This document shows positions 1-64,000 of a stretch of DNA of 64,000 nt, piece after piece. Every line of letters starts with the position of its first letter. Positions within the stretch are counted from its first letter, which is position 1. This DNA comes from Rhizodiscina lignyota (Eukaryota). Both the position numbers and the translations under genes were made by a program. The notes under the pieces are model-generated. The model had not been told where the DNA came from, made no database searches, and saw nothing but the letters and a program-made list of their open reading frames with translations. The stretch spans positions 806,001-870,000 of the forward strand of contig ML978128.1 in NCBI GenBank assembly GCA_010015805.1. The letters are read 5' to 3'.

Positions 1-2718
1 TGGAAGTGCCGTTTAGGATTTTCCAATGCGGCCGTGTTCTCGTTTGTCTGTAGATTGGAGTGGATGAGCTCAATGAGGCCATTGAGATATTTCGTCGTGA
101 CCTAAATAAGTATTGTTAGCCACAGTCATAACAGTCGAGACTTTAAGTCAACATACCGCTTCGTTCTCTTGGTCGAAGTAGTAGACATATCTGTTCAGTA
201 TCTCCACAAAGAGCTCCACAGATACGGCGGTGTCCATGCACGCATCTGCTACGCGTAGCGCCCTCTGCAGACACTCAAGCACGCGCTTGCCGTCGCGGTA
301 TAGCTCCTTCTTCTCTTCCGGCTTGCCATCTTCCTTTTGTTCGCCATTATCTGTAGCCCACCACAGATGGCTCGCCAGGTATACCGCGCGACACTGATCC
401 GGCTTCTTGAGCAGCTTGCTTCCGTGCAGTGCAGCCTTGGTGATTAACGTATCAAAGTTTTCTCGTCCGAAGTTACGCGTCTGGTGCAAGGCGCCGGCAA
501 TGACGCACACAGCTTGGAACTGTGCGCGGCTGTCGCTGATGCTCTCCTCGTAGACAGTGAATGCCTGAGCGAAGAATTCGTACGAGACTTCTTCATGTTG
601 CGTTTGGTCTGCTATTTGTCCGGCAGATATGAACAATCGCAGCACAAGATCAGCCGTCGAAGGTGTGGAGATGCGGGTGTACAATGCAGAAAGAAGGGAG
701 TGGACGAATTTGTAGTTGGCGGTGGACTGCGTTGACCAATTGTCGTCGAAATGTTCGCGCGTCTTGAAGCGTCGAGCGAGTTTGAGAGAAGAAGTGATGA
801 GAGCTGGTGTGGTGTATTTGATTCGATCGTTGCCTTCGGCGAAGGATTGTCGGGCCTTTTGAAGAAGCTGGAGTTGGGTATCGTTTGAGGACGCTTGGAT
901 CAAATGAACTATTCTCGCCAGCCAGCCCTGCTCCTCGACCGTCTCATCGGTTTCGACGCCTTTCCGTTGCAATGGGCCCCCGGGGTAGCCAGAGCTTTGC
1001 TGAGTCCCCTCTTTGATGAGAACTTTGAGGATCTCAAGGACGCCATCAAGTTGCTCAACGGTTTTTATCTTGATATCATTCTTGAGAAGACTCCTCGCTA
1101 CTTCTCCCGCTACGGCTCGTCGTGTCGGATACGGTTGGGCATGTAATAAAGGAATGAAGTTTGGAAGTGCCAAAGTTGTGAAAAGCGATAAGTAAGCCTT
1201 AACCGTAGCAAGCAGGAGAGCGTGGATATGTTGTTGCGAAACTTGAGAGTGAAGATCTGCGCTGTTGGCGTACTGCGCGACTTTCTCGTTCGCAAAAGCG
1301 AAGACTTGGTCAACGTAATCCAGGCGGTCGGGATAGACGTTTCTACAACTGGTCAGCAAATCTTACTTGATCATGGGATCGACTAGCTTACAGTGCAAGG
1401 TTCGTTAGAGAAACGAGAAGCGCCATGGTGTCCTGAATTGGTAATCTTTGGATCTTTACCAAGCTCGCTACTTGTTCATGGAAGATTTCGAAGAGCTTGA
1501 TGTGGTCCGGTATGCCGTGGGCCTTTGGCGAATCACCATTTGTAGCCTCCGGTTGTGCTGGCTCTGGCGCTGGTTCGGGCTCTACTGCCGTGCTCGCTTC
1601 TGATGGTGCTTCGCTTGGAGTTGGCTCACCAGCTTCTCCATTCTGTTGTGGAGGTTCCGGTTTCCTCTCCTTTGCTATCTTGAGCTGCTCCATCAGTTTT
1701 ACTGTGGCTTCTTCCTCTTGCTTCTCTCTTTCCTCTGGCGTCAGCGCCTCTGCCTCTCGGGCCGCATACGCAGACAAGCGATCCATCAAGCCGATCACTA
1801 TTGCCTTAACGTTGACGTGTGGGTTCAAGCGGGCAGTCGCAGAGAGAAATTGGTCGAGAGTGTGGAGGTGGAATTCGTCCGGAAAAACTTGGGTTATGAC
1901 TTCCAAAAGGTATTCCTGCGCCAGGACATCTCGGCATTGCACAACCTGCTCCAACAGCGGCTGAAGTATCTTCTTGTAGTTCTCCAAGTCCACGAGCTGG
2001 CTGAGGCGCACGAGGTTGCTGCCCACAAGCAATTGCAGTTCCTGTCTCTCTTTCGTCCGCTGCTCCCGTTCTCGCGAGTGTCCCTGGTGTTGCAGCCTGA
2101 CCCAGAGCTTGTTCATTTCCACGAAATTCGTCAGGATGAAGCTTATCGAATCTTGGAGGTTGCCTTCTGGTCCATCCCCGGTGCCTTGAGGTAGATAATC
2201 TCTTGCTTGTCCTGTGAGGTAATATCTGAGGAATAAACCGCGGATTGGGTGCTGGACGCCTCTGGACATCTCCATCATGTCCTTCATGATCTCCTTCACA
2301 GGCGCGTCGTCAATTGACATGTAGACCGTTCCGACAGTGATCATGAGGTAGAGTCGAGGTATGATATTCCCGGCATACTGAACCAGTTCGTACAGATCCG
2401 CAAGGTGGTTCACCGGGTGGTTATCTCGAAGGTATACAGAGAGGTGCCGCAGCGCATCGAAGACACTCATATACAGCTCGTAATACTGCTTTGGTCCCAG
2501 TGTGGAAGTTCGCAACTCAGAAACCAATGTCGAAGAGCACTGTGGCAGTTAGTATAGATGTTCGTTCTTATGGTTTTTGTGGTGCGCGTCACCTTCAAGG
2601 CGTCCATGAGCTTCCCAGGCGTCTCTAGATTTCTGCGCATGAGCGTCGTCTGCTGCCTCACGACTCCGAGCGCATCCTCCAGCAGCCTGGCCTGGTCGAC
2701 AACCTCTTCCGAAGCCAT
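1..2718 (-). CDS. VPS35: Retromer cargo-recognition subunit Vps35 (3' end runs off the window)
   Basis: Exons 2718-2593, 2539-1392, 1342-157 and 101-<1, joined by GT-AG introns 2592-2540, 1391-1343 and 156-102. Translation has the hallmark Vps35 motifs [32 protein letters not shown] and [20 protein letters not shown]. Confidence 0.97.
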
Positions 2719-2981
2719 TGTGAACTTGTGGGAGGCTTCGCTCGTGCGTGCAGGTAGGTATGTCGTTTGAGCAGAGCGGCGCTGTGCTTAACTAACAGGC
2801 GGGCTTGCGATGGTGCATACGCACAAGCTAGTTTGTGGCCATTATCCATCTATAGCCCACCGCCCCGGCCGACTTCATCATAGAAAGAGCTCCAGTCTAA
2901 AACTTTAACGTCTATTCGCAATTCCTGATATCTACCTCGAATTAAGGATTTCTTAAGATTCTTATTTCATGGTCTCACAAA

Positions 2982-3781
2982 ATGGCTCGATCCGCGCGAG
3001 ATGCAACACTTTTTACACAGACCGGTCCTTATGCTTCCTCTAAGCCAACGCATCTAAAGCTCGATTCAGTGGCACCACCGAATGAGACACCAGCGCAAAA
3101 GGTAGCCCGGTTGCGTGCGGCAGCCCAGCGCGCGAGATTGGGACAAGAATCAACATGGGATAAGGTTGTTCGGCATGGCAGAGTGGTTGCGGATAAGTCG
3201 CACAGGATCACTGTGTATAGTTTGCTCATATTTTCCGGTAGGGGATCTCAATTACGACTGATCTATACATGAACTAACGTCGTATTCCCCAAGGTCTCGC
3301 CGGCGCATTTATAACGTTTTCAATGGTCGACCTAATCCTTTACAACCGCCGTAAGAAGAAAGAATGGGCAGCAGTCGAAAAGGTGCAACGAGCCGCCACC
3401 CTCACCGCAGCAATCGAAGCAGTAGAGCAAGGCACTGCATCAGAAGCACAAGCAGCCATCGTTCAAAATGAGCGAGAGAAAGCGGCAGAAGCGGAAAGGA
3501 AGAATAACAGGAAATGGTCCGATTTCTTCTACAGTGGGCTATCGAAGGAGGAGAAACCAGGCGGGACTTTGGCAGCGGCAATTGTAACGCAGGAGCAGGA
3601 GCAAGGGGTGCCTATGAGCGTCGTCAAGGCAGTCGAGGAGTACGAGGCGGATAAGGAGGCGAAGAGAGATCAGGCGGCGAGAACGGTGAAAGGAGGGCAT
3701 TTGGACCAAATTGCTGAGAATGCTGCGCAAGCTGCGACGGAAGGGACGAAAGGTTGGATGAGCTGGATAAGAGGACGGTAG
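2982..3781 (+). CDS. COX14-family cytochrome c oxidase assembly protein (fungal extended form)
   Basis: Exons 2982-3237 and 3294-3781; intron 3238-3293 (GTAGGG...CTAAC...AAG) joins the two ORF-track pieces in frame (IFSG-LAGAFITFSMVD). One TM segment follows the ADKSHR motif typical of the COX14 domain. Confidence 0.7.
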
Positions 3782-4153
3782 AAGGACCAGAGGACTAAGA
3801 AGACTGTAGTCATATTGTGATTTGTCTAGATATAGATTTGGCTTCGTTGCATGGGCGGCGCATTGAGCGATGCTTGGTTCATGTATGAGTACAAAGCTCA
3901 AAGGGGACGCCTCTTCACTTCACCAAAAGATCTGTACATATGTCAATTGTAAATCTTAATTCAAGATTTGAACATGCGCAACGAATGCTATTCGGAGTAT
4001 ATGTATGCTAAAAATGCAGGGTGACGCGCCATCCCATGCTCCCAATCCGTCCCGAACTCAAAAACTCCTGATAACGATAGTGCCCTGATGCTCATGCTGT
4101 CTAAAATAAGCCATATGGTTATGAATCGTAAGAATATGTACGTCCAAACATCA

Positions 4154-6208
4154 TCATATTTCTGCCTTCCAGCTAGCACCCATCGGTATCTGGCCGGTTT
4201 CCCATTTCTTGCAAGAGCCCCACCAGTGGCGGGCTCTACATGTTGCCCTGGGAGCAGCTGGGGTTGAAGTTGGGGTAGGGGTGGGCGTAGTAGTGGTGTG
4301 ATCATAGCAGCCCCAGAAGTAACCACGGGTGCTACATGTTGTAGAAGTGGCAGTGTTGGTTGGCTGGAAAGAGGAAGTTGTTGTAACATGGGGAATAGTT
4401 GTGATTGTTGGAGCCGGAGCAGGAGCAGGAGTGGCTTCTTTCCCGTCCGAAGTGGTTGTAGTCGTCGTTGTTGGATCATTGCATCCAAACCAACCTGGCG
4501 TCTTGCACGTGGAGCTACTAGTTGTCGTGTTAGTCGATGTTGAGGTTGTGGATGTTGTTGTCTCGTCCAAGCATCCCCACCAACCTGAAGTAGATTAGCA
4601 TCCTTCCAAACCAATAGGGAGCCCAAGAAGCAAAGTCTTACCAGGTGTTTTGCATGTCGTCGTCCTTGTTTTAGTGGTCGACGTACTAGACGAAGAGCTA
4701 GTGGTACTGGTGTTGTTATGAGATTCAAAGAACTCCCAGTTAAAGCAATCAACGCAATCGCTATACGCTTCACATTTGGGTGGCGAATCTAGGATGATAT
4801 TAGAAACATTTAGGACGATCATCGCAAGGAATTGTACACAGTATCGGCATTTTGTTATGGGGAGGGCCAAAACTCACCATACTTCTGAATAACCTCATGG
4901 ATCACACTCTTTATCCTGTGATTGCCAAGTCCTACGCGCCAGCCATTGTCTTGAACCGTATCATAAATACAGACAAGGCCTGTGTGGCAAACACTCTCCA
5001 TGGCATATCCGGCGAGCGTGCATCCGCTGTATGCTCCATTGCATGTTCCCATGAATATTGGGTCAGCAGTTTGACCGAAGTGGTAGCCGCCTGTCATCGC
5101 ACGCTCCTGGTGGTATCCGAGGTTGTAGCCTGGGGGAACTGGAAGGCCAAGTCTTGATGCCGCCATGGCTTCTGCAGGAGCTTCAAAAGTAACACAGGGC
5201 AAACCGTAAGTAAGGGCTAGTAGGCTACTTACAGCTCCTCCAAGTGAATGCCCTGCAACCCAGACATCAGCATCCGGATAGAGAGCGGTGACATTGTGGT
5301 AAAGGTCCTGAGCCGCGTAGTAGTACCGATTCTTCTCCTTCAGCGATTTGACCAAGCAGGTGCTATTGCACGTAAAGGCACTAGTTTTGCAGTCGCAGAC
5401 CTGTTTCCAGAGGTACTGGCCTCCTTGAGCGCAACAGCAGCTAAAGAAGAGGTTATCGTTGATCTTGTCGTTGCTTGTGGTCTCGGAACCATCAAAGACC
5501 GCTGGTGACGTTCCTTTCAGACCGATAACGATGGTCTTGTTTTCCGTGTCAGCGAATATGTGCCCTCGCAGACCATCAGCCTCCCATCCGAAATCCTCTG
5601 TGTAGTTGAAGCCACCGCCAACATCCTCCCAATCTCCCTCACCGGGATCCAAGACGTACGCATCAGCTGCGATTTGTGCGAATGACAGCACGGTCTCTTT
5701 ATCCGTTACATTTGGCCCTAGTATGTCGTCTATTGTCCATGCAGAGGGTGGGAGCGACACTGCTTGGCCAGACATTCGTCCATGGTCGATGATCTCATTT
5801 ACCCGAGCGGGATCGCGATCTGCTAATCGTTGGATTTGGAGGGACTCTGACCGCGCCCGAAGCTGCGGCACAGGTTTTCTGTAATTCGACCCATCCTCAG
5901 TCATAAAGACCTGAGCATCTTTGGGAACATCGAGCCGCCGGTGGAGGTTGGGGTAACGATAGGTCCCTCGAACGAAGATGTGTCTCAAGGTCTAGAATGT
6001 AATTAGTACACTAGGCACCATTATCTATGATTGTTACACATACAAACTCATGTTCCCTGGGTTTCACAGCGGGAGTTTCGTGGCCATCGGGATGAGACAC
6101 AATAGGCGGAAGGACTGCCAGTCCATGCCCAAACTGAGGCGTCACCGCCGCAGCGGGACTCGAAAGGTATGATGTTAGAAGAAGGAAAGGAAAGACGGTC
6201 GCTATCAT
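4154..6208 (-). CDS. ATG15: Autophagy-related vacuolar lipase Atg15
   Basis: Exons 6208-6044, 5991-4878, 4788-4642 and 4584-4154 (introns 6043-5992, 4877-4789, 4641-4585). N-terminal hydrophobic anchor, [26 protein letters not shown], lipase GHSLGG and a Ser/Thr-rich tail. Confidence 0.95.
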
Positions 6209-6681
6209 GGCGATAGAGGAAGATGAAATGGTTGAAAGCGAGTCCAAGGCATGACAGTACAGAAAAGTAGGGTATTCTGTGTGAGATGCTGTGTTGTTGA
6301 TGGTGAATTGGTGGGAGGCGATGCCAAAGGACGACGCACGTGCCTCGAATGACGCCCGCATGAGCGATCGACAGGCCAGCACCCGACCCCAGCCCTACCC
6401 AGGTGGACCAGGGCATCTGAGAGGTGCTGAATGCCGCGTGTCATGCTGCATCTGAGGGAGATCCATTTCACCATTCGGAGCTTCTAGTCAGCAGCATTGT
6501 CATCTCACCTGTGTCCCTCTTTAATCCTCTCCTCCGTGGACGATGGGGTGTATAAAGCTGTTATCATTTTGACACCGCCTCGTCCACCAATCCCACGGCG
6601 GCCGAGACACGACCTTCTGAAAGCGGACACTGCTGAATAGATGAGCTCTGTCACCAGATCGGCTCTCTAACCTTCGCAACA

Positions 6682-9213
6682 ATGGAGTCCGGCACAGATA
6701 TTACCGGCTCTAGGCCTCAATTGCAGAAGTCTATGACAGGATTCTCGAGATTCGACTCTCCACGACAGACAACGCAAAAGAGCAAAAAGAGCAGGAGCAG
6801 AGCCTCCACGATCCAAGGCACCCCTGTTCCGGACATACTTTTACAAACCGATTATGAGACTTCACCTGAGAAAGAGAGGCGGAGTGGAGAGGACATCTTC
6901 GTTCAAAATGACGAAGTGGATGCTCTTGGAGGTACAGAAGAGCCCGATGCGGAGATGCCGCAGAGCTTTGAGGACCTGCCCATCGAGATTCGGAGCTTGA
7001 CGGAAAGGTGAGTGTTGGAATTTATACGCTATTCTAGGTCAAATCTGCGATTTCATGAATGGTGAAGCTAATGGGGAGCTTTCAGATTCCTCGAGTCCCT
7101 ATCTGCCAAAGTTCATCCGACGCCGCTCAGCATCGACGCGCTTTCCATCCTCTTCCAAGACTTCTACATACGGGCGGAAGCACATATCGCAACGCACATA
7201 GCTGCACTATCCTCCCGAATATCCCGAGATAAAAGTCCCGCTCCATCTGCATCATCGAAAGGATCCCGCGGCAATGGCAAATCCGGCACTGCAACCCCGT
7301 CTCGAAATCGATCTTCGTCGGATGCTGCGAATCAAGAGCAGCAGATGGTGTCTGCATCGGAAATACTGGATAAGAGAAAAGCCCGAAGGATACTAGAATT
7401 GAAGCGTATCGCGCTCGAGGAGGCCGTAGAACGAGCAGTCTGTGAGAAGCTGTACCCAAAGCTGTATCGGCATAGAAGTACAGACGACGAAGAGCGGGAC
7501 CAGAAGCTGCGCTCACGCGTTGCCGCATTATCCCTTGTAGGCATTGGTCTGAAAGAACTTTTGGTCACCGGAACATCCGAAGACCTGTCTGAAGAGGTTC
7601 AAAAGCAGGTTTCAGACGATGAGGAGCAGATCAAGGCTTGGCTGGGGCCAACGCGAGAGAGCCTGATGAAAATGAACGAAGCAGAGTATCCAGCTGCTAA
7701 GCTCGCACACTTGACTGTCGCCCACAAAGGCATTGTTGAGACCCTCGGGAAGATGTTTCCAGCTTCCAGTAGCGCGGACGAGGTGTTGCCGACCCTTATT
7801 TATGCTTTGATGACCACGCCGCCTTCAGAGATCAACGCGATAAGCAACCTGAACTTTATTCAGCGATTCCGTGCTACGAACAAACTAGATGGAGAATCAG
7901 CATATTGTCTTGTCAACCTCGAAGCCGCCATATCGTTCTTAGAGACCGTCGATTTGCCGAGTTTGCGCAAGGGAGAGCTTCCGCAAGGCCCAGATAAATC
8001 TGGTCGACCTATTACTCCACTAGTATCGCATGCTCCAATGCAGCTGGGAATTACTCCAGCAGACGATGTTGTGTCGACTCCAGATTCCGAAGGGAGGTCC
8101 ATCAGCCCGAGACCTCTGCCATCACCAAGTAAGCCAAATTCAAGGCGACTTAGTACCCTTACACAAACCTTCCAAAGTGGCTCCGCGAAAATTGAGGCCG
8201 CCGGCGACAGTTTCCGCGGCGCTGTGCTAGACGGAGCAGATCAAGCGTTCGATGCCATCAACAACACGTTCGAAAATAGCTTCCGGTTCATGTTCGGTAA
8301 AGTGAAGGAGCAACAAAGTAAACGAAGTGTGAGCGGCCCCAGCAAAATTGAGTCGCTCAAAGATGGTCAGAATGGCAAGGAGTTGGATACAAAGGGAGGA
8401 TTGGTGGAAATGCCGAAAACTCTCGAAGACGCGCGGAAACTTGTCAGCCCGACAATACCATCTGAGGAGATCTTCAGCGGCGATATACACGGTGATGAAG
8501 CTAGCGTTAGCGCTGCAAGCGATCAGCCAGAAGACTCTCGCAGCGATCTAGGCGTAACATCCATCGATCCACTTAACACAAGACCACTGGATATGAACTC
8601 AAAGGTCCTAGACCTCATCGGGGGACGACGCCAAATTCGGGATCGCAGTGTCGATTCCTCCCGTAGCGGTGGTAGCGCAGCTGGTAAGAAAGTTGCCTTT
8701 CTCGACACGAGTACGAAAGACCCTCTTTCATCTAGTCCAAGCGGGTCTCCTCCATCGAATATCTTACCTCCTTCAGCCGGTGGTGTAACTTCGTCGCCAG
8801 CACCTATTGCGTCGCCGGGCAATCCTGCACTGGAGGGTATTAGAGGCATTGGCAATTCGTTGAACCCTTTCAATCGCATCAGCGGCGTTGGAGGGCTATT
8901 CGGCCGTAGAGACTCAGCGTCTCCAGGGCACTCACCACAACCATCTACAACATCCTTCACTCCAGGAGCAGAAAAGGAGAAAGCGGCCACCTTACCGGCT
9001 GACGTTGCAGCAGTGCCTGTTACATTAACGCCGAGAGAGGCGAGAGCGCTCACTGGTATTGAAGAGCTGAAGAAGCTTGCTGCGAGCGGTGGATCGGGGA
9101 AGAGGTTCTTGGACATGAAGGATGCGAAGGATATGAAGATTGGAGAAGTGGAGGAGTTGCTGAAGGCTTATCAAGGTCTTGTCGCCAGCGTGAGGAGTGT
9201 GGTAGATACTTAG
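6682..9213 (+). CDS. VPS9-domain guanine nucleotide exchange factor (Muk1-like)
   Basis: Exons 6682-7007 and 7086-9213 (intron 7008-7085, GTGAGT...CTAAT...TTCAG). VPS9 motifs SADEVLPTLIY and GESAYCLVNLEAAISFLE. Start codon uncertain. Confidence 0.88.
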
Positions 9214-9460
9214 ACTCAGCGAGGTGCCCCTGCGAGACATAGATATTGGACTAATTTAGACCACGACTATCGCTCTTGTCCCTATTGAACAGCATAGCGC
9301 GGCGTTTGGGGTGGATGAACTTGTTAATTACGGCAGCGCGGCGAATCACGGCCGTAGTACGCGAATTCCATTATATCATATATCAAACCCTCATCCTTCC
9401 AAAAAATTCTATAAATCTATCTTGCAACCGCGAGTGAGCGTTCAAGTCTCCCCATCTCCT

Positions 9461-10890
9461 TCAACTCCGCAAATACTCACAAACCTTCTTCCCCCATACA
9501 TCACCCTTCTTATATACCACCATCTTCGACACGCTGCCCAACCATAGCCCCTCAATCGCCTGTGCCAGGTCCTCCCCGCTCCCCTCCGCCTTCACATCGT
9601 CCAACTCATACTGATATGTCTTGAAACCGAACACCAGCGCGCCCGTCTTAGGCAGTCGATGCAGCGTCTGCCGCTCCGCGCGCAGCACCGTGTCCTTCAG
9701 ATTGACTTCATCGTCCTTTCCCCCTTGCTGCTCCAACGTCTCCGCAACGGTGACAGGGGCACTGCTGCTGGCGATGGCGTCGCCGTGGTTGCCCTTGACG
9801 AGGAAGAGTTCGCGGTTCGTGGTGACGGCCCAGTTGCGGCGCTGCACTATCTTGCCCGGTGGTAGCGTGGCGAAGAAGCGGTCCATGGATTTCTCGAGCT
9901 TCGACGCGTAGCCGGGTACCGGGTCGTGAATCGAGGCGAGGGGCTTGGAGAATTTCTCGAGCCAGTTGAAACCCGAAGGGAAAGTGCCCATGAAGGCGTG
10001 CAAGTGGTAGCGAGGTTGATCTTGGGTGGAGTCAACGGGTGTGGATGTCCCTGAAGAAGATTGGTAAGAGGCAGGGTGGAAGGACGGCCCTGGGTAGGAT
10101 GGAGGCTCCATGGTTGAGGGTGTGGGAAGGAGGAAGATGAAGTCGCAATCGACGTGTGAGCTCAGCGTCTTCAATGCTGCTTTGGGATCATTGGGAGGTT
10201 GGACAGGTATGTCCTCTCCGGTGACGAGATTCCGTAGGACCTGAGGGGTTGTGGGAGCTTTCTCGTCGACTACATGATTAGAAAGCTGATACATTGTGGG
10301 AAAGCGCTTTGGAAGATAGGTTGTCGTCATCCACTCGTAGAATTCGTTTACTGCAGGGACTCCGGCAGGATTGCATTGAACGACTTCCGGTTCATGATGC
10401 ACGTGGCAATCGCGCCGGATATGAATGCGTGATAGGTATGTTTTATCGACGAGGACTAGGTCGGCTAGCGAACATGTTTCCAGAGCTGCGAACGAATCAG
10501 TAATGTCGTTGGTATTGAAGATACTCTGAGCTCGGCATACCCATGGTCAGGTGGTATTTCGGCTTAAATGGACGGATCTTAATCGGCTCTGTCGTTTTCC
10601 AGTCCAAGTCAGCGAGAGGCTCAATCGCCTCATAGGGATCTTCGAGGATTTCCTTCTCATTGATTGCCCCGAGTTGCGAGATGCGCTGTCACGCCAATTA
10701 GTGATGGATTGCTAGTAGAACGATCCACAGGATATTCAACAGCAAAAGCATTCAGGACGTCTTGAAAAACTCAAACATTAAATCTTACTTTTCGCTGCAA
10801 TTTTGCAGAAGCTCCCCGAGTAAGCCATATCAATATGGCGGCGGACAAGGGAATGGCAAGCAAGAAGAGAAAGGAAGCTGGTGTAATCAT
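9461..10890 (-). CDS. DUF3445 / heme-dependent oxidative N-demethylase alpha-like protein with N-terminal membrane anchor
   Basis: Exons 10890-10789, 10685-10541 and 10485-9461 (introns 10788-10686, 10540-10486). Motifs IRPFKPKYHLTM, YLPKRFP, IHDPVPGY, QRRNW and LRAERQTLHRLPKTGA. N-terminus MITPASFLFLLAIPLSAAILIWL is hydrophobic. Confidence 0.88.
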
Positions 10891-11237
10891 AGCGGCCAAC
10901 AATGCGAAGACAGTTACTAAGGAGAGAATGGACACAACTACTCATCACAATACTACAATGAAAGAAACTCAAGTGGGACTGGAGGACATTAAGATAAGTT
11001 GTGCATAGGGCGGAGTTGAGGGTAAAAGTTGCCGAACTCGGTTAGTCACGGATTGCCACGAGATCTTAGAGGTTGTCGATATTCCGGATAAGAAACATAA
11101 TCGGCATTGGAATATGATAAAGTAAACAGGGATTCGAATACTCTGATATTCTCGTACGAAACCTACAATAATACTCCAATGAAACGAAAGACTTTATAGG
11201 CCGTAGCACAGTTAATAGAGCGCAACGAAAGACGCTC

Positions 11238-11975
11238 TTAGTATCCCATGGCCGCCATCGGTGTCATGGCATTTCTCTTCGCTCTGAGCATATGCGCTAC
11301 CTTAGACACGCCTAAGAAATCAAATAGAATGCACATCTTGAGCTTTACGATCATGTTCGAGTCGTAATGGTCAGAGGGACTCATGGGTATGTTGCGAAGC
11401 TCCTCTCGAAGGCCGTATGCATCAAGAAGACTGTCGAGAATTCTTGCTACAAGGTAGGAAAAGATGTCAGTTACAGTTCGTCAAATAAGCACGGTTAGAA
11501 TACGTACACGTACCATCTCCCTGTAACATAAGGCGCAACTCGTTCAGCGTTATTCCACTTCGGAATTGAGAGGGAAAGCGACCATCCTGTGTCATCTTTG
11601 GCTGGATTTCAGCACTGAGTGCATCTGGGTGGATCTGGGAATTTGCAAGTGTGACTGCCAGGTTTGTTCTATAGAGATGTCAATATCGACGCAACCTTCG
11701 GGATCAAGGGGGTTTCACCGTCGGATCTTCTCTTCCATACCTCCATCGCGAGCTTCCATGTTGTCACGCATAGAGCGTGATTGCCTGGGCCGTATATCGT
11801 TTGCACAGTAGTCGTCAAGATCATCGTGGCCCATTCCGTACCCAGCATCGCGGCCGACTTCTCGAATGGCCATGTCCATTTCACTCATATCGCCCATCAT
11901 CCCACGAGCCCGAGGATCTGGAGGGTAAGATGCTTGACTACCACGGCGAATTGTCATTTGATGGCCAGAGATCAT
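11238..11975 (-). CDS. Hypothetical three-exon protein with a Mug135-like C-terminal domain
   Basis: Exons 11975-11719, 11668-11514 and 11446-11238; introns 11718-11669 (GTGAAA...TTGAC...TAG) and 11513-11447 (GTACGT...CTGAC...TAG). Splicing gives one open frame ending ...RILDSLLDAYGLREEL...KLKMCILFDFLGVSKVAHMLRAKRNAMTPMAAMGY*. Domain label is from pattern resemblance only. Confidence 0.7.
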
Positions 11976-12498
11976 ATTTGAGAAGAAAGAACGTTATCAA
12001 CTAAGATTCACATCTAGAGAAACAGATAGTTGGAGAGACGCAACACAACCGAGCGGGAGGGGAGAGTCTGCGCCTTAAATGTTGCTTGTGCTAGGCATCC
12101 ATCTATATCACATGGCTTTATACATGACGCAGCAGTCGGATGAGCATATTGTGTAACGATGGATCTCCGAGCCAGACATGTACAATCAGGTCTCCCAAGA
12201 GGTGAAGAGACCCGCTTCGGACAAGCCGGAACCACTGGGTTTGCAGATCTTGGTCACACCATCGTCGCTGGGACGTGCAAGAGTGTCCAAAGTTTGCAAT
12301 TTGGACGAGACATTTACCAGAAGGGAAGCCATGTGTGCTGCATCTCCAGTCGAAGGCCCTTCAGTTCCGCCCCGCAGATATGCACGAAGGAGCAAATATG
12401 TCAGTTTGTCCCACGCCCGTGATTTGAGCTGATTCGGTAGATGCGCATTGCCTTCGACTTTCAAACAGAAGTCCAGCTTTCAAGGCAAAACCCTGCGG

Positions 12499-12916
12499 TC
12501 ATCCGCCTTTCCGCCGCGGCTCGCTGTTGCCTCGTCTCTTTCTGTACTGTATTTCTTCTGTGTGTGTTGCGCTTGCATGTCCGCCCTCCTGACTCTGAGA
12601 CCTGCTGTGTGGGATACCGAAAGTTCTCTTCTCGCCGCTTGGCCTCTCAGTGAGGCTCGGGGCTCTCGGGCGCTGCTTTCCTCTCGCGCGGCCACCGATG
12701 TAGGGGATATGGTAGGTCAAGCAGCGCCAGATGTACAGGAGAAGGTCGTAAAGCAGAACGAGTAGCCACGGGGCAATTGATACAAGTCCCATAAATAGCT
12801 GCAACTGTCAGCCTCATATTTCGTTGAGAAAATGCAAGTGATGCACTCACGAAGAACCGGACGATCCACCCTTCAATCACGCTGAAACTGTCGGGAAGAA
12901 TTGACAAGAATGCCAT
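12499..12916 (-). CDS. Small conserved fungal membrane protein (uncharacterised)
   Basis: Exons 12916-12851 and 12798-12499 (intron 12850-12799, GTGAGT...CTGAC...CAG). One hydrophobic segment followed by GGRARGKQRPRAPSL. Confidence 0.78.
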
Positions 12917-13886
12917 TTCGGGGCTCAGAAAAGTGAGGCCGTCATGTCCTCACTGTCATGGCATCAACCCAATCAAGAGTCCAAAAGCAGGTTCATATAT
13001 CAAGAAGAACATATGATGTGCTGGTTGCGTGCCAGCGTTGTTTACCAGAAAGGCTAGGTCCACCTGCCTGCATATTTAAGTAATCGCGCCGCGCAGAAGG
13101 ATCGCCAGGGTTCTCTTCCTTTCACGTCACTGCTCCTATGTATCGCGAGAATGTCCAGAAATTAGAGACATCAACGAGACTATTGTTCAAGGCCACCGGA
13201 GACTGAAAGCGACAGTGACTCTTGCGAAGGATGGGACGTGTGCGAGTCCAATCGGCGTCTCAGAAGAGTTCTAAACGCGGCGTGTGAATTGTAGAATGAC
13301 CAGTGAAGAAGATGGGCCAAACCGAGGAGCTAAGCACGCGCAAAAGTTTCCAGAATATCTTGCGGCAAGTGAATCATGCCTGAGTTGAGGGGGAAGAGAG
13401 GCCTGTGGAGCCGACCTTATTGCTCCGCGTCTGGCCGTTGTTGAGCGTGAATGACTGCAGCCTGACTACACAGGCTTCACTTAAAGCTTCACTCCTCTCT
13501 TCACTTCAACCTCGTACATCACCACTCACCACTTCACCAAATCCTTCAATCAACTCATCTGTTTTCGTCTGGCTCAGTTCGTCTTACATCATAAAAGACG
13601 TTTTCCAACTACTGCGAAATTGATCGAGCTTAAGCTCTGCTCAATTCTAGCAGCGCGTCTTGAGTAAACACCCGACCGAGTGACCACGGTCACTGAGCCA
13701 CTCCGCGGCGCACAAACTTCTTCACTCCTCCCCGATTCTTCTTCCTCAAACCCAACACCCACCGAGCAGCAACTTCGTTCCCTGAACTCTGCTGGAATTG
13801 CCACAACCTTGACCGAGTCTCTTCACTTGGATACACCGAAACTTGACGAGGGCACCCGTCGCGCGCAGACTTCTTCACTCAACGAC

Positions 13887-15354
13887 ATGCCTTCTTCTTG
13901 GTCAAACGTAACTTCTACCGAGCAACAATCTGGTTTCGTGGGCTCTCTTGGAAATTCGACAATGCCCACCAAGTCTGCTCTTAAGTACGTTATGGTGGAA
14001 GACGAAATCTCGCTCAAGGAAGCCATATGCCGCGAAGACTTCATTCCGGTCGACGAAGTGCGCAATGCGATTCTTATCTTCCGAATCCCTGCCGGTCTTG
14101 AGTACACCGTAACGCTTTCCTACGAGTACCTGGTCGCAATATGCCCTGTCCTGGGCTTTAGCTTCGATCAGATGCGCACTGGCAAGAACAAGGATGGCAA
14201 GAACAAGGATGACAAGTGCAAGTACAAGTACGTTTTGGAGGTCAACTCCAAACTTATTGGCATGTCCTTTCTCCGCTACTTGTACATTGGCTCTCACTTG
14301 ATCAAGGATACAAATAACGACCTCGTCGTTCTTAACGACCTTCTCTACCATGCTGAGATGTATCAGTTGGGTTGTATGTTCGCCATTGAAGAACTCACGA
14401 AGGATGCGAAGCTTCACATGCTATATGTGACGAACGTGTCGTGCAGTTTTCCTACACCTCCAGTTCATCTCTTCGACGCTACTCGCTTCGTCTACGAGCA
14501 CTTGAAGGACGAGAAGGACGTCATCGACCTCATCCAGCAATACTTCGTCGGCTGCTTCACGCAGCACTCGCTCAGGTCTCACAGCGAGTTTATGATGCTG
14601 ATCATCGACGTCCCTAGCTTTGGCATCGATCTTTGCAAGACGAACTGTGAGCGCAACTTCGTAGACGAAGGTACGTTTAATAAAACTTTCAGGTTTTCTG
14701 TAAATCTTAGAACAGCAGTAACATGTCGCAGGAGCCCAAGATATCGTCGCGCTTGATATCGCTATCAGGGAAGAAGAGAAGCCGGAGGTCTTAGCGCAGC
14801 GCACCGCCATGCGAGACTTCGTGCGCGACTTTTGGGGCCCAAACACCTTTACCAATCGAACTGGTTACGATCTCCACGACACCGATACCGACGCAGATGC
14901 AGATGCAGATGCTAGTGTCTATCGCAAGTACGTCCACGTGCGTCACCCGAAGTCAACTTCTGCGAAATCGGACGCTTCTCAGGATGAACTCTCAACCGAC
15001 GGCGAGTGGGCCACAATCATGAGCGACTACAACGACTCTTGGGATCAAGTTGTCAAGGGAAAGGCCAAAGCTCGGTCATCCTCGTCATCTCCAGAACCCT
15101 CTGATACTCCGTCACGCCGCGTTACACCGACGCAGTCCAACACGGGCCTTGATAGCGACTGGGAGCTGCCTTCAGCCGACGAGAACGACCTCAATGACGA
15201 GAACGACCTCAATGACGAGAACGACCTCAATGACGAGAACGACCTCAATGACGAGAACGACCTCAATGGAGCCGATGCCGACGAATCTGAGTTCGACGAG
15301 ATCTCCGACGAAGGCTTCGACTTCGAATTCTTTGACGGCCTTCACTTGGTCTAG
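13887..15354 (+). CDS. BTB/POZ-like fungal protein with acidic C-terminal tail
   Basis: First in-frame ATG is at 13887, but the frame is open from 13680. Intron 14671-14731 (GTACGT...CAG) joins the ORFs as FVDEG-AQDIVAL. Segments VAICPVL, FLRYLYIG and LLYHAEMYQLG resemble degenerate fungal BTB domains. Confidence 0.65.
15178..15267 (+). repeat. Perfect coding minisatellite, 18 bp x5 (GACGAGAACGACCTCAAT, encoding DENDLN)
   Basis: Five exact tandem copies read directly from the sequence. Confidence 0.98.
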
Positions 15355-15934
15355 GTCTGTATCCGCCAACCTCCGTGGTCCGTGGACCGGCCCATGTACA
15401 TGTAACGTACATACGCATATGAGGCGTTAGGAATCAAAAGGGAATACTGCATCATCGGCGGCTCATGCCGGTACATCTGCTTGTCACGTTTTACGAAAGA
15501 AAAAAGCTTAAAAGGACTCCAAAAAAAATTCTTGCATCACGACTGCGTTGCATTTCTGGGTATCAAAGGGCATAGCGGTGTGGATAATCGTATGGGTCTC
15601 TGCCGTAGTACTTGGATCGTTTCATGTATCTTACATGTATTCGAACGTACATACGCACGGCGACTACTTTCCACGGTCTACGAAAGGGAAAAAAGAAACA
15701 AAAAAGAACAAAAAAAAAAGAATCTGCATTATGACGGCGTTACGATTCTGTTTTCGATGAAACACACAAAGTTCTCACATGAAAGAACACACGACTTGCG
15801 AGGGGGGTATCAAAATGAGCAGCATGTCATGTGAGAGGTGACATCCTCCTCTAGGACATCCTCCTCTGGAAGTAGATAACCAAGTTCCTTGATGATGCAA
15901 ATATGCAATAAAATACAATTCACAAAACCCGTGC

Positions 15935-17721
15935 TTATGCCTTCTCAATTGACAAATCGCTCTTCTCTAGGTCTCGCGACCTATCATGCTCCTCCTCTTT
16001 GCTCTCATCGTTCTCTATTTCATCTTCCTCTGCTATTTCCTCTAGTGCTTTCTCCGTGTTTGTCATCTCTTTCAACGAGCCTTTCTCAATGTCGACCTCA
16101 ACCTCAGGTGCACCCGGAGCAATAGGTCCCTCTTCTCTAGGTTTCGTGAAGCTCCAACCTCCACCCCAGCCAATCCATCCTGTCTCGTTCGGCCCTCTCA
16201 ACGCGCAAAAGATAAGCGCTAGAACGCTGAATCCCACGCTCGTGCTGCCACTAGCAATCCAGCCACCCTCCGCATAAATATGGTTCCCAGCTGCGGTTCC
16301 CATAAGCTGCCCGAGGAACGTCGCCACCATGAACGCAGTGTTGATCCTGTTGCGGCCCTTGGGCTCGACGGCGTAGATTGCCGAGCGATTCGCCACCTGC
16401 GCAATCTGCATTCCCGCATCGTTGAGCATGGCCTGGATGATGGGGCCAGCGACAGTGTGCGTACCCGCATACGTGCCGATACAGATGCCGATAAGGCCGA
16501 TAATATCGCCGAGAATGACGCTGAAATGCGGGATGAATCGGTCTGTGATGAAGCGCGCAAACAGAGGACTCATGAAGAATGGAACCATCCCCAGCAGCGC
16601 GAAGAGGCCAATGACGACCGGAGAGTAGAAATATGGAGCGCCGGCGAGCAGGAAGGTCAGCGTAGTCCAGTAGCTCGTGAACGTCGCGGACATGCAGATG
16701 GAAATCAGACACGCCTGCACCAGCACTGGGTGCTTCGTGAGCATCGTCAGGATGCTGAATAGCAGCTTGAAGTATCCGATGCCGGTGTTGGTGCGTGGGT
16801 AGTCTGGCATGAAGAGCCACATCAACGCGAAGACGAGATACTGCATGCCGAGCGAGAACCAGTAGATGGCGCGCCAGGTGACGAAGTTGGTCAGCGTGCC
16901 GGAAAGAAGTCGAGCGATAAGGATGCCCATGATGAAGCCGGCGACTACAATGCTGAGGGATGTGGCCTTCCGGTTTGCCGGAGCTAGTTCACCGACGAGA
17001 GGGAGCATGAGCTGAGGAGTGACCGTTGTGATGGAGATGATGAAGGAGATGCTACAAAGATCAGTCTCAACACTAGCATAACATGTGGTTCGAGGTATAT
17101 TTACCCAGTGAAGACGGCGAGAGAGTTGGTGACGCAGAGTCCGATCCATAGCGTCGCTGTGAAGAGGACAAGGGATAGCGTGAATGGTCTTCTCGGGAAT
17201 ATGTCTGCTAATGGACATAGAAACAGTAGACTTTCTCGCAGATTAGCAAAGGCTTGAATTCTCTCTTTTGAGGATGGATTCGCTTACCCGACGGCGTAGC
17301 CAGCCTGCTGGACGGTAGGAATCTCAGAGACCTTTTCATCTGGTACATGGAAAGTATCCGCTCTAAGGAAGGTCAGTTTTTGAGAATCTACAGTATCCAG
17401 AATATGAAATTCTTTCTGCTAGCCAATTGAGGAAAATTTTGTGACGTACAAGATGTTCAAGATGGGATGGCTGTAATACAGATTCGCTACGGTGAACGCT
17501 CCGGCGAATGCAAAGAGAACATTGAGGCCCATTGAGAAGCCCGGTGGGTTTTCGGGGTCCCATCTGCAATTCGGGGGGACGTATGTGATCGCATGGTAAA
17601 ATTTTCGCCAGATTAAGGATAATGTTTTCGAAGATTTCTCGATCTGTGGCTCGTGAGAGGATATGGAATCCGATGATGAAGAAGCCTGCTCCGCAGGCGC
17701 GGCCGCTTTCTCGTCCAACAT
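15935..17721 (-). CDS. MFS transporter (uncharacterised, YnfM/YgaY-like group)
   Basis: Exons 17721-17450, 17362-17288, 17230-17105 and 17051-15935. Motifs ANLYYSHPILN, QQAGYAVGLLFLCPLADIFPRR, GILIARLLSG and GRNRINTAFM; about 12 hydrophobic segments. Confidence 0.92.
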
Positions 17722-18840
17722 CCTGCGTCAGACCTCGTAAACTCTATAAAATCTTAAAAATTATGCTCAACTGGATATCCATCGTACAATATATACAGCT
17801 TTTCGGTGGAATTGGGGTCAGCGAGGTACTTAAATCAATTTTCTTCCCACCGCTATCTACATTTCTACGGGCATTAGAAATAGCATGGGTCGGCTCCTCG
17901 AAATCCTAAGCTAAATTGCAAGCTCTCTGCCGATGTCCCGTGCAGCTGCAGCATGCGAGAGTGGTGGTGACGCCTCGAGCTGCCGATGCCGATAAATTCA
18001 CGTGTCGTTAGCTGCTGGCTGGAGCGCGTCTCGTCGCAGTGACCTGGGTATCCTATTTGGACGACGAACGGGGACAGACCGTCCGCTCTAAACTAGAGCG
18101 GCTACAATGTCAAGTTGAACCAGTTTAGTTCAGATGTTGACAGCTCTATGCGCTCAGTTCTGATGAAAGTACTCCACACCAGGCTTCTCGTCTCTCCAAG
18201 GTCGTGCGTCATAAAGAAACGTTAAGCTTCCTCAAATCGTTCTGGAATTACTAATGGACTCGTCCCAAGAGCCACCTTGGTCAGAATATCAGCCTGTGCC
18301 ATACTGTGGATGTCATTTCTGATGGATATCGTACTTGCATATGTCGACACTATCCACACTTCTCTCGTCTAACTCAAAGTTAGACTTCTGCAACGCCCTC
18401 CATAATCACCTCACCGGCTGCGGCAGTTTCCAAAAACCTCGATTCAGCCATGCATAGACAGCTCCCGCTCTTAGTTACTTTATCGTCTCTTTACTTTCAC
18501 ACTGTTCAGGAGTCTGCAATGGATTGCAATGGTTTGTCAGCATAATCACAACTGATTCCCTGGTTCCCTGAGAAACAGCTGATGCGTTTAGAGTATCCAT
18601 GAGTATGCTGGAACCCTTCTTTTTCCTCACCCCCGCCCTCTATCAATACCGTCATGTCTCCCTTTATAAAGATTTGCAACCCACAAGCACTATTTCTTAG
18701 AGCCTTCCCGAAAGTTTCAAATCCTAGCAACGTCTATTTGAAAGGGGATGAGTTCGACTCGCGTAAACTGTGTGAGACGACCAGCTCACGTCTTCTTGTA
18801 TGTACATCAGTAACAGTCGAGGGAAGGTGGAGTGGGCATT

Positions 18841-20892
18841 ATGGAGAACGGAAATATTCCCAAATTGATTTGCGATGATTGCCAGCGCATTGATTTCGAA
18901 AAGGTCCTTAACCTCACAATGGACGAGCTGCAGGATGCGGATAAAGGCATTCTCATTGCAAAATTCGTTGACAGGTACGTTCAGGAACCAAAAAACAAAT
19001 GCCCTCTGTCGAATCTTCTACAACAACGATTTCCGCCACAATTCAGAATCGGAACTTCGCGCCTACTCATTGACGAGTCACCCGACTGGTTACGGTTTCC
19101 CAAATGGCTGGTATCTTTGGGGCACTGGCATCACAGACACCCCCCATCCAGCCGTCATCCCCTCCAAAGCTAGCCTAGAAAATTTAGTATGGAGAATTAG
19201 ACACTATGCCGAACAATGGGCTCCTCTCTTCCTTGTGAGGCCTTCGTCGTCAAATCAACCGGTTTTCTTAGCGCGGCTCATTGACGAGTACATTGACTTC
19301 TCAATAATCAAGGAATGGATTGGATATTGCGAAGCTCACCACTTAGAGTCATGTGGAAGCCACGTTAAGCCTATCCATGGGATGAAGCTCATCGATTGCC
19401 GTGGCGCCTCTCCAATTCTCATTCCAGCTCCAAGCTCATGCTTATATGCTGCTCTTAGCTATGTCTGGGGACAGCAGACCTCGACAATAGGCAATGGACC
19501 TTCTGAGCGACAGGAGAATGGCCTCGGTGTCTTGGATTCGCTGCCGCTCACAATTAGAGATGCCATCATAGCTTGTCAAAGGATTGGAATACCCTTTTTA
19601 TGGGTTGACCGATATTGTATCGATCAAAGCGACCAGAAGGAGATACACGACCAAATCTCGCAATGGATGCCATCTATGAGAATGCGCACGTTACATTTAT
19701 TGCCGCAACTGGTTCCGATGCCGAATCTGGTCTACCTGGTGTTTCTTTCGGTCGTCGAACTGCTCAAGCTCAAGTTCAATTTGGCGACCTGCAACTGTTA
19801 TCAACGATGCGCCATCCGAGCTTGTTGATTTACACATCGACTTGGTCTAAGAGGGGTTGGACTTTCCAGGAGGCATTGCTTTCATGCCGTCGCCTCTTTT
19901 TCACCGAAGACCAGGTCTATTTTGAGTGTCGCAGTATTCATTGTCAAGAGACCGTTAAAGTAGACTTTGACTTTATTCGCTCGAAATCGAAAAAAAGCGG
20001 CGACTCGTACCATTCACCTGGTCTATTCAACATGCTCAGCAATCAAGAAACCGACATGTCCATAGCCGCAGAGTTACCGAAAACTCTCATAGCAGCGTAC
20101 GGTCTCATTAGCAAGTTTTCTGAGAGAAAACTCAGTCTGGAATCAGACTCCCTGAGAGCATTCCTTGGTATTTTGAGGTACTTGAGCAGATTGCAGCCAT
20201 CCGTTAGACACTTCTGGGGCCTCCCTGTGGCTGTCAACGAAGACTTGGCAAACATTACGGAAGATTTCACGCGAGGCCTTCTGTGGTCCCGTAGGACTCC
20301 CGACAGAGAGCAAAGACGCTCACAATTCCCCTCTTGGAGCTGGACCAGTTGGGCCGGACCCGTTTCCTTCTTTTATCTCGAAAGTTCCAATTTTCTGCCG
20401 AGATGTCGACCAAAGATTGAGCTTGAATTCGAAGAGGGCTCTCAAATGGGGCTGTCTACCGCCATGGTTAGCCCGATGTTCTCCACATGCAGCGACTTCT
20501 ACCCGATAGCGCTACATGTTGAGTGTACCGTCATCCTTCCTGCAGCGCTCGAATTTAGCAAAGTCAACCTCACGGGAATGCGCCCAAAACTGTTCAATGC
20601 CCCTGTTAACATAATTTACTCAGAGCCATTAGTCGACCTATCCGATGTCTACATAATGCTGGAGACACAGGAAGTGGAACTGCTGTTACTATATTCTACT
20701 CCCGAACCGGCACAAATAGCTGGACTGCTCGTAAAACATTACTACGGCTATGCACTACGCGTCGGCATGTGGGAGTGCTCGATAGCTCTTGACAGCACTG
20801 TAGATGGCAATCTTGCGGTACGGATTGGTAATTCTGTGCACGATTTGAAATTGGACCTGCATTGGAAGAGGAAAAGAACGCGGATAGTGTAA
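18841..20892 (+). pseudogene. HET (heterokaryon incompatibility) domain gene interrupted by two apparent frameshifts
   Basis: HET motifs are spread over three frames: CDDC, YAALSYVWG, LPLTIRDAI, LWVDRYCIDQ, MDAIYENA, WSKRGWTFQE and FPSWSWTSW. Frame changes at ~19005 and ~19662. Confidence 0.8.
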
Positions 20893-21266
20893 CTAGCTGA
20901 GAGGAACTTTGCTCAACCTTGCGATTCAATGCCTTGCGATTCATTCAAACACACTAAATAGCGTTTGTTCCAAGCAGAGTTGCCGTGCAATAGCTGTTAC
21001 CAGCCAAATAAGGTGTGGCGTGGCGTTCCGATGTGGCTTGGAAATCAGATTGATTATGTAACAATGGCTTGGCATTCATGTATATTCTCTCCGCCGCAAC
21101 TTTTTGAATTGCTAGCACACCTCTTTCACGACAACGTACACACGAACGATCCTTCGCTTGCGCAACTTTCTTGTCTTCAAAGCTTCACCTTGAAGTCTTA
21201 AGGCGACACATCTGAATGATTTTCGACTTAATCTTCGCCTTCACTCTCGCCTTCGCCGTGTAAAAG

Positions 21267-22448
21267 ATGCCTCCAGTTAATGCGATCAAGCACGACGTGA
21301 ACAGGTCCGGAAAAGAAAGCCAGGACTTCCCCTCAGTGTGCGAGAACTGCCTTCCAGATGCGAATTTTGTTCAAATGCTGAAGGAGGAGTACGGCGCCGA
21401 ATGCAAAATATGTAGCCGGCCCTTCACGATCTTCAGATGGAAGGCGGATCGAACTGCGCGCCAAAAGAGGACCAACATCTGCCTCACATGCGCTCGTCTG
21501 AAAAACTGTTGTCAGTGTTGCATGCTTGACTTGAGTTATGGACTTCCGATCACTGTCCGCGACGCCGCATTGAAGATGGTTGCTCCAGGACCACAAAGCG
21601 AAGTCAACAGGGAATACTATGCTCAAGAGCATGAGAAGGCCATCGAGGAAGGTCGTGGTCCTATGGAGGCTTATGAGAAGACGGAGGAGAAGGCTAGAGA
21701 GCTGCTCACGCGGTTAGCGAACAGCGAGCCATATTACAAAAAGCAGAGGAGGCTAGAGTTGGAGGCAGAAGAGAAGGGAGAGCCGGTGCAAAAGGCACTG
21801 CCAGCACCCGGTGGAGACAAGCACACACCTGGACCTATCCGACCTCGAGATTCAAGATACGGAACGGCTTCAGCGATGAGAGGAAGCTCAAGCGGCGCTA
21901 GAGGTGGCAGAGGCGGCAAAAGAGGCGGGAAGGTATTTCCAAGCGCAACTCAATTACCTCCCCAGCCACAAGATATTCTACCACCCGCGGATAAACAGAT
22001 CATGTCGTTGTTCGTCACAGGCGTAGAGGATGACCAACCGGAGCACGAAATCCGAACGTTCTTCTCTCAGTTTGGAAATATCCGATCATTAGTCTGTTCA
22101 CATCGTTCACATTGCGCATTCATCAACTACAATACGAGGAAGGGCGCGGAAGCGGCTGCTGAAGCATGTCAAGGAAGAGCAGTGGTGAAAGGTGTGCCAC
22201 TGAGAGTACAGTGGGGCCGACCAAAGACGCTGGATACGATGGATCGGGATATCCGGCTTGAGTACGCAAGATCGGGAAGGAATACGGCGCAAGCAGCGAA
22301 GGCGGCACAGCTACCAGCGGCAGTGGGCAGTTCTGCAGCCAACCAGATTACGGACGCGCCACAGGATGAGGATCTGGATAGCTTGGCTAACATTGCGGCA
22401 CCACCGGGTTCGGAAGACGTCAATTATGCCAGTTTGGCTGGAAACTGA
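21267..22448 (+). CDS. SLT11: Pre-mRNA splicing factor Slt11/Ecm2 (RBM22 family)
   Basis: Intronless 393-aa ORF with DFPSVCENCL, ECKICSRPFTIFRW, ICLTCARLKNCCQCCMLDL and a C-terminal RRM (HCAFINY...LRVQWG). Confidence 0.95.
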   Translation: MPPVNAIKHDVNRSGKESQDFPSVCENCLPDANFVQMLKEEYGAECKICSRPFTIFRWKADRTARQKRTNICLTCARLKNCCQCCMLDLSYGLPITVRDAALKMVAPGPQSEVNREYYAQEHEKAIEEGRGPMEAYEKTEEKARELLTRLANSEPYYKKQRRLELEAEEKGEPVQKALPAPGGDKHTPGPIRPRDSRYGTASAMRGSSSGARGGRGGKRGGKVFPSATQLPPQPQDILPPADKQIMSLFVTGVEDDQPEHEIRTFFSQFGNIRSLVCSHRSHCAFINYNTRKGAEAAAEACQGRAVVKGVPLRVQWGRPKTLDTMDRDIRLEYARSGRNTAQAAKAAQLPAAVGSSAANQITDAPQDEDLDSLANIAAPPGSEDVNYASLAGN

Positions 22449-22555
22449 ATGGATTCGTGGAATGATTTTCCATAGCATGGCGTTGGTGGACTTTAAAAGG
22501 CTTTGGATCACTTGATCCACATACGAGGCATGGAACAGCAATCGATAAGAATCTG

Positions 22556-23019
22556 CTATAATTGGCCACATTTTCCAGTGACATTACTGTTCAGTCCAGT
22601 GCCTCCCATCAATGTCTCGTTGTCCCCAAGCTCAGTTTCTTGATGGATTCTCAGTTCTATTAATATCAGCATAAGACCCCGTCCAAACTGGTTTATACGT
22701 TCCACATACTGTACTTCGAACCGTCCGAGTCCGTAGCTTTCCCTTGAACAACATTTTCTCGCAATATCTGAGCTACGCCTTCGGCATGCTGTATCCCACT
22801 CAACGCCGCCTCTCCACCCGGTGGGAGCGTCTTGTTCCCCTCGAAACCTTCGCGGGCCGCGGATCGGGCAGCTGTGAGGCGGATTGAGTCGCCTAAGAGT
22901 GGACAGTATTAGCTATTAACTGGTAGAATGAAGTCAATGGAATTCGGACCTTCGAATGCGATGCGCGCGGAGCGCAGGACGTGTCTGTACGCGGCTAATG
23001 CCATTTCCCGGGCTGCCAT
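22556..23019 (-). CDS. MZM1: Mitochondrial zinc maintenance protein 1 (LYR-motif complex III chaperone, LYRM7)
   Basis: Not in the ORF track. Exons 23019-22950, 22892-22710 and 22656-22556 (introns 22949-22893, 22709-22657). Translation MAAREMALAAYRHVLRSARIAFEGD...HAEGVAQILRENVVQG...KLRIHQETELGDNE... matches Mzm1 signatures. Confidence 0.92.
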
Positions 23020-23245
23020 GAAACTTGAAGGAGTAAATTATTATCTGAAATTCATTTTCTCGGGATCCTCAGGTATCGAAGGTTTGAACTATCTAGAGTC
23101 TCTTAAAACTGAAGTGAAGCTCTTAGCCACCCTTAGCCCCTGCTCGAAAAAGTTCAGGATCTTCCGAAGATCTTCCGGCCGCCGCATATTTTCACCTCCG
23201 CCGAACTCAACCTTTTTTTGACCACAGTAATATTCGCCCATCACC

Positions 23246-24580
23246 ATGGCGGCAATTACCATCAACCTCCCCCTTCCGGTTCTTCCGGAGGGCTGGAGCG
23301 CAGAGAAAGACTTCAAAGCTATTTCCTCTCTTTCACCTGCCACTCAGCGAAATGTCGAGCCCGTGGGGCCTCACTTCCTAGCCCACGCCCGCAGAAAGCG
23401 ACACAAGCGCACCTTCTCCGAAGACGAGCGCATCCAAGCCCAAGAGAACGTCAAGAAGGTCGAAGATGATGACGCCGGCGAGATCAGTGAGGAGGAGGAT
23501 CCGCTGATGCTGCAGCGTGATGCGAAGGACTGGAAAGGACAGGACCATTATGCCGTCCTGGGGCTGTCGAAGTACCGCTACAAGGCTACGGAGGACCAGA
23601 TCAAGCGCGCGCACAGGAAGAAGGTGCTGAGGCATCACCCGGATAAGAAGGCCGCGTCGGGCAAGACCGAGGACGACTCGTTCTTCAAATGCATTCAGAA
23701 AGCGACTGAGACGCTGCTCGACCCTGTCAAGCGCCGCCAATGGGACAGCGTCGACCCCGGCGCGGATTTGGAGCCTCCCTCCAAGAAGCAAGTCCAGAAG
23801 GGCAACTTCTACAAGCTCTGGGGCCCCGTGTTCGAGAGCGAGGGCCGCTTCTCCAAGAAGCAGCCGGTGCCCAAGCTGGGCGACGAGAAGAGCTCGAAGG
23901 AGGCGGTGGAGGGCTTCTACGACTTCTGGTCCTACTTCGACAGCTGGCGCACCTTCGAGTACGAGGACGAGGACGTGCCGGACGACAACGAGAACCGCGA
24001 CCAGAAGCGGCACGTGGAGCGCAAGAACGCGAACGCGCGGCGCAAGAAGAAGACGGAGGACACTGCGCGCTTGAGGAAGCTGGTCGAGGACGCGATGGGC
24101 ATGGACGAGCGCCTGAAGCGCTTCAAGAAGCAGCAGTATGAGGAGAAGAACAAGAAGAAGATTGAGCGCGAGGCGGCGGCCGCGAAGGCGAAGGAGGAGG
24201 AGGCCAAGAGGAAGGAGGAAGAAGCGAAATTGGCGAAGGTGAGGGAGGAGCAGGAGAAGGCGCAGAAGGCGGACGCGAAGAAGGCCAAGGAGGCGGCCAA
24301 GAATGCGGCGAAGAAGAACAAGCGTGTTGTTAGAGGCGCGGCGAAGGATGCGAATTACTTCCACGAGGGAGGCGATGCGTCCGCGGCGGAGATTGATTCC
24401 GTGCTGAACGATGTCGATCTGGTGATTACGAAGGTGGATAATGAGGAGTTGGCGGATCTAACTGCCAAGCTGAACGGCAAGAAGGGTGCTGGAGAGATCA
24501 AGGCCGTCTTCGTGGACGAGGTGAAGAGGCTGGTCGGTGCTGGGAAGATGAAGGAGGGCGAGGCTAAAAACTTTTCGTGA
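23246..24580 (+). CDS. ZUO1: Zuotin, ribosome-associated J-domain co-chaperone
   Basis: Intronless 444-aa ORF with EPVGPHFLAHARR, a J-domain HPD (HHPDKK), FDSWRTFEY and a charged helix; strong G/C-ending codon bias. Confidence 0.97.
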   Translation: MAAITINLPLPVLPEGWSAEKDFKAISSLSPATQRNVEPVGPHFLAHARRKRHKRTFSEDERIQAQENVKKVEDDDAGEISEEEDPLMLQRDAKDWKGQDHYAVLGLSKYRYKATEDQIKRAHRKKVLRHHPDKKAASGKTEDDSFFKCIQKATETLLDPVKRRQWDSVDPGADLEPPSKKQVQKGNFYKLWGPVFESEGRFSKKQPVPKLGDEKSSKEAVEGFYDFWSYFDSWRTFEYEDEDVPDDNENRDQKRHVERKNANARRKKKTEDTARLRKLVEDAMGMDERLKRFKKQQYEEKNKKKIEREAAAAKAKEEEAKRKEEEAKLAKVREEQEKAQKADAKKAKEAAKNAAKKNKRVVRGAAKDANYFHEGGDASAAEIDSVLNDVDLVITKVDNEELADLTAKLNGKKGAGEIKAVFVDEVKRLVGAGKMKEGEAKNFS

Positions 24581-25044
24581 TATCATGAGTTATCGATCGA
24601 TTGATATATATGCGTTGCAGTTATCTCATCATTACAGCTCATATTGGGGAAAGACTGGTTGCTGAGTTGGACTCTTGGACTCGAGAACATAGAGCGTAGC
24701 TAGATCAGATCCTTCAAATTTAGGAATTCACACGGTCACTCTACCGCAAACTTGCTCATGCGTTTGTTGAATTGATTCTTTGATTTGTGACCTTCCATTG
24801 GCCCAGGGCCCCAGAAGTAGAGCCAGTTCGCTATCCATATTCTACATCATAATGAGCTCCTTCGTTGAAGAGCTGTTTAATTAGCCATTATCCTGGCCTC
24901 ATTTCATCAAGCAAACGTCAGTCTGTATCTGCAAAGCAAATGCGGCCTCTCGCTTCGAGCAAGAGGTCCATGGTATCATGCACAATCTAATAACACCATC
25001 CCAGTGAGGTGTGCATTCCCTCACGTGTGTATCTGATTCAAAAA

Positions 25045-28010
25045 TCAAGGTGAATACGGTCCACGAGCTGGGCCCGCTCCTGGCGGCGATCCACTAGGCT
25101 TGTAGACAGGCCCCTTCCCGCTCTTCTGGCTTCCACTCGTTGTCGGACGGCCCTGATACTGTCCACCTGGTGGAGGTGGAATGGCGCCGCGTGCCTGAGG
25201 AGACGGAATCTGATACGGCTGCTGGTAATTCAAGCCAGGCGGGTTGCTAGCCAACGGGCTTGCGTATCCCGGCTCCTGCTGCTGCGTCGTCTCGCTCACA
25301 GTTCGCATATGCGCCTGGCTCTGGCTCGCAGCTGGACTCAGACCCGCTTGGCGCTTGCCGCGTGTGCTCTCGCGTCGGAGGATTCCGCGAATGTCCTCGA
25401 TCTCTTGGCTAGGAACGCGGCCGCTTGGGCTTTGGCTTGTACCACGGTTGGAGTTGGTATCGGCGCTCAGCATGTTCGAGGAGTCGTTATTCTCGTTCTG
25501 CTCGCGCGAGTTGTACGCCTCGTCGCGTGCAAAGTCGCTATTCGGAGCTCTGGTGTTGATGGCATCCATTGCCTTCGTCTCGTGAGCGTCGAATTGCTTC
25601 TCCGCAGTATCAGGCTTCTTGGTTGGGTAGAGTCTCTTCGCTTCCAGGCCCGCGGAATATTTGTCCTTCTCATTTTGCGCGAGTTCCTCGCTGATTGCAA
25701 CAGAGTAGCCGGGATTCGCAATGGAGCCCATGGCAGCAGCGCTGCCAGCAGGACCGTAGATGGGCACCTTGCGCAGTGCGAGGACGAGGGCGCACATAAA
25801 CTTTGAGCGACGCGCCGCACGCACGGTCTCGTTGTGCCAGTTGCTCTTGTGTCGGATCTCGACGCGCAGCTCCATCTTGTTCATCTCCGCGATACCAAGG
25901 CATTCGACTTCAATCTCGGACTGGAAGTCACGCGAGTTCTCCTTGTCCAGTACGAAATTCTGCATCTCTTGCCTGAGGGCCTTGATATCCTCGAAGCTAG
26001 TGTCGAAGGAGACGAAGATGCTGATTTGCTCGCGCATTGCTTTGCTGCGGGTGACGTTCTCGATCCACAAGCTGTTGAGGACGATGTTCGGGATCTGGAC
26101 CATCTTGCCGTCGTTGACGCGCTTAAATACAGTAAACAACAAGGAAATATGCTCGACGGTGAGATGGGTATCGGTAATATCGACGCGGTCGCCAATGTCG
26201 TACGGATGCTTGACGAAGAGGAAGATGCAAGAACCGAGCACTTCCTGGCAGGTAACAGCGAAAACGAAAGATAGGGAAAGCAGAGCTGTACCAGCAGTAG
26301 CAAGTGTCGTGACAAAGGAGTGGTTAAGGAATGCAACTGGAGAATTGTTAGCAGGTTGAACTCGAAGAGCCTTATTTCATCAACTCACCAAGAACGAAAA
26401 CGCAGATAACAAACGCGACAGTCGCGAGAAGCCCATCAAGCACCTTGATAGCTTGGTCGACATCGTGCATGCTGCTCGCCACAGACTTTCGCTCACGGCC
26501 AATCTCAGTGACCATCATGATCATCTCGTCAAGACTGATATCGCCATTGCCATCGCGGTCAATTGCAAAGAAAGCTTCGTCTGCTTCTGCTTGCTTGCCT
26601 GCGCCAAGAACTTCACGGATATCCTCTGGGTACAAAGCGTCCCTGCCTTCCACCACAAAGGACATCCAGAGACGTTTAGCGAGGGCCTCAGCGGAGCGGT
26701 TGCGCTCAAGAGCTTCAACAACGATGGAGTGGGCGGCGTTCGGGTTCATAATTTGTTTGCCGGTGATTTCGTGGGCGACATTGCCGAAGACGGAAGTAAT
26801 CTTATCGCCAAATCGACCAACGTCCTGCAGAAGTCGGATTGGCGTGCCGGAGCCAGATCGCTGATGGCCGCCGCTCTTCAGGCCAGGAATTGCCAAGTCC
26901 ATTGAGTCCGTCATAGTGTAGTCCTCTTCCGCAAACTCATTGCAAAACATTGGGAACAACGCTCGCGAAGCTTCGAAGAGAAGGCCAAGCAAAAACACGT
27001 TGTGCTTCGACTCGATGACCTTCGTATTGAACTGTTTGCGATGGTAGCTGATGCTGATGAGCTGGATGATGAACTTCTCGGCGAGGAAGATAAGTGACGC
27101 AACGAGAAGAGCGGCCAGAATCTCGCGAATGATGTTCTGCCATTGCTTAAGGGTGGTTGCTGTCTTCGGTTTACCGTTTGCAACTTCTTCAGCAGCTTCT
27201 CGCAGGGTATCGGGATTGTTCGTCATCAACGGAGAGAATGTTGCCAAAGAGCAGAGTGCCCACAGAGCGAAGGTAACAGGCAGAGCCAGTGCCTTGAGTA
27301 CCAATGCATATTTACGGGTGCCAGAAGAGACGACGCCAGCGAAAAACTGGAAGACTGAGGGTAGAAAGTGCGTGAAGATCTTCGCAATCCACAAGCTCAA
27401 CCAGACTACCAAGATTAGTCAACAGTTCAACGATTTACTCTTCCATGAACTCACCAATCTCGACCCAGGTAAACAACCACACAATCCTTACTCCGCCTAT
27501 CTTTGCATCCTTCGCTGCGGTCGCGCCGATAATGATGGGAAGCGCGATCGCGATACCCAGTGGCAGCACGTAAACAAAGTATCGCGTGATGATGCTGAAA
27601 TTCATAAACTTGTCGTAAAACTTGCCCATCCAGGTAACCGTGTCTTCCTCGCCATCATAGCCCCGCCTGCTGCTCGAGCCCTTGCTGTCTACCGTCTTGA
27701 GCCTTCGTCGACCACGCGTGTGTCGATGGAAGAGGCCGCCGCTCTTCTCGGAGACAATGGGTGTCATATCGTCTTGCTCATTTCGAGCTGTCGTCGAAGA
27801 GCCAGTCCGGAAGCCACTTCGTGCACTGCTATGACTGACGACTTGCTGGAGAGGAATCTCGTCGTGCCGCGCCATGCTGCCGCCTTTGTCGCTGTTGTGT
27901 TCGTACTCTGATGATTCGAGTGGTTCGAAGCCTTCTCCTTCGGGGGTAAAGATTGGAAGTCGGGGGGAGAGGTGCTTCTTTTGAGATCTGAATGATCGGC
28001 CGATCGACAT
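25045..28010 (-). CDS. MscS-like mechanosensitive ion channel (Msy1/Msy2 family) with EF-hand
   Basis: Exons 28010-27455, 27405-26389 and 26336-25045 (introns 27454-27406, 26388-26337). EF-hand DRDGNGDISLDE and MscS motifs FLFVKHPYDIGDRV and QIPNIVL...IENVTRS. Start codon uncertain. Confidence 0.93.
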
Positions 28011-30859
28011 GCGAGTGAAAGTGGGAAGAACCCTTGACGATCAATTGAAGGAGTGGGTGAGATGATGAGATCTGTGGGAGGAAGTTTGCGTGTTCAGACT
28101 TTGTGGGTCTCGGATGAAATTGGATGTGCTAAGTGGCTTGACGTATGTTGCGCCGTCGTTGGTGAAGAGGAAAACTGGAGCGTTACACTAGCCTCTCGCT
28201 GCGCAGAATTGGAGGGCTGAGGGCTGAAAATTCTTGGTTCCTGGGCGATCTTCAATTGAAGCACGCGGGAAGGCGAAGTCGGAAGAATGACGATCTGCAG
28301 TGTTTGTCAAAGGAATGTACGTCACCCGCGTTTGTTGGTGGAGCTGCTTCCGAGGCCGTGAGAGAGAGACTTTGAATGAGTGAATGAGCTTCAAACGAGA
28401 GATAATAAGAGATTTGCACAATGAGGGACGCGTCAATCTCCTGCCCTCGAGCTCGACAGCTTAAGCGTGATGAGCAGCAGGGCTGCGGCGGGAGTGCGGC
28501 CTTGTGCAGCTTCATTCACGCCAGAAAAGGGGGCGTCATCGGCTAGGCCCGATGCGGGAAGGCCGGCAAGCCACAGGCAGGGGCGATGCCGCTGCAGCTT
28601 TTCAGGGACGCGTTTCAGGCTGGAGCTGAAACGCGTGACTGGCCAATCGATCGATCAGGCCCGAACTGCAAATTCTACATCCCAACATGCTCGAGGAACA
28701 GCGAACCGCTTCGTTACCGGCGTCTCTGCATCTGCTCAGGAGCTGGAGCAGACCTAGCTCGCATCTAAACAATGTCGAATCAACAGCTGAACGCCGATGT
28801 TGAACCAGACCGCTCAGATTGCACTGTAAGACAAGATCAGGTGCCTTGGCCAGGAACCCATCCTCCACGAGTACATAGTATGTCCATAGGAGCGTGTGCA
28901 ACAGCCACAGAATGCTCTTTACAGCCGCGCGGACGGCGAACGAGCAGCATGTTGAGGCTCCAGACGGCAGAAGAGCGTTCTCCTGCCCCTTGAGCAGAAG
29001 TGTGGAGACTCACGTAAAAATCAGTTTTCAGCGGAGAGCAACCGTCATCGCTCGGATGCGTAAGCGATCCACTCCAGGAAACGGTACCCAATGCAGGGTG
29101 AATTGTAAGACAAGCAATACAGGGCGGTTCAGAAGGCGCTGCCTGGACTTTACGCATGCGCCACATGGAAGCAATTCTTCCGCCGCAAATGCACGATCGG
29201 AGGAGCAGTGTATCCAAAGTTCCAAATAGTAAGAGAGTGTCTCCACCACATCTGGCGGTACTACTCCGTCCTGCTGTTTCGGCTTGAAGCAGAAGCTCTT
29301 CTTTTCATTGCTCAACATCCTCGGCTCATGACACAGGACACCTCCAGACTTCGATCCCAGATCACGATCAATCACCGCACGGAACCTCGTATACCCGCCC
29401 ATGCCACCGCATCCCAGTTCAGTATCGCAATCCGGATCTTCGCAGGGTCATTTTCTCGCAATGCTCTCCACCATTTCGGAGAATCAGCGCAGGGCGGGCG
29501 TTCGAGACTCGCAATGTCCACTCGCGTATTGCCGAACACGATGTGCTTTTCATCGACAATCGCACCTTCAAGACTGGAAATGCTAGAAAACAAGTCCACG
29601 TTGAGAAAAAGAAAGACTAACGTGTTGCATCGTGCCATATCACACCGCTGGTGAAACCAGCACCAGATGTCGCTTCATGCGAATTCCGTCACGGGCTGCC
29701 GAATGTAGACTCGCCTAACAGAATGCGGTAATTCATCCTCCGTTTTGTTTCCACTTTGGTGCATCATACATGTCCTTTTCAAGAAAATCCCAAGTCATCC
29801 ATATGCACGCGTGTTTGAAACCACGGGTTGCTCGTGCATGAAGCTTCGTCTACAAAGTCGGTTCTTACTGTACATCGTACAACTTCCTCACAAGGTCGAG
29901 GTCACACCGATGCACACAAGCAAGAATCACAAACGATCGTGTGGGTCGTAGTCAGCAGGTTGTTCATCTGCCATCTCATCTATCCAGCTGGGATCCAGTG
30001 TGCAATCTCTATCGTCCTTTCTTTGGCTCTCTTCTTGTCGGTTGCAATCCAGTCCTCGCCTTCAGCAACAGTACGCCTTGCTAGTTCAATAAATTTATTA
30101 GTTGTTGAATATCTGCAACGTCAACTCAATTTGATGGGTGTTGTCTTCCCTGATTGTGGCCTGGTTGGGCCATTCAGGGAGTGCCATATCGTAGCTGACT
30201 TTTCATACTGTCTACCAGGCGGAGTCACTTCGACGAGTCCACTCAGTCTCAGAGTGAACATTTACGGAAGATGCTATCTGCCCATGCCTTAGATCTCCTT
30301 TCTAGTGTCGTGCGCAATGCAATTCGTGTCCATCATGTTCTCAAATACGCGTTCTATCGCATCTGGGGCAGGCAGGTGTCCTTTGATTTGCTGCAGCACC
30401 ATTTTTAGACCACTATCTAGGTCTATCTACTGGCTGTACCTTCAAATCTTCGCCGCTTTCTGCCTCCAGGCCGCCTCCTCCCGGACCTGGCATCTAGCAA
30501 GAGTTTAGAGGGGTGAGTATGTACACCACTGGTATTAGGTTGAAAGATGCAGTTGTGGTTCGATATGCGACGGAGCTTCCTGCGGCCTTTGATACAAAGC
30601 GGACAAGATGAAATTATTGTGTCGGGTAAGTCGAGATAAAGCATTTCGGGGATACTTGATGATCAACAGTATCCTCCAATGCAGTCCGCCAGGTTGGCGG
30701 AGGATACGATGATTGTGTGCATCGCCCTCGAGGCTGAAGGCGTCATTTCGAGATCTGCATGTCTTCAAAAGATCGGCAAGCAATTGTAGAGTTCCAGGAT
30801 TACCAAAGACGGCCCGCGCAGGTTGCCTTATAGCTGTCCACTAGTTTGGCACCGCAGAC

Positions 30860-31410
30860 TTTGAAATGAGCAACGGTAAGCCACATAAGAGCTCGTATTC
30901 AAAGGCCAGCGGCTAGATACTGTGGCATGCTGTGATTCGTGAAACACATTCTTCTGTCGTTCTGCTATGTAACCCGTAAGCGCAATCCGAAGCCGTGAAG
31001 TCCGTAGCTCGCCGGCTCGCCAATGATGTGTGAGCAATGGTTTGATTATCTTAGGAGTGAGACAGAAGTTAGAGATACGGCCACTCTAACTTGTGGCGAG
31101 AGAAAAAGAGATTGTATTCGACAACCAGCGCATATACACGTTCATTTAGCATTGGATTTGTAAAACACCTTCTCCTAACGTTTGCGATACAATCTAGAGG
31201 CGTAATCCGAAGCCATAAAGGCCATGAATCGTGGCTTGCCGACTGCTGCGCAATCGACAGTCTCATTATATTAGGAGTGAGAAGGACTTAGAAACATTAC
31301 CTCTCCAGCTCAACGAAAGTGCGAAGGAACTTGTATTCGATACCTAGCACTTACATATATTCGCTTACTAGTGAATTTGTGCCAGACTTATTTCCGCCGC
31401 TATGCTACGT
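30860..31410. repeat. Degenerate tandem array of a ~220-bp unit (locus 1; about 2.5 copies)
   Basis: AATCCGAAGCC at 30984 and 31204; TTAGGAGTGAGA at 31051 and 31271; TTGTATTCGA at 31112 and 31331, with a degenerate copy at ~30892. Periods are 219-221 bp. Confidence 0.85.
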
Positions 31411-32011
31411 ACATATGCTAGAATGGGATTAAAGTGATACATGCGGACACAGTTGCGTAAGTCGTATCTGAAGATGCCTCTTCTCCCAGAATTTGGCAGG
31501 CTCAAGCACCTGTGATGTATATTAGAAGAAATGTGGGAGAGTGGGGGAGATATATAGTCACGACGGGGTGGGCTTGGCATGGCAAGGGTGGTCATGCGGC
31601 TCTGCTAGGCCCCTGAAATGCCAAGACTCGTGGCCGCACGGGCCATAGACCCTTCCCCATATCTCTGCCATCCAGCCATCTTCATATCATTCATTCTAGG
31701 CACTTTCACGATACCATAAGACCGAGTCATAAATCTCCGCTTGCTGTTTGATTCGGTGAGATTTGTAGGAGGCTAGCTAATTGTGCAATTTCAGGATCTA
31801 GATCGCTCAAATGCAGGTACGCTGGTGTGGCTGGTCCCAGCCTCTTGCTGGAATCCAACCACACCACCAGCCTTCTTTTTGCGCCTATATATTCAAAACC
31901 CTTGCATGAGATCTTCTTCTCAGACAACTGCAGAACAATTATCTTTCTCTTGCTGACATTTTGAGATCAACTCCTCTGCAACTTCAGTTCACCGTGACAA
32001 ATATCCTCAAG

Positions 32012-33043
32012 ATGCGCTGTCTTCTATCTATCGCTTCCTTCGCGCTCCTCGCCTCCGCACACCCTCTTCTCTCAAACCGACCACAACTTCCTCAACGCCG
32101 AAGAAGTCCACAACCATACTCTGTCGTCAATGTCGATGGCAGCTCAGATTCAGAGCCGACATCTGGACCGACGACGATCGTAGAAACTGTTACCGTCGAC
32201 TCTCCCAAAGCGACAGAGACAGAATTCAGGACGAAGACTGCCAAACTTCCTCCCGCTACCCACACCATCATCACCACACTTGTCCTCTCCTACGAAGAGT
32301 CCGTAACGACAGTTGTCGTCACCTACACACAACCGCATGCCGCGATCAGCACATCAACTCTCGTAGCAGACCCGCCTCCATACACTGTGGACTCGTCTTC
32401 CCCTACAACAGTGACTGTCGTCTCAACAGAGTCAACATCAACATCGTCGACTTCATATTATGACGATGGATTGTGGCACACATTCTATCCGGTCAAGGAC
32501 TTTGGACCATCAACCACATCCTCATCCTCAACATCAACCTCATCCTCATCTTCTCCCGCCGCCGCGACTCCTCCATCGAGCTCGTCGTATTCCTCCAAAC
32601 CTACTATCTCCTCCCATTCCTCTGCATCCTCAACATCCGCAACCGCTCCTTCAACATCACCTTCCGCGTCTCTGAGCACAACCGAAGCTCCCCTTCCCGA
32701 TGCGTCGGACTCTATTCCTGCCACTACGTCTTTCACTACGACGTCTACAAATGCCTGGTTCTCAGCGGCGTCTGTAAGCACACCAGCTGACTATCCTCGC
32801 TCCTCGTCCAATACGGCCGACTCCATATCCATACCTGCAACTACATCATTCACTACGACGTCGACGAATGCCTGGTTTTCAGCGGCTTCTGTGAGCACCC
32901 CCGCTGACTATCCTCGCGCCTCGTCATCGACTCCGGCTTCGGCGAACTCAACACTTTCAAAGAGAGATGTTCTCCTCGAGTACCTCGGACCCAAGAGCTG
33001 GACGACCATCTACCCTCCGCAACCGACCACAACTACTTCGTAA
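32012..33043 (+). CDS. Secreted Ser/Thr-rich protein with an internal duplication of 39-aa period
   Basis: Signal-peptide-like MRCLLSIASFALLASAHP; motifs YSVVNVDG and YYDDGLWHTFYP; SIPATTSFTTTSTNAWFSAASVSTPADYPR occurs twice (32711 and 32828). Confidence 0.85.
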   Translation: MRCLLSIASFALLASAHPLLSNRPQLPQRRRSPQPYSVVNVDGSSDSEPTSGPTTIVETVTVDSPKATETEFRTKTAKLPPATHTIITTLVLSYEESVTTVVVTYTQPHAAISTSTLVADPPPYTVDSSSPTTVTVVSTESTSTSSTSYYDDGLWHTFYPVKDFGPSTTSSSSTSTSSSSSPAAATPPSSSSYSSKPTISSHSSASSTSATAPSTSPSASLSTTEAPLPDASDSIPATTSFTTTSTNAWFSAASVSTPADYPRSSSNTADSISIPATTSFTTTSTNAWFSAASVSTPADYPRASSSTPASANSTLSKRDVLLEYLGPKSWTTIYPPQPTTTTS

Positions 33044-33428
33044 CGCTTTAACGACTTCCACGAATACGAAAATCGATCACGGCATCAAAATGAATACGCA
33101 ATGAGCGATATGTACATGAAAATACAGGATACCAGTGCAGGACACAAGAATGGTTTACGTTAAATATCCCTTTTCGATTCATGTAGATTTCTTTTGCACC
33201 CTTTTAATATGGGTTTAATGGGTCACGGGAAACGGATTATCACTACAGCAGCATAGTGCATGCGCTGAATGAAACTAGCGACGGCGCTTTTTGATCTGAT
33301 AGACTTTGTATGATACAAATAATACGATCGAATGGAATCACGCAACAATCATCGCGCTCTTACGTCTGTGATTCCCATGCTCCTAGTTGTGAGGTGTTGC
33401 CGGCTTCGCATCAGATGAGGGCAATACT

Positions 33429-34526
33429 TTAGAGTCTTCCTTTCCTTCTGTCCTCACCAATCTTCAGAATTGGCTTTAGATTCTTCGCCTGTACCCGCTC
33501 CCACAAGCTACCAAGGCCAGCCTCTTGGCCCTTCTTTTCTTCCCTCCGGAACCACTCCTCCGCGGTCTTGATTCTGTCCGGGAAGATCTGATCCAGAAGT
33601 TTGTAGTCCCGCTGAATTACGCCCGTATTCCCGCCTGAGTACTTCCACATGTTCCAAAACCCTGTGAAATTCTGTCGGAACGTCATGGCGGCTGGGTCTT
33701 TCAGGTCAGAATTGTATCCTGACGGGCGTTCGGCTGCGGCGCCCATATCACCCTTGGCCCAATAGTCCTCCAGACTGGTATCGATGTACCGGGCAGGATG
33801 GCCTGTGACCTTCTCGAAGGCCTTTGCAAGCTCATCGTAGCCGATATGATCGATGGCAACTTCCAGATCCATGCCATTGGACCGCTCGGGGTGGTCAAAT
33901 AGCCAGCGGACGTAGTATTCGCAATCATCCAGCGCAACATGCACGACCGAGCCGTTGCCCAGCGGTACCTTCCAGGTCACCACGCCATCCTCAATGGTGG
34001 GCACCATAATAGTCTGCGCCGCAATCGTCATTTCGATATACGGTCCCGTCGTGAACACCGCCGCTCCCATGCGTCCCCTATTCAACCTATTCTGCTGCAG
34101 AATCCACTCTCCAACCCGTCCCTTGCCGTCATAATGCCCAGTCCGGAACTTCGGGTCGTACCCGCTCTTCTTGTACACAAAGTCCAGGTTCCCATACACG
34201 AGGAACTTGATCCCTTCTTCCAATGCAATCTCATACGACCGGATGGCCCAGTACATCTCCGTCTTCTCGCCCGAGTTAAAGCCGTCGATGTTCACGAACG
34301 CGCCCCAGCAATCTTTGAAGCCTGCGTGCAGGTCCGTTTCCGAGGCGAACGTGCCTTCGACGAGCTCGACATTGCTGCCGAGACTGGCAAGTTGTCGGGC
34401 ACGTGCGGATGTGGAGTTGCGCGTCAGCACGCGAACGGCGTATTCGCCGTCTTTCACGAGACCGCGGATTACTGGAATGCCTTGGGCGCCAGTGCCGCCG
34501 ATGATGAAGATTTTGCGGGGTGCCAT
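33429..34526 (-). CDS. NmrA-like NAD(P)-binding protein
   Basis: Intronless ORF starting MAPRKIFIIGGTGAQG (Rossmann fold), with VRVLTR, GAFVNIDGF and HYDGKGRV. Confidence 0.92.
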   Translation of the reverse strand: MAPRKIFIIGGTGAQGIPVIRGLVKDGEYAVRVLTRNSTSARARQLASLGSNVELVEGTFASETDLHAGFKDCWGAFVNIDGFNSGEKTEMYWAIRSYEIALEEGIKFLVYGNLDFVYKKSGYDPKFRTGHYDGKGRVGEWILQQNRLNRGRMGAAVFTTGPYIEMTIAAQTIMVPTIEDGVVTWKVPLGNGSVVHVALDDCEYYVRWLFDHPERSNGMDLEVAIDHIGYDELAKAFEKVTGHPARYIDTSLEDYWAKGDMGAAAERPSGYNSDLKDPAAMTFRQNFTGFWNMWKYSGGNTGVIQRDYKLLDQIFPDRIKTAEEWFRREEKKGQEAGLGSLWERVQAKNLKPILKIGEDRRKGRL

Positions 34527-35360
34527 GGTGGTGAGTAAATCAGTACTGATCCGGACCTGAGGTTTATTTGGGATTATTGTCTCGAATCCGAAGTGTTGCG
34601 AAGCTGAGTCGATTGTATACAAGAGACAGCATTCCAAGGCCGTATATATCACGCGAGATAGCCCTCGGGCGTTTATTTGGAGTTTAGTGATCGCATTAAA
34701 CAAGGAGAGATGAATACTGAACAGAATGAAAGTTGGATACTATTCAGAGGTGAAGTCGGTGGGTGAGGTCCCATTTCGGTGCATTTTTTGATTATATGAT
34801 CAAGGCTTTTGCGGAGACGGAAACACAAAAGTGCCATTTAACGGGGCGGAAATGTAGAGGCTACGGTAGATGAACTCGGAGGGCCTTAGTGATGGCATGG
34901 CAAATGGATCCAGCTTTACTTGTACTGTTCTTGAGGCCAGATGATATTTATGTAGAAACTCTCAAATTGCATGTGATTCGATGAAAATGGAATAAGAGAG
35001 TTAAATCATATCACAGAGAAATAGGCGAGTGCCAAATGCAGAAAATGAATGTCATTAAATTGTAATTATACTGGACGGAGTCGAGGTATGGTAGATTCTT
35101 CAAGAGATAGCCTAATGTATGGAGGTGAAGTTCGAATGGGAATGTGTTTGGTTGGGTTGGGTACCCAAATCTGGGTGGCACACCCCAAAATCGGTTGATC
35201 TCCGGGTACTTCGATGCTTAAGGGAGCCTAGCTCCGTACTTAAACATCCACTCCACGTCAACGAACGCAGATCGACAATGAATTTAACAACACCACCATC
35301 TTCGCTCTAGAAGCCTATCTTCTAGGAGAAAATACTCGTGTACACTACAAAAGGCCCACA

Positions 35361-36310
35361 ATGGCATCAGATGGCAATAATGTCCCAGACCTTGCCTCCG
35401 TTCTTCAGGCTCTCGCATCGTTCACTACACCTCAACCTCCAGGCCCGCAACAACTGGCACCACAGCCGCCTCAAGAATCTACTTCCAATACCGCATTTGT
35501 ACAGCAATTGTATCAGTTGAACTCTTCTGCTGGTTCAGAAAATGCTCCGGGCTCCGGGCCGAATCTCCCGCAGCCCCGTCCGCAACAACGTGTCGTGAAT
35601 GATGTTGTAGAACGCACAAGCTCCCCGACGATTGATCCGGCCACTATCACGGATTGGAAGATGGGATTGAAATGTGTATCATTCATATCTCAAGCAAATC
35701 CAAACTTTAAAAATGCTATCCGAAAGGTTCATACTCTCTCAAACACATACCGCTACTGTGAGCTTATGGTCGAGAGCAGATGATTCATGCTCAACATCAT
35801 CACGAGAGGCTCTGGTGGGTGTAATGTCAATTCTTCAATAATCCATATATGCTAACAACTTCTGCTCAGGTATCAAGGCTTCAATGACCTGCTTGAGAAG
35901 CACGGACGACAGTACGTTCCCTGGCCTTGTTCCGGCTCGAACCCCCAAGATCTAACTCAGATAACGCAGGATTCCCGAGGACGGTCCCGTAAATGTACTA
36001 ACTCTATCATAGCTCGTGAGGCTAGAATTTGCGCTAATGACGATGCCAGATTGATGATATTGACGAGGCGAAAGCATATGTTTCGAAAGTGCATATGGCA
36101 GCAGTAGAAATGCACACGGCAATGACCGTAGAGCTGAAGGTCCTTGGAGTTCCTTTCTTCGGCACCAAACCGGAGCACGTTAAAAGAAATGGAAATAGAG
36201 AAGTCAGTCAAAATGGGGGCTCTCTCACAAATGGAGTGAAAATAACAGAACGGGAACTGCTCGATCTCCAACGCAAGATGGTGCAGTATCTGGAAGACAT
36301 GTACGGTTGA
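35361..36310 (+). CDS. DUF2458-like uncharacterised protein
   Basis: Exons 35361-35726, 35780-35814, 35870-35911, 35970-35988 and 36050-36310 splice into one frame. Motifs IDPATITDW, QHHHERLW, ELKVLGVPFFG and LQRKMVQYLEDM. Confidence 0.8.
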
Positions 36311-36653
36311 GCGAGGGATGGCTCATAATTCCCACATCAACTACACACTTGTCTTAGACTTGTGTTTCTGTGGCAGTATATGTCAATACGCCGACACTTT
36401 GTGTTGCCCCGATCAAGCACCCGGTCGACGGAGCAAGAGGGTATCATTAGCTTTTCATTGAGCATCTGGCTCACGTATGATTGGCCAATTGGTGTCTCGT
36501 GGTCGCACTAGCAATTTGAGAGCGGTGAAGGGGAAATTAAATTTAAGATTGGTTCAGGTGGCAAATCTCGTCGCGGAGCACACGACAACAAAAACAAGCG
36601 GCTAGCGCGAATAGCAACCCCACTACTATATAAACACGGGGGCCCCCCGCGAG

Positions 36654-36684
36654 CTCTCTCTCTCTTTCTTTCTTTCTTTCTCTT
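36654..36684 (+). repeat. Pyrimidine microsatellite (CT)n(CTTT)n
   Basis: CTCTCTCTCTCTTTCTTTCTTTCTTTCTCTT lies just downstream of TATATAAA (~36627) and upstream of the Cys-rich gene. Confidence 0.8.
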
Positions 36685-36803
36685 CATTCTCACAACAACA
36701 AATCGGTTGCTGATCGACCAACTTGCTCACACCGCTGCTGCTCACTCGCTTCACTCAAATCTTTGATCAACAAGGCATTCACTTCAGACTACGCGCCTTC
36801 AAA

Positions 36804-38326
36804 ATGGGCACTCTCTTTTTGATGCTGTTCTTCAGCGTCTTCCTTCTCTGCACTGCCACTGGTAATGGCGTTGTTGCCGTGAAGAACGCGGTCACCACCG
36901 CTGTTGCTACCTTCACTCCTGGCCCTCTCTACTTCCACCCGGTCTTTTCGGGCAAAGATGTCGCTTATCAGTCCAACACCTGCCTTTCTCATGAGAACGC
37001 TTGCGGCTTCGGATGTTGCCCTGAAGTAAGTCAATTTCATTCACTCGGAATACTTTCACACAACACGATTGCTAACGCCGCACAGGGCTCAACCTGCTAC
37101 AACAACGGTCAAGGTTGCTGTCCTGATGGGTGAGTCTTTTCTCCAAGTGGTCTCTTTGTTCAGACAATACTACTCTCATGTACTTTAGCGCCGCCTGTAC
37201 CAAGTCTCACAACAAAGCGATTCCCTGTGTTGCCAGCGCCGCTTCGCAGTGCGGCGTGTCCCCTGAACCTCGCAGCTGCTGCCCGGCTTCCGCCCCGCTC
37301 TGCATGTACGCCCACAACTTCGGCCGTGGCTGCTTTGCGAACCCCATCTCGCCCAAGACGACACATACTTCCGACAAGGAGCTCATGGCACGCGCAACCA
37401 CGGATGAAGGCCATCCTACTGCTGCACCTCTCATCTTCCACCCCGTCGTCCACATAGGCAATACTACGGAAATCATCAACACCTGCATTGGCAATGAGTC
37501 CAAGTGCCAGAATGGATGCTGCCCTGCGGGTACATACTGCTTCACTCAAGGCGAGGTGCCTGGTTGCTGTCCAAATGGGTAAGCACGCACGATCCCTTGT
37601 CGTTGACACAGTACTTACCTTTTTTCCAGAACCGATTGCCATATCCCAGACGCCGCACACTACTGTGCCCACGCTGTCGATCCCGCATGCACCACCGCTG
37701 ACCCTACCTGCTGCCCGAGCAGTGCTCCGACCTGTGCTGCCGCTGTCGGCTTCGGTACTGGCTGCATGGCTCTGCCTACGATGACCACGACCATCAATAT
37801 CGCTGCAATGACCTCTATCGACCGTCCAGTGCCGCGCACTGTCGCTCTCACGCCTCGCGAGGCCGTTGCAGCCGTCCTGTCTCCCACACCATCGACTACG
37901 TCACCAACTGTCACCAGCATGGCTGCCACTGCAAGGACTGGACACTGGACTACCCTGACCACATACTCCAATGGTCTTGTCCTCATCGCTACTATTAGCG
38001 ATACCACAGTCACGGTGTATCCAAGCACATCGTCGTCCCACCCGTCCAGGTCTGTCGTTGTGAGGACCAGCACCATTCTGGTGCAGCCGACCACACTCAC
38101 CGTGACAGCGACGAAGGCATCCCTGGTCCCCACCACCCTGACGTCGACAGAGGTGGTCACAGCGGTCGGCACGGAGTCCGCTGCTGGTGGCAACATGTCG
38201 TCATCCTCTGCTCCGACTTCGGTGGCCGTGACGCTTGCTACTAAGCCCTCAGAGGCTAACCGGGTCGGTGCTGGCGTTGGAGCTCTGCTTCTTCTTGTTC
38301 TTGGCTTGTCTTCCCTTGTTCTCTAA
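36804..38326 (+). CDS. Secreted, probably GPI-anchored protein with two tandem Cys-rich modules and a Ser/Thr stalk
   Basis: Exons 36804-37025, 37086-37129, 37189-37578 and 37630-38326. Signal peptide MGTLFLMLFFSVFLLCTATG, repeated GCCP motifs, Thr-rich region and hydrophobic C-terminus SEANRVGAGVGALLLLVLGLSSLVL. Confidence 0.87.
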
Positions 38327-38537
38327 GTTCTCCAATGGAGAGCTTCACTCTCATTGAATAGGTAGTTTAAATAGCTTTCAACAATGAAAGAATACACCTT
38401 TTCTTTACCCTATTATAGCTTGAATACTTGCGCAAATTGAAATCATGTGACTTATCCCTGGTTGTATCACGTGCTCTACCCCTGCCAAGGCTCCGCCGGT
38501 TCTCCCTCGTTTTCCTCTCTTGCCCAAACTAAAGACA

Positions 38538-38800
38538 TTGTGTTTATCTTCACGTTATAACTCCTAGTGTAATCATATCGTTGCTCGGGCAGCAGTCAGT
38601 AAACAGGTTGTTTACTGACTTGGTGGAATGAGAAGCTGGCATTACGGTCCTGGACATAGTCGTACAGCGGCCCATAGTAACTCTCTTCTCTCTATTGTCT
38701 AAGCTAGAGAGGTTGTATTTCTCTCTAAGCTGTAATTCCTGGTATAATCAAACCGTTGCTCCGGTAGCAGTTGATAAGAGGCGTTTGTGGACCTCATGAA
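38538..38800. repeat. Two partial copies of the same ~220-bp unit, inverted relative to loci 1 and 3 (locus 2)
   Basis: ATAATCAAACCGTTGCTC at 38744-38761 is the reverse complement of GAGCAACGGTTTGATTAT, 17/18 identical to 31032-31049. A second degenerate copy GTAATCATATCGTTGCTC is at 38569. Flanking AGCTAGAGAGGTTGTATTTC also aligns to the locus 1 unit. Confidence 0.75.
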
Positions 38801-39799
38801 CCTCCGCCTTGATAAGAGGGAGAGAGCGGAGGGGATGGGGACGACAGCTCAAAATTATCCGAGGCGCGTATATCTAATGCAACTTGATCCTCCAGCTGAG
38901 CCGCTCGATATGTATCCAATAAGGCTAACGCTGGCAGGATCTACAATATGCATATGCACGATGCGGCAACGCACCAATCATGCTTCCCACCAAAAAGCCA
39001 CTTAATGAGCGAATGCACGATGCGGAGGCTGGGAGGCAACAAATAGATGTCAAGAACTTTATTTGAGTTGCAAACGTTGTGGTTCCTATGACTGCCTTCG
39101 ACTGAGGGTGGAGCGACACTTAGGTGTACAATATTGATTTCTGCTGAACAGTGCAGATTCGAAGAATTGTCGAACCTGGCAAGATAGGCCAATAAGCAGT
39201 CATTAGACACATGTCGCGAGATCATACCTTTCAACTGTCGAATTCTGTGAGCTCTCTCGTAAGAGCTCCCCCTCCAGCACGTGTACGCACCGGCCTGACC
39301 GTTGAGTCTCAACTGGAGCAATTTGAAATACCTAACTGCTATTGCACCACATAACCCGCAGTCTTCTTCACTATGCCATGAATTAGATCGTGGGGCCGAT
39401 TTCGCTAGCTCTTGCCCATCCTCCTACAAAACCCATCGTCGTCCTACTCGAAATCCTTCTCTTCTTCACCAACACTAGGCGTTTCAACGAGAACAAAGAG
39501 CACACAAGAAACTCCACAATTCCATTGAAACCAACACAACTTCACTTGAAGGTCATCGAGCTTCTTCTACTGTATTCACTCAGCGAGCAAAGTTCTTCTT
39601 ACAAAGTTTACGAAGCTTCGAGACTGGAGGAAGAGCGTCACCGTCAACCTTGTGCATATTACTAAGCCGCATTCTGACGTAGAAACGCCAAGAAACGCCA
39701 AGAATTGCTCTCCGGGAAGACAAAGGCACCCGCACCTCAGCCCGCCTCTTTGTCTTCTCCACCGTCATCGTCCCGTCGTCAAAGAACATCAATATCGAC

Positions 39800-40873
39800 A
39801 TGGCGGCCACGCAGATGCTATCTCCTGGAGAAGTGCCCTCTGTGGTACCAGAGGGCGATGGCGCATGGCAGCAAAACCTCAATATCCACATGGTCTGCCC
39901 CGAATGCCAGGAAGTGCCGCCTAACATCGTCGAATCGTACACGGACGGCGATGTCGTCTGCGGCAGCTGCGGCCTTGTGTTGAGCAACCGGCTCGTCGAT
40001 ACACGATCGGAATGGCGTACCTTCTCCAACGACGACGGCAAAGACGTCGACCCCTCGCGCGTGGGCGACGGACCCAATCTCCTCTTGAACGGCGATCAGC
40101 TTGATACCCGCATCGCGGCGAGTGGAAACGCGAAGTCGAGGGAGCTCCAAAGGGCACAGGGGAAGACAACGGCAGACAAGGCAACCAAGGGCTTGATGAA
40201 GGCGTACGAAGACATCAGCATCCTGTGCGAGAAGAAGGGCTTCACAAAGCTGGTCAGCGATTCGGCAAAGCACATCTACAAGCTCATCGACGACGAGCGC
40301 GCACTGAAAGGCAAGAGTCAGGACGCCCTCATCGCCAGTTGCATCTTCATTGCCTGCCGACAGAACAATGTAGCCCGCTCCTTCCGCGAAATCACAGATC
40401 TGACGAGAGTGCCGAAGAAGGAGATTGGCAGGACCTTCAAGACAGTCGAGAAGTTCCTGATCAACTACAATCAGAAGCACAAGGTGCAAAACACTGGAGG
40501 CCTCGTTATTTCCAATCAAGGCTACCGCAATACCGAGTCGAGCAAGGCTAAGGATGTCTGTCGTCGCTTCTGTGATCAGCTCCGACTCAAGCCGAACACC
40601 AGCTACGTCTGCGAGGAGGTTGCGGAGAGGATGAGCGAGACGGGATCGCTGGCTGGACGCTCCCCACTGTCGATCGCCGCGGTGTGCATCTACATGTGTT
40701 CAGCGGCCATGGGTGTGCCGAAAACACCAAAGGAAATTGGTCTGGTCTGCGGCGTCAGCGACGGAACAATTCGTTCGGCCTACAAGGGCTTGTACCCGGA
40801 GAGGGAGCAGTTGATCGACGCGGCGTGGTTGGAGAGCAGAGGAGGAGACATGTCCAAATTGCCACCAGCATAA
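39800..40873 (+). CDS. SUA7: General transcription factor TFIIB
   Basis: Zn ribbon CPEC...GDVVCGSCGLV, B-reader VDTRSEWRTFSND, DPSRVG and two cyclin repeats (ASCIFIACRQ, GRSPLSIAAVCIY). Confidence 0.97.
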   Translation: MAATQMLSPGEVPSVVPEGDGAWQQNLNIHMVCPECQEVPPNIVESYTDGDVVCGSCGLVLSNRLVDTRSEWRTFSNDDGKDVDPSRVGDGPNLLLNGDQLDTRIAASGNAKSRELQRAQGKTTADKATKGLMKAYEDISILCEKKGFTKLVSDSAKHIYKLIDDERALKGKSQDALIASCIFIACRQNNVARSFREITDLTRVPKKEIGRTFKTVEKFLINYNQKHKVQNTGGLVISNQGYRNTESSKAKDVCRRFCDQLRLKPNTSYVCEEVAERMSETGSLAGRSPLSIAAVCIYMCSAAMGVPKTPKEIGLVCGVSDGTIRSAYKGLYPEREQLIDAAWLESRGGDMSKLPPA

Positions 40874-41710
40874 TCGGTTTGCATTTACGGGCACTTACAC
40901 ATTGCATTTTGCGGAGTATTCGGACAGGTTGAATGATACCACAGGGATCTTCTTTCATTTGCTTTCACGAATTCTTTAGCATAGACCGAGCTAACAAAAC
41001 CGGAACTAGCTCAAGGAAATCACTTCAAGTCATGTGTGCACTCTCTTTTGGCGGTCATGGTGGATCTTAAGGGAAAGTCGTCTGATAGAAGAGCTGCCGT
41101 CGATGAGGCTTCTCTCACATTTGAGCATGGAGAACGGTGAAACGGAGGAAAGCTCTTAGTACGGAGTACACTCGAGAGGCATTTGTACTCTAGCAATGCA
41201 TGAATAGAGATTAAGGATCCCTCCATATTATATGTGTTTCTCAGTGTCATGTGAGTGCAGATGGTATGTCAGATGAATCCAACTACGGCCATGGCCTTTT
41301 TGGCCGGAAGAAGACTTTCCTTGGAACTTGGTGAGATACGTAACACTGCCACACTCACGGTAGAAAATTATGGAGTAATGCAGTGGAGATAGAGTCCCTG
41401 CAGTGCTAGCGCTCGACAGTATAAGCATGCACCTTTGTGCAGATATGGTGCGCCCCGGACCGCGACCGTGTTCCAGAGCTGCACTGCCGAGCGCTTCCCA
41501 CACTTCTTACGCAGCCTGCTTCACATCACCTCCAACATGCCAGCGCTCCTCTTTGATCTACTGTATTATTAGACGCCACACTCGAACGATGTGCTACGCT
41601 CATTACCTCCCTTATCACTGACAAAGCCCAATTCTTCCGCCGACTCGGCGGCCCTTCCGCCAGCCAGCGTTGATCCCCTAAGCCCATCACTACCGCCCCT
41701 CCTTATCACC

Positions 41711-44446
41711 ATGGCCGAAGACGACTTCGCCAAGATACCCATACCGACATATGAGGAAGCTACGTCCTCTACCCCGCCGACAACTCATTACCTTGGACCC
41801 TCAGAGATCAGTGACGACGCGGAGAGACAAGCGTTCCTCACGCCGCACCCTTCGCCGGGGCCACGACCTCCTCGACGACGAAATGGCTACCACGCGCCCT
41901 CTGTGCAGTCCGTCCGCTCGAGTGAAGACAGTATAGACAGTATACTCGTTGGAAGTGATAGCGAGGAGGAGCATGAGGGCCAGGAGGACGAGGCGCTGCG
42001 GCGCGACATGGAGGAGATGGACATGGACGACGACGTCGAGGGCGGGGAGCGGAGCCGCAGCAGAAGGCATAGATCAGTGTTGGGCTCACGGCTGTCGAAG
42101 CGATTCGGGCGGTGGGGCACCACGCTGTCTGAGATCCGGCTCCCGCGCGTGCCGATGCCCAGCATGGAGTGGTTGACGCGCCGGCTGCCAAACTGGAAGT
42201 GGTCGATTCCAGACCAGTACCGGCCCGGGTGGCAGCTCATCGCGCGGCTGTTTGGGCTGTTCATCGTCGTGGGGCTGCTGTATGTGCTGTTCGTGCTGCA
42301 GATCATGCCGGGCTCGAGGGGCGACTTTCCGTTCGACCCGGAGCTGCTGCGATCGTGGGCGCAGGGGCATGTTGACGAAGGGCATATACGTGACAATCTC
42401 AAGCATATCACGGGGTACAGCCATATTGCTGGGTCGGAGGGCGATCTGTACCTTGCGAGGTGGATTGAAAGCGCGTTCCGTGGTGCGATGATGGACGACG
42501 TCCATACCACCGAATACGAAGTCTACCTCAACTACCCAAAGCCTGGTGGCCGACGAGTCGCGATAGTGAGCCCACCACAGCTAGCGTGGGAGGCTAAGTT
42601 GGAAGAGGAGAGTGCGTACGAGCATCCTACAGCGCAGCAGGAGAATACGCTCGTATTCCATGGACATTCAAGGGCAGGCAATGTCACTGGCCCATTAGTA
42701 TATGCGAATTATGGCAGCCGGGAAGATTACAAGAGATTTCACGACAACGGAATAGATCTTAATGGCACAATTGCTTTGGTACGATATTACGGAACGCAAG
42801 GAGACCGAGCTTTGAAGGTAAAGGCGGCTGAGGAGTGGGGAGTTAAAGGGGTCTTGATATACTCGGATCCACAAGAGGATGGATTCGTCAAAGGAGAACC
42901 GTGGCCGAAGGGAAGATGGCGGCCTAGTGATGGTGTGCAGAGAGGCGCTGTGAGCTTGATGAGCTGGGTAGTTGGAGATGTTCTCACCCCTGGACTGCCC
43001 GCCCACAAGGACACCCCGAGGATTAGTAAAGACAACAACCCAGGACTGGTCAATATCCCAAGTCTGCCACTAGCTTGGCGGGATGCACAAAAGCTGCTTC
43101 AATCGTTGAAGGGACACGGAGAAGAAGCTCCGCACGAGTGGGTCGGCGGAGTACCTGACGTGAAATATTGGTCAGGCGACCAATCCAGCCCTGTCGTCAA
43201 CTTATTGAACGACCAGGACGAGAATGAGAGGCAGCCGATTTGGAATGTCATGGGTGTCATCGAAGGCATCGAGCAGAAGGAAAAGAAGGTCATTGTCGGA
43301 AACCACAGGGACTCGTGGTGCTTTGGCGCAGGCGACCCTGGAAGGTAAATTATGCAATCGTACTTATATCACAGAAATGCTGACCTGTAAAGTGGAACGG
43401 CTATAATGCTGGAAGTCGTCCGGGTCCTTGGCCAACTCCGATCTCAAGGCTGGCGACCCTTACGCTCCATCGTCTTCGCATCTTGGGATGCCGAGGAATA
43501 TAACCTCATTGGTTCCACGGAGTACGTGGAAGACAATTTAGAATCACTCCGAAACGATGGCATTGCATATCTCAATGTCGATACAGGGGTGGTCGGCGAC
43601 GACTTCCGCGCGGCAGCATCTCCTATTCTGAAACAAGCACTTACTCGCGTCCTTGGTCGCGTAGGTGATCCATTTAAGAATGCCTCGCTCGGGGAGCTTT
43701 GGCAGAAAGAAAAGAAGAAGCTTGACGGGCTTGGTGCAGGCAGCGATTACGTTGCTTTCCAGGATATGGCTGGCGTATCGAGCATTGATTTCGGCTTCTC
43801 GGGCGAGGGATACCCGTACCACTCCTGCTACGAGACCTTTGAGTGGATGGAACAATACGGCGATCCAAAGTTCCTCTACCACAAGGCCCTCGCCCAAATC
43901 TGGATCCTTCTCATCCTTGAAGTGGCGCAAGAGCCACTCGTCCCCTTCGACCTCCGCCACTACGCACTGGCGATGAACTCATACCTCGTCCACCTCGTGA
44001 CATATGCAGAGAGACATGGATCTCCGAGCAAGGAACAGTTTAACCTCAAACCCCTCTTCGAAGCCGTGGGCCACTTCAGGGAAAAGGCCAAAGAATTCCA
44101 CAATTGGGACGACGCTTGGTTCGGCACGGTCATCGCAAACAACGGCTTCGAGAGCACGGCGATGACAATGCAGAGATATTGGCATAACGATCGCATTTCG
44201 AACTTCGAGGCGGACTTGCTAGATCTCCCGAGGGATAAAGATGACCACGCACAGCATGGCGTCCCTGGAAGAGAGCAGTTCAAACATATAATATTCGGCC
44301 CACAGAAGTGGAGCGGGTATGATGAGGCGTACTTCCCGGCCATTGTCGATGCCATCGACGAAGGCGACTGGTCGAGCGCACAAGCGCAAGTGAAAAAGGC
44401 AGCAGGGATAATCAGGCGAGCTAGTGACAATCTCACGAGGCCTTAG
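41711..44446 (+). CDS. M28B glutamate carboxypeptidase II / transferrin-receptor-like membrane peptidase (Vps70/Tre-like)
   Basis: Exons 41711-43344 and 43393-44446 (intron 43345-43392). One TM helix, a PA domain (GPLVYANYG, GVLIYSDP), metal/catalytic motifs GNHRDSW, GAGDPGSG, WDAEEY and YHSCY, and a TfR dimer domain (FKHIIFGP). Confidence 0.93.
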
Positions 44447-44499
44447 AGACGGGCCGTGGCGCATTGGGGGAGCGTGCATTTGTATATATCGATATCCTA

Positions 44500-45440
44500 T
44501 GTTGATCAATCGGCCTGGTGTGTTCACCTGCTATTGGATTTGTGGGAGACCTTCTTCTACCGTTTCACACTGTAGCCCGGAAGTACTCTCCGAAACAGTA
44601 AAGTCCAAGACAGCCAACTTACCGAATGTTGTCTGAGGGACGGTTTGAATATGTCGAGAGGTACAGCGTAGAGGGGGATACGACTTTGCCAGCTTGCACG
44701 AGAGAGTGAAGAGGTTATAGTGACTCTCCCCAGCCTAGAGTGTTCGCCTGCTGTTGGATTTGTGACTGTACTTTTTCTGCCGCGCTGGCCTTCGGCACGG
44801 GCACCGGAAGACCTAAGGCCGTGCTTGCGGCACGGCCGGTACAGCTTGAGCGACGTACAGCATACTCTTTCTCACAGCGCGACCACTGCGACTTCTGCAG
44901 GCCTGAACGTATGGCATGTGCTGCCACGCTAGCAACAGGCTGTGGAGGATTGCGATCCTCCTCGTAGATGTCTATTGGCTCCTCGTAGATGTCTATTGGC
45001 TCCTCGTAGATGTCTATTGTATTTCAACCCCTCAAGAAGCATTCATCCGTTTTAATGGAGTGGCCTTCTGTTGCTTCGTGTAAGAATTTATGTAGTCGTC
45101 GTTTTTCTATTTGCGGAGTAGCGTAGTTTGCAATTAGCGTATGATAGTACCTACAATTAAGAAGTCCGTCCAGGAAGTAGTGCCTGGGACTAGATGTGAT
45201 AGCCTTCTTCTACCGCTATGCGACTCTGTTCGGGACTACAATCTAAAGTTGCGAAGTCCGTAAACGCATACTCCGCGACTGTTACGAGAGCAATAGTTTG
45301 ATTATGTTGGGAGGTACGGAGTCCGGTGAAATACGACTCAGGCAGCTTGAATAAGAGGCGAAGGAGGTTATTATAACTACCATTGACCTAGTGTATTCGC
45401 CAGCTGTTAAATATATGATAGACTTTCTTCTCCTGCATTA
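44500..45440. repeat. Degenerate copies of the ~220-bp unit (locus 3; sub-arrays ~44500-44790 and ~45185-45440)
   Basis: TTGGATTTGT at 44534 and 44754 (period 220; also at 31152); CCTTCTTCTACCG at 44550 and 45203; GAAGTCCGTA at 45253 and 30997; GAGCAATAGTTTGATTAT at 45288 versus 31032. Confidence 0.85.
44958..45019 (+). repeat. Perfect minisatellite, 21 bp x3 (CTCCTCGTAGATGTCTATTGG)
   Basis: Two exact copies plus 20/21 nt of a third, read directly. Confidence 0.97.
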
Positions 45441-45832
45441 CAACTACGTCCAGAAGTGTGGAAAGCGTCGGAGGACGTTCTGGGAGACGATGCAATTTAG
45501 AGTTGCTCGAAACAACGGTTCTAGGTGCAGGGGAACGGGAATACGACATTAGGGATGCGCTGAGATATGGTAATCGATATGATCTATATCGCGAGTGGAG
45601 GATACTGCGTTAGAGGTCCGCGCTCCAAGGGATACGTAAACAGGAGAGCTTTGTAGTCAACAGTCGAGGCATTGTGAAAGACATGATTGCTGAAGTGGTA
45701 AGATAGGACGATCTCTTGCAGGTTGATATCTAGGTGGAAGAGAGCGATAATTAAGCTATGTGGTATCGATAGTTTCAGATCATGAGATCCATGTTCTAAT
45801 ATTCAAATTTGCCGCCCAAGAAGACTCCAAAA

Positions 45833-47428
45833 TCAAACGGTAGCATCCTTAGTCGTCTCATGACCTTTCTCCAGCTCCTCCATCGTTTGAAGAGTCACCG
45901 AAGGCATTGTCCTTGCCACTTTGACAACATCGAGCGGACTCTTGGCGGTCAGGAAAACGGCATCCATGTCTTCCAAAGTGCGGTTCATGGTTTCGGGGAG
46001 GAAGAAATAGATGACTGTTGAACACATTAGCATGTAGAGCATAATTGTTTGAGTGGCGGCCTTACTTGGCAATAACAAGCAGAGGTTGATCACTGCAAAG
46101 ACGATGAAGAATTTGTACCCAATGGTGGTAAATCCGGTTGGTGTCACTTCGACGACCAAGAAGTTGAAGGCCCATAGCGTAGCTGTCGTCAGCGCATAAA
46201 TTGGTACCCTGTAAGCCAGTGGAGCCACTTCCGTCCCGTAGAGGTAATTTATGCCCAGAGCACCAACACCGAAAAATGTAGCGATGAGGAAGACGCATAC
46301 GCCCGCAACGATTCCGCAAGCCTTGTTGGTTGCTGCTGCCGATACCGTTCCAGCAACAATAATAAACATGGTTCCCATTCCAATGACTCCGATCATCATC
46401 AGGAATCGCCGGCCCACGCGGTCAATCGTGTAGAAGGTAATGAAACAGCACAGAAGTTGCCATAGGTAGATCGATCCGGACAGAACGCGTGCAACGATAT
46501 TGTCTACTCCGACGTACTGAGAAAAGATGGTCTCCGTGTAGAAACCGATCACTCCGATTCCATTAATCTGCTGAGAGAAGGTGCTGAACATTGCCACGAG
46601 CGTACGGTTGAGAAGTCGATCTTCCTTGTTTGTGAGGAGAGCAGCGAAGCTCCCTTTGCCAGTTTCAGCAAGCGATAATTCCATCTTGCGAATGTCTTCG
46701 GCGACCTTCTCATCGTCTTCAGGGAGGTCCTCCAGGATAGCCATGAGAGCCTTGGCCTCCTCGATTCTTCCGTGCTTTACTAGCCAACGAGGCGAATCCG
46801 GTAGTATTGGTAAGAATATCAGCATCCAGATTGCTGTGATGATGGGAACAGCAAGCGGGAAACGCCAAGAAGACGAGTCGTCAACGAAGAACATTCCCAG
46901 CTCGATCCATTGTGATATTGATAGGCCAATGCTAGCGAAGGCGCCTTCGAGGACAACCAGCGCTCCACGATGATGAGCTGGAGACGACTCTGCCTGCCAG
47001 ACTGGGACGGTAGAACTGATACAACCAAATGCAAAACCCAGGACAAGGCGGCCGACAATCAGTTGACCGAGGGAGAAGCTGGATGAGAGAAGGATTGATC
47101 CAATGATGGTCCCAATAGATCCGAGAGCTATGGTCTTGATTCGGCCGAGTATGTCGCCCAGCTTGAAGCAGGTGAGAGCTCCAAGCATACATCCCACAGT
47201 GTAGAGTGCGACGACAGTACCCTGGATTCTCGCATTCTCCGCCTCGACACCACCTTTGGTAGTGACAGTGTCTATCCGGGGGAAAGTCTGAAGGAACGAA
47301 GTGAGATTGACAAGACCACCAAGACATGCATTGTTGTAACCCAATAGTATGTAAGCAGGCAGAACGACCGTATAGATCATGAAATTAACGAGACGATTGC
47401 CTCTCAGGCCAAGGTAAGGGGACTTCAT
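45833..47428 (-). CDS. MFS sugar porter (STL1-like hexose/polyol transporter)
   Basis: Likely start MKSPYLGLRG at 47428; intron 46065-46015. Sugar-porter motifs GDILGR, VPVWQAE, PDSPRWL, QQINGI, IDRVGRR and FFLPET. Confidence 0.93.
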   Translation of the reverse strand: MKSPYLGLRGNRLVNFMIYTVVLPAYILLGYNNACLGGLVNLTSFLQTFPRIDTVTTKGGVEAENARIQGTVVALYTVGCMLGALTCFKLGDILGRIKTIALGSIGTIIGSILLSSSFSLGQLIVGRLVLGFAFGCISSTVPVWQAESSPAHHRGALVVLEGAFASIGLSISQWIELGMFFVDDSSSWRFPLAVPIITAIWMLIFLPILPDSPRWLVKHGRIEEAKALMAILEDLPEDDEKVAEDIRKMELSLAETGKGSFAALLTNKEDRLLNRTLVAMFSTFSQQINGIGVIGFYTETIFSQYVGVDNIVARVLSGSIYLWQLLCCFITFYTIDRVGRRFLMMIGVIGMGTMFIIVAGTVSAAATNKACGIVAGVCVFLIATFFGVGALGINYLYGTEVAPLAYRVPIYALTTATLWAFNFLVVEVTPTGFTTIGYKFFIVFAVINLCLLLPSKAATQTIMLYMLMCSTVIYFFLPETMNRTLEDMDAVFLTAKSPLDVVKVARTMPSVTLQTMEELEKGHETTKDATV

Positions 47429-48110
47429 TTTTGCACGACTGGTTCTCTGGATCACCGTGATACCTGACCTCTTGAAGTAAACATGCCGGAAAAGCGGCCG
47501 CAAATGCAATTTATAGACGAATGAGGGACCAAGTTTCCGCTGGACTTTCCTGGCAATTCGCCGAGGAGACCCGGCACTCCCCACACATCTTATTGAAACA
47601 TTCACCAGAGCGGCGAAATCTGGTGTGAAACTGCGGGGAGGCGACGATCAATCTCCGTGGATTTGGGACGGACGGTGTTGTCCCGTCGATCAATCACGAC
47701 TCACGAGGCGCATGATTCATTCATAGTGCTCCGGACAACCGGAAAACGGTGAACATGTAGCTCGAGTCAGTGAGCGAAGAAAGGAGAGGAAAGTAGCATG
47801 ATTTCTTTATCACACTTACTCGGTAGAGCGTATTGCCTCGGGTTACGGAGTAGATTGGCGGTGAGGTGCAACCGGCGAAATCTTCTGCGGGAGGTTTGGA
47901 GGTCACAAAGCTGGTAACAAATTAAGCTCTTGCATAGAGCCGCGCTAGACTGTATTTGGGATGGTCAACAACCTCGTCGTATTGCTTGTGGAGCTTGTTT
48001 TTGGAGAGCCTCATTCGAACATTTCAGCTCGTCAATTTTCATTCGCAAGTCAACTCGATACGCTTCATTTTGGGACCATATTTCCGCAGCTGTGCCTTGC
48101 ATTTGGCGAC

Positions 48111-49271
48111 TTACAACTTCGGGTCCTGAGGCTGCCTACCAGTCCAATATTTCTCGATAAACGCCACGAGCTTGACCGTCTTGATGTCCGGAAAATTCGC
48201 GTTCAAAGCATCTTCCTCTTTGATGTCCAAATCACCCAGTGCCATCGCTGTCCCCAGACCAGCAAACATGCCCAAGATCACATCCGTAGCGTCAAACTTC
48301 TCAGTGCTGTAATGCGCAATATGAGCGTCGTTCGCTGGAATTCTCGTGACCTTACCCTCCCTCAGCTTCTCCAGCGGGTCGTACGCGACGTCGAACTTGA
48401 CGCCCCTGGCCTTCTCCGCGGTAGCGACGATCTCGTGGAAGGTGACCTTATCTCCAATGATCCACGAGTGCTCTTTCCAGCTTCCCGGCTTCATGCCGAT
48501 TGCCCGGCTGACGAATTTCGCCATGTCTGTGGAGTGCGTGAAGACTACCCGCTCCTCTCCAGTACCTGGGATAGCTGCTTTGCATGCCTCAATGTCGACG
48601 AACGGCACCTCGGAGGGCATATAAGTTAGGGCATAAGGTTGTCCAAAGTAGTCCATGAAGTAGCCGTTGTGAAAGAGCGTCCACTCGATAGAGGGGTGCT
48701 TCCGTAGCTCCTTGACTGTGTCCTGCTGGAAGGATTTCCAGATGATCTTCAGGCGACTATGTGTAAGATAAGACAATCATATTAGCAAGTGATCCCCGTG
48801 GTGCTCTGCTGGCCGACTGCTCTTTGAACCATGACACTTCGTGCTCTCCAGGCTCTTGTGGTGATGCATACTCATCGTCCTTCTCATAATCGACAAGCCA
48901 TTCAGTAGGCGCGAATCGCTTTACCGCGTCCGCTTCAGCCGCCGCTCTAATCAATCTGATCTGCCGCTCGAAGACCCCAGGGAATGGTGCGCCGAAAGTG
49001 CAAAGTATGATCTCGATCTTGTGTTCTTCAAACGTCTTCCTCAGATCGTCCTGGTCGTCGTAGGAGACAACGAGAACGCGTACAGACGGAAGATGATCGA
49101 ATACGGCCGATGGCTACCAACAAGCTTTAGTAAACGTCTCTAGAAACGGCAAAGAGGAGATTAGAATACCTTTCGCCCGAGTACGTAGACGTCGTGGCCT
49201 CCAGCGATAAGTCCGTCAACGAGCGTACGTCCAACGTGGCCGGTGCCGCCAGCGACGGCGACGACAACCAT
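48111..49271 (-). CDS. NmrA-like / isoflavone-reductase-like oxidoreductase
   Basis: Exons 49271-49170, 49113-48872 and 48756-48111. MVVVAVAGGTGHVGRT, QIRLIRAA...VKRFAPTEW, EWTLFHNGYFMDY. Confidence 0.9.
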
Positions 49272-49682
49272 TGTGAATACAAGAAATGTAGAATCCTTTC
49301 TTTCAATAAGTACGTCTCACTCGCGTATACATGTACTTGTAGATCCTAATTGAGCAGGTGGTAAGCATAGAGTTATCTCCGTGTCAGGCTGTCAGCATCA
49401 TTTGAATGAATCAAAAGAATTCATTATCAATCACAATTTGCTTTGCATTACTTCCCAAACGACATATAGTCTCTCACATAGTTGCTAACCGTCAATGGAT
49501 GAAGTTATGAATTGGTCAAATTGCATGTACAGACAGCGGATTATGCGAAATTCTGGCGTTAGTTAACTAGGTTAAAGCTTATGCAACCCCCTCCTTCAAA
49601 CCTCTAATTCGGATTTAATACATAGATGCCAAACAAAATAATCGAAACTATTATTGAGCTTGAATTTAGATACTTCCCCGCA

Positions 49683-52600
49683 TTACTTGAAAGGCCCATA
49701 ATATTTGTGAGGATTAGGTGGAGTCAACTTCTGTTGCCAAACAGAGGCAGGGGCTACGAAACGGCCCTCGTCGCTTAATTTGCTCCTTAAATCGGCAGCC
49801 TTGGACAAAAGACCTAGCCTGGTTATCTCCTGATATGCATAATCCTCGGATGAATAACCGCGCAATTCCTGCATATATTGCCTCAGCTGTACGCGCGACT
49901 TAATGGCCAACCGTAAGCGCCTCTCGAAATCTGGACCCTCTAACGCTGACTCGAAAGCATTCCTCAACTCCCAACCACTGAACTCCTCTGTATCCAACTC
50001 CTCCCAATTGTCTATTATAGGACGAACTTCAATTATCATTCCATGATCTTTGGCCAAATCCATCAGGATGCCTTTTTTTGCATCGTTATTCAAGAGTCCG
50101 AGCTCGAGGGACATAGTGATCCGTGAGAAAACACTGTCGTCAATTATCCCTGGTCGATCGGTCGTGAGAAATACCAGGCCGCAATGCGTCTCGAGTGTTC
50201 TAAGAAGGAGCGCAAGGTTATCATCTTGTCCAGAACGCTCTTTTCGCCTTCTCAAAAATATAAGGTCGACATGTTCAAGTAACAGAACGGCGCCCCACCG
50301 TTCCGCTTGGCTTAGTATCGCTTTCAACGCTTGATCAGCCTTCAGGGTGTCTTTAACGGTATCTGCAGAGGATATGCAAATGATGGGCCGTTTAATGAAT
50401 TCAGCGGAATATTTCGCAGTAGTCGTCTTTCCGACCCCGGGACCGCCGTGGAGCAGGAATAATGTTGGAAATGAGGGTGTGTGGCCCGGCTTTGCGTAGG
50501 ACTGAATCACATTGATCACAATATCCTTCGATTCTGCAGGTAAATAAAGCCTTTCCATGGTCTCCGGATGGTACTGTGTCGATTGAAGAGTGTCTACGTC
50601 AAACTCTCCCCAAATATTATCGTCAAGACAGTAGGCTGGTATTTTTGGCGGGCAGGTAAGGGCAGTTAGTGGTTTCAGATGTGACTGCGGGACATGCCTC
50701 AGTTCCACATCAAGCTCTTGCAGTTGGCGCTCTCTAGCGGGTTGTAGCTGCTGGTCAACAATGATACGCCGACTCCTGGTAGCCGTTCTACAGTCCAACC
50801 AATGGACTTTACTGCCCAGCTCCCAATAGCGACGGCCACGTTCGATCAGCTGCCGACGGTAAAGATGCTCTTTTGGGAGATATCCTGCGGGCGTATACTT
50901 CAGATCAGTTATGTCCATCTCCCTGACAAACTGCGGTATCTTCAGATCGTAAAAGCACCTAACGAAACATTTCCCATTGTGACCGACTGCCCATGCCCTG
51001 ATGATGAGTGGACGGTATGCGGTTGGCGAGATTGGCTCCATCCCAGATAGCTCCGAAATGACGAAAGCCCGAAGGCTGCCATCTTCACGAGTATATATCG
51101 TGGAGTTCACCAGGTAAATCATTGGTAGTTCGGCGAATTGAATGACTTTGCACTTTCTTTCTTGGATCTCGACTAACTTGTGAGAGACAAGACTTAGATC
51201 GTCTTCGATGCTCGCCATCGACAGTTTCCTCTCGGGTGGATATCGTACGACAGACGACTGCGGCATTAGCGCCGAAGAATAAGCAACTGACGCTGACTGA
51301 GTATCCTGAGACAGCGATGCAGTGAGAAGGATTTTGATGAGTGAGCTGGTGTCATTCACTAAGTCGTTCAATTCTTTCAAGACGAATTCTCTTTCATCCC
51401 GACCCTCTGAATTTCCAGAAACTAAGAAGTCAATGCTGTCGATGATTATGAATGTGCACGGCGCCTCAGCACTCTTGAGACACTTTGTGAAGAGACCCCA
51501 CAGCAGTCGAATATCGCTAAGGTTTGCTCCTTTGAGGTTACCAGAAAGCTCTTCCGAGATTTCGGGACGCTGTTTCAAGAGCTGCCGAAGGAAGTCCTGT
51601 ATTAACACTCGGTAATTGCTTGGCTTTATCGATTGTCTATTGCCACAGAAGTGCCGTAGCACAACACATGTTTCGAAATTACTTTCTCCAAAAATCAAGA
51701 GCGGTGATACGAATGAGATACCGAATGTTTCTCTCTGAAGAATGTTGTTTCCATCGATCCACAGAAGCCGGGAGGTTTCCGACTCGATCCAGTCCATCAC
51801 CTTTTCGACTTTCAGAATGTTGCGCTGCGTAGATCTGTGTTGCCGCATCTCTGGTAGCTGCTCCGCAATCTTTTGTTGTTGCATGCGTGCTTCGTCAAAT
51901 TCATTCAACTCTGTGAACATCGCAGCCAATTGGCCATCCAAGTCACAGGACTCGTTTGAAAGACCTGCTGGAAGCTCACGGTCGATATAATCGTCCGTTG
52001 TCTCTTTACTGTCGACGCAATGTTGTTCTATCTGTGCTTCAATCCACCGACGGAAGAGATCACTGGTCTGTTCGATGTCACTTGGTTTCGAGAATTTGAT
52101 TGACTCTCCTTCAATAAGCTCCAGTATTTGCGACACTTTCGCAAGGACAACCTGTCCGGTGAAGTGGCTGTGAAGCTGAGTGATATGTATGATCTCCTCG
52201 TATGTTCGCTCAATTGATTGAACCACTGGTTCAAGCCCCTTCCACGGCCTCGTCATGGCTCTGAGAGTATTAACAAAGCGGTTCCTTGCGTAGAGCTTCA
52301 GTGCCTTAGCCAAGAACCTTTGGAAGGCTTCAAGGAGCCTCCCTATCGTCTCGACAAGTCTTGCGCGAGGAAAGTAAGTCGTCAAATGATCGATCATCGA
52401 GAACTTGGTCTTGATCGTTATCATGTACTCTTCAACATTCTTCTTCATTTCTTCATAGTTGACTTGAACAACAAGAAGAAGCTTGACGGCACCATATGTC
52501 AAAGCCACGTATTCCGGTGCTTGACCCACGAGCACGTCCATGACTTTTGTGTATTCATAAGCTGTCTCAGAAGCAGCTCGAAAACCACGTTTGACCATAT

Positions 52601-52976
52601 CAGCAAAGGCACGGTCTGATTCAGGTGTTTTGGCGGGATATTTGCTATCGTGTGCCTCCTTCGCTTGGTGTATCATCTTCAGGACGCTGCTCCGGCTGGC
52701 TTCGTAGGCCCTTCGCTCTTCAGGCTTGGCGAGTTCCAAAAACTCTTCAAGGCGCCGGTCCAGCTTGGCTTTGGATATTTGAACAGTCTCTTGCCGAAGT
52801 ATTTCGTTTGTCCATGCCGTCGAATCCCAGGCTTCACCAGCTTTCTTTTCCTGGCCCGGTACATTTCCTCTTGGGTGAGGCGCTTCTGTACCCACATCCA
52901 TGGCCTGCCAATTATCAGTCCCGATATCTTCTGGCTCAAGTGTTAATTCTGACGTTGCAAATGGCGGCTTTGACAT
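49683..52976 (-). CDS. Large intronless protein: fungal STAND-type N-terminus plus degenerate NACHT-like region fused to a DUF7025/AAA+ ATPase
   Basis: 1097-aa ORF. N-terminal helical segment (MDVLVGQAPEYVALTYGAVKLLL), NACHT-like scaffold (WIESETSRLLWIDG, VVLRHFC, FIIIDSID, IKILLTAS), QLIERGRRYWEL, and AAA+ motifs LLHGGPGVGKTT, WGAVLLLEHVD and LVFLTTDR...IDDSVFSRI. Confidence 0.8.
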   Translation of the reverse strand: MSKPPFATSELTLEPEDIGTDNWQAMDVGTEAPHPRGNVPGQEKKAGEAWDSTAWTNEILRQETVQISKAKLDRRLEEFLELAKPEERRAYEASRSSVLKMIHQAKEAHDSKYPAKTPESDRAFADMVKRGFRAASETAYEYTKVMDVLVGQAPEYVALTYGAVKLLLVVQVNYEEMKKNVEEYMITIKTKFSMIDHLTTYFPRARLVETIGRLLEAFQRFLAKALKLYARNRFVNTLRAMTRPWKGLEPVVQSIERTYEEIIHITQLHSHFTGQVVLAKVSQILELIEGESIKFSKPSDIEQTSDLFRRWIEAQIEQHCVDSKETTDDYIDRELPAGLSNESCDLDGQLAAMFTELNEFDEARMQQQKIAEQLPEMRQHRSTQRNILKVEKVMDWIESETSRLLWIDGNNILQRETFGISFVSPLLIFGESNFETCVVLRHFCGNRQSIKPSNYRVLIQDFLRQLLKQRPEISEELSGNLKGANLSDIRLLWGLFTKCLKSAEAPCTFIIIDSIDFLVSGNSEGRDEREFVLKELNDLVNDTSSLIKILLTASLSQDTQSASVAYSSALMPQSSVVRYPPERKLSMASIEDDLSLVSHKLVEIQERKCKVIQFAELPMIYLVNSTIYTREDGSLRAFVISELSGMEPISPTAYRPLIIRAWAVGHNGKCFVRCFYDLKIPQFVREMDITDLKYTPAGYLPKEHLYRRQLIERGRRYWELGSKVHWLDCRTATRSRRIIVDQQLQPARERQLQELDVELRHVPQSHLKPLTALTCPPKIPAYCLDDNIWGEFDVDTLQSTQYHPETMERLYLPAESKDIVINVIQSYAKPGHTPSFPTLFLLHGGPGVGKTTTAKYSAEFIKRPIICISSADTVKDTLKADQALKAILSQAERWGAVLLLEHVDLIFLRRRKERSGQDDNLALLLRTLETHCGLVFLTTDRPGIIDDSVFSRITMSLELGLLNNDAKKGILMDLAKDHGMIIEVRPIIDNWEELDTEEFSGWELRNAFESALEGPDFERRLRLAIKSRVQLRQYMQELRGYSSEDYAYQEITRLGLLSKAADLRSKLSDEGRFVAPASVWQQKLTPPNPHKYYGPFK

Positions 52977-53779
52977 TGCGGAGCTAACCAGACATTAGAG
53001 CGCGTTACCATGGTTCGATTTTAAGTATACGAACTTCTGTGTGCTAAGCCACGCAGCCTTACGCCGCATTCAGCCTCGTCGCATTTTCCTTCCTATGAAA
53101 ACCGAATAAAATGATTGTACGTGCGAACAGAGAACGGTTAGGTGATTGATCTATCGATCCACTGCCCAATTCTCTAATCTCTATTTAGGCGTTGTGCGAA
53201 ATAAACATTTCTCTCTATCAAGAGCTGTTTGACGGAAGAATAAGGTAGAAGGGATTGTCTAGTATATAAATTGGTCAGTCTTGCAACTCTGTAATAATGG
53301 CGACGTTTCGGTAGGCTGAGCGAATGACAAGTCGCCCGACAGGCTTGTATGCAATAAGTAATGAAAGGAGTAAAGACCACTGCTTCTCCACATGCATGAT
53401 GCAAGTCGAAGACGCCCAGCTGGAGTTTGAATATGCCTCGTTGCCAATTTCGGCTGACCGGACGAACGTCTGCACCTTGCACGCCGCAGAAACCCTTCAC
53501 GCTCATTATTGGGCCCGGTGAAATACCATCCCCGTCGATCTGCGGACTTCTCACTCGAGTTCGGGAAGACGTTATCGTACCACAAGAGTGCCCAGGAGCA
53601 AGATTCAAAGCCGAAGCGCTTTTAACGAAAGGAGGAAGAACAGGTAAGAATGCCCGTCTTCTCCGATATCATTGACCAAAAATGTTAAGTATTTACAAAG
53701 AATATGGGTACTTTTCTTGTTTCGTCATCCCATCTCATGTATGTTTTTTTGTCTCCGTCTCCTCTATTGTGTATCATAA

Positions 53780-55203
53780 TCATGATCCCTTCACGCAGTA
53801 CTGGTATCCCTTCCACAGATTGCTGCATTGGCTGTCAACCTGCGTATTCCATGACTGGAACTGCGCGAAAGTGAAGCCGAACTGCTGGCCCAGCGTCCAG
53901 CAATTGTCCCCGTCGGCGACGGTGTAAAGCTGCGGGCAGGAGCTCGAGACGCCGGGACCAAGCGGTGCCGACGACGAAGAAGATGAAGAGGCAGAGGAAG
54001 TTGTGGATGGGGATGGGGAGGCCGTTGTGGCCGCGGCAGCAGCGACAGAGGCAGAGGAAGAAGGCGTTGATGGAGTTTCGGCCTTGGCTCCGTTGTCAGC
54101 GGGAGAGCCGATCGAGGGGACGCCGGGGACGTCAGTTGCTTGTGGAGAATAGCTGGGGAAACCGCTGAAAGCTGGTGCGCTGAACGTGTGGATGGTCGTG
54201 ATCCTGGTCTTGGTCTTGGTGGAGGTAGGAGTGCTAGTTGGTGCGACAGTAGTAGTCGGCTGAGCGGTAGTCGACGGGCTCTGAACAGCAGGAGTTGAGA
54301 TGGCAGGTGGGGTATACACCGGCGTAGATGCCGCTGAAGTAGGCGCCACCGAAGTAGGCGATGCTACTGAAGTAGGTGGTGCTGCTGAAGTAGGGGCTGC
54401 GGTAGACTCAGCTGGGGGCGAGGTGTTGACAGGCACGTCAGCGCCATCGAGGTTGCAGTCGTGAGGTGCGGATGTCCAGCCAACGAGCCTGTTGGCAATG
54501 TCCGAAGCGTAGCAGTGAGTGGCTACGCCGGCGGCAAGGTTGTTGTCGGTGACCGATCCTGAGTTGTAAATGCGAGCGGCGCGGTAGTACTTGGAGACGT
54601 CGTCGGTGCCAGCCTCAGAAATGCACTGCTTCAAGCCGTCGCCCTGAGAAGTTCCCTCGACACCATCTCTGAGCATCTGGGTGATGGTATCAGCCGGGCA
54701 AGGGTTCTGAACACTGCCACCGTCGTTGCAGGTCGCTGCGCCATCGTGATCTTGCATGAGGCCAGGGTTGCGGACGCCATAGTTGGTTGTTGGAGCGCGG
54801 GGGCAGCCGTTCGATTCCTGCATCATAACGGCACTGCAAGCTAGTCAGCGGCCAGCGTTTATAGAAGATTCGTACTTTCGACTTACAGAATGAACTGCGC
54901 TGGAACACCAGACTCCGAGGCAACAGTTTGGATACCGCTCTTCATATCACTGATCTCCTGATCGGACGGGTTGTCAACGTCCCACTGACTGCAGGAGCCC
55001 TTCATGATGCTCTCGTTCTCCGAGAACATCGTGTCGAAGTCCTGCCACGTGCTTTGGGCCGGCCACGAGGGAGGAGCCCCGCTCCCAGTGTACTGTGTGT
55101 AAGTGGTTGCTGCTCGCTTATCAAAGAGAGAGGCACGGAGCGGTGCTCCAGAAATGAGTGTCGGCAAGCTGCCAGCAGCAAGCAAAGCAAAAATGAATGA
55201 CAT
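53780..55203 (-). CDS. Secreted lysozyme-like (SLT/GH23-like) protein with Ser/Thr/Pro linker and C-terminal LysM domain
   Basis: Exons 55203-54887 and 54833-53780 (intron 54886-54834). Signal peptide; SLT-like motifs FILAVMMQESNG, GLMQ and AARIYNSG; fungal LysM CPQLYTVADGDNC...FQSWN...CSNLWKGYQYCV. Confidence 0.88.
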
Positions 55204-57266
55204 GGTGAAAAGAGTGACTGAGAGGAAGAAACCTAAGCTTCGCTCACGGATCGAAAACTGTGCGATACCTCATGAAAGGAGACAATGGGAGTGAGCCCTT
55301 ATATGAAAATCTTCGAGCAGGGAAGCGCCGCGGGGTGCCATGACAGTGGCATGACTAGTCACCACACAGCTGGTCAAAGGCAGGTAGCGCGGGAGGTGGA
55401 CTGAATGTGACGTGCAAAGTGACATCCATTGCGCCTCACTGGCTGCAGTCTTTGACGGCTCTAGACGCGTTCGGGAGAGCGGCGAGCGTCCTTGTTGGAC
55501 AGTGTCGATGTTCATCTCCTCGAAATGAGAGCAAAGGAGCACGCATCCCTGGGAAGCTTGTTTCGAACAAAGCAGCTGTGGCGTCCGGGCTTTCGGCTAG
55601 TGCAGGGTTCTCGCCGCGTACCTGACGATCTTTCTGGCCATTCTTTGTCTTATTGGCTGTGTCTAGCCTTTCGAACGAGCCTCAACCCCACCAATGCCAC
55701 CTTTCACACGGCTTTCAGACAGCGGACTCGCAGTCTTACTGCTATAGCCCCGGCCGTGCAGCTATTCTTCCACAGACGAGCTGCATGGTTGCGCCGCCGA
55801 GAGAAAAGAAATGGAATGCATGCCCAGCGGTTGTTTCTGTTTCTAGCATGTCACCCTGGTTTGTTTCTGGAATTGTCAAACTCGCCGCCTATCGTAAGCA
55901 GGCATGAAAGAGAAACAAAAAACGCAACATGTTTGTTCACGAGACCGGCTCGCCGAAGACACGGCGTCTGCTGAGCTGCTCTCGCCATCTTTCGTTCCAG
56001 TTGCGGAGGACACCGAGGAGGCGGTGCTACGCTCCGCAAGCTCGGCGGTCGTGCCATTTCGGATGGTTTGGAACAAGCAAAGCTGGGCGGAGGAATGGGA
56101 GCGGAGGACTGACCTCTTCGCACCCCTTTACGTAAAGTGGAAGGTCTCAAGTCACTCAGCGTGAACGCGTGGTGATTCCTTCGCTTGACGCTCGGAGGGC
56201 GAACTTCGTGGTTCCCTGCAGAGGGAAGAGCTTCCACGCCCTGCAGTTGGTCGAGATCTTGTTTCCAAGATGCCCCTGAGCGACTCCGAGCGGAACGGTG
56301 ACCCGGGGCGGGCGTCGCTAAGTGAGTACATAAGGGTACATAGGGGCGGTAAGCTATTGCGCAAGCGACGAAAGACAGCTGCGAAATCCCTGAGGCTAAA
56401 GTGAACGTTTCACGATGCTCACGTTCGCGAGAGTTGAGGGAACGGATTGGTCGCATCGACCACCGTCAGGGCGTCTAGTGCCCGCCTCGGCCTGACCCAC
56501 CCGACTTGTCTCTCCCCGGGAAAAAATGAGAGCTGGAGCGGATTTCGGATCCCAGGGTGGCCTTTGCGATCTCATGCGGTCAATGTTGCACAGCCGCACA
56601 TTCCTCCTGTGGCTGAGGAGCGCATGAATATTGACTGTCCAAGCCGCAGTCCAGATGCCTCTTTGCCACGAGGCATTTCATTGATGGCTGTCTCTCATTA
56701 GCGTCTATCTAAATCCAATATCTGAGTGAGGAACAATTGCGGAATGGCATGTCTTAGAGGTTGTGCACGAACAAACTGTTTGCGCCGTCGCGGGAAAATG
56801 CAGAGGATTTTGTTTTATGAGGCGTTGCCTGCGCAAATGACCTGCTCCTCTTGGACGCCAATGGAGCAATGTTTCGACGATCGCAGCAACCAAGATTCAC
56901 TTCGGAGATTCGTATGGAGCCGAAGTCGGGTTGAAGATGCGATTTGGAAGTTGAAAAGCTTGGGACTATTTGACCTCCGGTCTGCGACAGCTTCGGCGTG
57001 GCTTGAGAACGTCGAGCCAACCAGACGGGAAAGTGAGCGACACGATTTCAAGCAAGATCTGGCAGGTAAGATGATGCATCACAATCAACGAGAGGCAGGT
57101 TACAGAGCTTTGAAGTGCTCATAACTTCATTTCGGATCTCGTATGACCGGCTACTAGTTCAGGTCATTGTCGTGTCAAGAAAAGTCTATTCGCGCCGGCT
57201 TTTGAAGTTCCACGCTGCCTATTGTACATGTCTGGGAGATTGATTCTTCGAGAATGTGAGACATGC

Positions 57267-59343
57267 CTACTTCACCACCTCGTCAATCTCTTGCCTGTAT
57301 CTCTGCTGCGATTCGCACATCTCCAAAAAGACTTTGTACTTGGCGTCCAGCAGCTTCTTTTCCTTCTTGCCCGCGTCTCCTTTGGCCGGATGGACCGCCT
57401 TGCCGACCTTGCTCATCCTGTCCATAATGCTCCAGAGACTCTCGCCCTCACCGCCTTTGCCGCCTTCCGTCGCAGCAGCCTCGCTGGCCGCCTTTGCTCC
57501 GAGCATTGCCGCACCATGGCAAACAGCTGCGTGCACATATCGCGGGATAAGGACTGGCATATCGCAGCTCGTCGCCATGAGCTCCATCAGAATACCATTC
57601 TGGCATTGTGATCCACTCATGAAGATACTGCTGATCTTGTGGCCGGAGCTGTTCATTTGTTCGATGATCTGGCGGGTTTGCAGAGCGATGAATTCCATCG
57701 TGGCATAATAGTAGAGAGCCAGTCCGTCCATGGACTTATCAGAGCTCAATCCGACAACACTTCCACGCATATTGGGGTCTGCGATAGGCGAGCGGTTTCC
57801 GAACAGGTCACCGTAGAAGAAGAAATGCCGGCCAAGGTGGGAAATGAACGGCGCCTTCTCCTTGCCTGCCATCTCGCGCAGATGCTCGTTCAGGTAATCG
57901 TAAATGTTGGTGTTGAATGTTTCAGCCACACTGAGTGCCTCTTGATGCGCAGGATGTGTCTCGATAACATGTTTCAGCAGTTCGCCGGTCGCCGATTGTC
58001 CTCCTTCCGCTAGCCAGTACCCAGGAATAAGAACGTCTCGATATGGGCCCCAGACGCCGTTCACAAACACTGGTTCCGCAGACATAGCCAGATGGCACGT
58101 TGATGTGCCAGCCACTGCTGCCAGTCGCGTAAAAGCTTGTGAAACATCGTTCGAAGCGTGCGTAGCATCAAGTGTCTCGTCATCGAGCTGGACCTTAGCC
58201 CCAACAGTGCCAATCCAGCCAGCATATGCGTCAATGACGCCACTGCCTACCGCGATGCCGGCCGGAAGGCCCATGTCGGCAGCAGCCTTTTGCGAGAGAT
58301 ATCCGCAGACTTGGCCCGCAGTGAGATATTGACCATTCTAAAGTACCGTTAGCTTCCTCTAATTTCCCTCTTCAACGAGTTAAGAATTACTACGCCATTG
58401 ACACCGCCCATGCGCTTGAAGTTATCCTCGCACAAGTCTTTCAGGCCAATGTCTGTGAGGAAATCTTCTTGCCAGCCCTTCACGCTACCATCGACCCCAA
58501 CCGGAACGAATCCTTGCTTGCAGACTACGCTGCAGAAGCTACGCTGTTCGCCGCCAGTCGCCATATGTGTAAGAGCGTCCGTAAGGTCGTAGAATTTGCA
58601 GCGAGCGAACAGCTCCGGCGGCATGTTGTTCTTCAACCACAGAACCTTTGGAATCTCCATCTCAATTGACATCTTTCCGCCCACATATCTCAATAGATTA
58701 TGGTTTGTGTCATTGATCAACTCCGTCTCCTTGACCGGCCTATGATCGAGCCAGAGAATGATGTTCCGATCGTTTCCATCTTTATTATCGAAGTTGGGGC
58801 CAGTCACGCAAACGGGTTGGTCGGTATCTTCGGAGAAGACTGCAAGGGAGCAGGTTGCGTCGAATCCTGAATAGAGCATTAATTGAGTTCCCGGTTCCCA
58901 ATTGTGGAGCCGAAGTCCTTACCAATGCCCTTGATCGTGGAAGGGTCAATGTTATGCTGGTTCATTGCCCGCTGGATCGATGTGCAGATGCACCGCCAGA
59001 TGTTGGTCGTTGATTGCTCATAGTAGCCAGTTTGTGGTTGCCAGAGACCAATGTTCTCAGATGCGAGACCGACAATGTCTCCATGATCATTCATAATGCA
59101 TGCTCTCGCACTGCCCGTCCCGACATCGATCCCGATGTAGTGCTCGATCTGAAGCTTGTGAGATTGGCGAATTCAAAAGGGTAGGGGAATCCGAAAGTAC
59201 CGTTGGATTGATCTGTAAAAGCAATTAGAACTCGCTTTACAAAGCGGTCTGGAGTCGACTCTCACCTCATTTCTAGGGTCAACGGACATTTTCCTGCTCG
59301 ACTGCCGATACGGCGTACGGAAGGGGACTTGAGAGGAAGACAT
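57267..59343 (-). CDS. FGGY-family carbohydrate kinase (D-ribulokinase, YDR109C-like)
   Basis: Exons 59343-59266, 59212-59201, 59148-58923, 58866-58391 and 58337-57267. YIGIDVGTGSARA, GFDATCSL, ILWLDHR, MEIPKVLWLK, VAGTSTCH, GNRSPIADP. Confidence 0.95.
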
Positions 59344-60019
59344 GATGAAGAAAGGAGCTATCCCAAGTCTAAACGGATGCCACACGTTACACAGCGAAAA
59401 AGCTCAGGGTCCAGACTTCAGGGCTTTCCCGCAGTGTACGTGAGGGGAAATGGGCTAAGAAAGTGGTGTGAGGGGAACGGCACAGAGGTAGTTGTGATAG
59501 AAGCAGAGCTTGCCTTGCTTTTGGCTGGTGGTGCGTGAAAAATTGTTGAGCTACTTCTGTTGATCGCCGGCCCCACTACTATGGCTGCATCGTGAGCTCA
59601 TGCTAGGGTAGCGCCAAGAGTCCACGATGGAAAGATTGGCGGGTCACAGAAGGTTAGTCAGGCGCGTCTGCGTCCTGACTGAGGGTTCGGTCGGGCCGCT
59701 ACCTCAATTGAGTGGCCCGATTGGTATGCGGATTCCAAAACTTGGGATTGTCTTGCCACGAGCTCGGGAGACTTGCCTACATGCATACCTCCGCGTCCGG
59801 GAAACGCGTCGAGCTCAGGAACAAGCGCGTGACGAAGTTCTTGGGCGCATTGCGGGGTGCTTCTTATCCGGACATATCCTAGCTTCAGGCCCGGTGAAGC
59901 CCCGAAGAAATTCCGACTCTGTAGAGAGGTAGCGGAACTTACCGCAGGAGTTCGACATTGACGGGGATAGCTGATCGCAAGGAGACGACTTTCATTTACT
60001 CATGTAAAAGTCCTCCATA

Positions 60020-60684
60020 ATGCTGTCCTTCCTCCCTTCAGCGCTCTGTCTGGCCGTACTCACCCACCTCGCCGCCGCAGCCGACTCTACCTGCACGACC
60101 TCGACCGTGACGATCCACGCGTGGTCAGTCCAAATCGCTACGCCCACTCCACTAGCAAAGATATCGCAGACAACATGCGGCTCTGAGCCACCAAAATACT
60201 CGCTTTCATCATGGATACAGCCGACTGAGGAATATAAGGACCACGACCTTGTCCGGATAGGACACTACGACACGTCGGTCTCCGACGTCGAAAAGAGCTG
60301 GGACGGCATTGTAACATCTGCTGCTTCTCTCGCGCCAGGGACGAGGAAAGTCTTGACATTGCACACCGACCTTAACGGCAAGATTTTGCACCTCGGCTTC
60401 AGAGCGAGCACTGCGAAGCCGAGTGAGGGACAAGACGAGGTGGAGATTCAGGTGAAGCAAATACAGCCGGGCCCGAAACCGCTACTGAACAGGCCCGTGG
60501 TGCTGGATGACACCGGTAAGGTCAAGACGGATGAGAAGGATGAGAAGACTTTCATACAAAAGTAAGCCTATTTGGTGAACCGTGCACAGACTGTGGAAAG
60601 CTGACCTCGCAACTCAGGTATTGGTGGGTTCTTGCGATTTTCCTGGTGATGCAGCTCGTGGCGGGAGGAGGTGGAAAAGAATAG
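60020..60684 (+). CDS. EMC10: ER membrane protein complex subunit 10-like protein
   Basis: Exons 60020-60561 and 60618-60684. Signal peptide, GPKPLLNRPVVL and the EKTFIQKYWW + C-terminal TM signature. Confidence 0.8.
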
Positions 60685-61189
60685 TAAGATCACTTCTACA
60701 TGGGGTAATATTTGCTATACTTCTGGCGCGAGCCAGCGAGCGAGAACGAGCCGTGAGTTTGTGTGTCGCGGATACGCAGTCGCAGGCTACACAGGCTATT
60801 TATCAAGGGGTTGGAAGCATTATTCCATGCGATCACGACGATCTTATTGATTCAGCAGAGAGAGCGTCTTTGCAATGCACATTTAGGATTGAAGCTCCAG
60901 ATGATACCCAACAAGATGCCCTAGTTACTGTACATAGAAAGAATCATGCCATGTCCAAATGCGCTCTGATGAAAATGCTTTTGCTTTTCCCGCTCGCCAT
61001 GCTGGAGACTCGTCGAATGAAAAGACATGTCATCAGACGCATTGACCCATTGTACATCAAACAAAATTGACGAATTGAAAAACATGAATGAGTAACCGCT
61101 AAAAAGACAACTGCAATGAATCAATCAGAACCGTAACGCTCAAGTGACAATGAAGAATTAGCAACTGAAATGAAAAATGGTGCTACCAT

Positions 61190-62221
61190 TTAGCAGCATC
61201 TGCCTCGTCTTTTTCGTTGCCGTCCCTGTATCTCATTCTGCCACTCTGTCGCATCCGGATGAGCAGCGACATCCTCGTTCCCACCAGCACCAAAAGTCGG
61301 TAGGCCAAGCCAACTTCGTCTCTTGTCGCCATAGCCTACTCTGAAACTCCCTCCGTTCGCGCCGCCGTATATTCCCTGGGTGCGGCCGTTACCGTTGCCG
61401 TCTGATCCCCTACTCTCGAAGTAACCTGCACCTGTGCCCGTTTCAGGAGTGGTGGCTGCTTGCTCCAGTTCTAGTCTTTGATTTCTTTGTTCTATTAACC
61501 GTCGTGTGACGACACGGAACACCTCGTCAACTCCTTCGCCTGTCGAGGCAGACACTTCGTGACAGGATGTCCATGTCCAGGCAAAGTCTTGCCCCCATAG
61601 TCCGGACGAGCGATTCGAGTGTGGGCTAGGTAGCGGATTACCGCTAGGCGGGCTGAGTGATGGCCCCAATCCGTGGCCCGCGAGGAGCATCTCCGCTTTT
61701 GGCGTTGGTACTCTGGCAGGTGTATCTCCTCCTGTTGGTTGCATGTTTGCCCCTCCTGTTTGGTTGGGGTAGAGGTTTTCTGCAACATATGCAATGCTCC
61801 TTTCGTACGGCACTTTGCGTCTTGAGGGTTCTTCCGCCACTATGTCCGCCTTCGTCCCCACGACATGAAGGATTGTATCTTCAGCCAGATTTTCTCTCAG
61901 CTCAGACAGCCATCGTCCCATTTCGATGAAGGAGTTTGCCTCTGTGATGTCATAGCACAGGATGGCAGCATTCGCGCCTCTGTAGTACAACTTGCTGATA
62001 CTCCTGAATCTCTCTTGTCCTGCGGTATCCCATATCTGCAGCCTCACAACAGACCCAGTGTCGATATCAACAACGCGTTTCGTCAGGAAGCTTGCGCCGA
62101 CAGTCGAGGCAGTATTTGTGGGGGAGACACCCTTGACATAGCGATGTACGAGAGAGGTTTTGCCGACGCCTTGGGAGCCTAGCACGACGATCTTCGCTTC
62201 GAGGCTGTTTGAGTCGCTCAT
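61190..62221 (-). CDS. Rab small GTPase (Rab5/Rab21/Rab24-related fungal lineage)
   Basis: GSQGVGKTS, TVGASF, WDTAGQERF, YYRGA, GTKAD, EVSA and a C-terminal CC prenylation motif. Confidence 0.92.
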   Translation of the reverse strand: MSDSNSLEAKIVVLGSQGVGKTSLVHRYVKGVSPTNTASTVGASFLTKRVVDIDTGSVVRLQIWDTAGQERFRSISKLYYRGANAAILCYDITEANSFIEMGRWLSELRENLAEDTILHVVGTKADIVAEEPSRRKVPYERSIAYVAENLYPNQTGGANMQPTGGDTPARVPTPKAEMLLAGHGLGPSLSPPSGNPLPSPHSNRSSGLWGQDFAWTWTSCHEVSASTGEGVDEVFRVVTRRLIEQRNQRLELEQAATTPETGTGAGYFESRGSDGNGNGRTQGIYGGANGGSFRVGYGDKRRSWLGLPTFGAGGNEDVAAHPDATEWQNEIQGRQRKRRGRCC

Positions 62222-63110
62222 GATTGAGCGGGAATGCCGGGCGACGACTTCATTGGGGAGCGTCCAAGGTTACTTAAAGAGGTCTCAGGAGTGTGAGAAA
62301 GGATAACTATTCACGTATGTCGCGTGAGTAACTGCGCATGTGTCATGGGGGCGGCGAATGAGGGTCAGACGGGAGGAAGAGGCGGAGTACGGAGTTGGTA
62401 GAAGGGAGAGGTTGAGCTCTAGTCGCGACTCATCATTGTTGTTGTGCTTGGTGCAGGTCGGACACGAACCCAATTTCGCGTCTTCAATATTGGCGCGCGT
62501 CTTCTCGTGAGCCACTGCAAGGATGAAGGTTGTAGATGTCCGTGATCGTTGTTGTTTGGCTTGGCCGTCGGAGTACGGAGTACGTCACTTTAGTGCATCA
62601 ACGCATGTGCATTTCACGCCGCGGAGGCTCTATCAATGCCGATGTTCCTCTGTACCTATTCCAGTTGCCGAACGGCAAGTCTCTTCGGCCCTAAATCTCT
62701 TTCCGATGCTAAGGATCCAGATTCGATAGCCAAGCGGCAAATGTAGGAATTCAAGGTTCGGTGTGACTTGGTCCATTCAGCCGAGGACCATTCAGCATCC
62801 GACAATTCTAGCTGTAGCTCCCTTCCAAATCATCACCGCATCATTTGTCCCGTCTCCCAGTCGCCTCATCATAAATTTTGGAGCGGCTTTCTTCCCATTA
62901 TATCCACTATATTTCCATTCCTATCCTATCGTCATCAGCGAACTTCCTTCTTGTCTCCACTGTCTCTGATACCCCACGCATTGGCCATTCCCCACAATTG
63001 CGGCCTACCGTCCGACCTATTTTATTCCCGCCACCGCTATCACTGCTACCTCGATTGGATAACATCTCACCCATACCAGCAGGTGGTGATTAAGTGTATA
63101 CCCCGAAAAG

Positions 63111-64000
63111 ATGAATCATAAATCAAACAACACGCAAGCGGAGAAACTTTCTGGGGAGGATCTGGCGAAGCACAACTCGAAAGAGTCATGCTGGGTAAGT
63201 CTTTACTCTATGCACCACGATATGGAACAGGACATGTCAATTGACCCTCCTGCGCAGGTTATCATACACGGCCGCGCATACGACGTCACGGAATTCCTGC
63301 CAGAACACCCCGGAGGCCCGAAGATCATCCTGAAGTACGCCGGCAAAGATGCGACGGAAGAGTTCGATCCCATCCACCCTCCGGATACTCTAGACAAATA
63401 TCTCGACAAGTCTAAGCACCTCGGGGAGGTAGATATGGGCACAGTAGAGAAGGAAGAGAAGGAGGAAGACCCAGAAGAAAAGGGGAGGCAAGAGCGGATA
63501 AAGAACATGCCAATTCTGGAGCAATGCTACAACCTCCTGGACTTCGAAGCGGTGGCAAAGAACGTCATGAAGAGAACAGCTTGGGCATACTACTCCAGTG
63601 CAGCAGACGACGAGATCACAATGCGAGAGAATCGCAACGCATACCATAAGATATGGTTCAGGCCGAGGGTACTACAGGACGTCACGGACATTGATCTCTC
63701 AACTACCATGCTTGGAACTAAAGTCGACATCCCATTCTACGTCACCGCAACTGCGCTCGGGAAACTGGGCAATCCGGAAGGCGAGGTTGTCCTGACGCGC
63801 GGCGCGAGGAAACATAACGTCATCCAGATGATCCCGACATTGGCCTCTTGCTCTTTTGACGAGATTGTAGATGCCGCCGAAGACGGCCAATGCCAATGGC
63901 TGCAGCTATACGTCAACAAGAACCGCGACATTACGAAACGCATTGTACAGCACGCCGAGAAGCGCGGCTGCAAGGGCCTCTTCATCACAGTGGATGCGCC
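63111..64000 (+). CDS. CYB2: Flavocytochrome b2 / L-lactate dehydrogenase (cytochrome) (3' end runs off the window)
   Basis: Exons 63111-63194 and 63258->64000 (intron 63195-63257). Cytochrome b5 domain (HNSKESCWVIIHG...EHPGG) followed by an FMN dehydrogenase domain (AWAYYSS, IWFRPRVL, QWLQLYV, LFITVDA). Confidence 0.93.
   Translation, partial: MNHKSNNTQAEKLSGEDLAKHNSKESCWVSLYSMHHDMEQDMSIDPPAQVIIHGRAYDVTEFLPEHPGGPKIILKYAGKDATEEFDPIHPPDTLDKYLDKSKHLGEVDMGTVEKEEKEEDPEEKGRQERIKNMPILEQCYNLLDFEAVAKNVMKRTAWAYYSSAADDEITMRENRNAYHKIWFRPRVLQDVTDIDLSTTMLGTKVDIPFYVTATALGKLGNPEGEVVLTRGARKHNVIQMIPTLASCSFDEIVDAAEDGQCQWLQLYVNKNRDITKRIVQHAEKRGCKGLFITVDA

What the first reader, a model, noticed from the sequence alone, without database searches (positions are those of the whole stretch)
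30860..45440. Unrecognised ~220-bp repeat family forming short tandem arrays at three separate intergenic loci, in both orientations
Seen: the same degenerate unit occurs at ~30860-31410 (about 2.5 tandem copies), ~38538-38800 (2 partial copies, inverted) and ~44500-44790 plus ~45185-45440. Anchors keep their order and spacing: GAAGTCCGTA lies exactly 35 nt before GAGCAAT(G/A)GTTTGATTAT at both 30997/31032 and 45253/45288; the reverse complement is at 38744; TTGGATTTGT recurs at 31152, 44534 and 44754. Periods are 219, 220 and 221 bp, not all multiples of 3, and the frames I translated contain stops, so it is not an intact protein repeat. All copies are in intergenic gaps. Inference: three loci within 15 kb suggest a genome-wide family, such as a dispersed satellite, the internal tandem array of an old non-autonomous element (Helitron/MITE-like), or a repeated cis-element or ncRNA. 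I do not recognise it, and I saw no TIR, LTR, TSD or transposase.
Basis: partly seen in the sequence, partly recalled or inferred. Interest (0 to 1): 0.8.

Follow-up and report, generated by a model that had tools for sequence, protein, structure and literature searches.

The report
Dispersed 55-bp fungal minisatellite family
The 220-base repeat is the local four-unit form of an old, scattered fungal repeat family built from 55-base units that share one short conserved box and sit mostly just past the ends of genes; it is probably a decaying relic, but a role as a protein-binding array is not excluded.

Summary
The repeat is real: all 15 pairs of the six window units align above shuffles (z 7-34). 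It is not a stand-alone 220-bp family. It is the local 4-mer of a genome-wide family in this ascomycete (G000), built on a 55-nt monomer: a ~30-nt box (GAGCATCRATTYGATT-N5-AGRAG) plus a ~25-nt unconserved tail. I found 37 loci on 14 contigs. In 35 fetched stretches, 71 of 81 neighbouring boxes lie within 3 nt of a multiple of 55. Arrays are nearest a gene 3' end in 24 of 30 cases (background 43%), in either orientation. There are no shared ends, TIRs, TSDs, RNA covariation, Rfam match or credible parent protein. All copies found are old (60-77% identity), and the box is only slightly more conserved than the rest since the last duplications (71% vs 65%, p 0.07). I found no description in nine paper searches. 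Function is not shown.

The parts
30887..31410 (+). Locus A: about 2.4 copies of the 220-nt (4 x 55) unit, periods 219-221
31032..31061 (+). Conserved box, copy A1 (24 bits)
31252..31281 (+). Conserved box, copy A2 (11 bits), 220 nt after A1
38490..38830 (-). Locus B: two partial units, inverted, period 175 (about 45 nt lost between them)
38732..38761 (-). Conserved box, copy B1 (22 bits)
38557..38586 (-). Conserved box, copy B2 (19 bits)
44510..44783 (+). Locus C, first part: about 1.2 units, starting about 65 nt after the stop of the M28 peptidase gene; box at 44635-44664 (10 bits)
44785..44982 (-). Inserted copy of the middle of an orphan 549-codon ORF on contig C7 (G000:C7:1484496-1484700); 96.5% identical over aligned positions, 6 transitions, 1 transversion, one 7-nt gap; donor sense is the window's minus strand
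44958..45019 (+). Three identical copies of a 21-nt unit, the end of the inserted piece; present once in the donor
45020..45165 (.). Unassigned AT-richer stretch between the insert and the second part of locus C; no match elsewhere in a seed-limited search
45166..45460 (+). Locus C, second part: about 1.3 units; box at 45288-45317 (20 bits); ends about 375 nt before the stop of a convergent sugar-transporter gene
31910..33043 (+). Neighbour of locus A: Ser/Thr-rich ORF without Pfam match (context only)
37607..38326 (+). Neighbour of locus B: last exon of a Ser/Thr-rich gene without Pfam match; locus B lies 3' of it, antisense (context only)
43391..44446 (+). Neighbour of locus C: Peptidase_M28 / TFR_dimer exon (context only)
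45833..47647 (-). Neighbour of locus C: sugar transporter, convergent (context only)

Best explanation
An old, low-copy, dispersed minisatellite library. SHOWN: the building block is a 55-nt monomer with a ~30-nt box and a free ~25-nt tail; arrays come as simple 55-mers and as 110, 165 and 220-nt higher-order units; ordered multi-monomer blocks recur at distant loci at about 57-74% identity; arrays cluster locally, lie in both orientations, mostly 3' of genes, and have no common ends. The window holds a local 220-nt subfamily in which one of four slots kept the box. INFERRED: the box, whose core is an 11-nt palindrome, was the site at which copies paired or were cut, so duplications happened box-to-box in steps of 55 and a unit had to keep one box to go on spreading. 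Blocks reached new sites, often nearby, by ectopic repair or re-insertion of excised circles rather than by terminal-repeat transposition. Insertions survived where they did no harm, downstream of genes. The family is now largely inactive and decaying. The C7 gene piece in locus C is a single, much younger templated insertion at a break.
For: 71 of 81 neighbouring box distances within 3 nt of 55n, against 13% expected; 28 of 38 for distances over 60 nt (the matrix was trained on most of these loci). Held-out test: 4 of 5 loci fetched after training show a second box at 55n. Pattern search: 37 hits against 1 for the reversed control. In the longest array (about 24 monomers) the box/tail contrast was reached by 0 of 2135 uniform-rate duplication-and-decay simulations, and the conservation profile correlates with that of 36 non-seed monomers from other arrays (Spearman 0.40, p 0.003). 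In the window units the three boxless slots score poorly, but their best offset is exactly in phase in 10 of 24 cases, about 3 expected (counted by hand). Shared ordered blocks between loci. No shared flanks beyond extensions of two arrays, no excess inverted or direct repeats at 33 array ends. 12 sense and 12 antisense to the nearest 3' end. No young copies among those fetched: 60-77% between neighbours. Analogy: conserved motifs at monomer junctions in Meloidogyne satellites (PMC3694981, abstract).
Against: No step of the spreading mechanism is shown; I did not show that junctions fall inside the box. The box is still somewhat more conserved than the rest after the latest duplications (190 of 268 vs 711 of 1095, p 0.07; 0.55 vs 0.43 at lag 2 in the longest array), and indels are few (29 events per 659 substitutions); both would also fit selection by the host. 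The 3' bias (24 of 30) fits tolerance, targeting or function equally. Array ends are fuzzy at this age, so lost termini cannot be excluded. Uneven mutation rates were not modelled. No relative's genome was available.
Confidence: 0.5

Rival explanations
1. Eroded non-autonomous transposon with internal tandem repeats (Helentron-associated HINE/DINE-1 type, or DTC84/pearl-type MITE). An autonomous partner moved cassettes of ordered monomers; the box was a transposase or Rep binding site; the ends have decayed.
For: Ordered monomer variants shared between distant loci, as described for DTC84 (PMC3879986, abstract). Local clusters in both orientations. A gene fragment inside locus C. No TSD is expected for rolling-circle elements (PMC4067079, passages).
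Against: No shared termini, subterminal inverted repeats or direct repeats at 33 array ends. No transposon domain in 44 window ORFs or 54 ORFs around other loci. No Helitron_like_N match in G000, though that search had no positive control. The insert is 96.5% identical to its donor while the arrays are 60-77% alike, so it is far younger than the spread and occurs at one locus only.
Confidence: 0.24
2. Host cis-element: phased arrays of a protein-binding box, kept by selection at gene 3' ends and convergent gaps as boundary, termination, condensin/cohesin or pairing sites.
For: Box conserved across subfamilies whose other sequence is unrelated. Strict 55n phase. 12 of 28 in convergent gaps against 16% background, 1 of 28 divergent against 31%. 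Orientation-independent. Palindromic core with mirror-image base frequencies. Few indels. Precedent of a conserved box in divergent monomers bound by CenH3 (PMC8097292, abstract).
Against: Between adjacent higher-order copies the eight best box positions are no more conserved than the other box positions (49 of 72 vs 131 of 198). Individual boxes are very degenerate (9-30 bits). Only about 40-100 loci, next to unrelated genes. Three of four slots lost the box in the window's unit. Locus A itself lies in a divergent gap.
Confidence: 0.18
3. The three window loci are pieces of one ancestral array split by intrachromosomal inversions, not three insertions. This concerns the local arrangement and is compatible with the best explanation.
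For: The three loci form one subfamily found nowhere else. Their end phases are roughly complementary: A stops about 25 nt before the phase where B starts, and B stops near the phase where C starts. Inversions bounded by simple repeats are reported as common in Dothideomycetes (PMC3516569, passages).
Against: Phases match only roughly. I found no simple two-inversion path by hand. The repeats in that paper are low-complexity ones, not this kind. No synteny data.
Confidence: 0.25
4. Decayed protein-coding repeat gene (73-74 codon unit).
For: One frame reads as a plausible peptide in several copies, and third positions are least conserved there (0.58/0.61/0.52).
Against: The base period 55 is not a multiple of 3; only 19 of 81 box distances are. 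Stops in all frames. No parent in G000, no Pfam match in 9 of 9 translations. A profile search of 1.84 billion proteins gave one hit, E 2e-4, 16 residues, a nameless singleton that is itself a read-through of an unrelated-looking tandem repeat.
Confidence: 0.02
5. Repeated structured non-coding RNA or 3'-UTR RNA element.
For: Position near 3' ends; palindromic core.
Against: No Rfam match in 20 kb of the window or 8 other loci. None of 12 candidate pairs covaries in 121 monomers; mean folding z about 0 on both strands. No strand bias relative to genes, 12 vs 12.
Confidence: 0.03

Closest known systems
Satellite library of Meloidogyne chitwoodi / M. fallax (PMC3694981; abstract and outline read)
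   Same: Divergent monomer families (32-64% there) sharing short conserved motifs; simple arrays and higher-order repeats side by side; motifs proposed to drive rearrangement.
   Different: Here a fungus, monomer 55 nt, arrays of 1 to about 25 monomers scattered between genes, about 17 kb in 33 arrays. Box at junctions not shown; likeness to the CENP-B box not tested.
CenH3-associated 19-bp-box tandem repeats of Meloidogyne incognita (PMC8097292; abstract and outline read)
   Same: Tandem repeats of divergent monomers that share one box.
   Different: That box is completely conserved and centromeric. This one is degenerate and lies in gene-dense regions, several loci per contig.
Tandem-repeat-containing non-autonomous elements: DTC84 MITE (PMC3879986; abstract), HINE / DINE-1 (PMC4067079; passages)
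   Same: Short dispersed arrays with ordered repeat variants; a palindrome in each unit.
   Different: Those have conserved flanking cassettes, subterminal inverted repeats, a 3' stem-loop or a TSD, and high copy number. None was found here.
Dothideomycete tandem repeats and repeat-flanked inversions (PMC4522978 and PMC3516569; passages read)
   Same: Same class of fungi; minisatellites are counted in bulk; repeats mark inversion breakpoints.
   Different: The passages I saw describe no dispersed family with a fixed monomer, a conserved box and higher-order units. Their supplements were not opened and list unclassified families that could bear on this.

Membership tests
Satellite/minisatellite library with conserved box (Meloidogyne type) | Head-to-tail monomers of fixed length | tested here: met
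   47 of 59 single steps are exactly 55 nt; unchained test 71 of 81
Satellite/minisatellite library with conserved box (Meloidogyne type) | Higher-order repeats beside simple arrays | tested here: met
   Periods 110, 164-166, 219-222; tail identity 0.43 at lag 2 vs 0.29 at lag 1
Satellite/minisatellite library with conserved box (Meloidogyne type) | Box conserved among otherwise divergent monomers | tested here: met
Satellite/minisatellite library with conserved box (Meloidogyne type) | Box is an obligatory part of junctions between monomer types | not tested
   Junctions were not mapped; several spacings (171, 175, 201, 299) show ordinary deletions too
Classical satellite DNA | Long, abundant, homogenised arrays in heterochromatin | tested here: not met
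   16.6 kb in 33 arrays; 2 arrays in a 400-kb sample, both in the 200 kb flanking the window; neighbours 60-77% alike
Centromeric box repeats | CenH3 binding | not testable with these tools
   No chromatin data
Helitron / Helentron-derived HINE | Shared termini with subterminal inverted repeats and a 3' stem-loop | tested here: not met
   No shared flanks or excess inverted repeats at 33 array ends; ends are imprecise and old; a 3' stem-loop was not searched for separately
Helitron / Helentron-derived HINE | Autonomous RepHel partner in the genome | tested here: inconclusive
   No PF14214 match in G000, no positive control
Helitron / Helentron-derived HINE | Captured gene fragments amplified with the element | tested here: inconclusive
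   One fragment at one locus, not seen elsewhere and far younger than the arrays
MITE | Terminal inverted repeats and target-site duplication | tested here: not met
   Longest exact inverted repeat 10 nt in real and control; direct-repeat mean 5.7 in both
Solo LTR / TRIM tandem array | TG...CA ends, primer-binding site, polypurine tract | not tested
   Not examined; the 55-nt base period argues against it
Structured ncRNA | Rfam match or covarying base pairs | tested here: not met
Decayed protein repeat | Period a multiple of 3 and a protein relative | tested here: not met
CRISPR-like repeat-spacer array | Near-identical repeats, unique spacers, cas genes | tested here: not met
   Boxes degenerate; tails duplicated at higher-order lags; no cas domain in 98 neighbouring ORFs
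RIP-degraded repeat | CpA-to-TpA bias between copies | tested here: inconclusive
   Transition contexts even (CA 68, CT 65, CG 61, CC 51); window arrays TpA/ApT 1.21 vs 0.64 for the window; all arrays 0.86 vs flanks 0.73

The most novel reading that the evidence does not exclude
The arrays are functional chromosome elements: phased binding sites, 55 nt apart or at 165/220 nt (about one nucleosome repeat, recalled figure), for an unknown fungal protein that marks gene 3' ends and convergent gaps as boundaries, pairing sites or programmed recombination sites, and that also seeds the inversions typical of this fungal class.
Probability: 0.12. Interest if true: 0.8.

Novelty: new variant of a known kind. 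Interest (0 to 1): 0.46.

Why it matters
Tandem Repeats Finder reports none of the three window arrays, and seed-based DNA search finds no other copy, so families like this can sit unseen in fungal genomes. A box-and-free-tail monomer with higher-order units is known from nematode and primate satellites; I found no fungal example in nine paper searches, which cover only open-licence papers. If neutral, it is a clean record of how a minisatellite spreads in fixed steps, and a candidate substrate for Dothideomycete inversions. If the box is bound and selected, it would be a new kind of fungal chromosome element. The species is not a model organism and no function is shown, which limits the present value.

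Tried and rejected
Seed-based DNA searches of G000 with loci A and C found only themselves and the C7 donor; they are too insensitive for 65% identity. A 220-bp HMM found no strong hit in 400 kb of sampled DNA. Protein searches of G000 with two translated units found no parent. No tRNA in the window; no Rfam match. A two-box pattern gave 2 viral and 42 metagenome stretches; none of the 44 had two strong boxes (no pair with both boxes above 15 bits, most under 10), so I treat them as chance. The pattern needs exact matches and the collections hold few fungi, so this does not show absence in other species. The 273-nt period next to the C7 donor is an ankyrin gene, unrelated. The ESM Atlas gave no usable hit for the donor ORF. 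No RNA holder was listed for the region, which says nothing about expression. Intron-like, tRNA B-box and heat-shock-element readings of the box were considered from recalled consensus motifs only and did not fit; they were not tested with a tool. A motif text search of papers found nothing. Rows left out: L120 and L137 were not in the 30 arrays of the gene-context count; 2 of the 30 had a gene on one side only; monomers next to indels and the two pattern-matched ones were left out of the L134 profile (19-22 of about 25 used). Of 10 non-window hits, three are family loci; of 8 non-window hits beyond L010, all fell in or near family loci. A whole-genome profile search could not be run, so the census is incomplete.
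Full report
Setting. The window is G000:C8:806001-870000 of a 33.4-Mb assembly in 33 contigs. Pfam shows ordinary fungal genes. A protein of contig C7 is named by its source as a hypothetical protein of Rhizodiscina lignyota, a Dothideomycete by my recall.

Observation. The repeat is there. blastn links the three loci with E values down to 3e-20. All 15 pairs of six units beat shuffles at z 7.4-33.9. The quoted anchors are at the quoted places; the reverse-strand one has one mismatch. Periods are 219-221 in loci A and C and 175 in locus B. Tandem Repeats Finder misses all three arrays. Every frame has stops.

Positions 44785-44982 are a copy of the middle of an intact 549-codon ORF on contig C7: 96.5% identical over aligned positions, with a 7-nt gap on the window side, so the window copy is the derived one. 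Its last 21 nt are tripled. The donor has no Pfam match, no Atlas hit and no relative but itself among 8000 scored candidates of 301-961 residues. Contigs of run X1 agree with both junctions; this run is probably the source sample. A few similar bases on either side of the left junction fit repair by microhomology; that is inference.

The family. Seed-based searches found no other copy, so I used short patterns with reversed controls: 13 hits vs 2, 15 vs 2, 14 vs 1, 37 vs 1, 14 vs 0. The loci carried periods of 55, 108-110, 164-166 and 219-222. Cutting them gave 121 monomers with a ~30-nt box, GAGCATCRATTYGATT-N5-AGRAG, and a ~25-nt tail with at most 0.24 bits per position. Without chaining, 71 of 81 neighbour distances under 400 nt lie within 3 nt of a multiple of 55, against 13% expected; the matrix was trained on most of these loci. 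In five loci fetched after training, four show a second box at 55n and one is solitary. By hand count there are 37 loci on 14 contigs, six of them with a single box; one or two may be chance. re-found 9 of the 15 loci known before it among its 25, giving about 42, a lower bound because the pattern was built from those loci. A 400-kb sample held two arrays, both in the 200 kb flanking the window and none in the 200 kb from elsewhere; one (L045) was missed by every pattern.

Subfamilies. Ordered blocks of several monomers recur at distant loci at about 57-74% identity. Outside the box, subfamilies are mostly unrelated (z near 0), and the three window loci form their own group with weak links to L010, L086, L088 and L133. 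In the window's unit one slot in four carries the box; the other three score low but are best in exact phase in 10 of 24 cases (hand count). Arrays cluster: three in 15 kb in the window, four in about 16 kb on C6.

Constraint. In the longest array (L134) mean identity is 0.49 over the box and 0.33 over the tail. None of 2135 uniform-rate simulations reached this contrast, and the profile matches that of non-seed monomers elsewhere (Spearman 0.40). So the box was favoured while arrays grew, unless mutation rates differ strongly by site, which I did not model. Since the latest duplications the advantage is small: 190 of 268 vs 711 of 1095 (p 0.07) in pairs without a search seed, 151 of 210 vs 435 of 688 (p 0.02) in seeded pairs, and the best box positions are no better kept than the others (49 of 72 vs 131 of 198). 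Copies differ by 392 transitions, 267 transversions and 29 indel events, with no CpA bias. RIP is mild at most.

Position. With a crude hexamer exon model, 24 of 30 arrays are nearest a gene 3' end, against 896 of 2082 overlapping background windows (p 4e-5); 12 of 28 are in convergent gaps and 1 of 28 in a divergent gap. The exception is the window's locus A. Orientation is 12 sense, 12 antisense. Four of the five held-out loci are also nearer a 3' end by my reading. Neighbouring genes are unrelated housekeeping or unknown genes; no transposon domain turned up in 98 ORFs.

What it is not. No shared termini, TIRs or TSDs at 33 array ends. No Helitron Rep match, without a positive control. No Rfam match, covariation or folding signal. 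No parent protein in the genome, Pfam or 1.84 billion proteins, apart from one weak hit to a nameless repeat read-through. The one result for a coding origin is slightly lower third-position identity in one frame. No credible relative among 44 viral and metagenome pattern hits.

Mechanism. I favour a box-anchored minisatellite library (0.5): copies paired or were cut at the box, whose core is an 11-nt palindrome with mirror-image base frequencies; duplications therefore came in steps of 55; blocks moved by ectopic repair or circle re-insertion, often locally; insertions survived downstream of genes; the family is now mostly decaying. The structure is shown; the mechanism is inferred. Rivals are an eroded non-autonomous transposon (0.24) and a selected host cis-element (0.18). 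Whether loci A, B and C are three insertions or one array split by inversions is open.

Comparison with print. Closest are the Meloidogyne satellite libraries with conserved boxes (PMC3694981 and PMC8097292, abstracts and outlines) and tandem-repeat-containing non-autonomous elements (PMC3879986, abstract; PMC4067079, passages). It works like the first but is not abundant or shown to be centromeric; it lacks the ends that define the second. Passages of two Dothideomycete genome papers (PMC4522978; PMC3516569) describe no such family; their supplements were not opened. Nine searches found no description; Dfam and Repbase were not available.

Verdict. New variant of a known kind; interest 0.46.

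Noticed in passing
L096:4460-6106 (G000:C7 near 1484-1486 kb): Orphan 549-codon ORF, donor of the window insert; no Pfam, Atlas or homologue hit apart from itself.
   Followed up: partly
L095:3200-3400, L137:2180-2490, L128:430-630, L135:3090-3420, L092:8400-8520: A further subfamily with 110/165-nt periods and a variant box, 60-73% alike across five loci, which the box matrix does not pick up.
   Followed up: partly
L045:~1040-1410 and 2080-2190 (G000:C8 near 787-788 kb): Array with periods 110-111, 221-222 and 333, plus two boxes 54 nt apart, found in the sample flanking the window and missed by all patterns.
   Followed up: partly
L091:3659-3865 vs L130:2108-2294; L087:1171-1339 vs L092:9023-9189: Two more dispersed similarities (68% and 62%) near family loci but outside box arrays; nature not determined.
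   Followed up: no
window 18869-20892: HET domain split between two reading frames (profile positions 1-71 and 71-146): an intron or a frameshift.
   Followed up: no
window 49683-52994 (-): 1103-codon ORF with DUF7708, NPHP3_N, DUF7025 and AAA domains; a LysM gene lies at 53780-54844.
   Followed up: no
window 13703-13976, 15178-15268, 32508-32953: In-frame repeats of 153, 18 and 117 nt inside ORFs without Pfam match; unrelated to the family.
   Followed up: no
L080:100-380: 39-nt tandem repeat about 700 nt from a family array.
   Followed up: no
P0004: Nameless 386-residue singleton that looks like a read-through of a DNA tandem repeat with sub-units of about 58 nt; weak match to the translated box, treated as chance; its DNA could not be fetched.
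   Followed up: partly
L034-L053 (200 kb flanking the window on C8): 12 single box-like hits of at least 12 bits against 1 in the reversed control, versus 4 and 2 in the 200 kb from elsewhere: possibly more decayed monomers in this region.
   Followed up: partly
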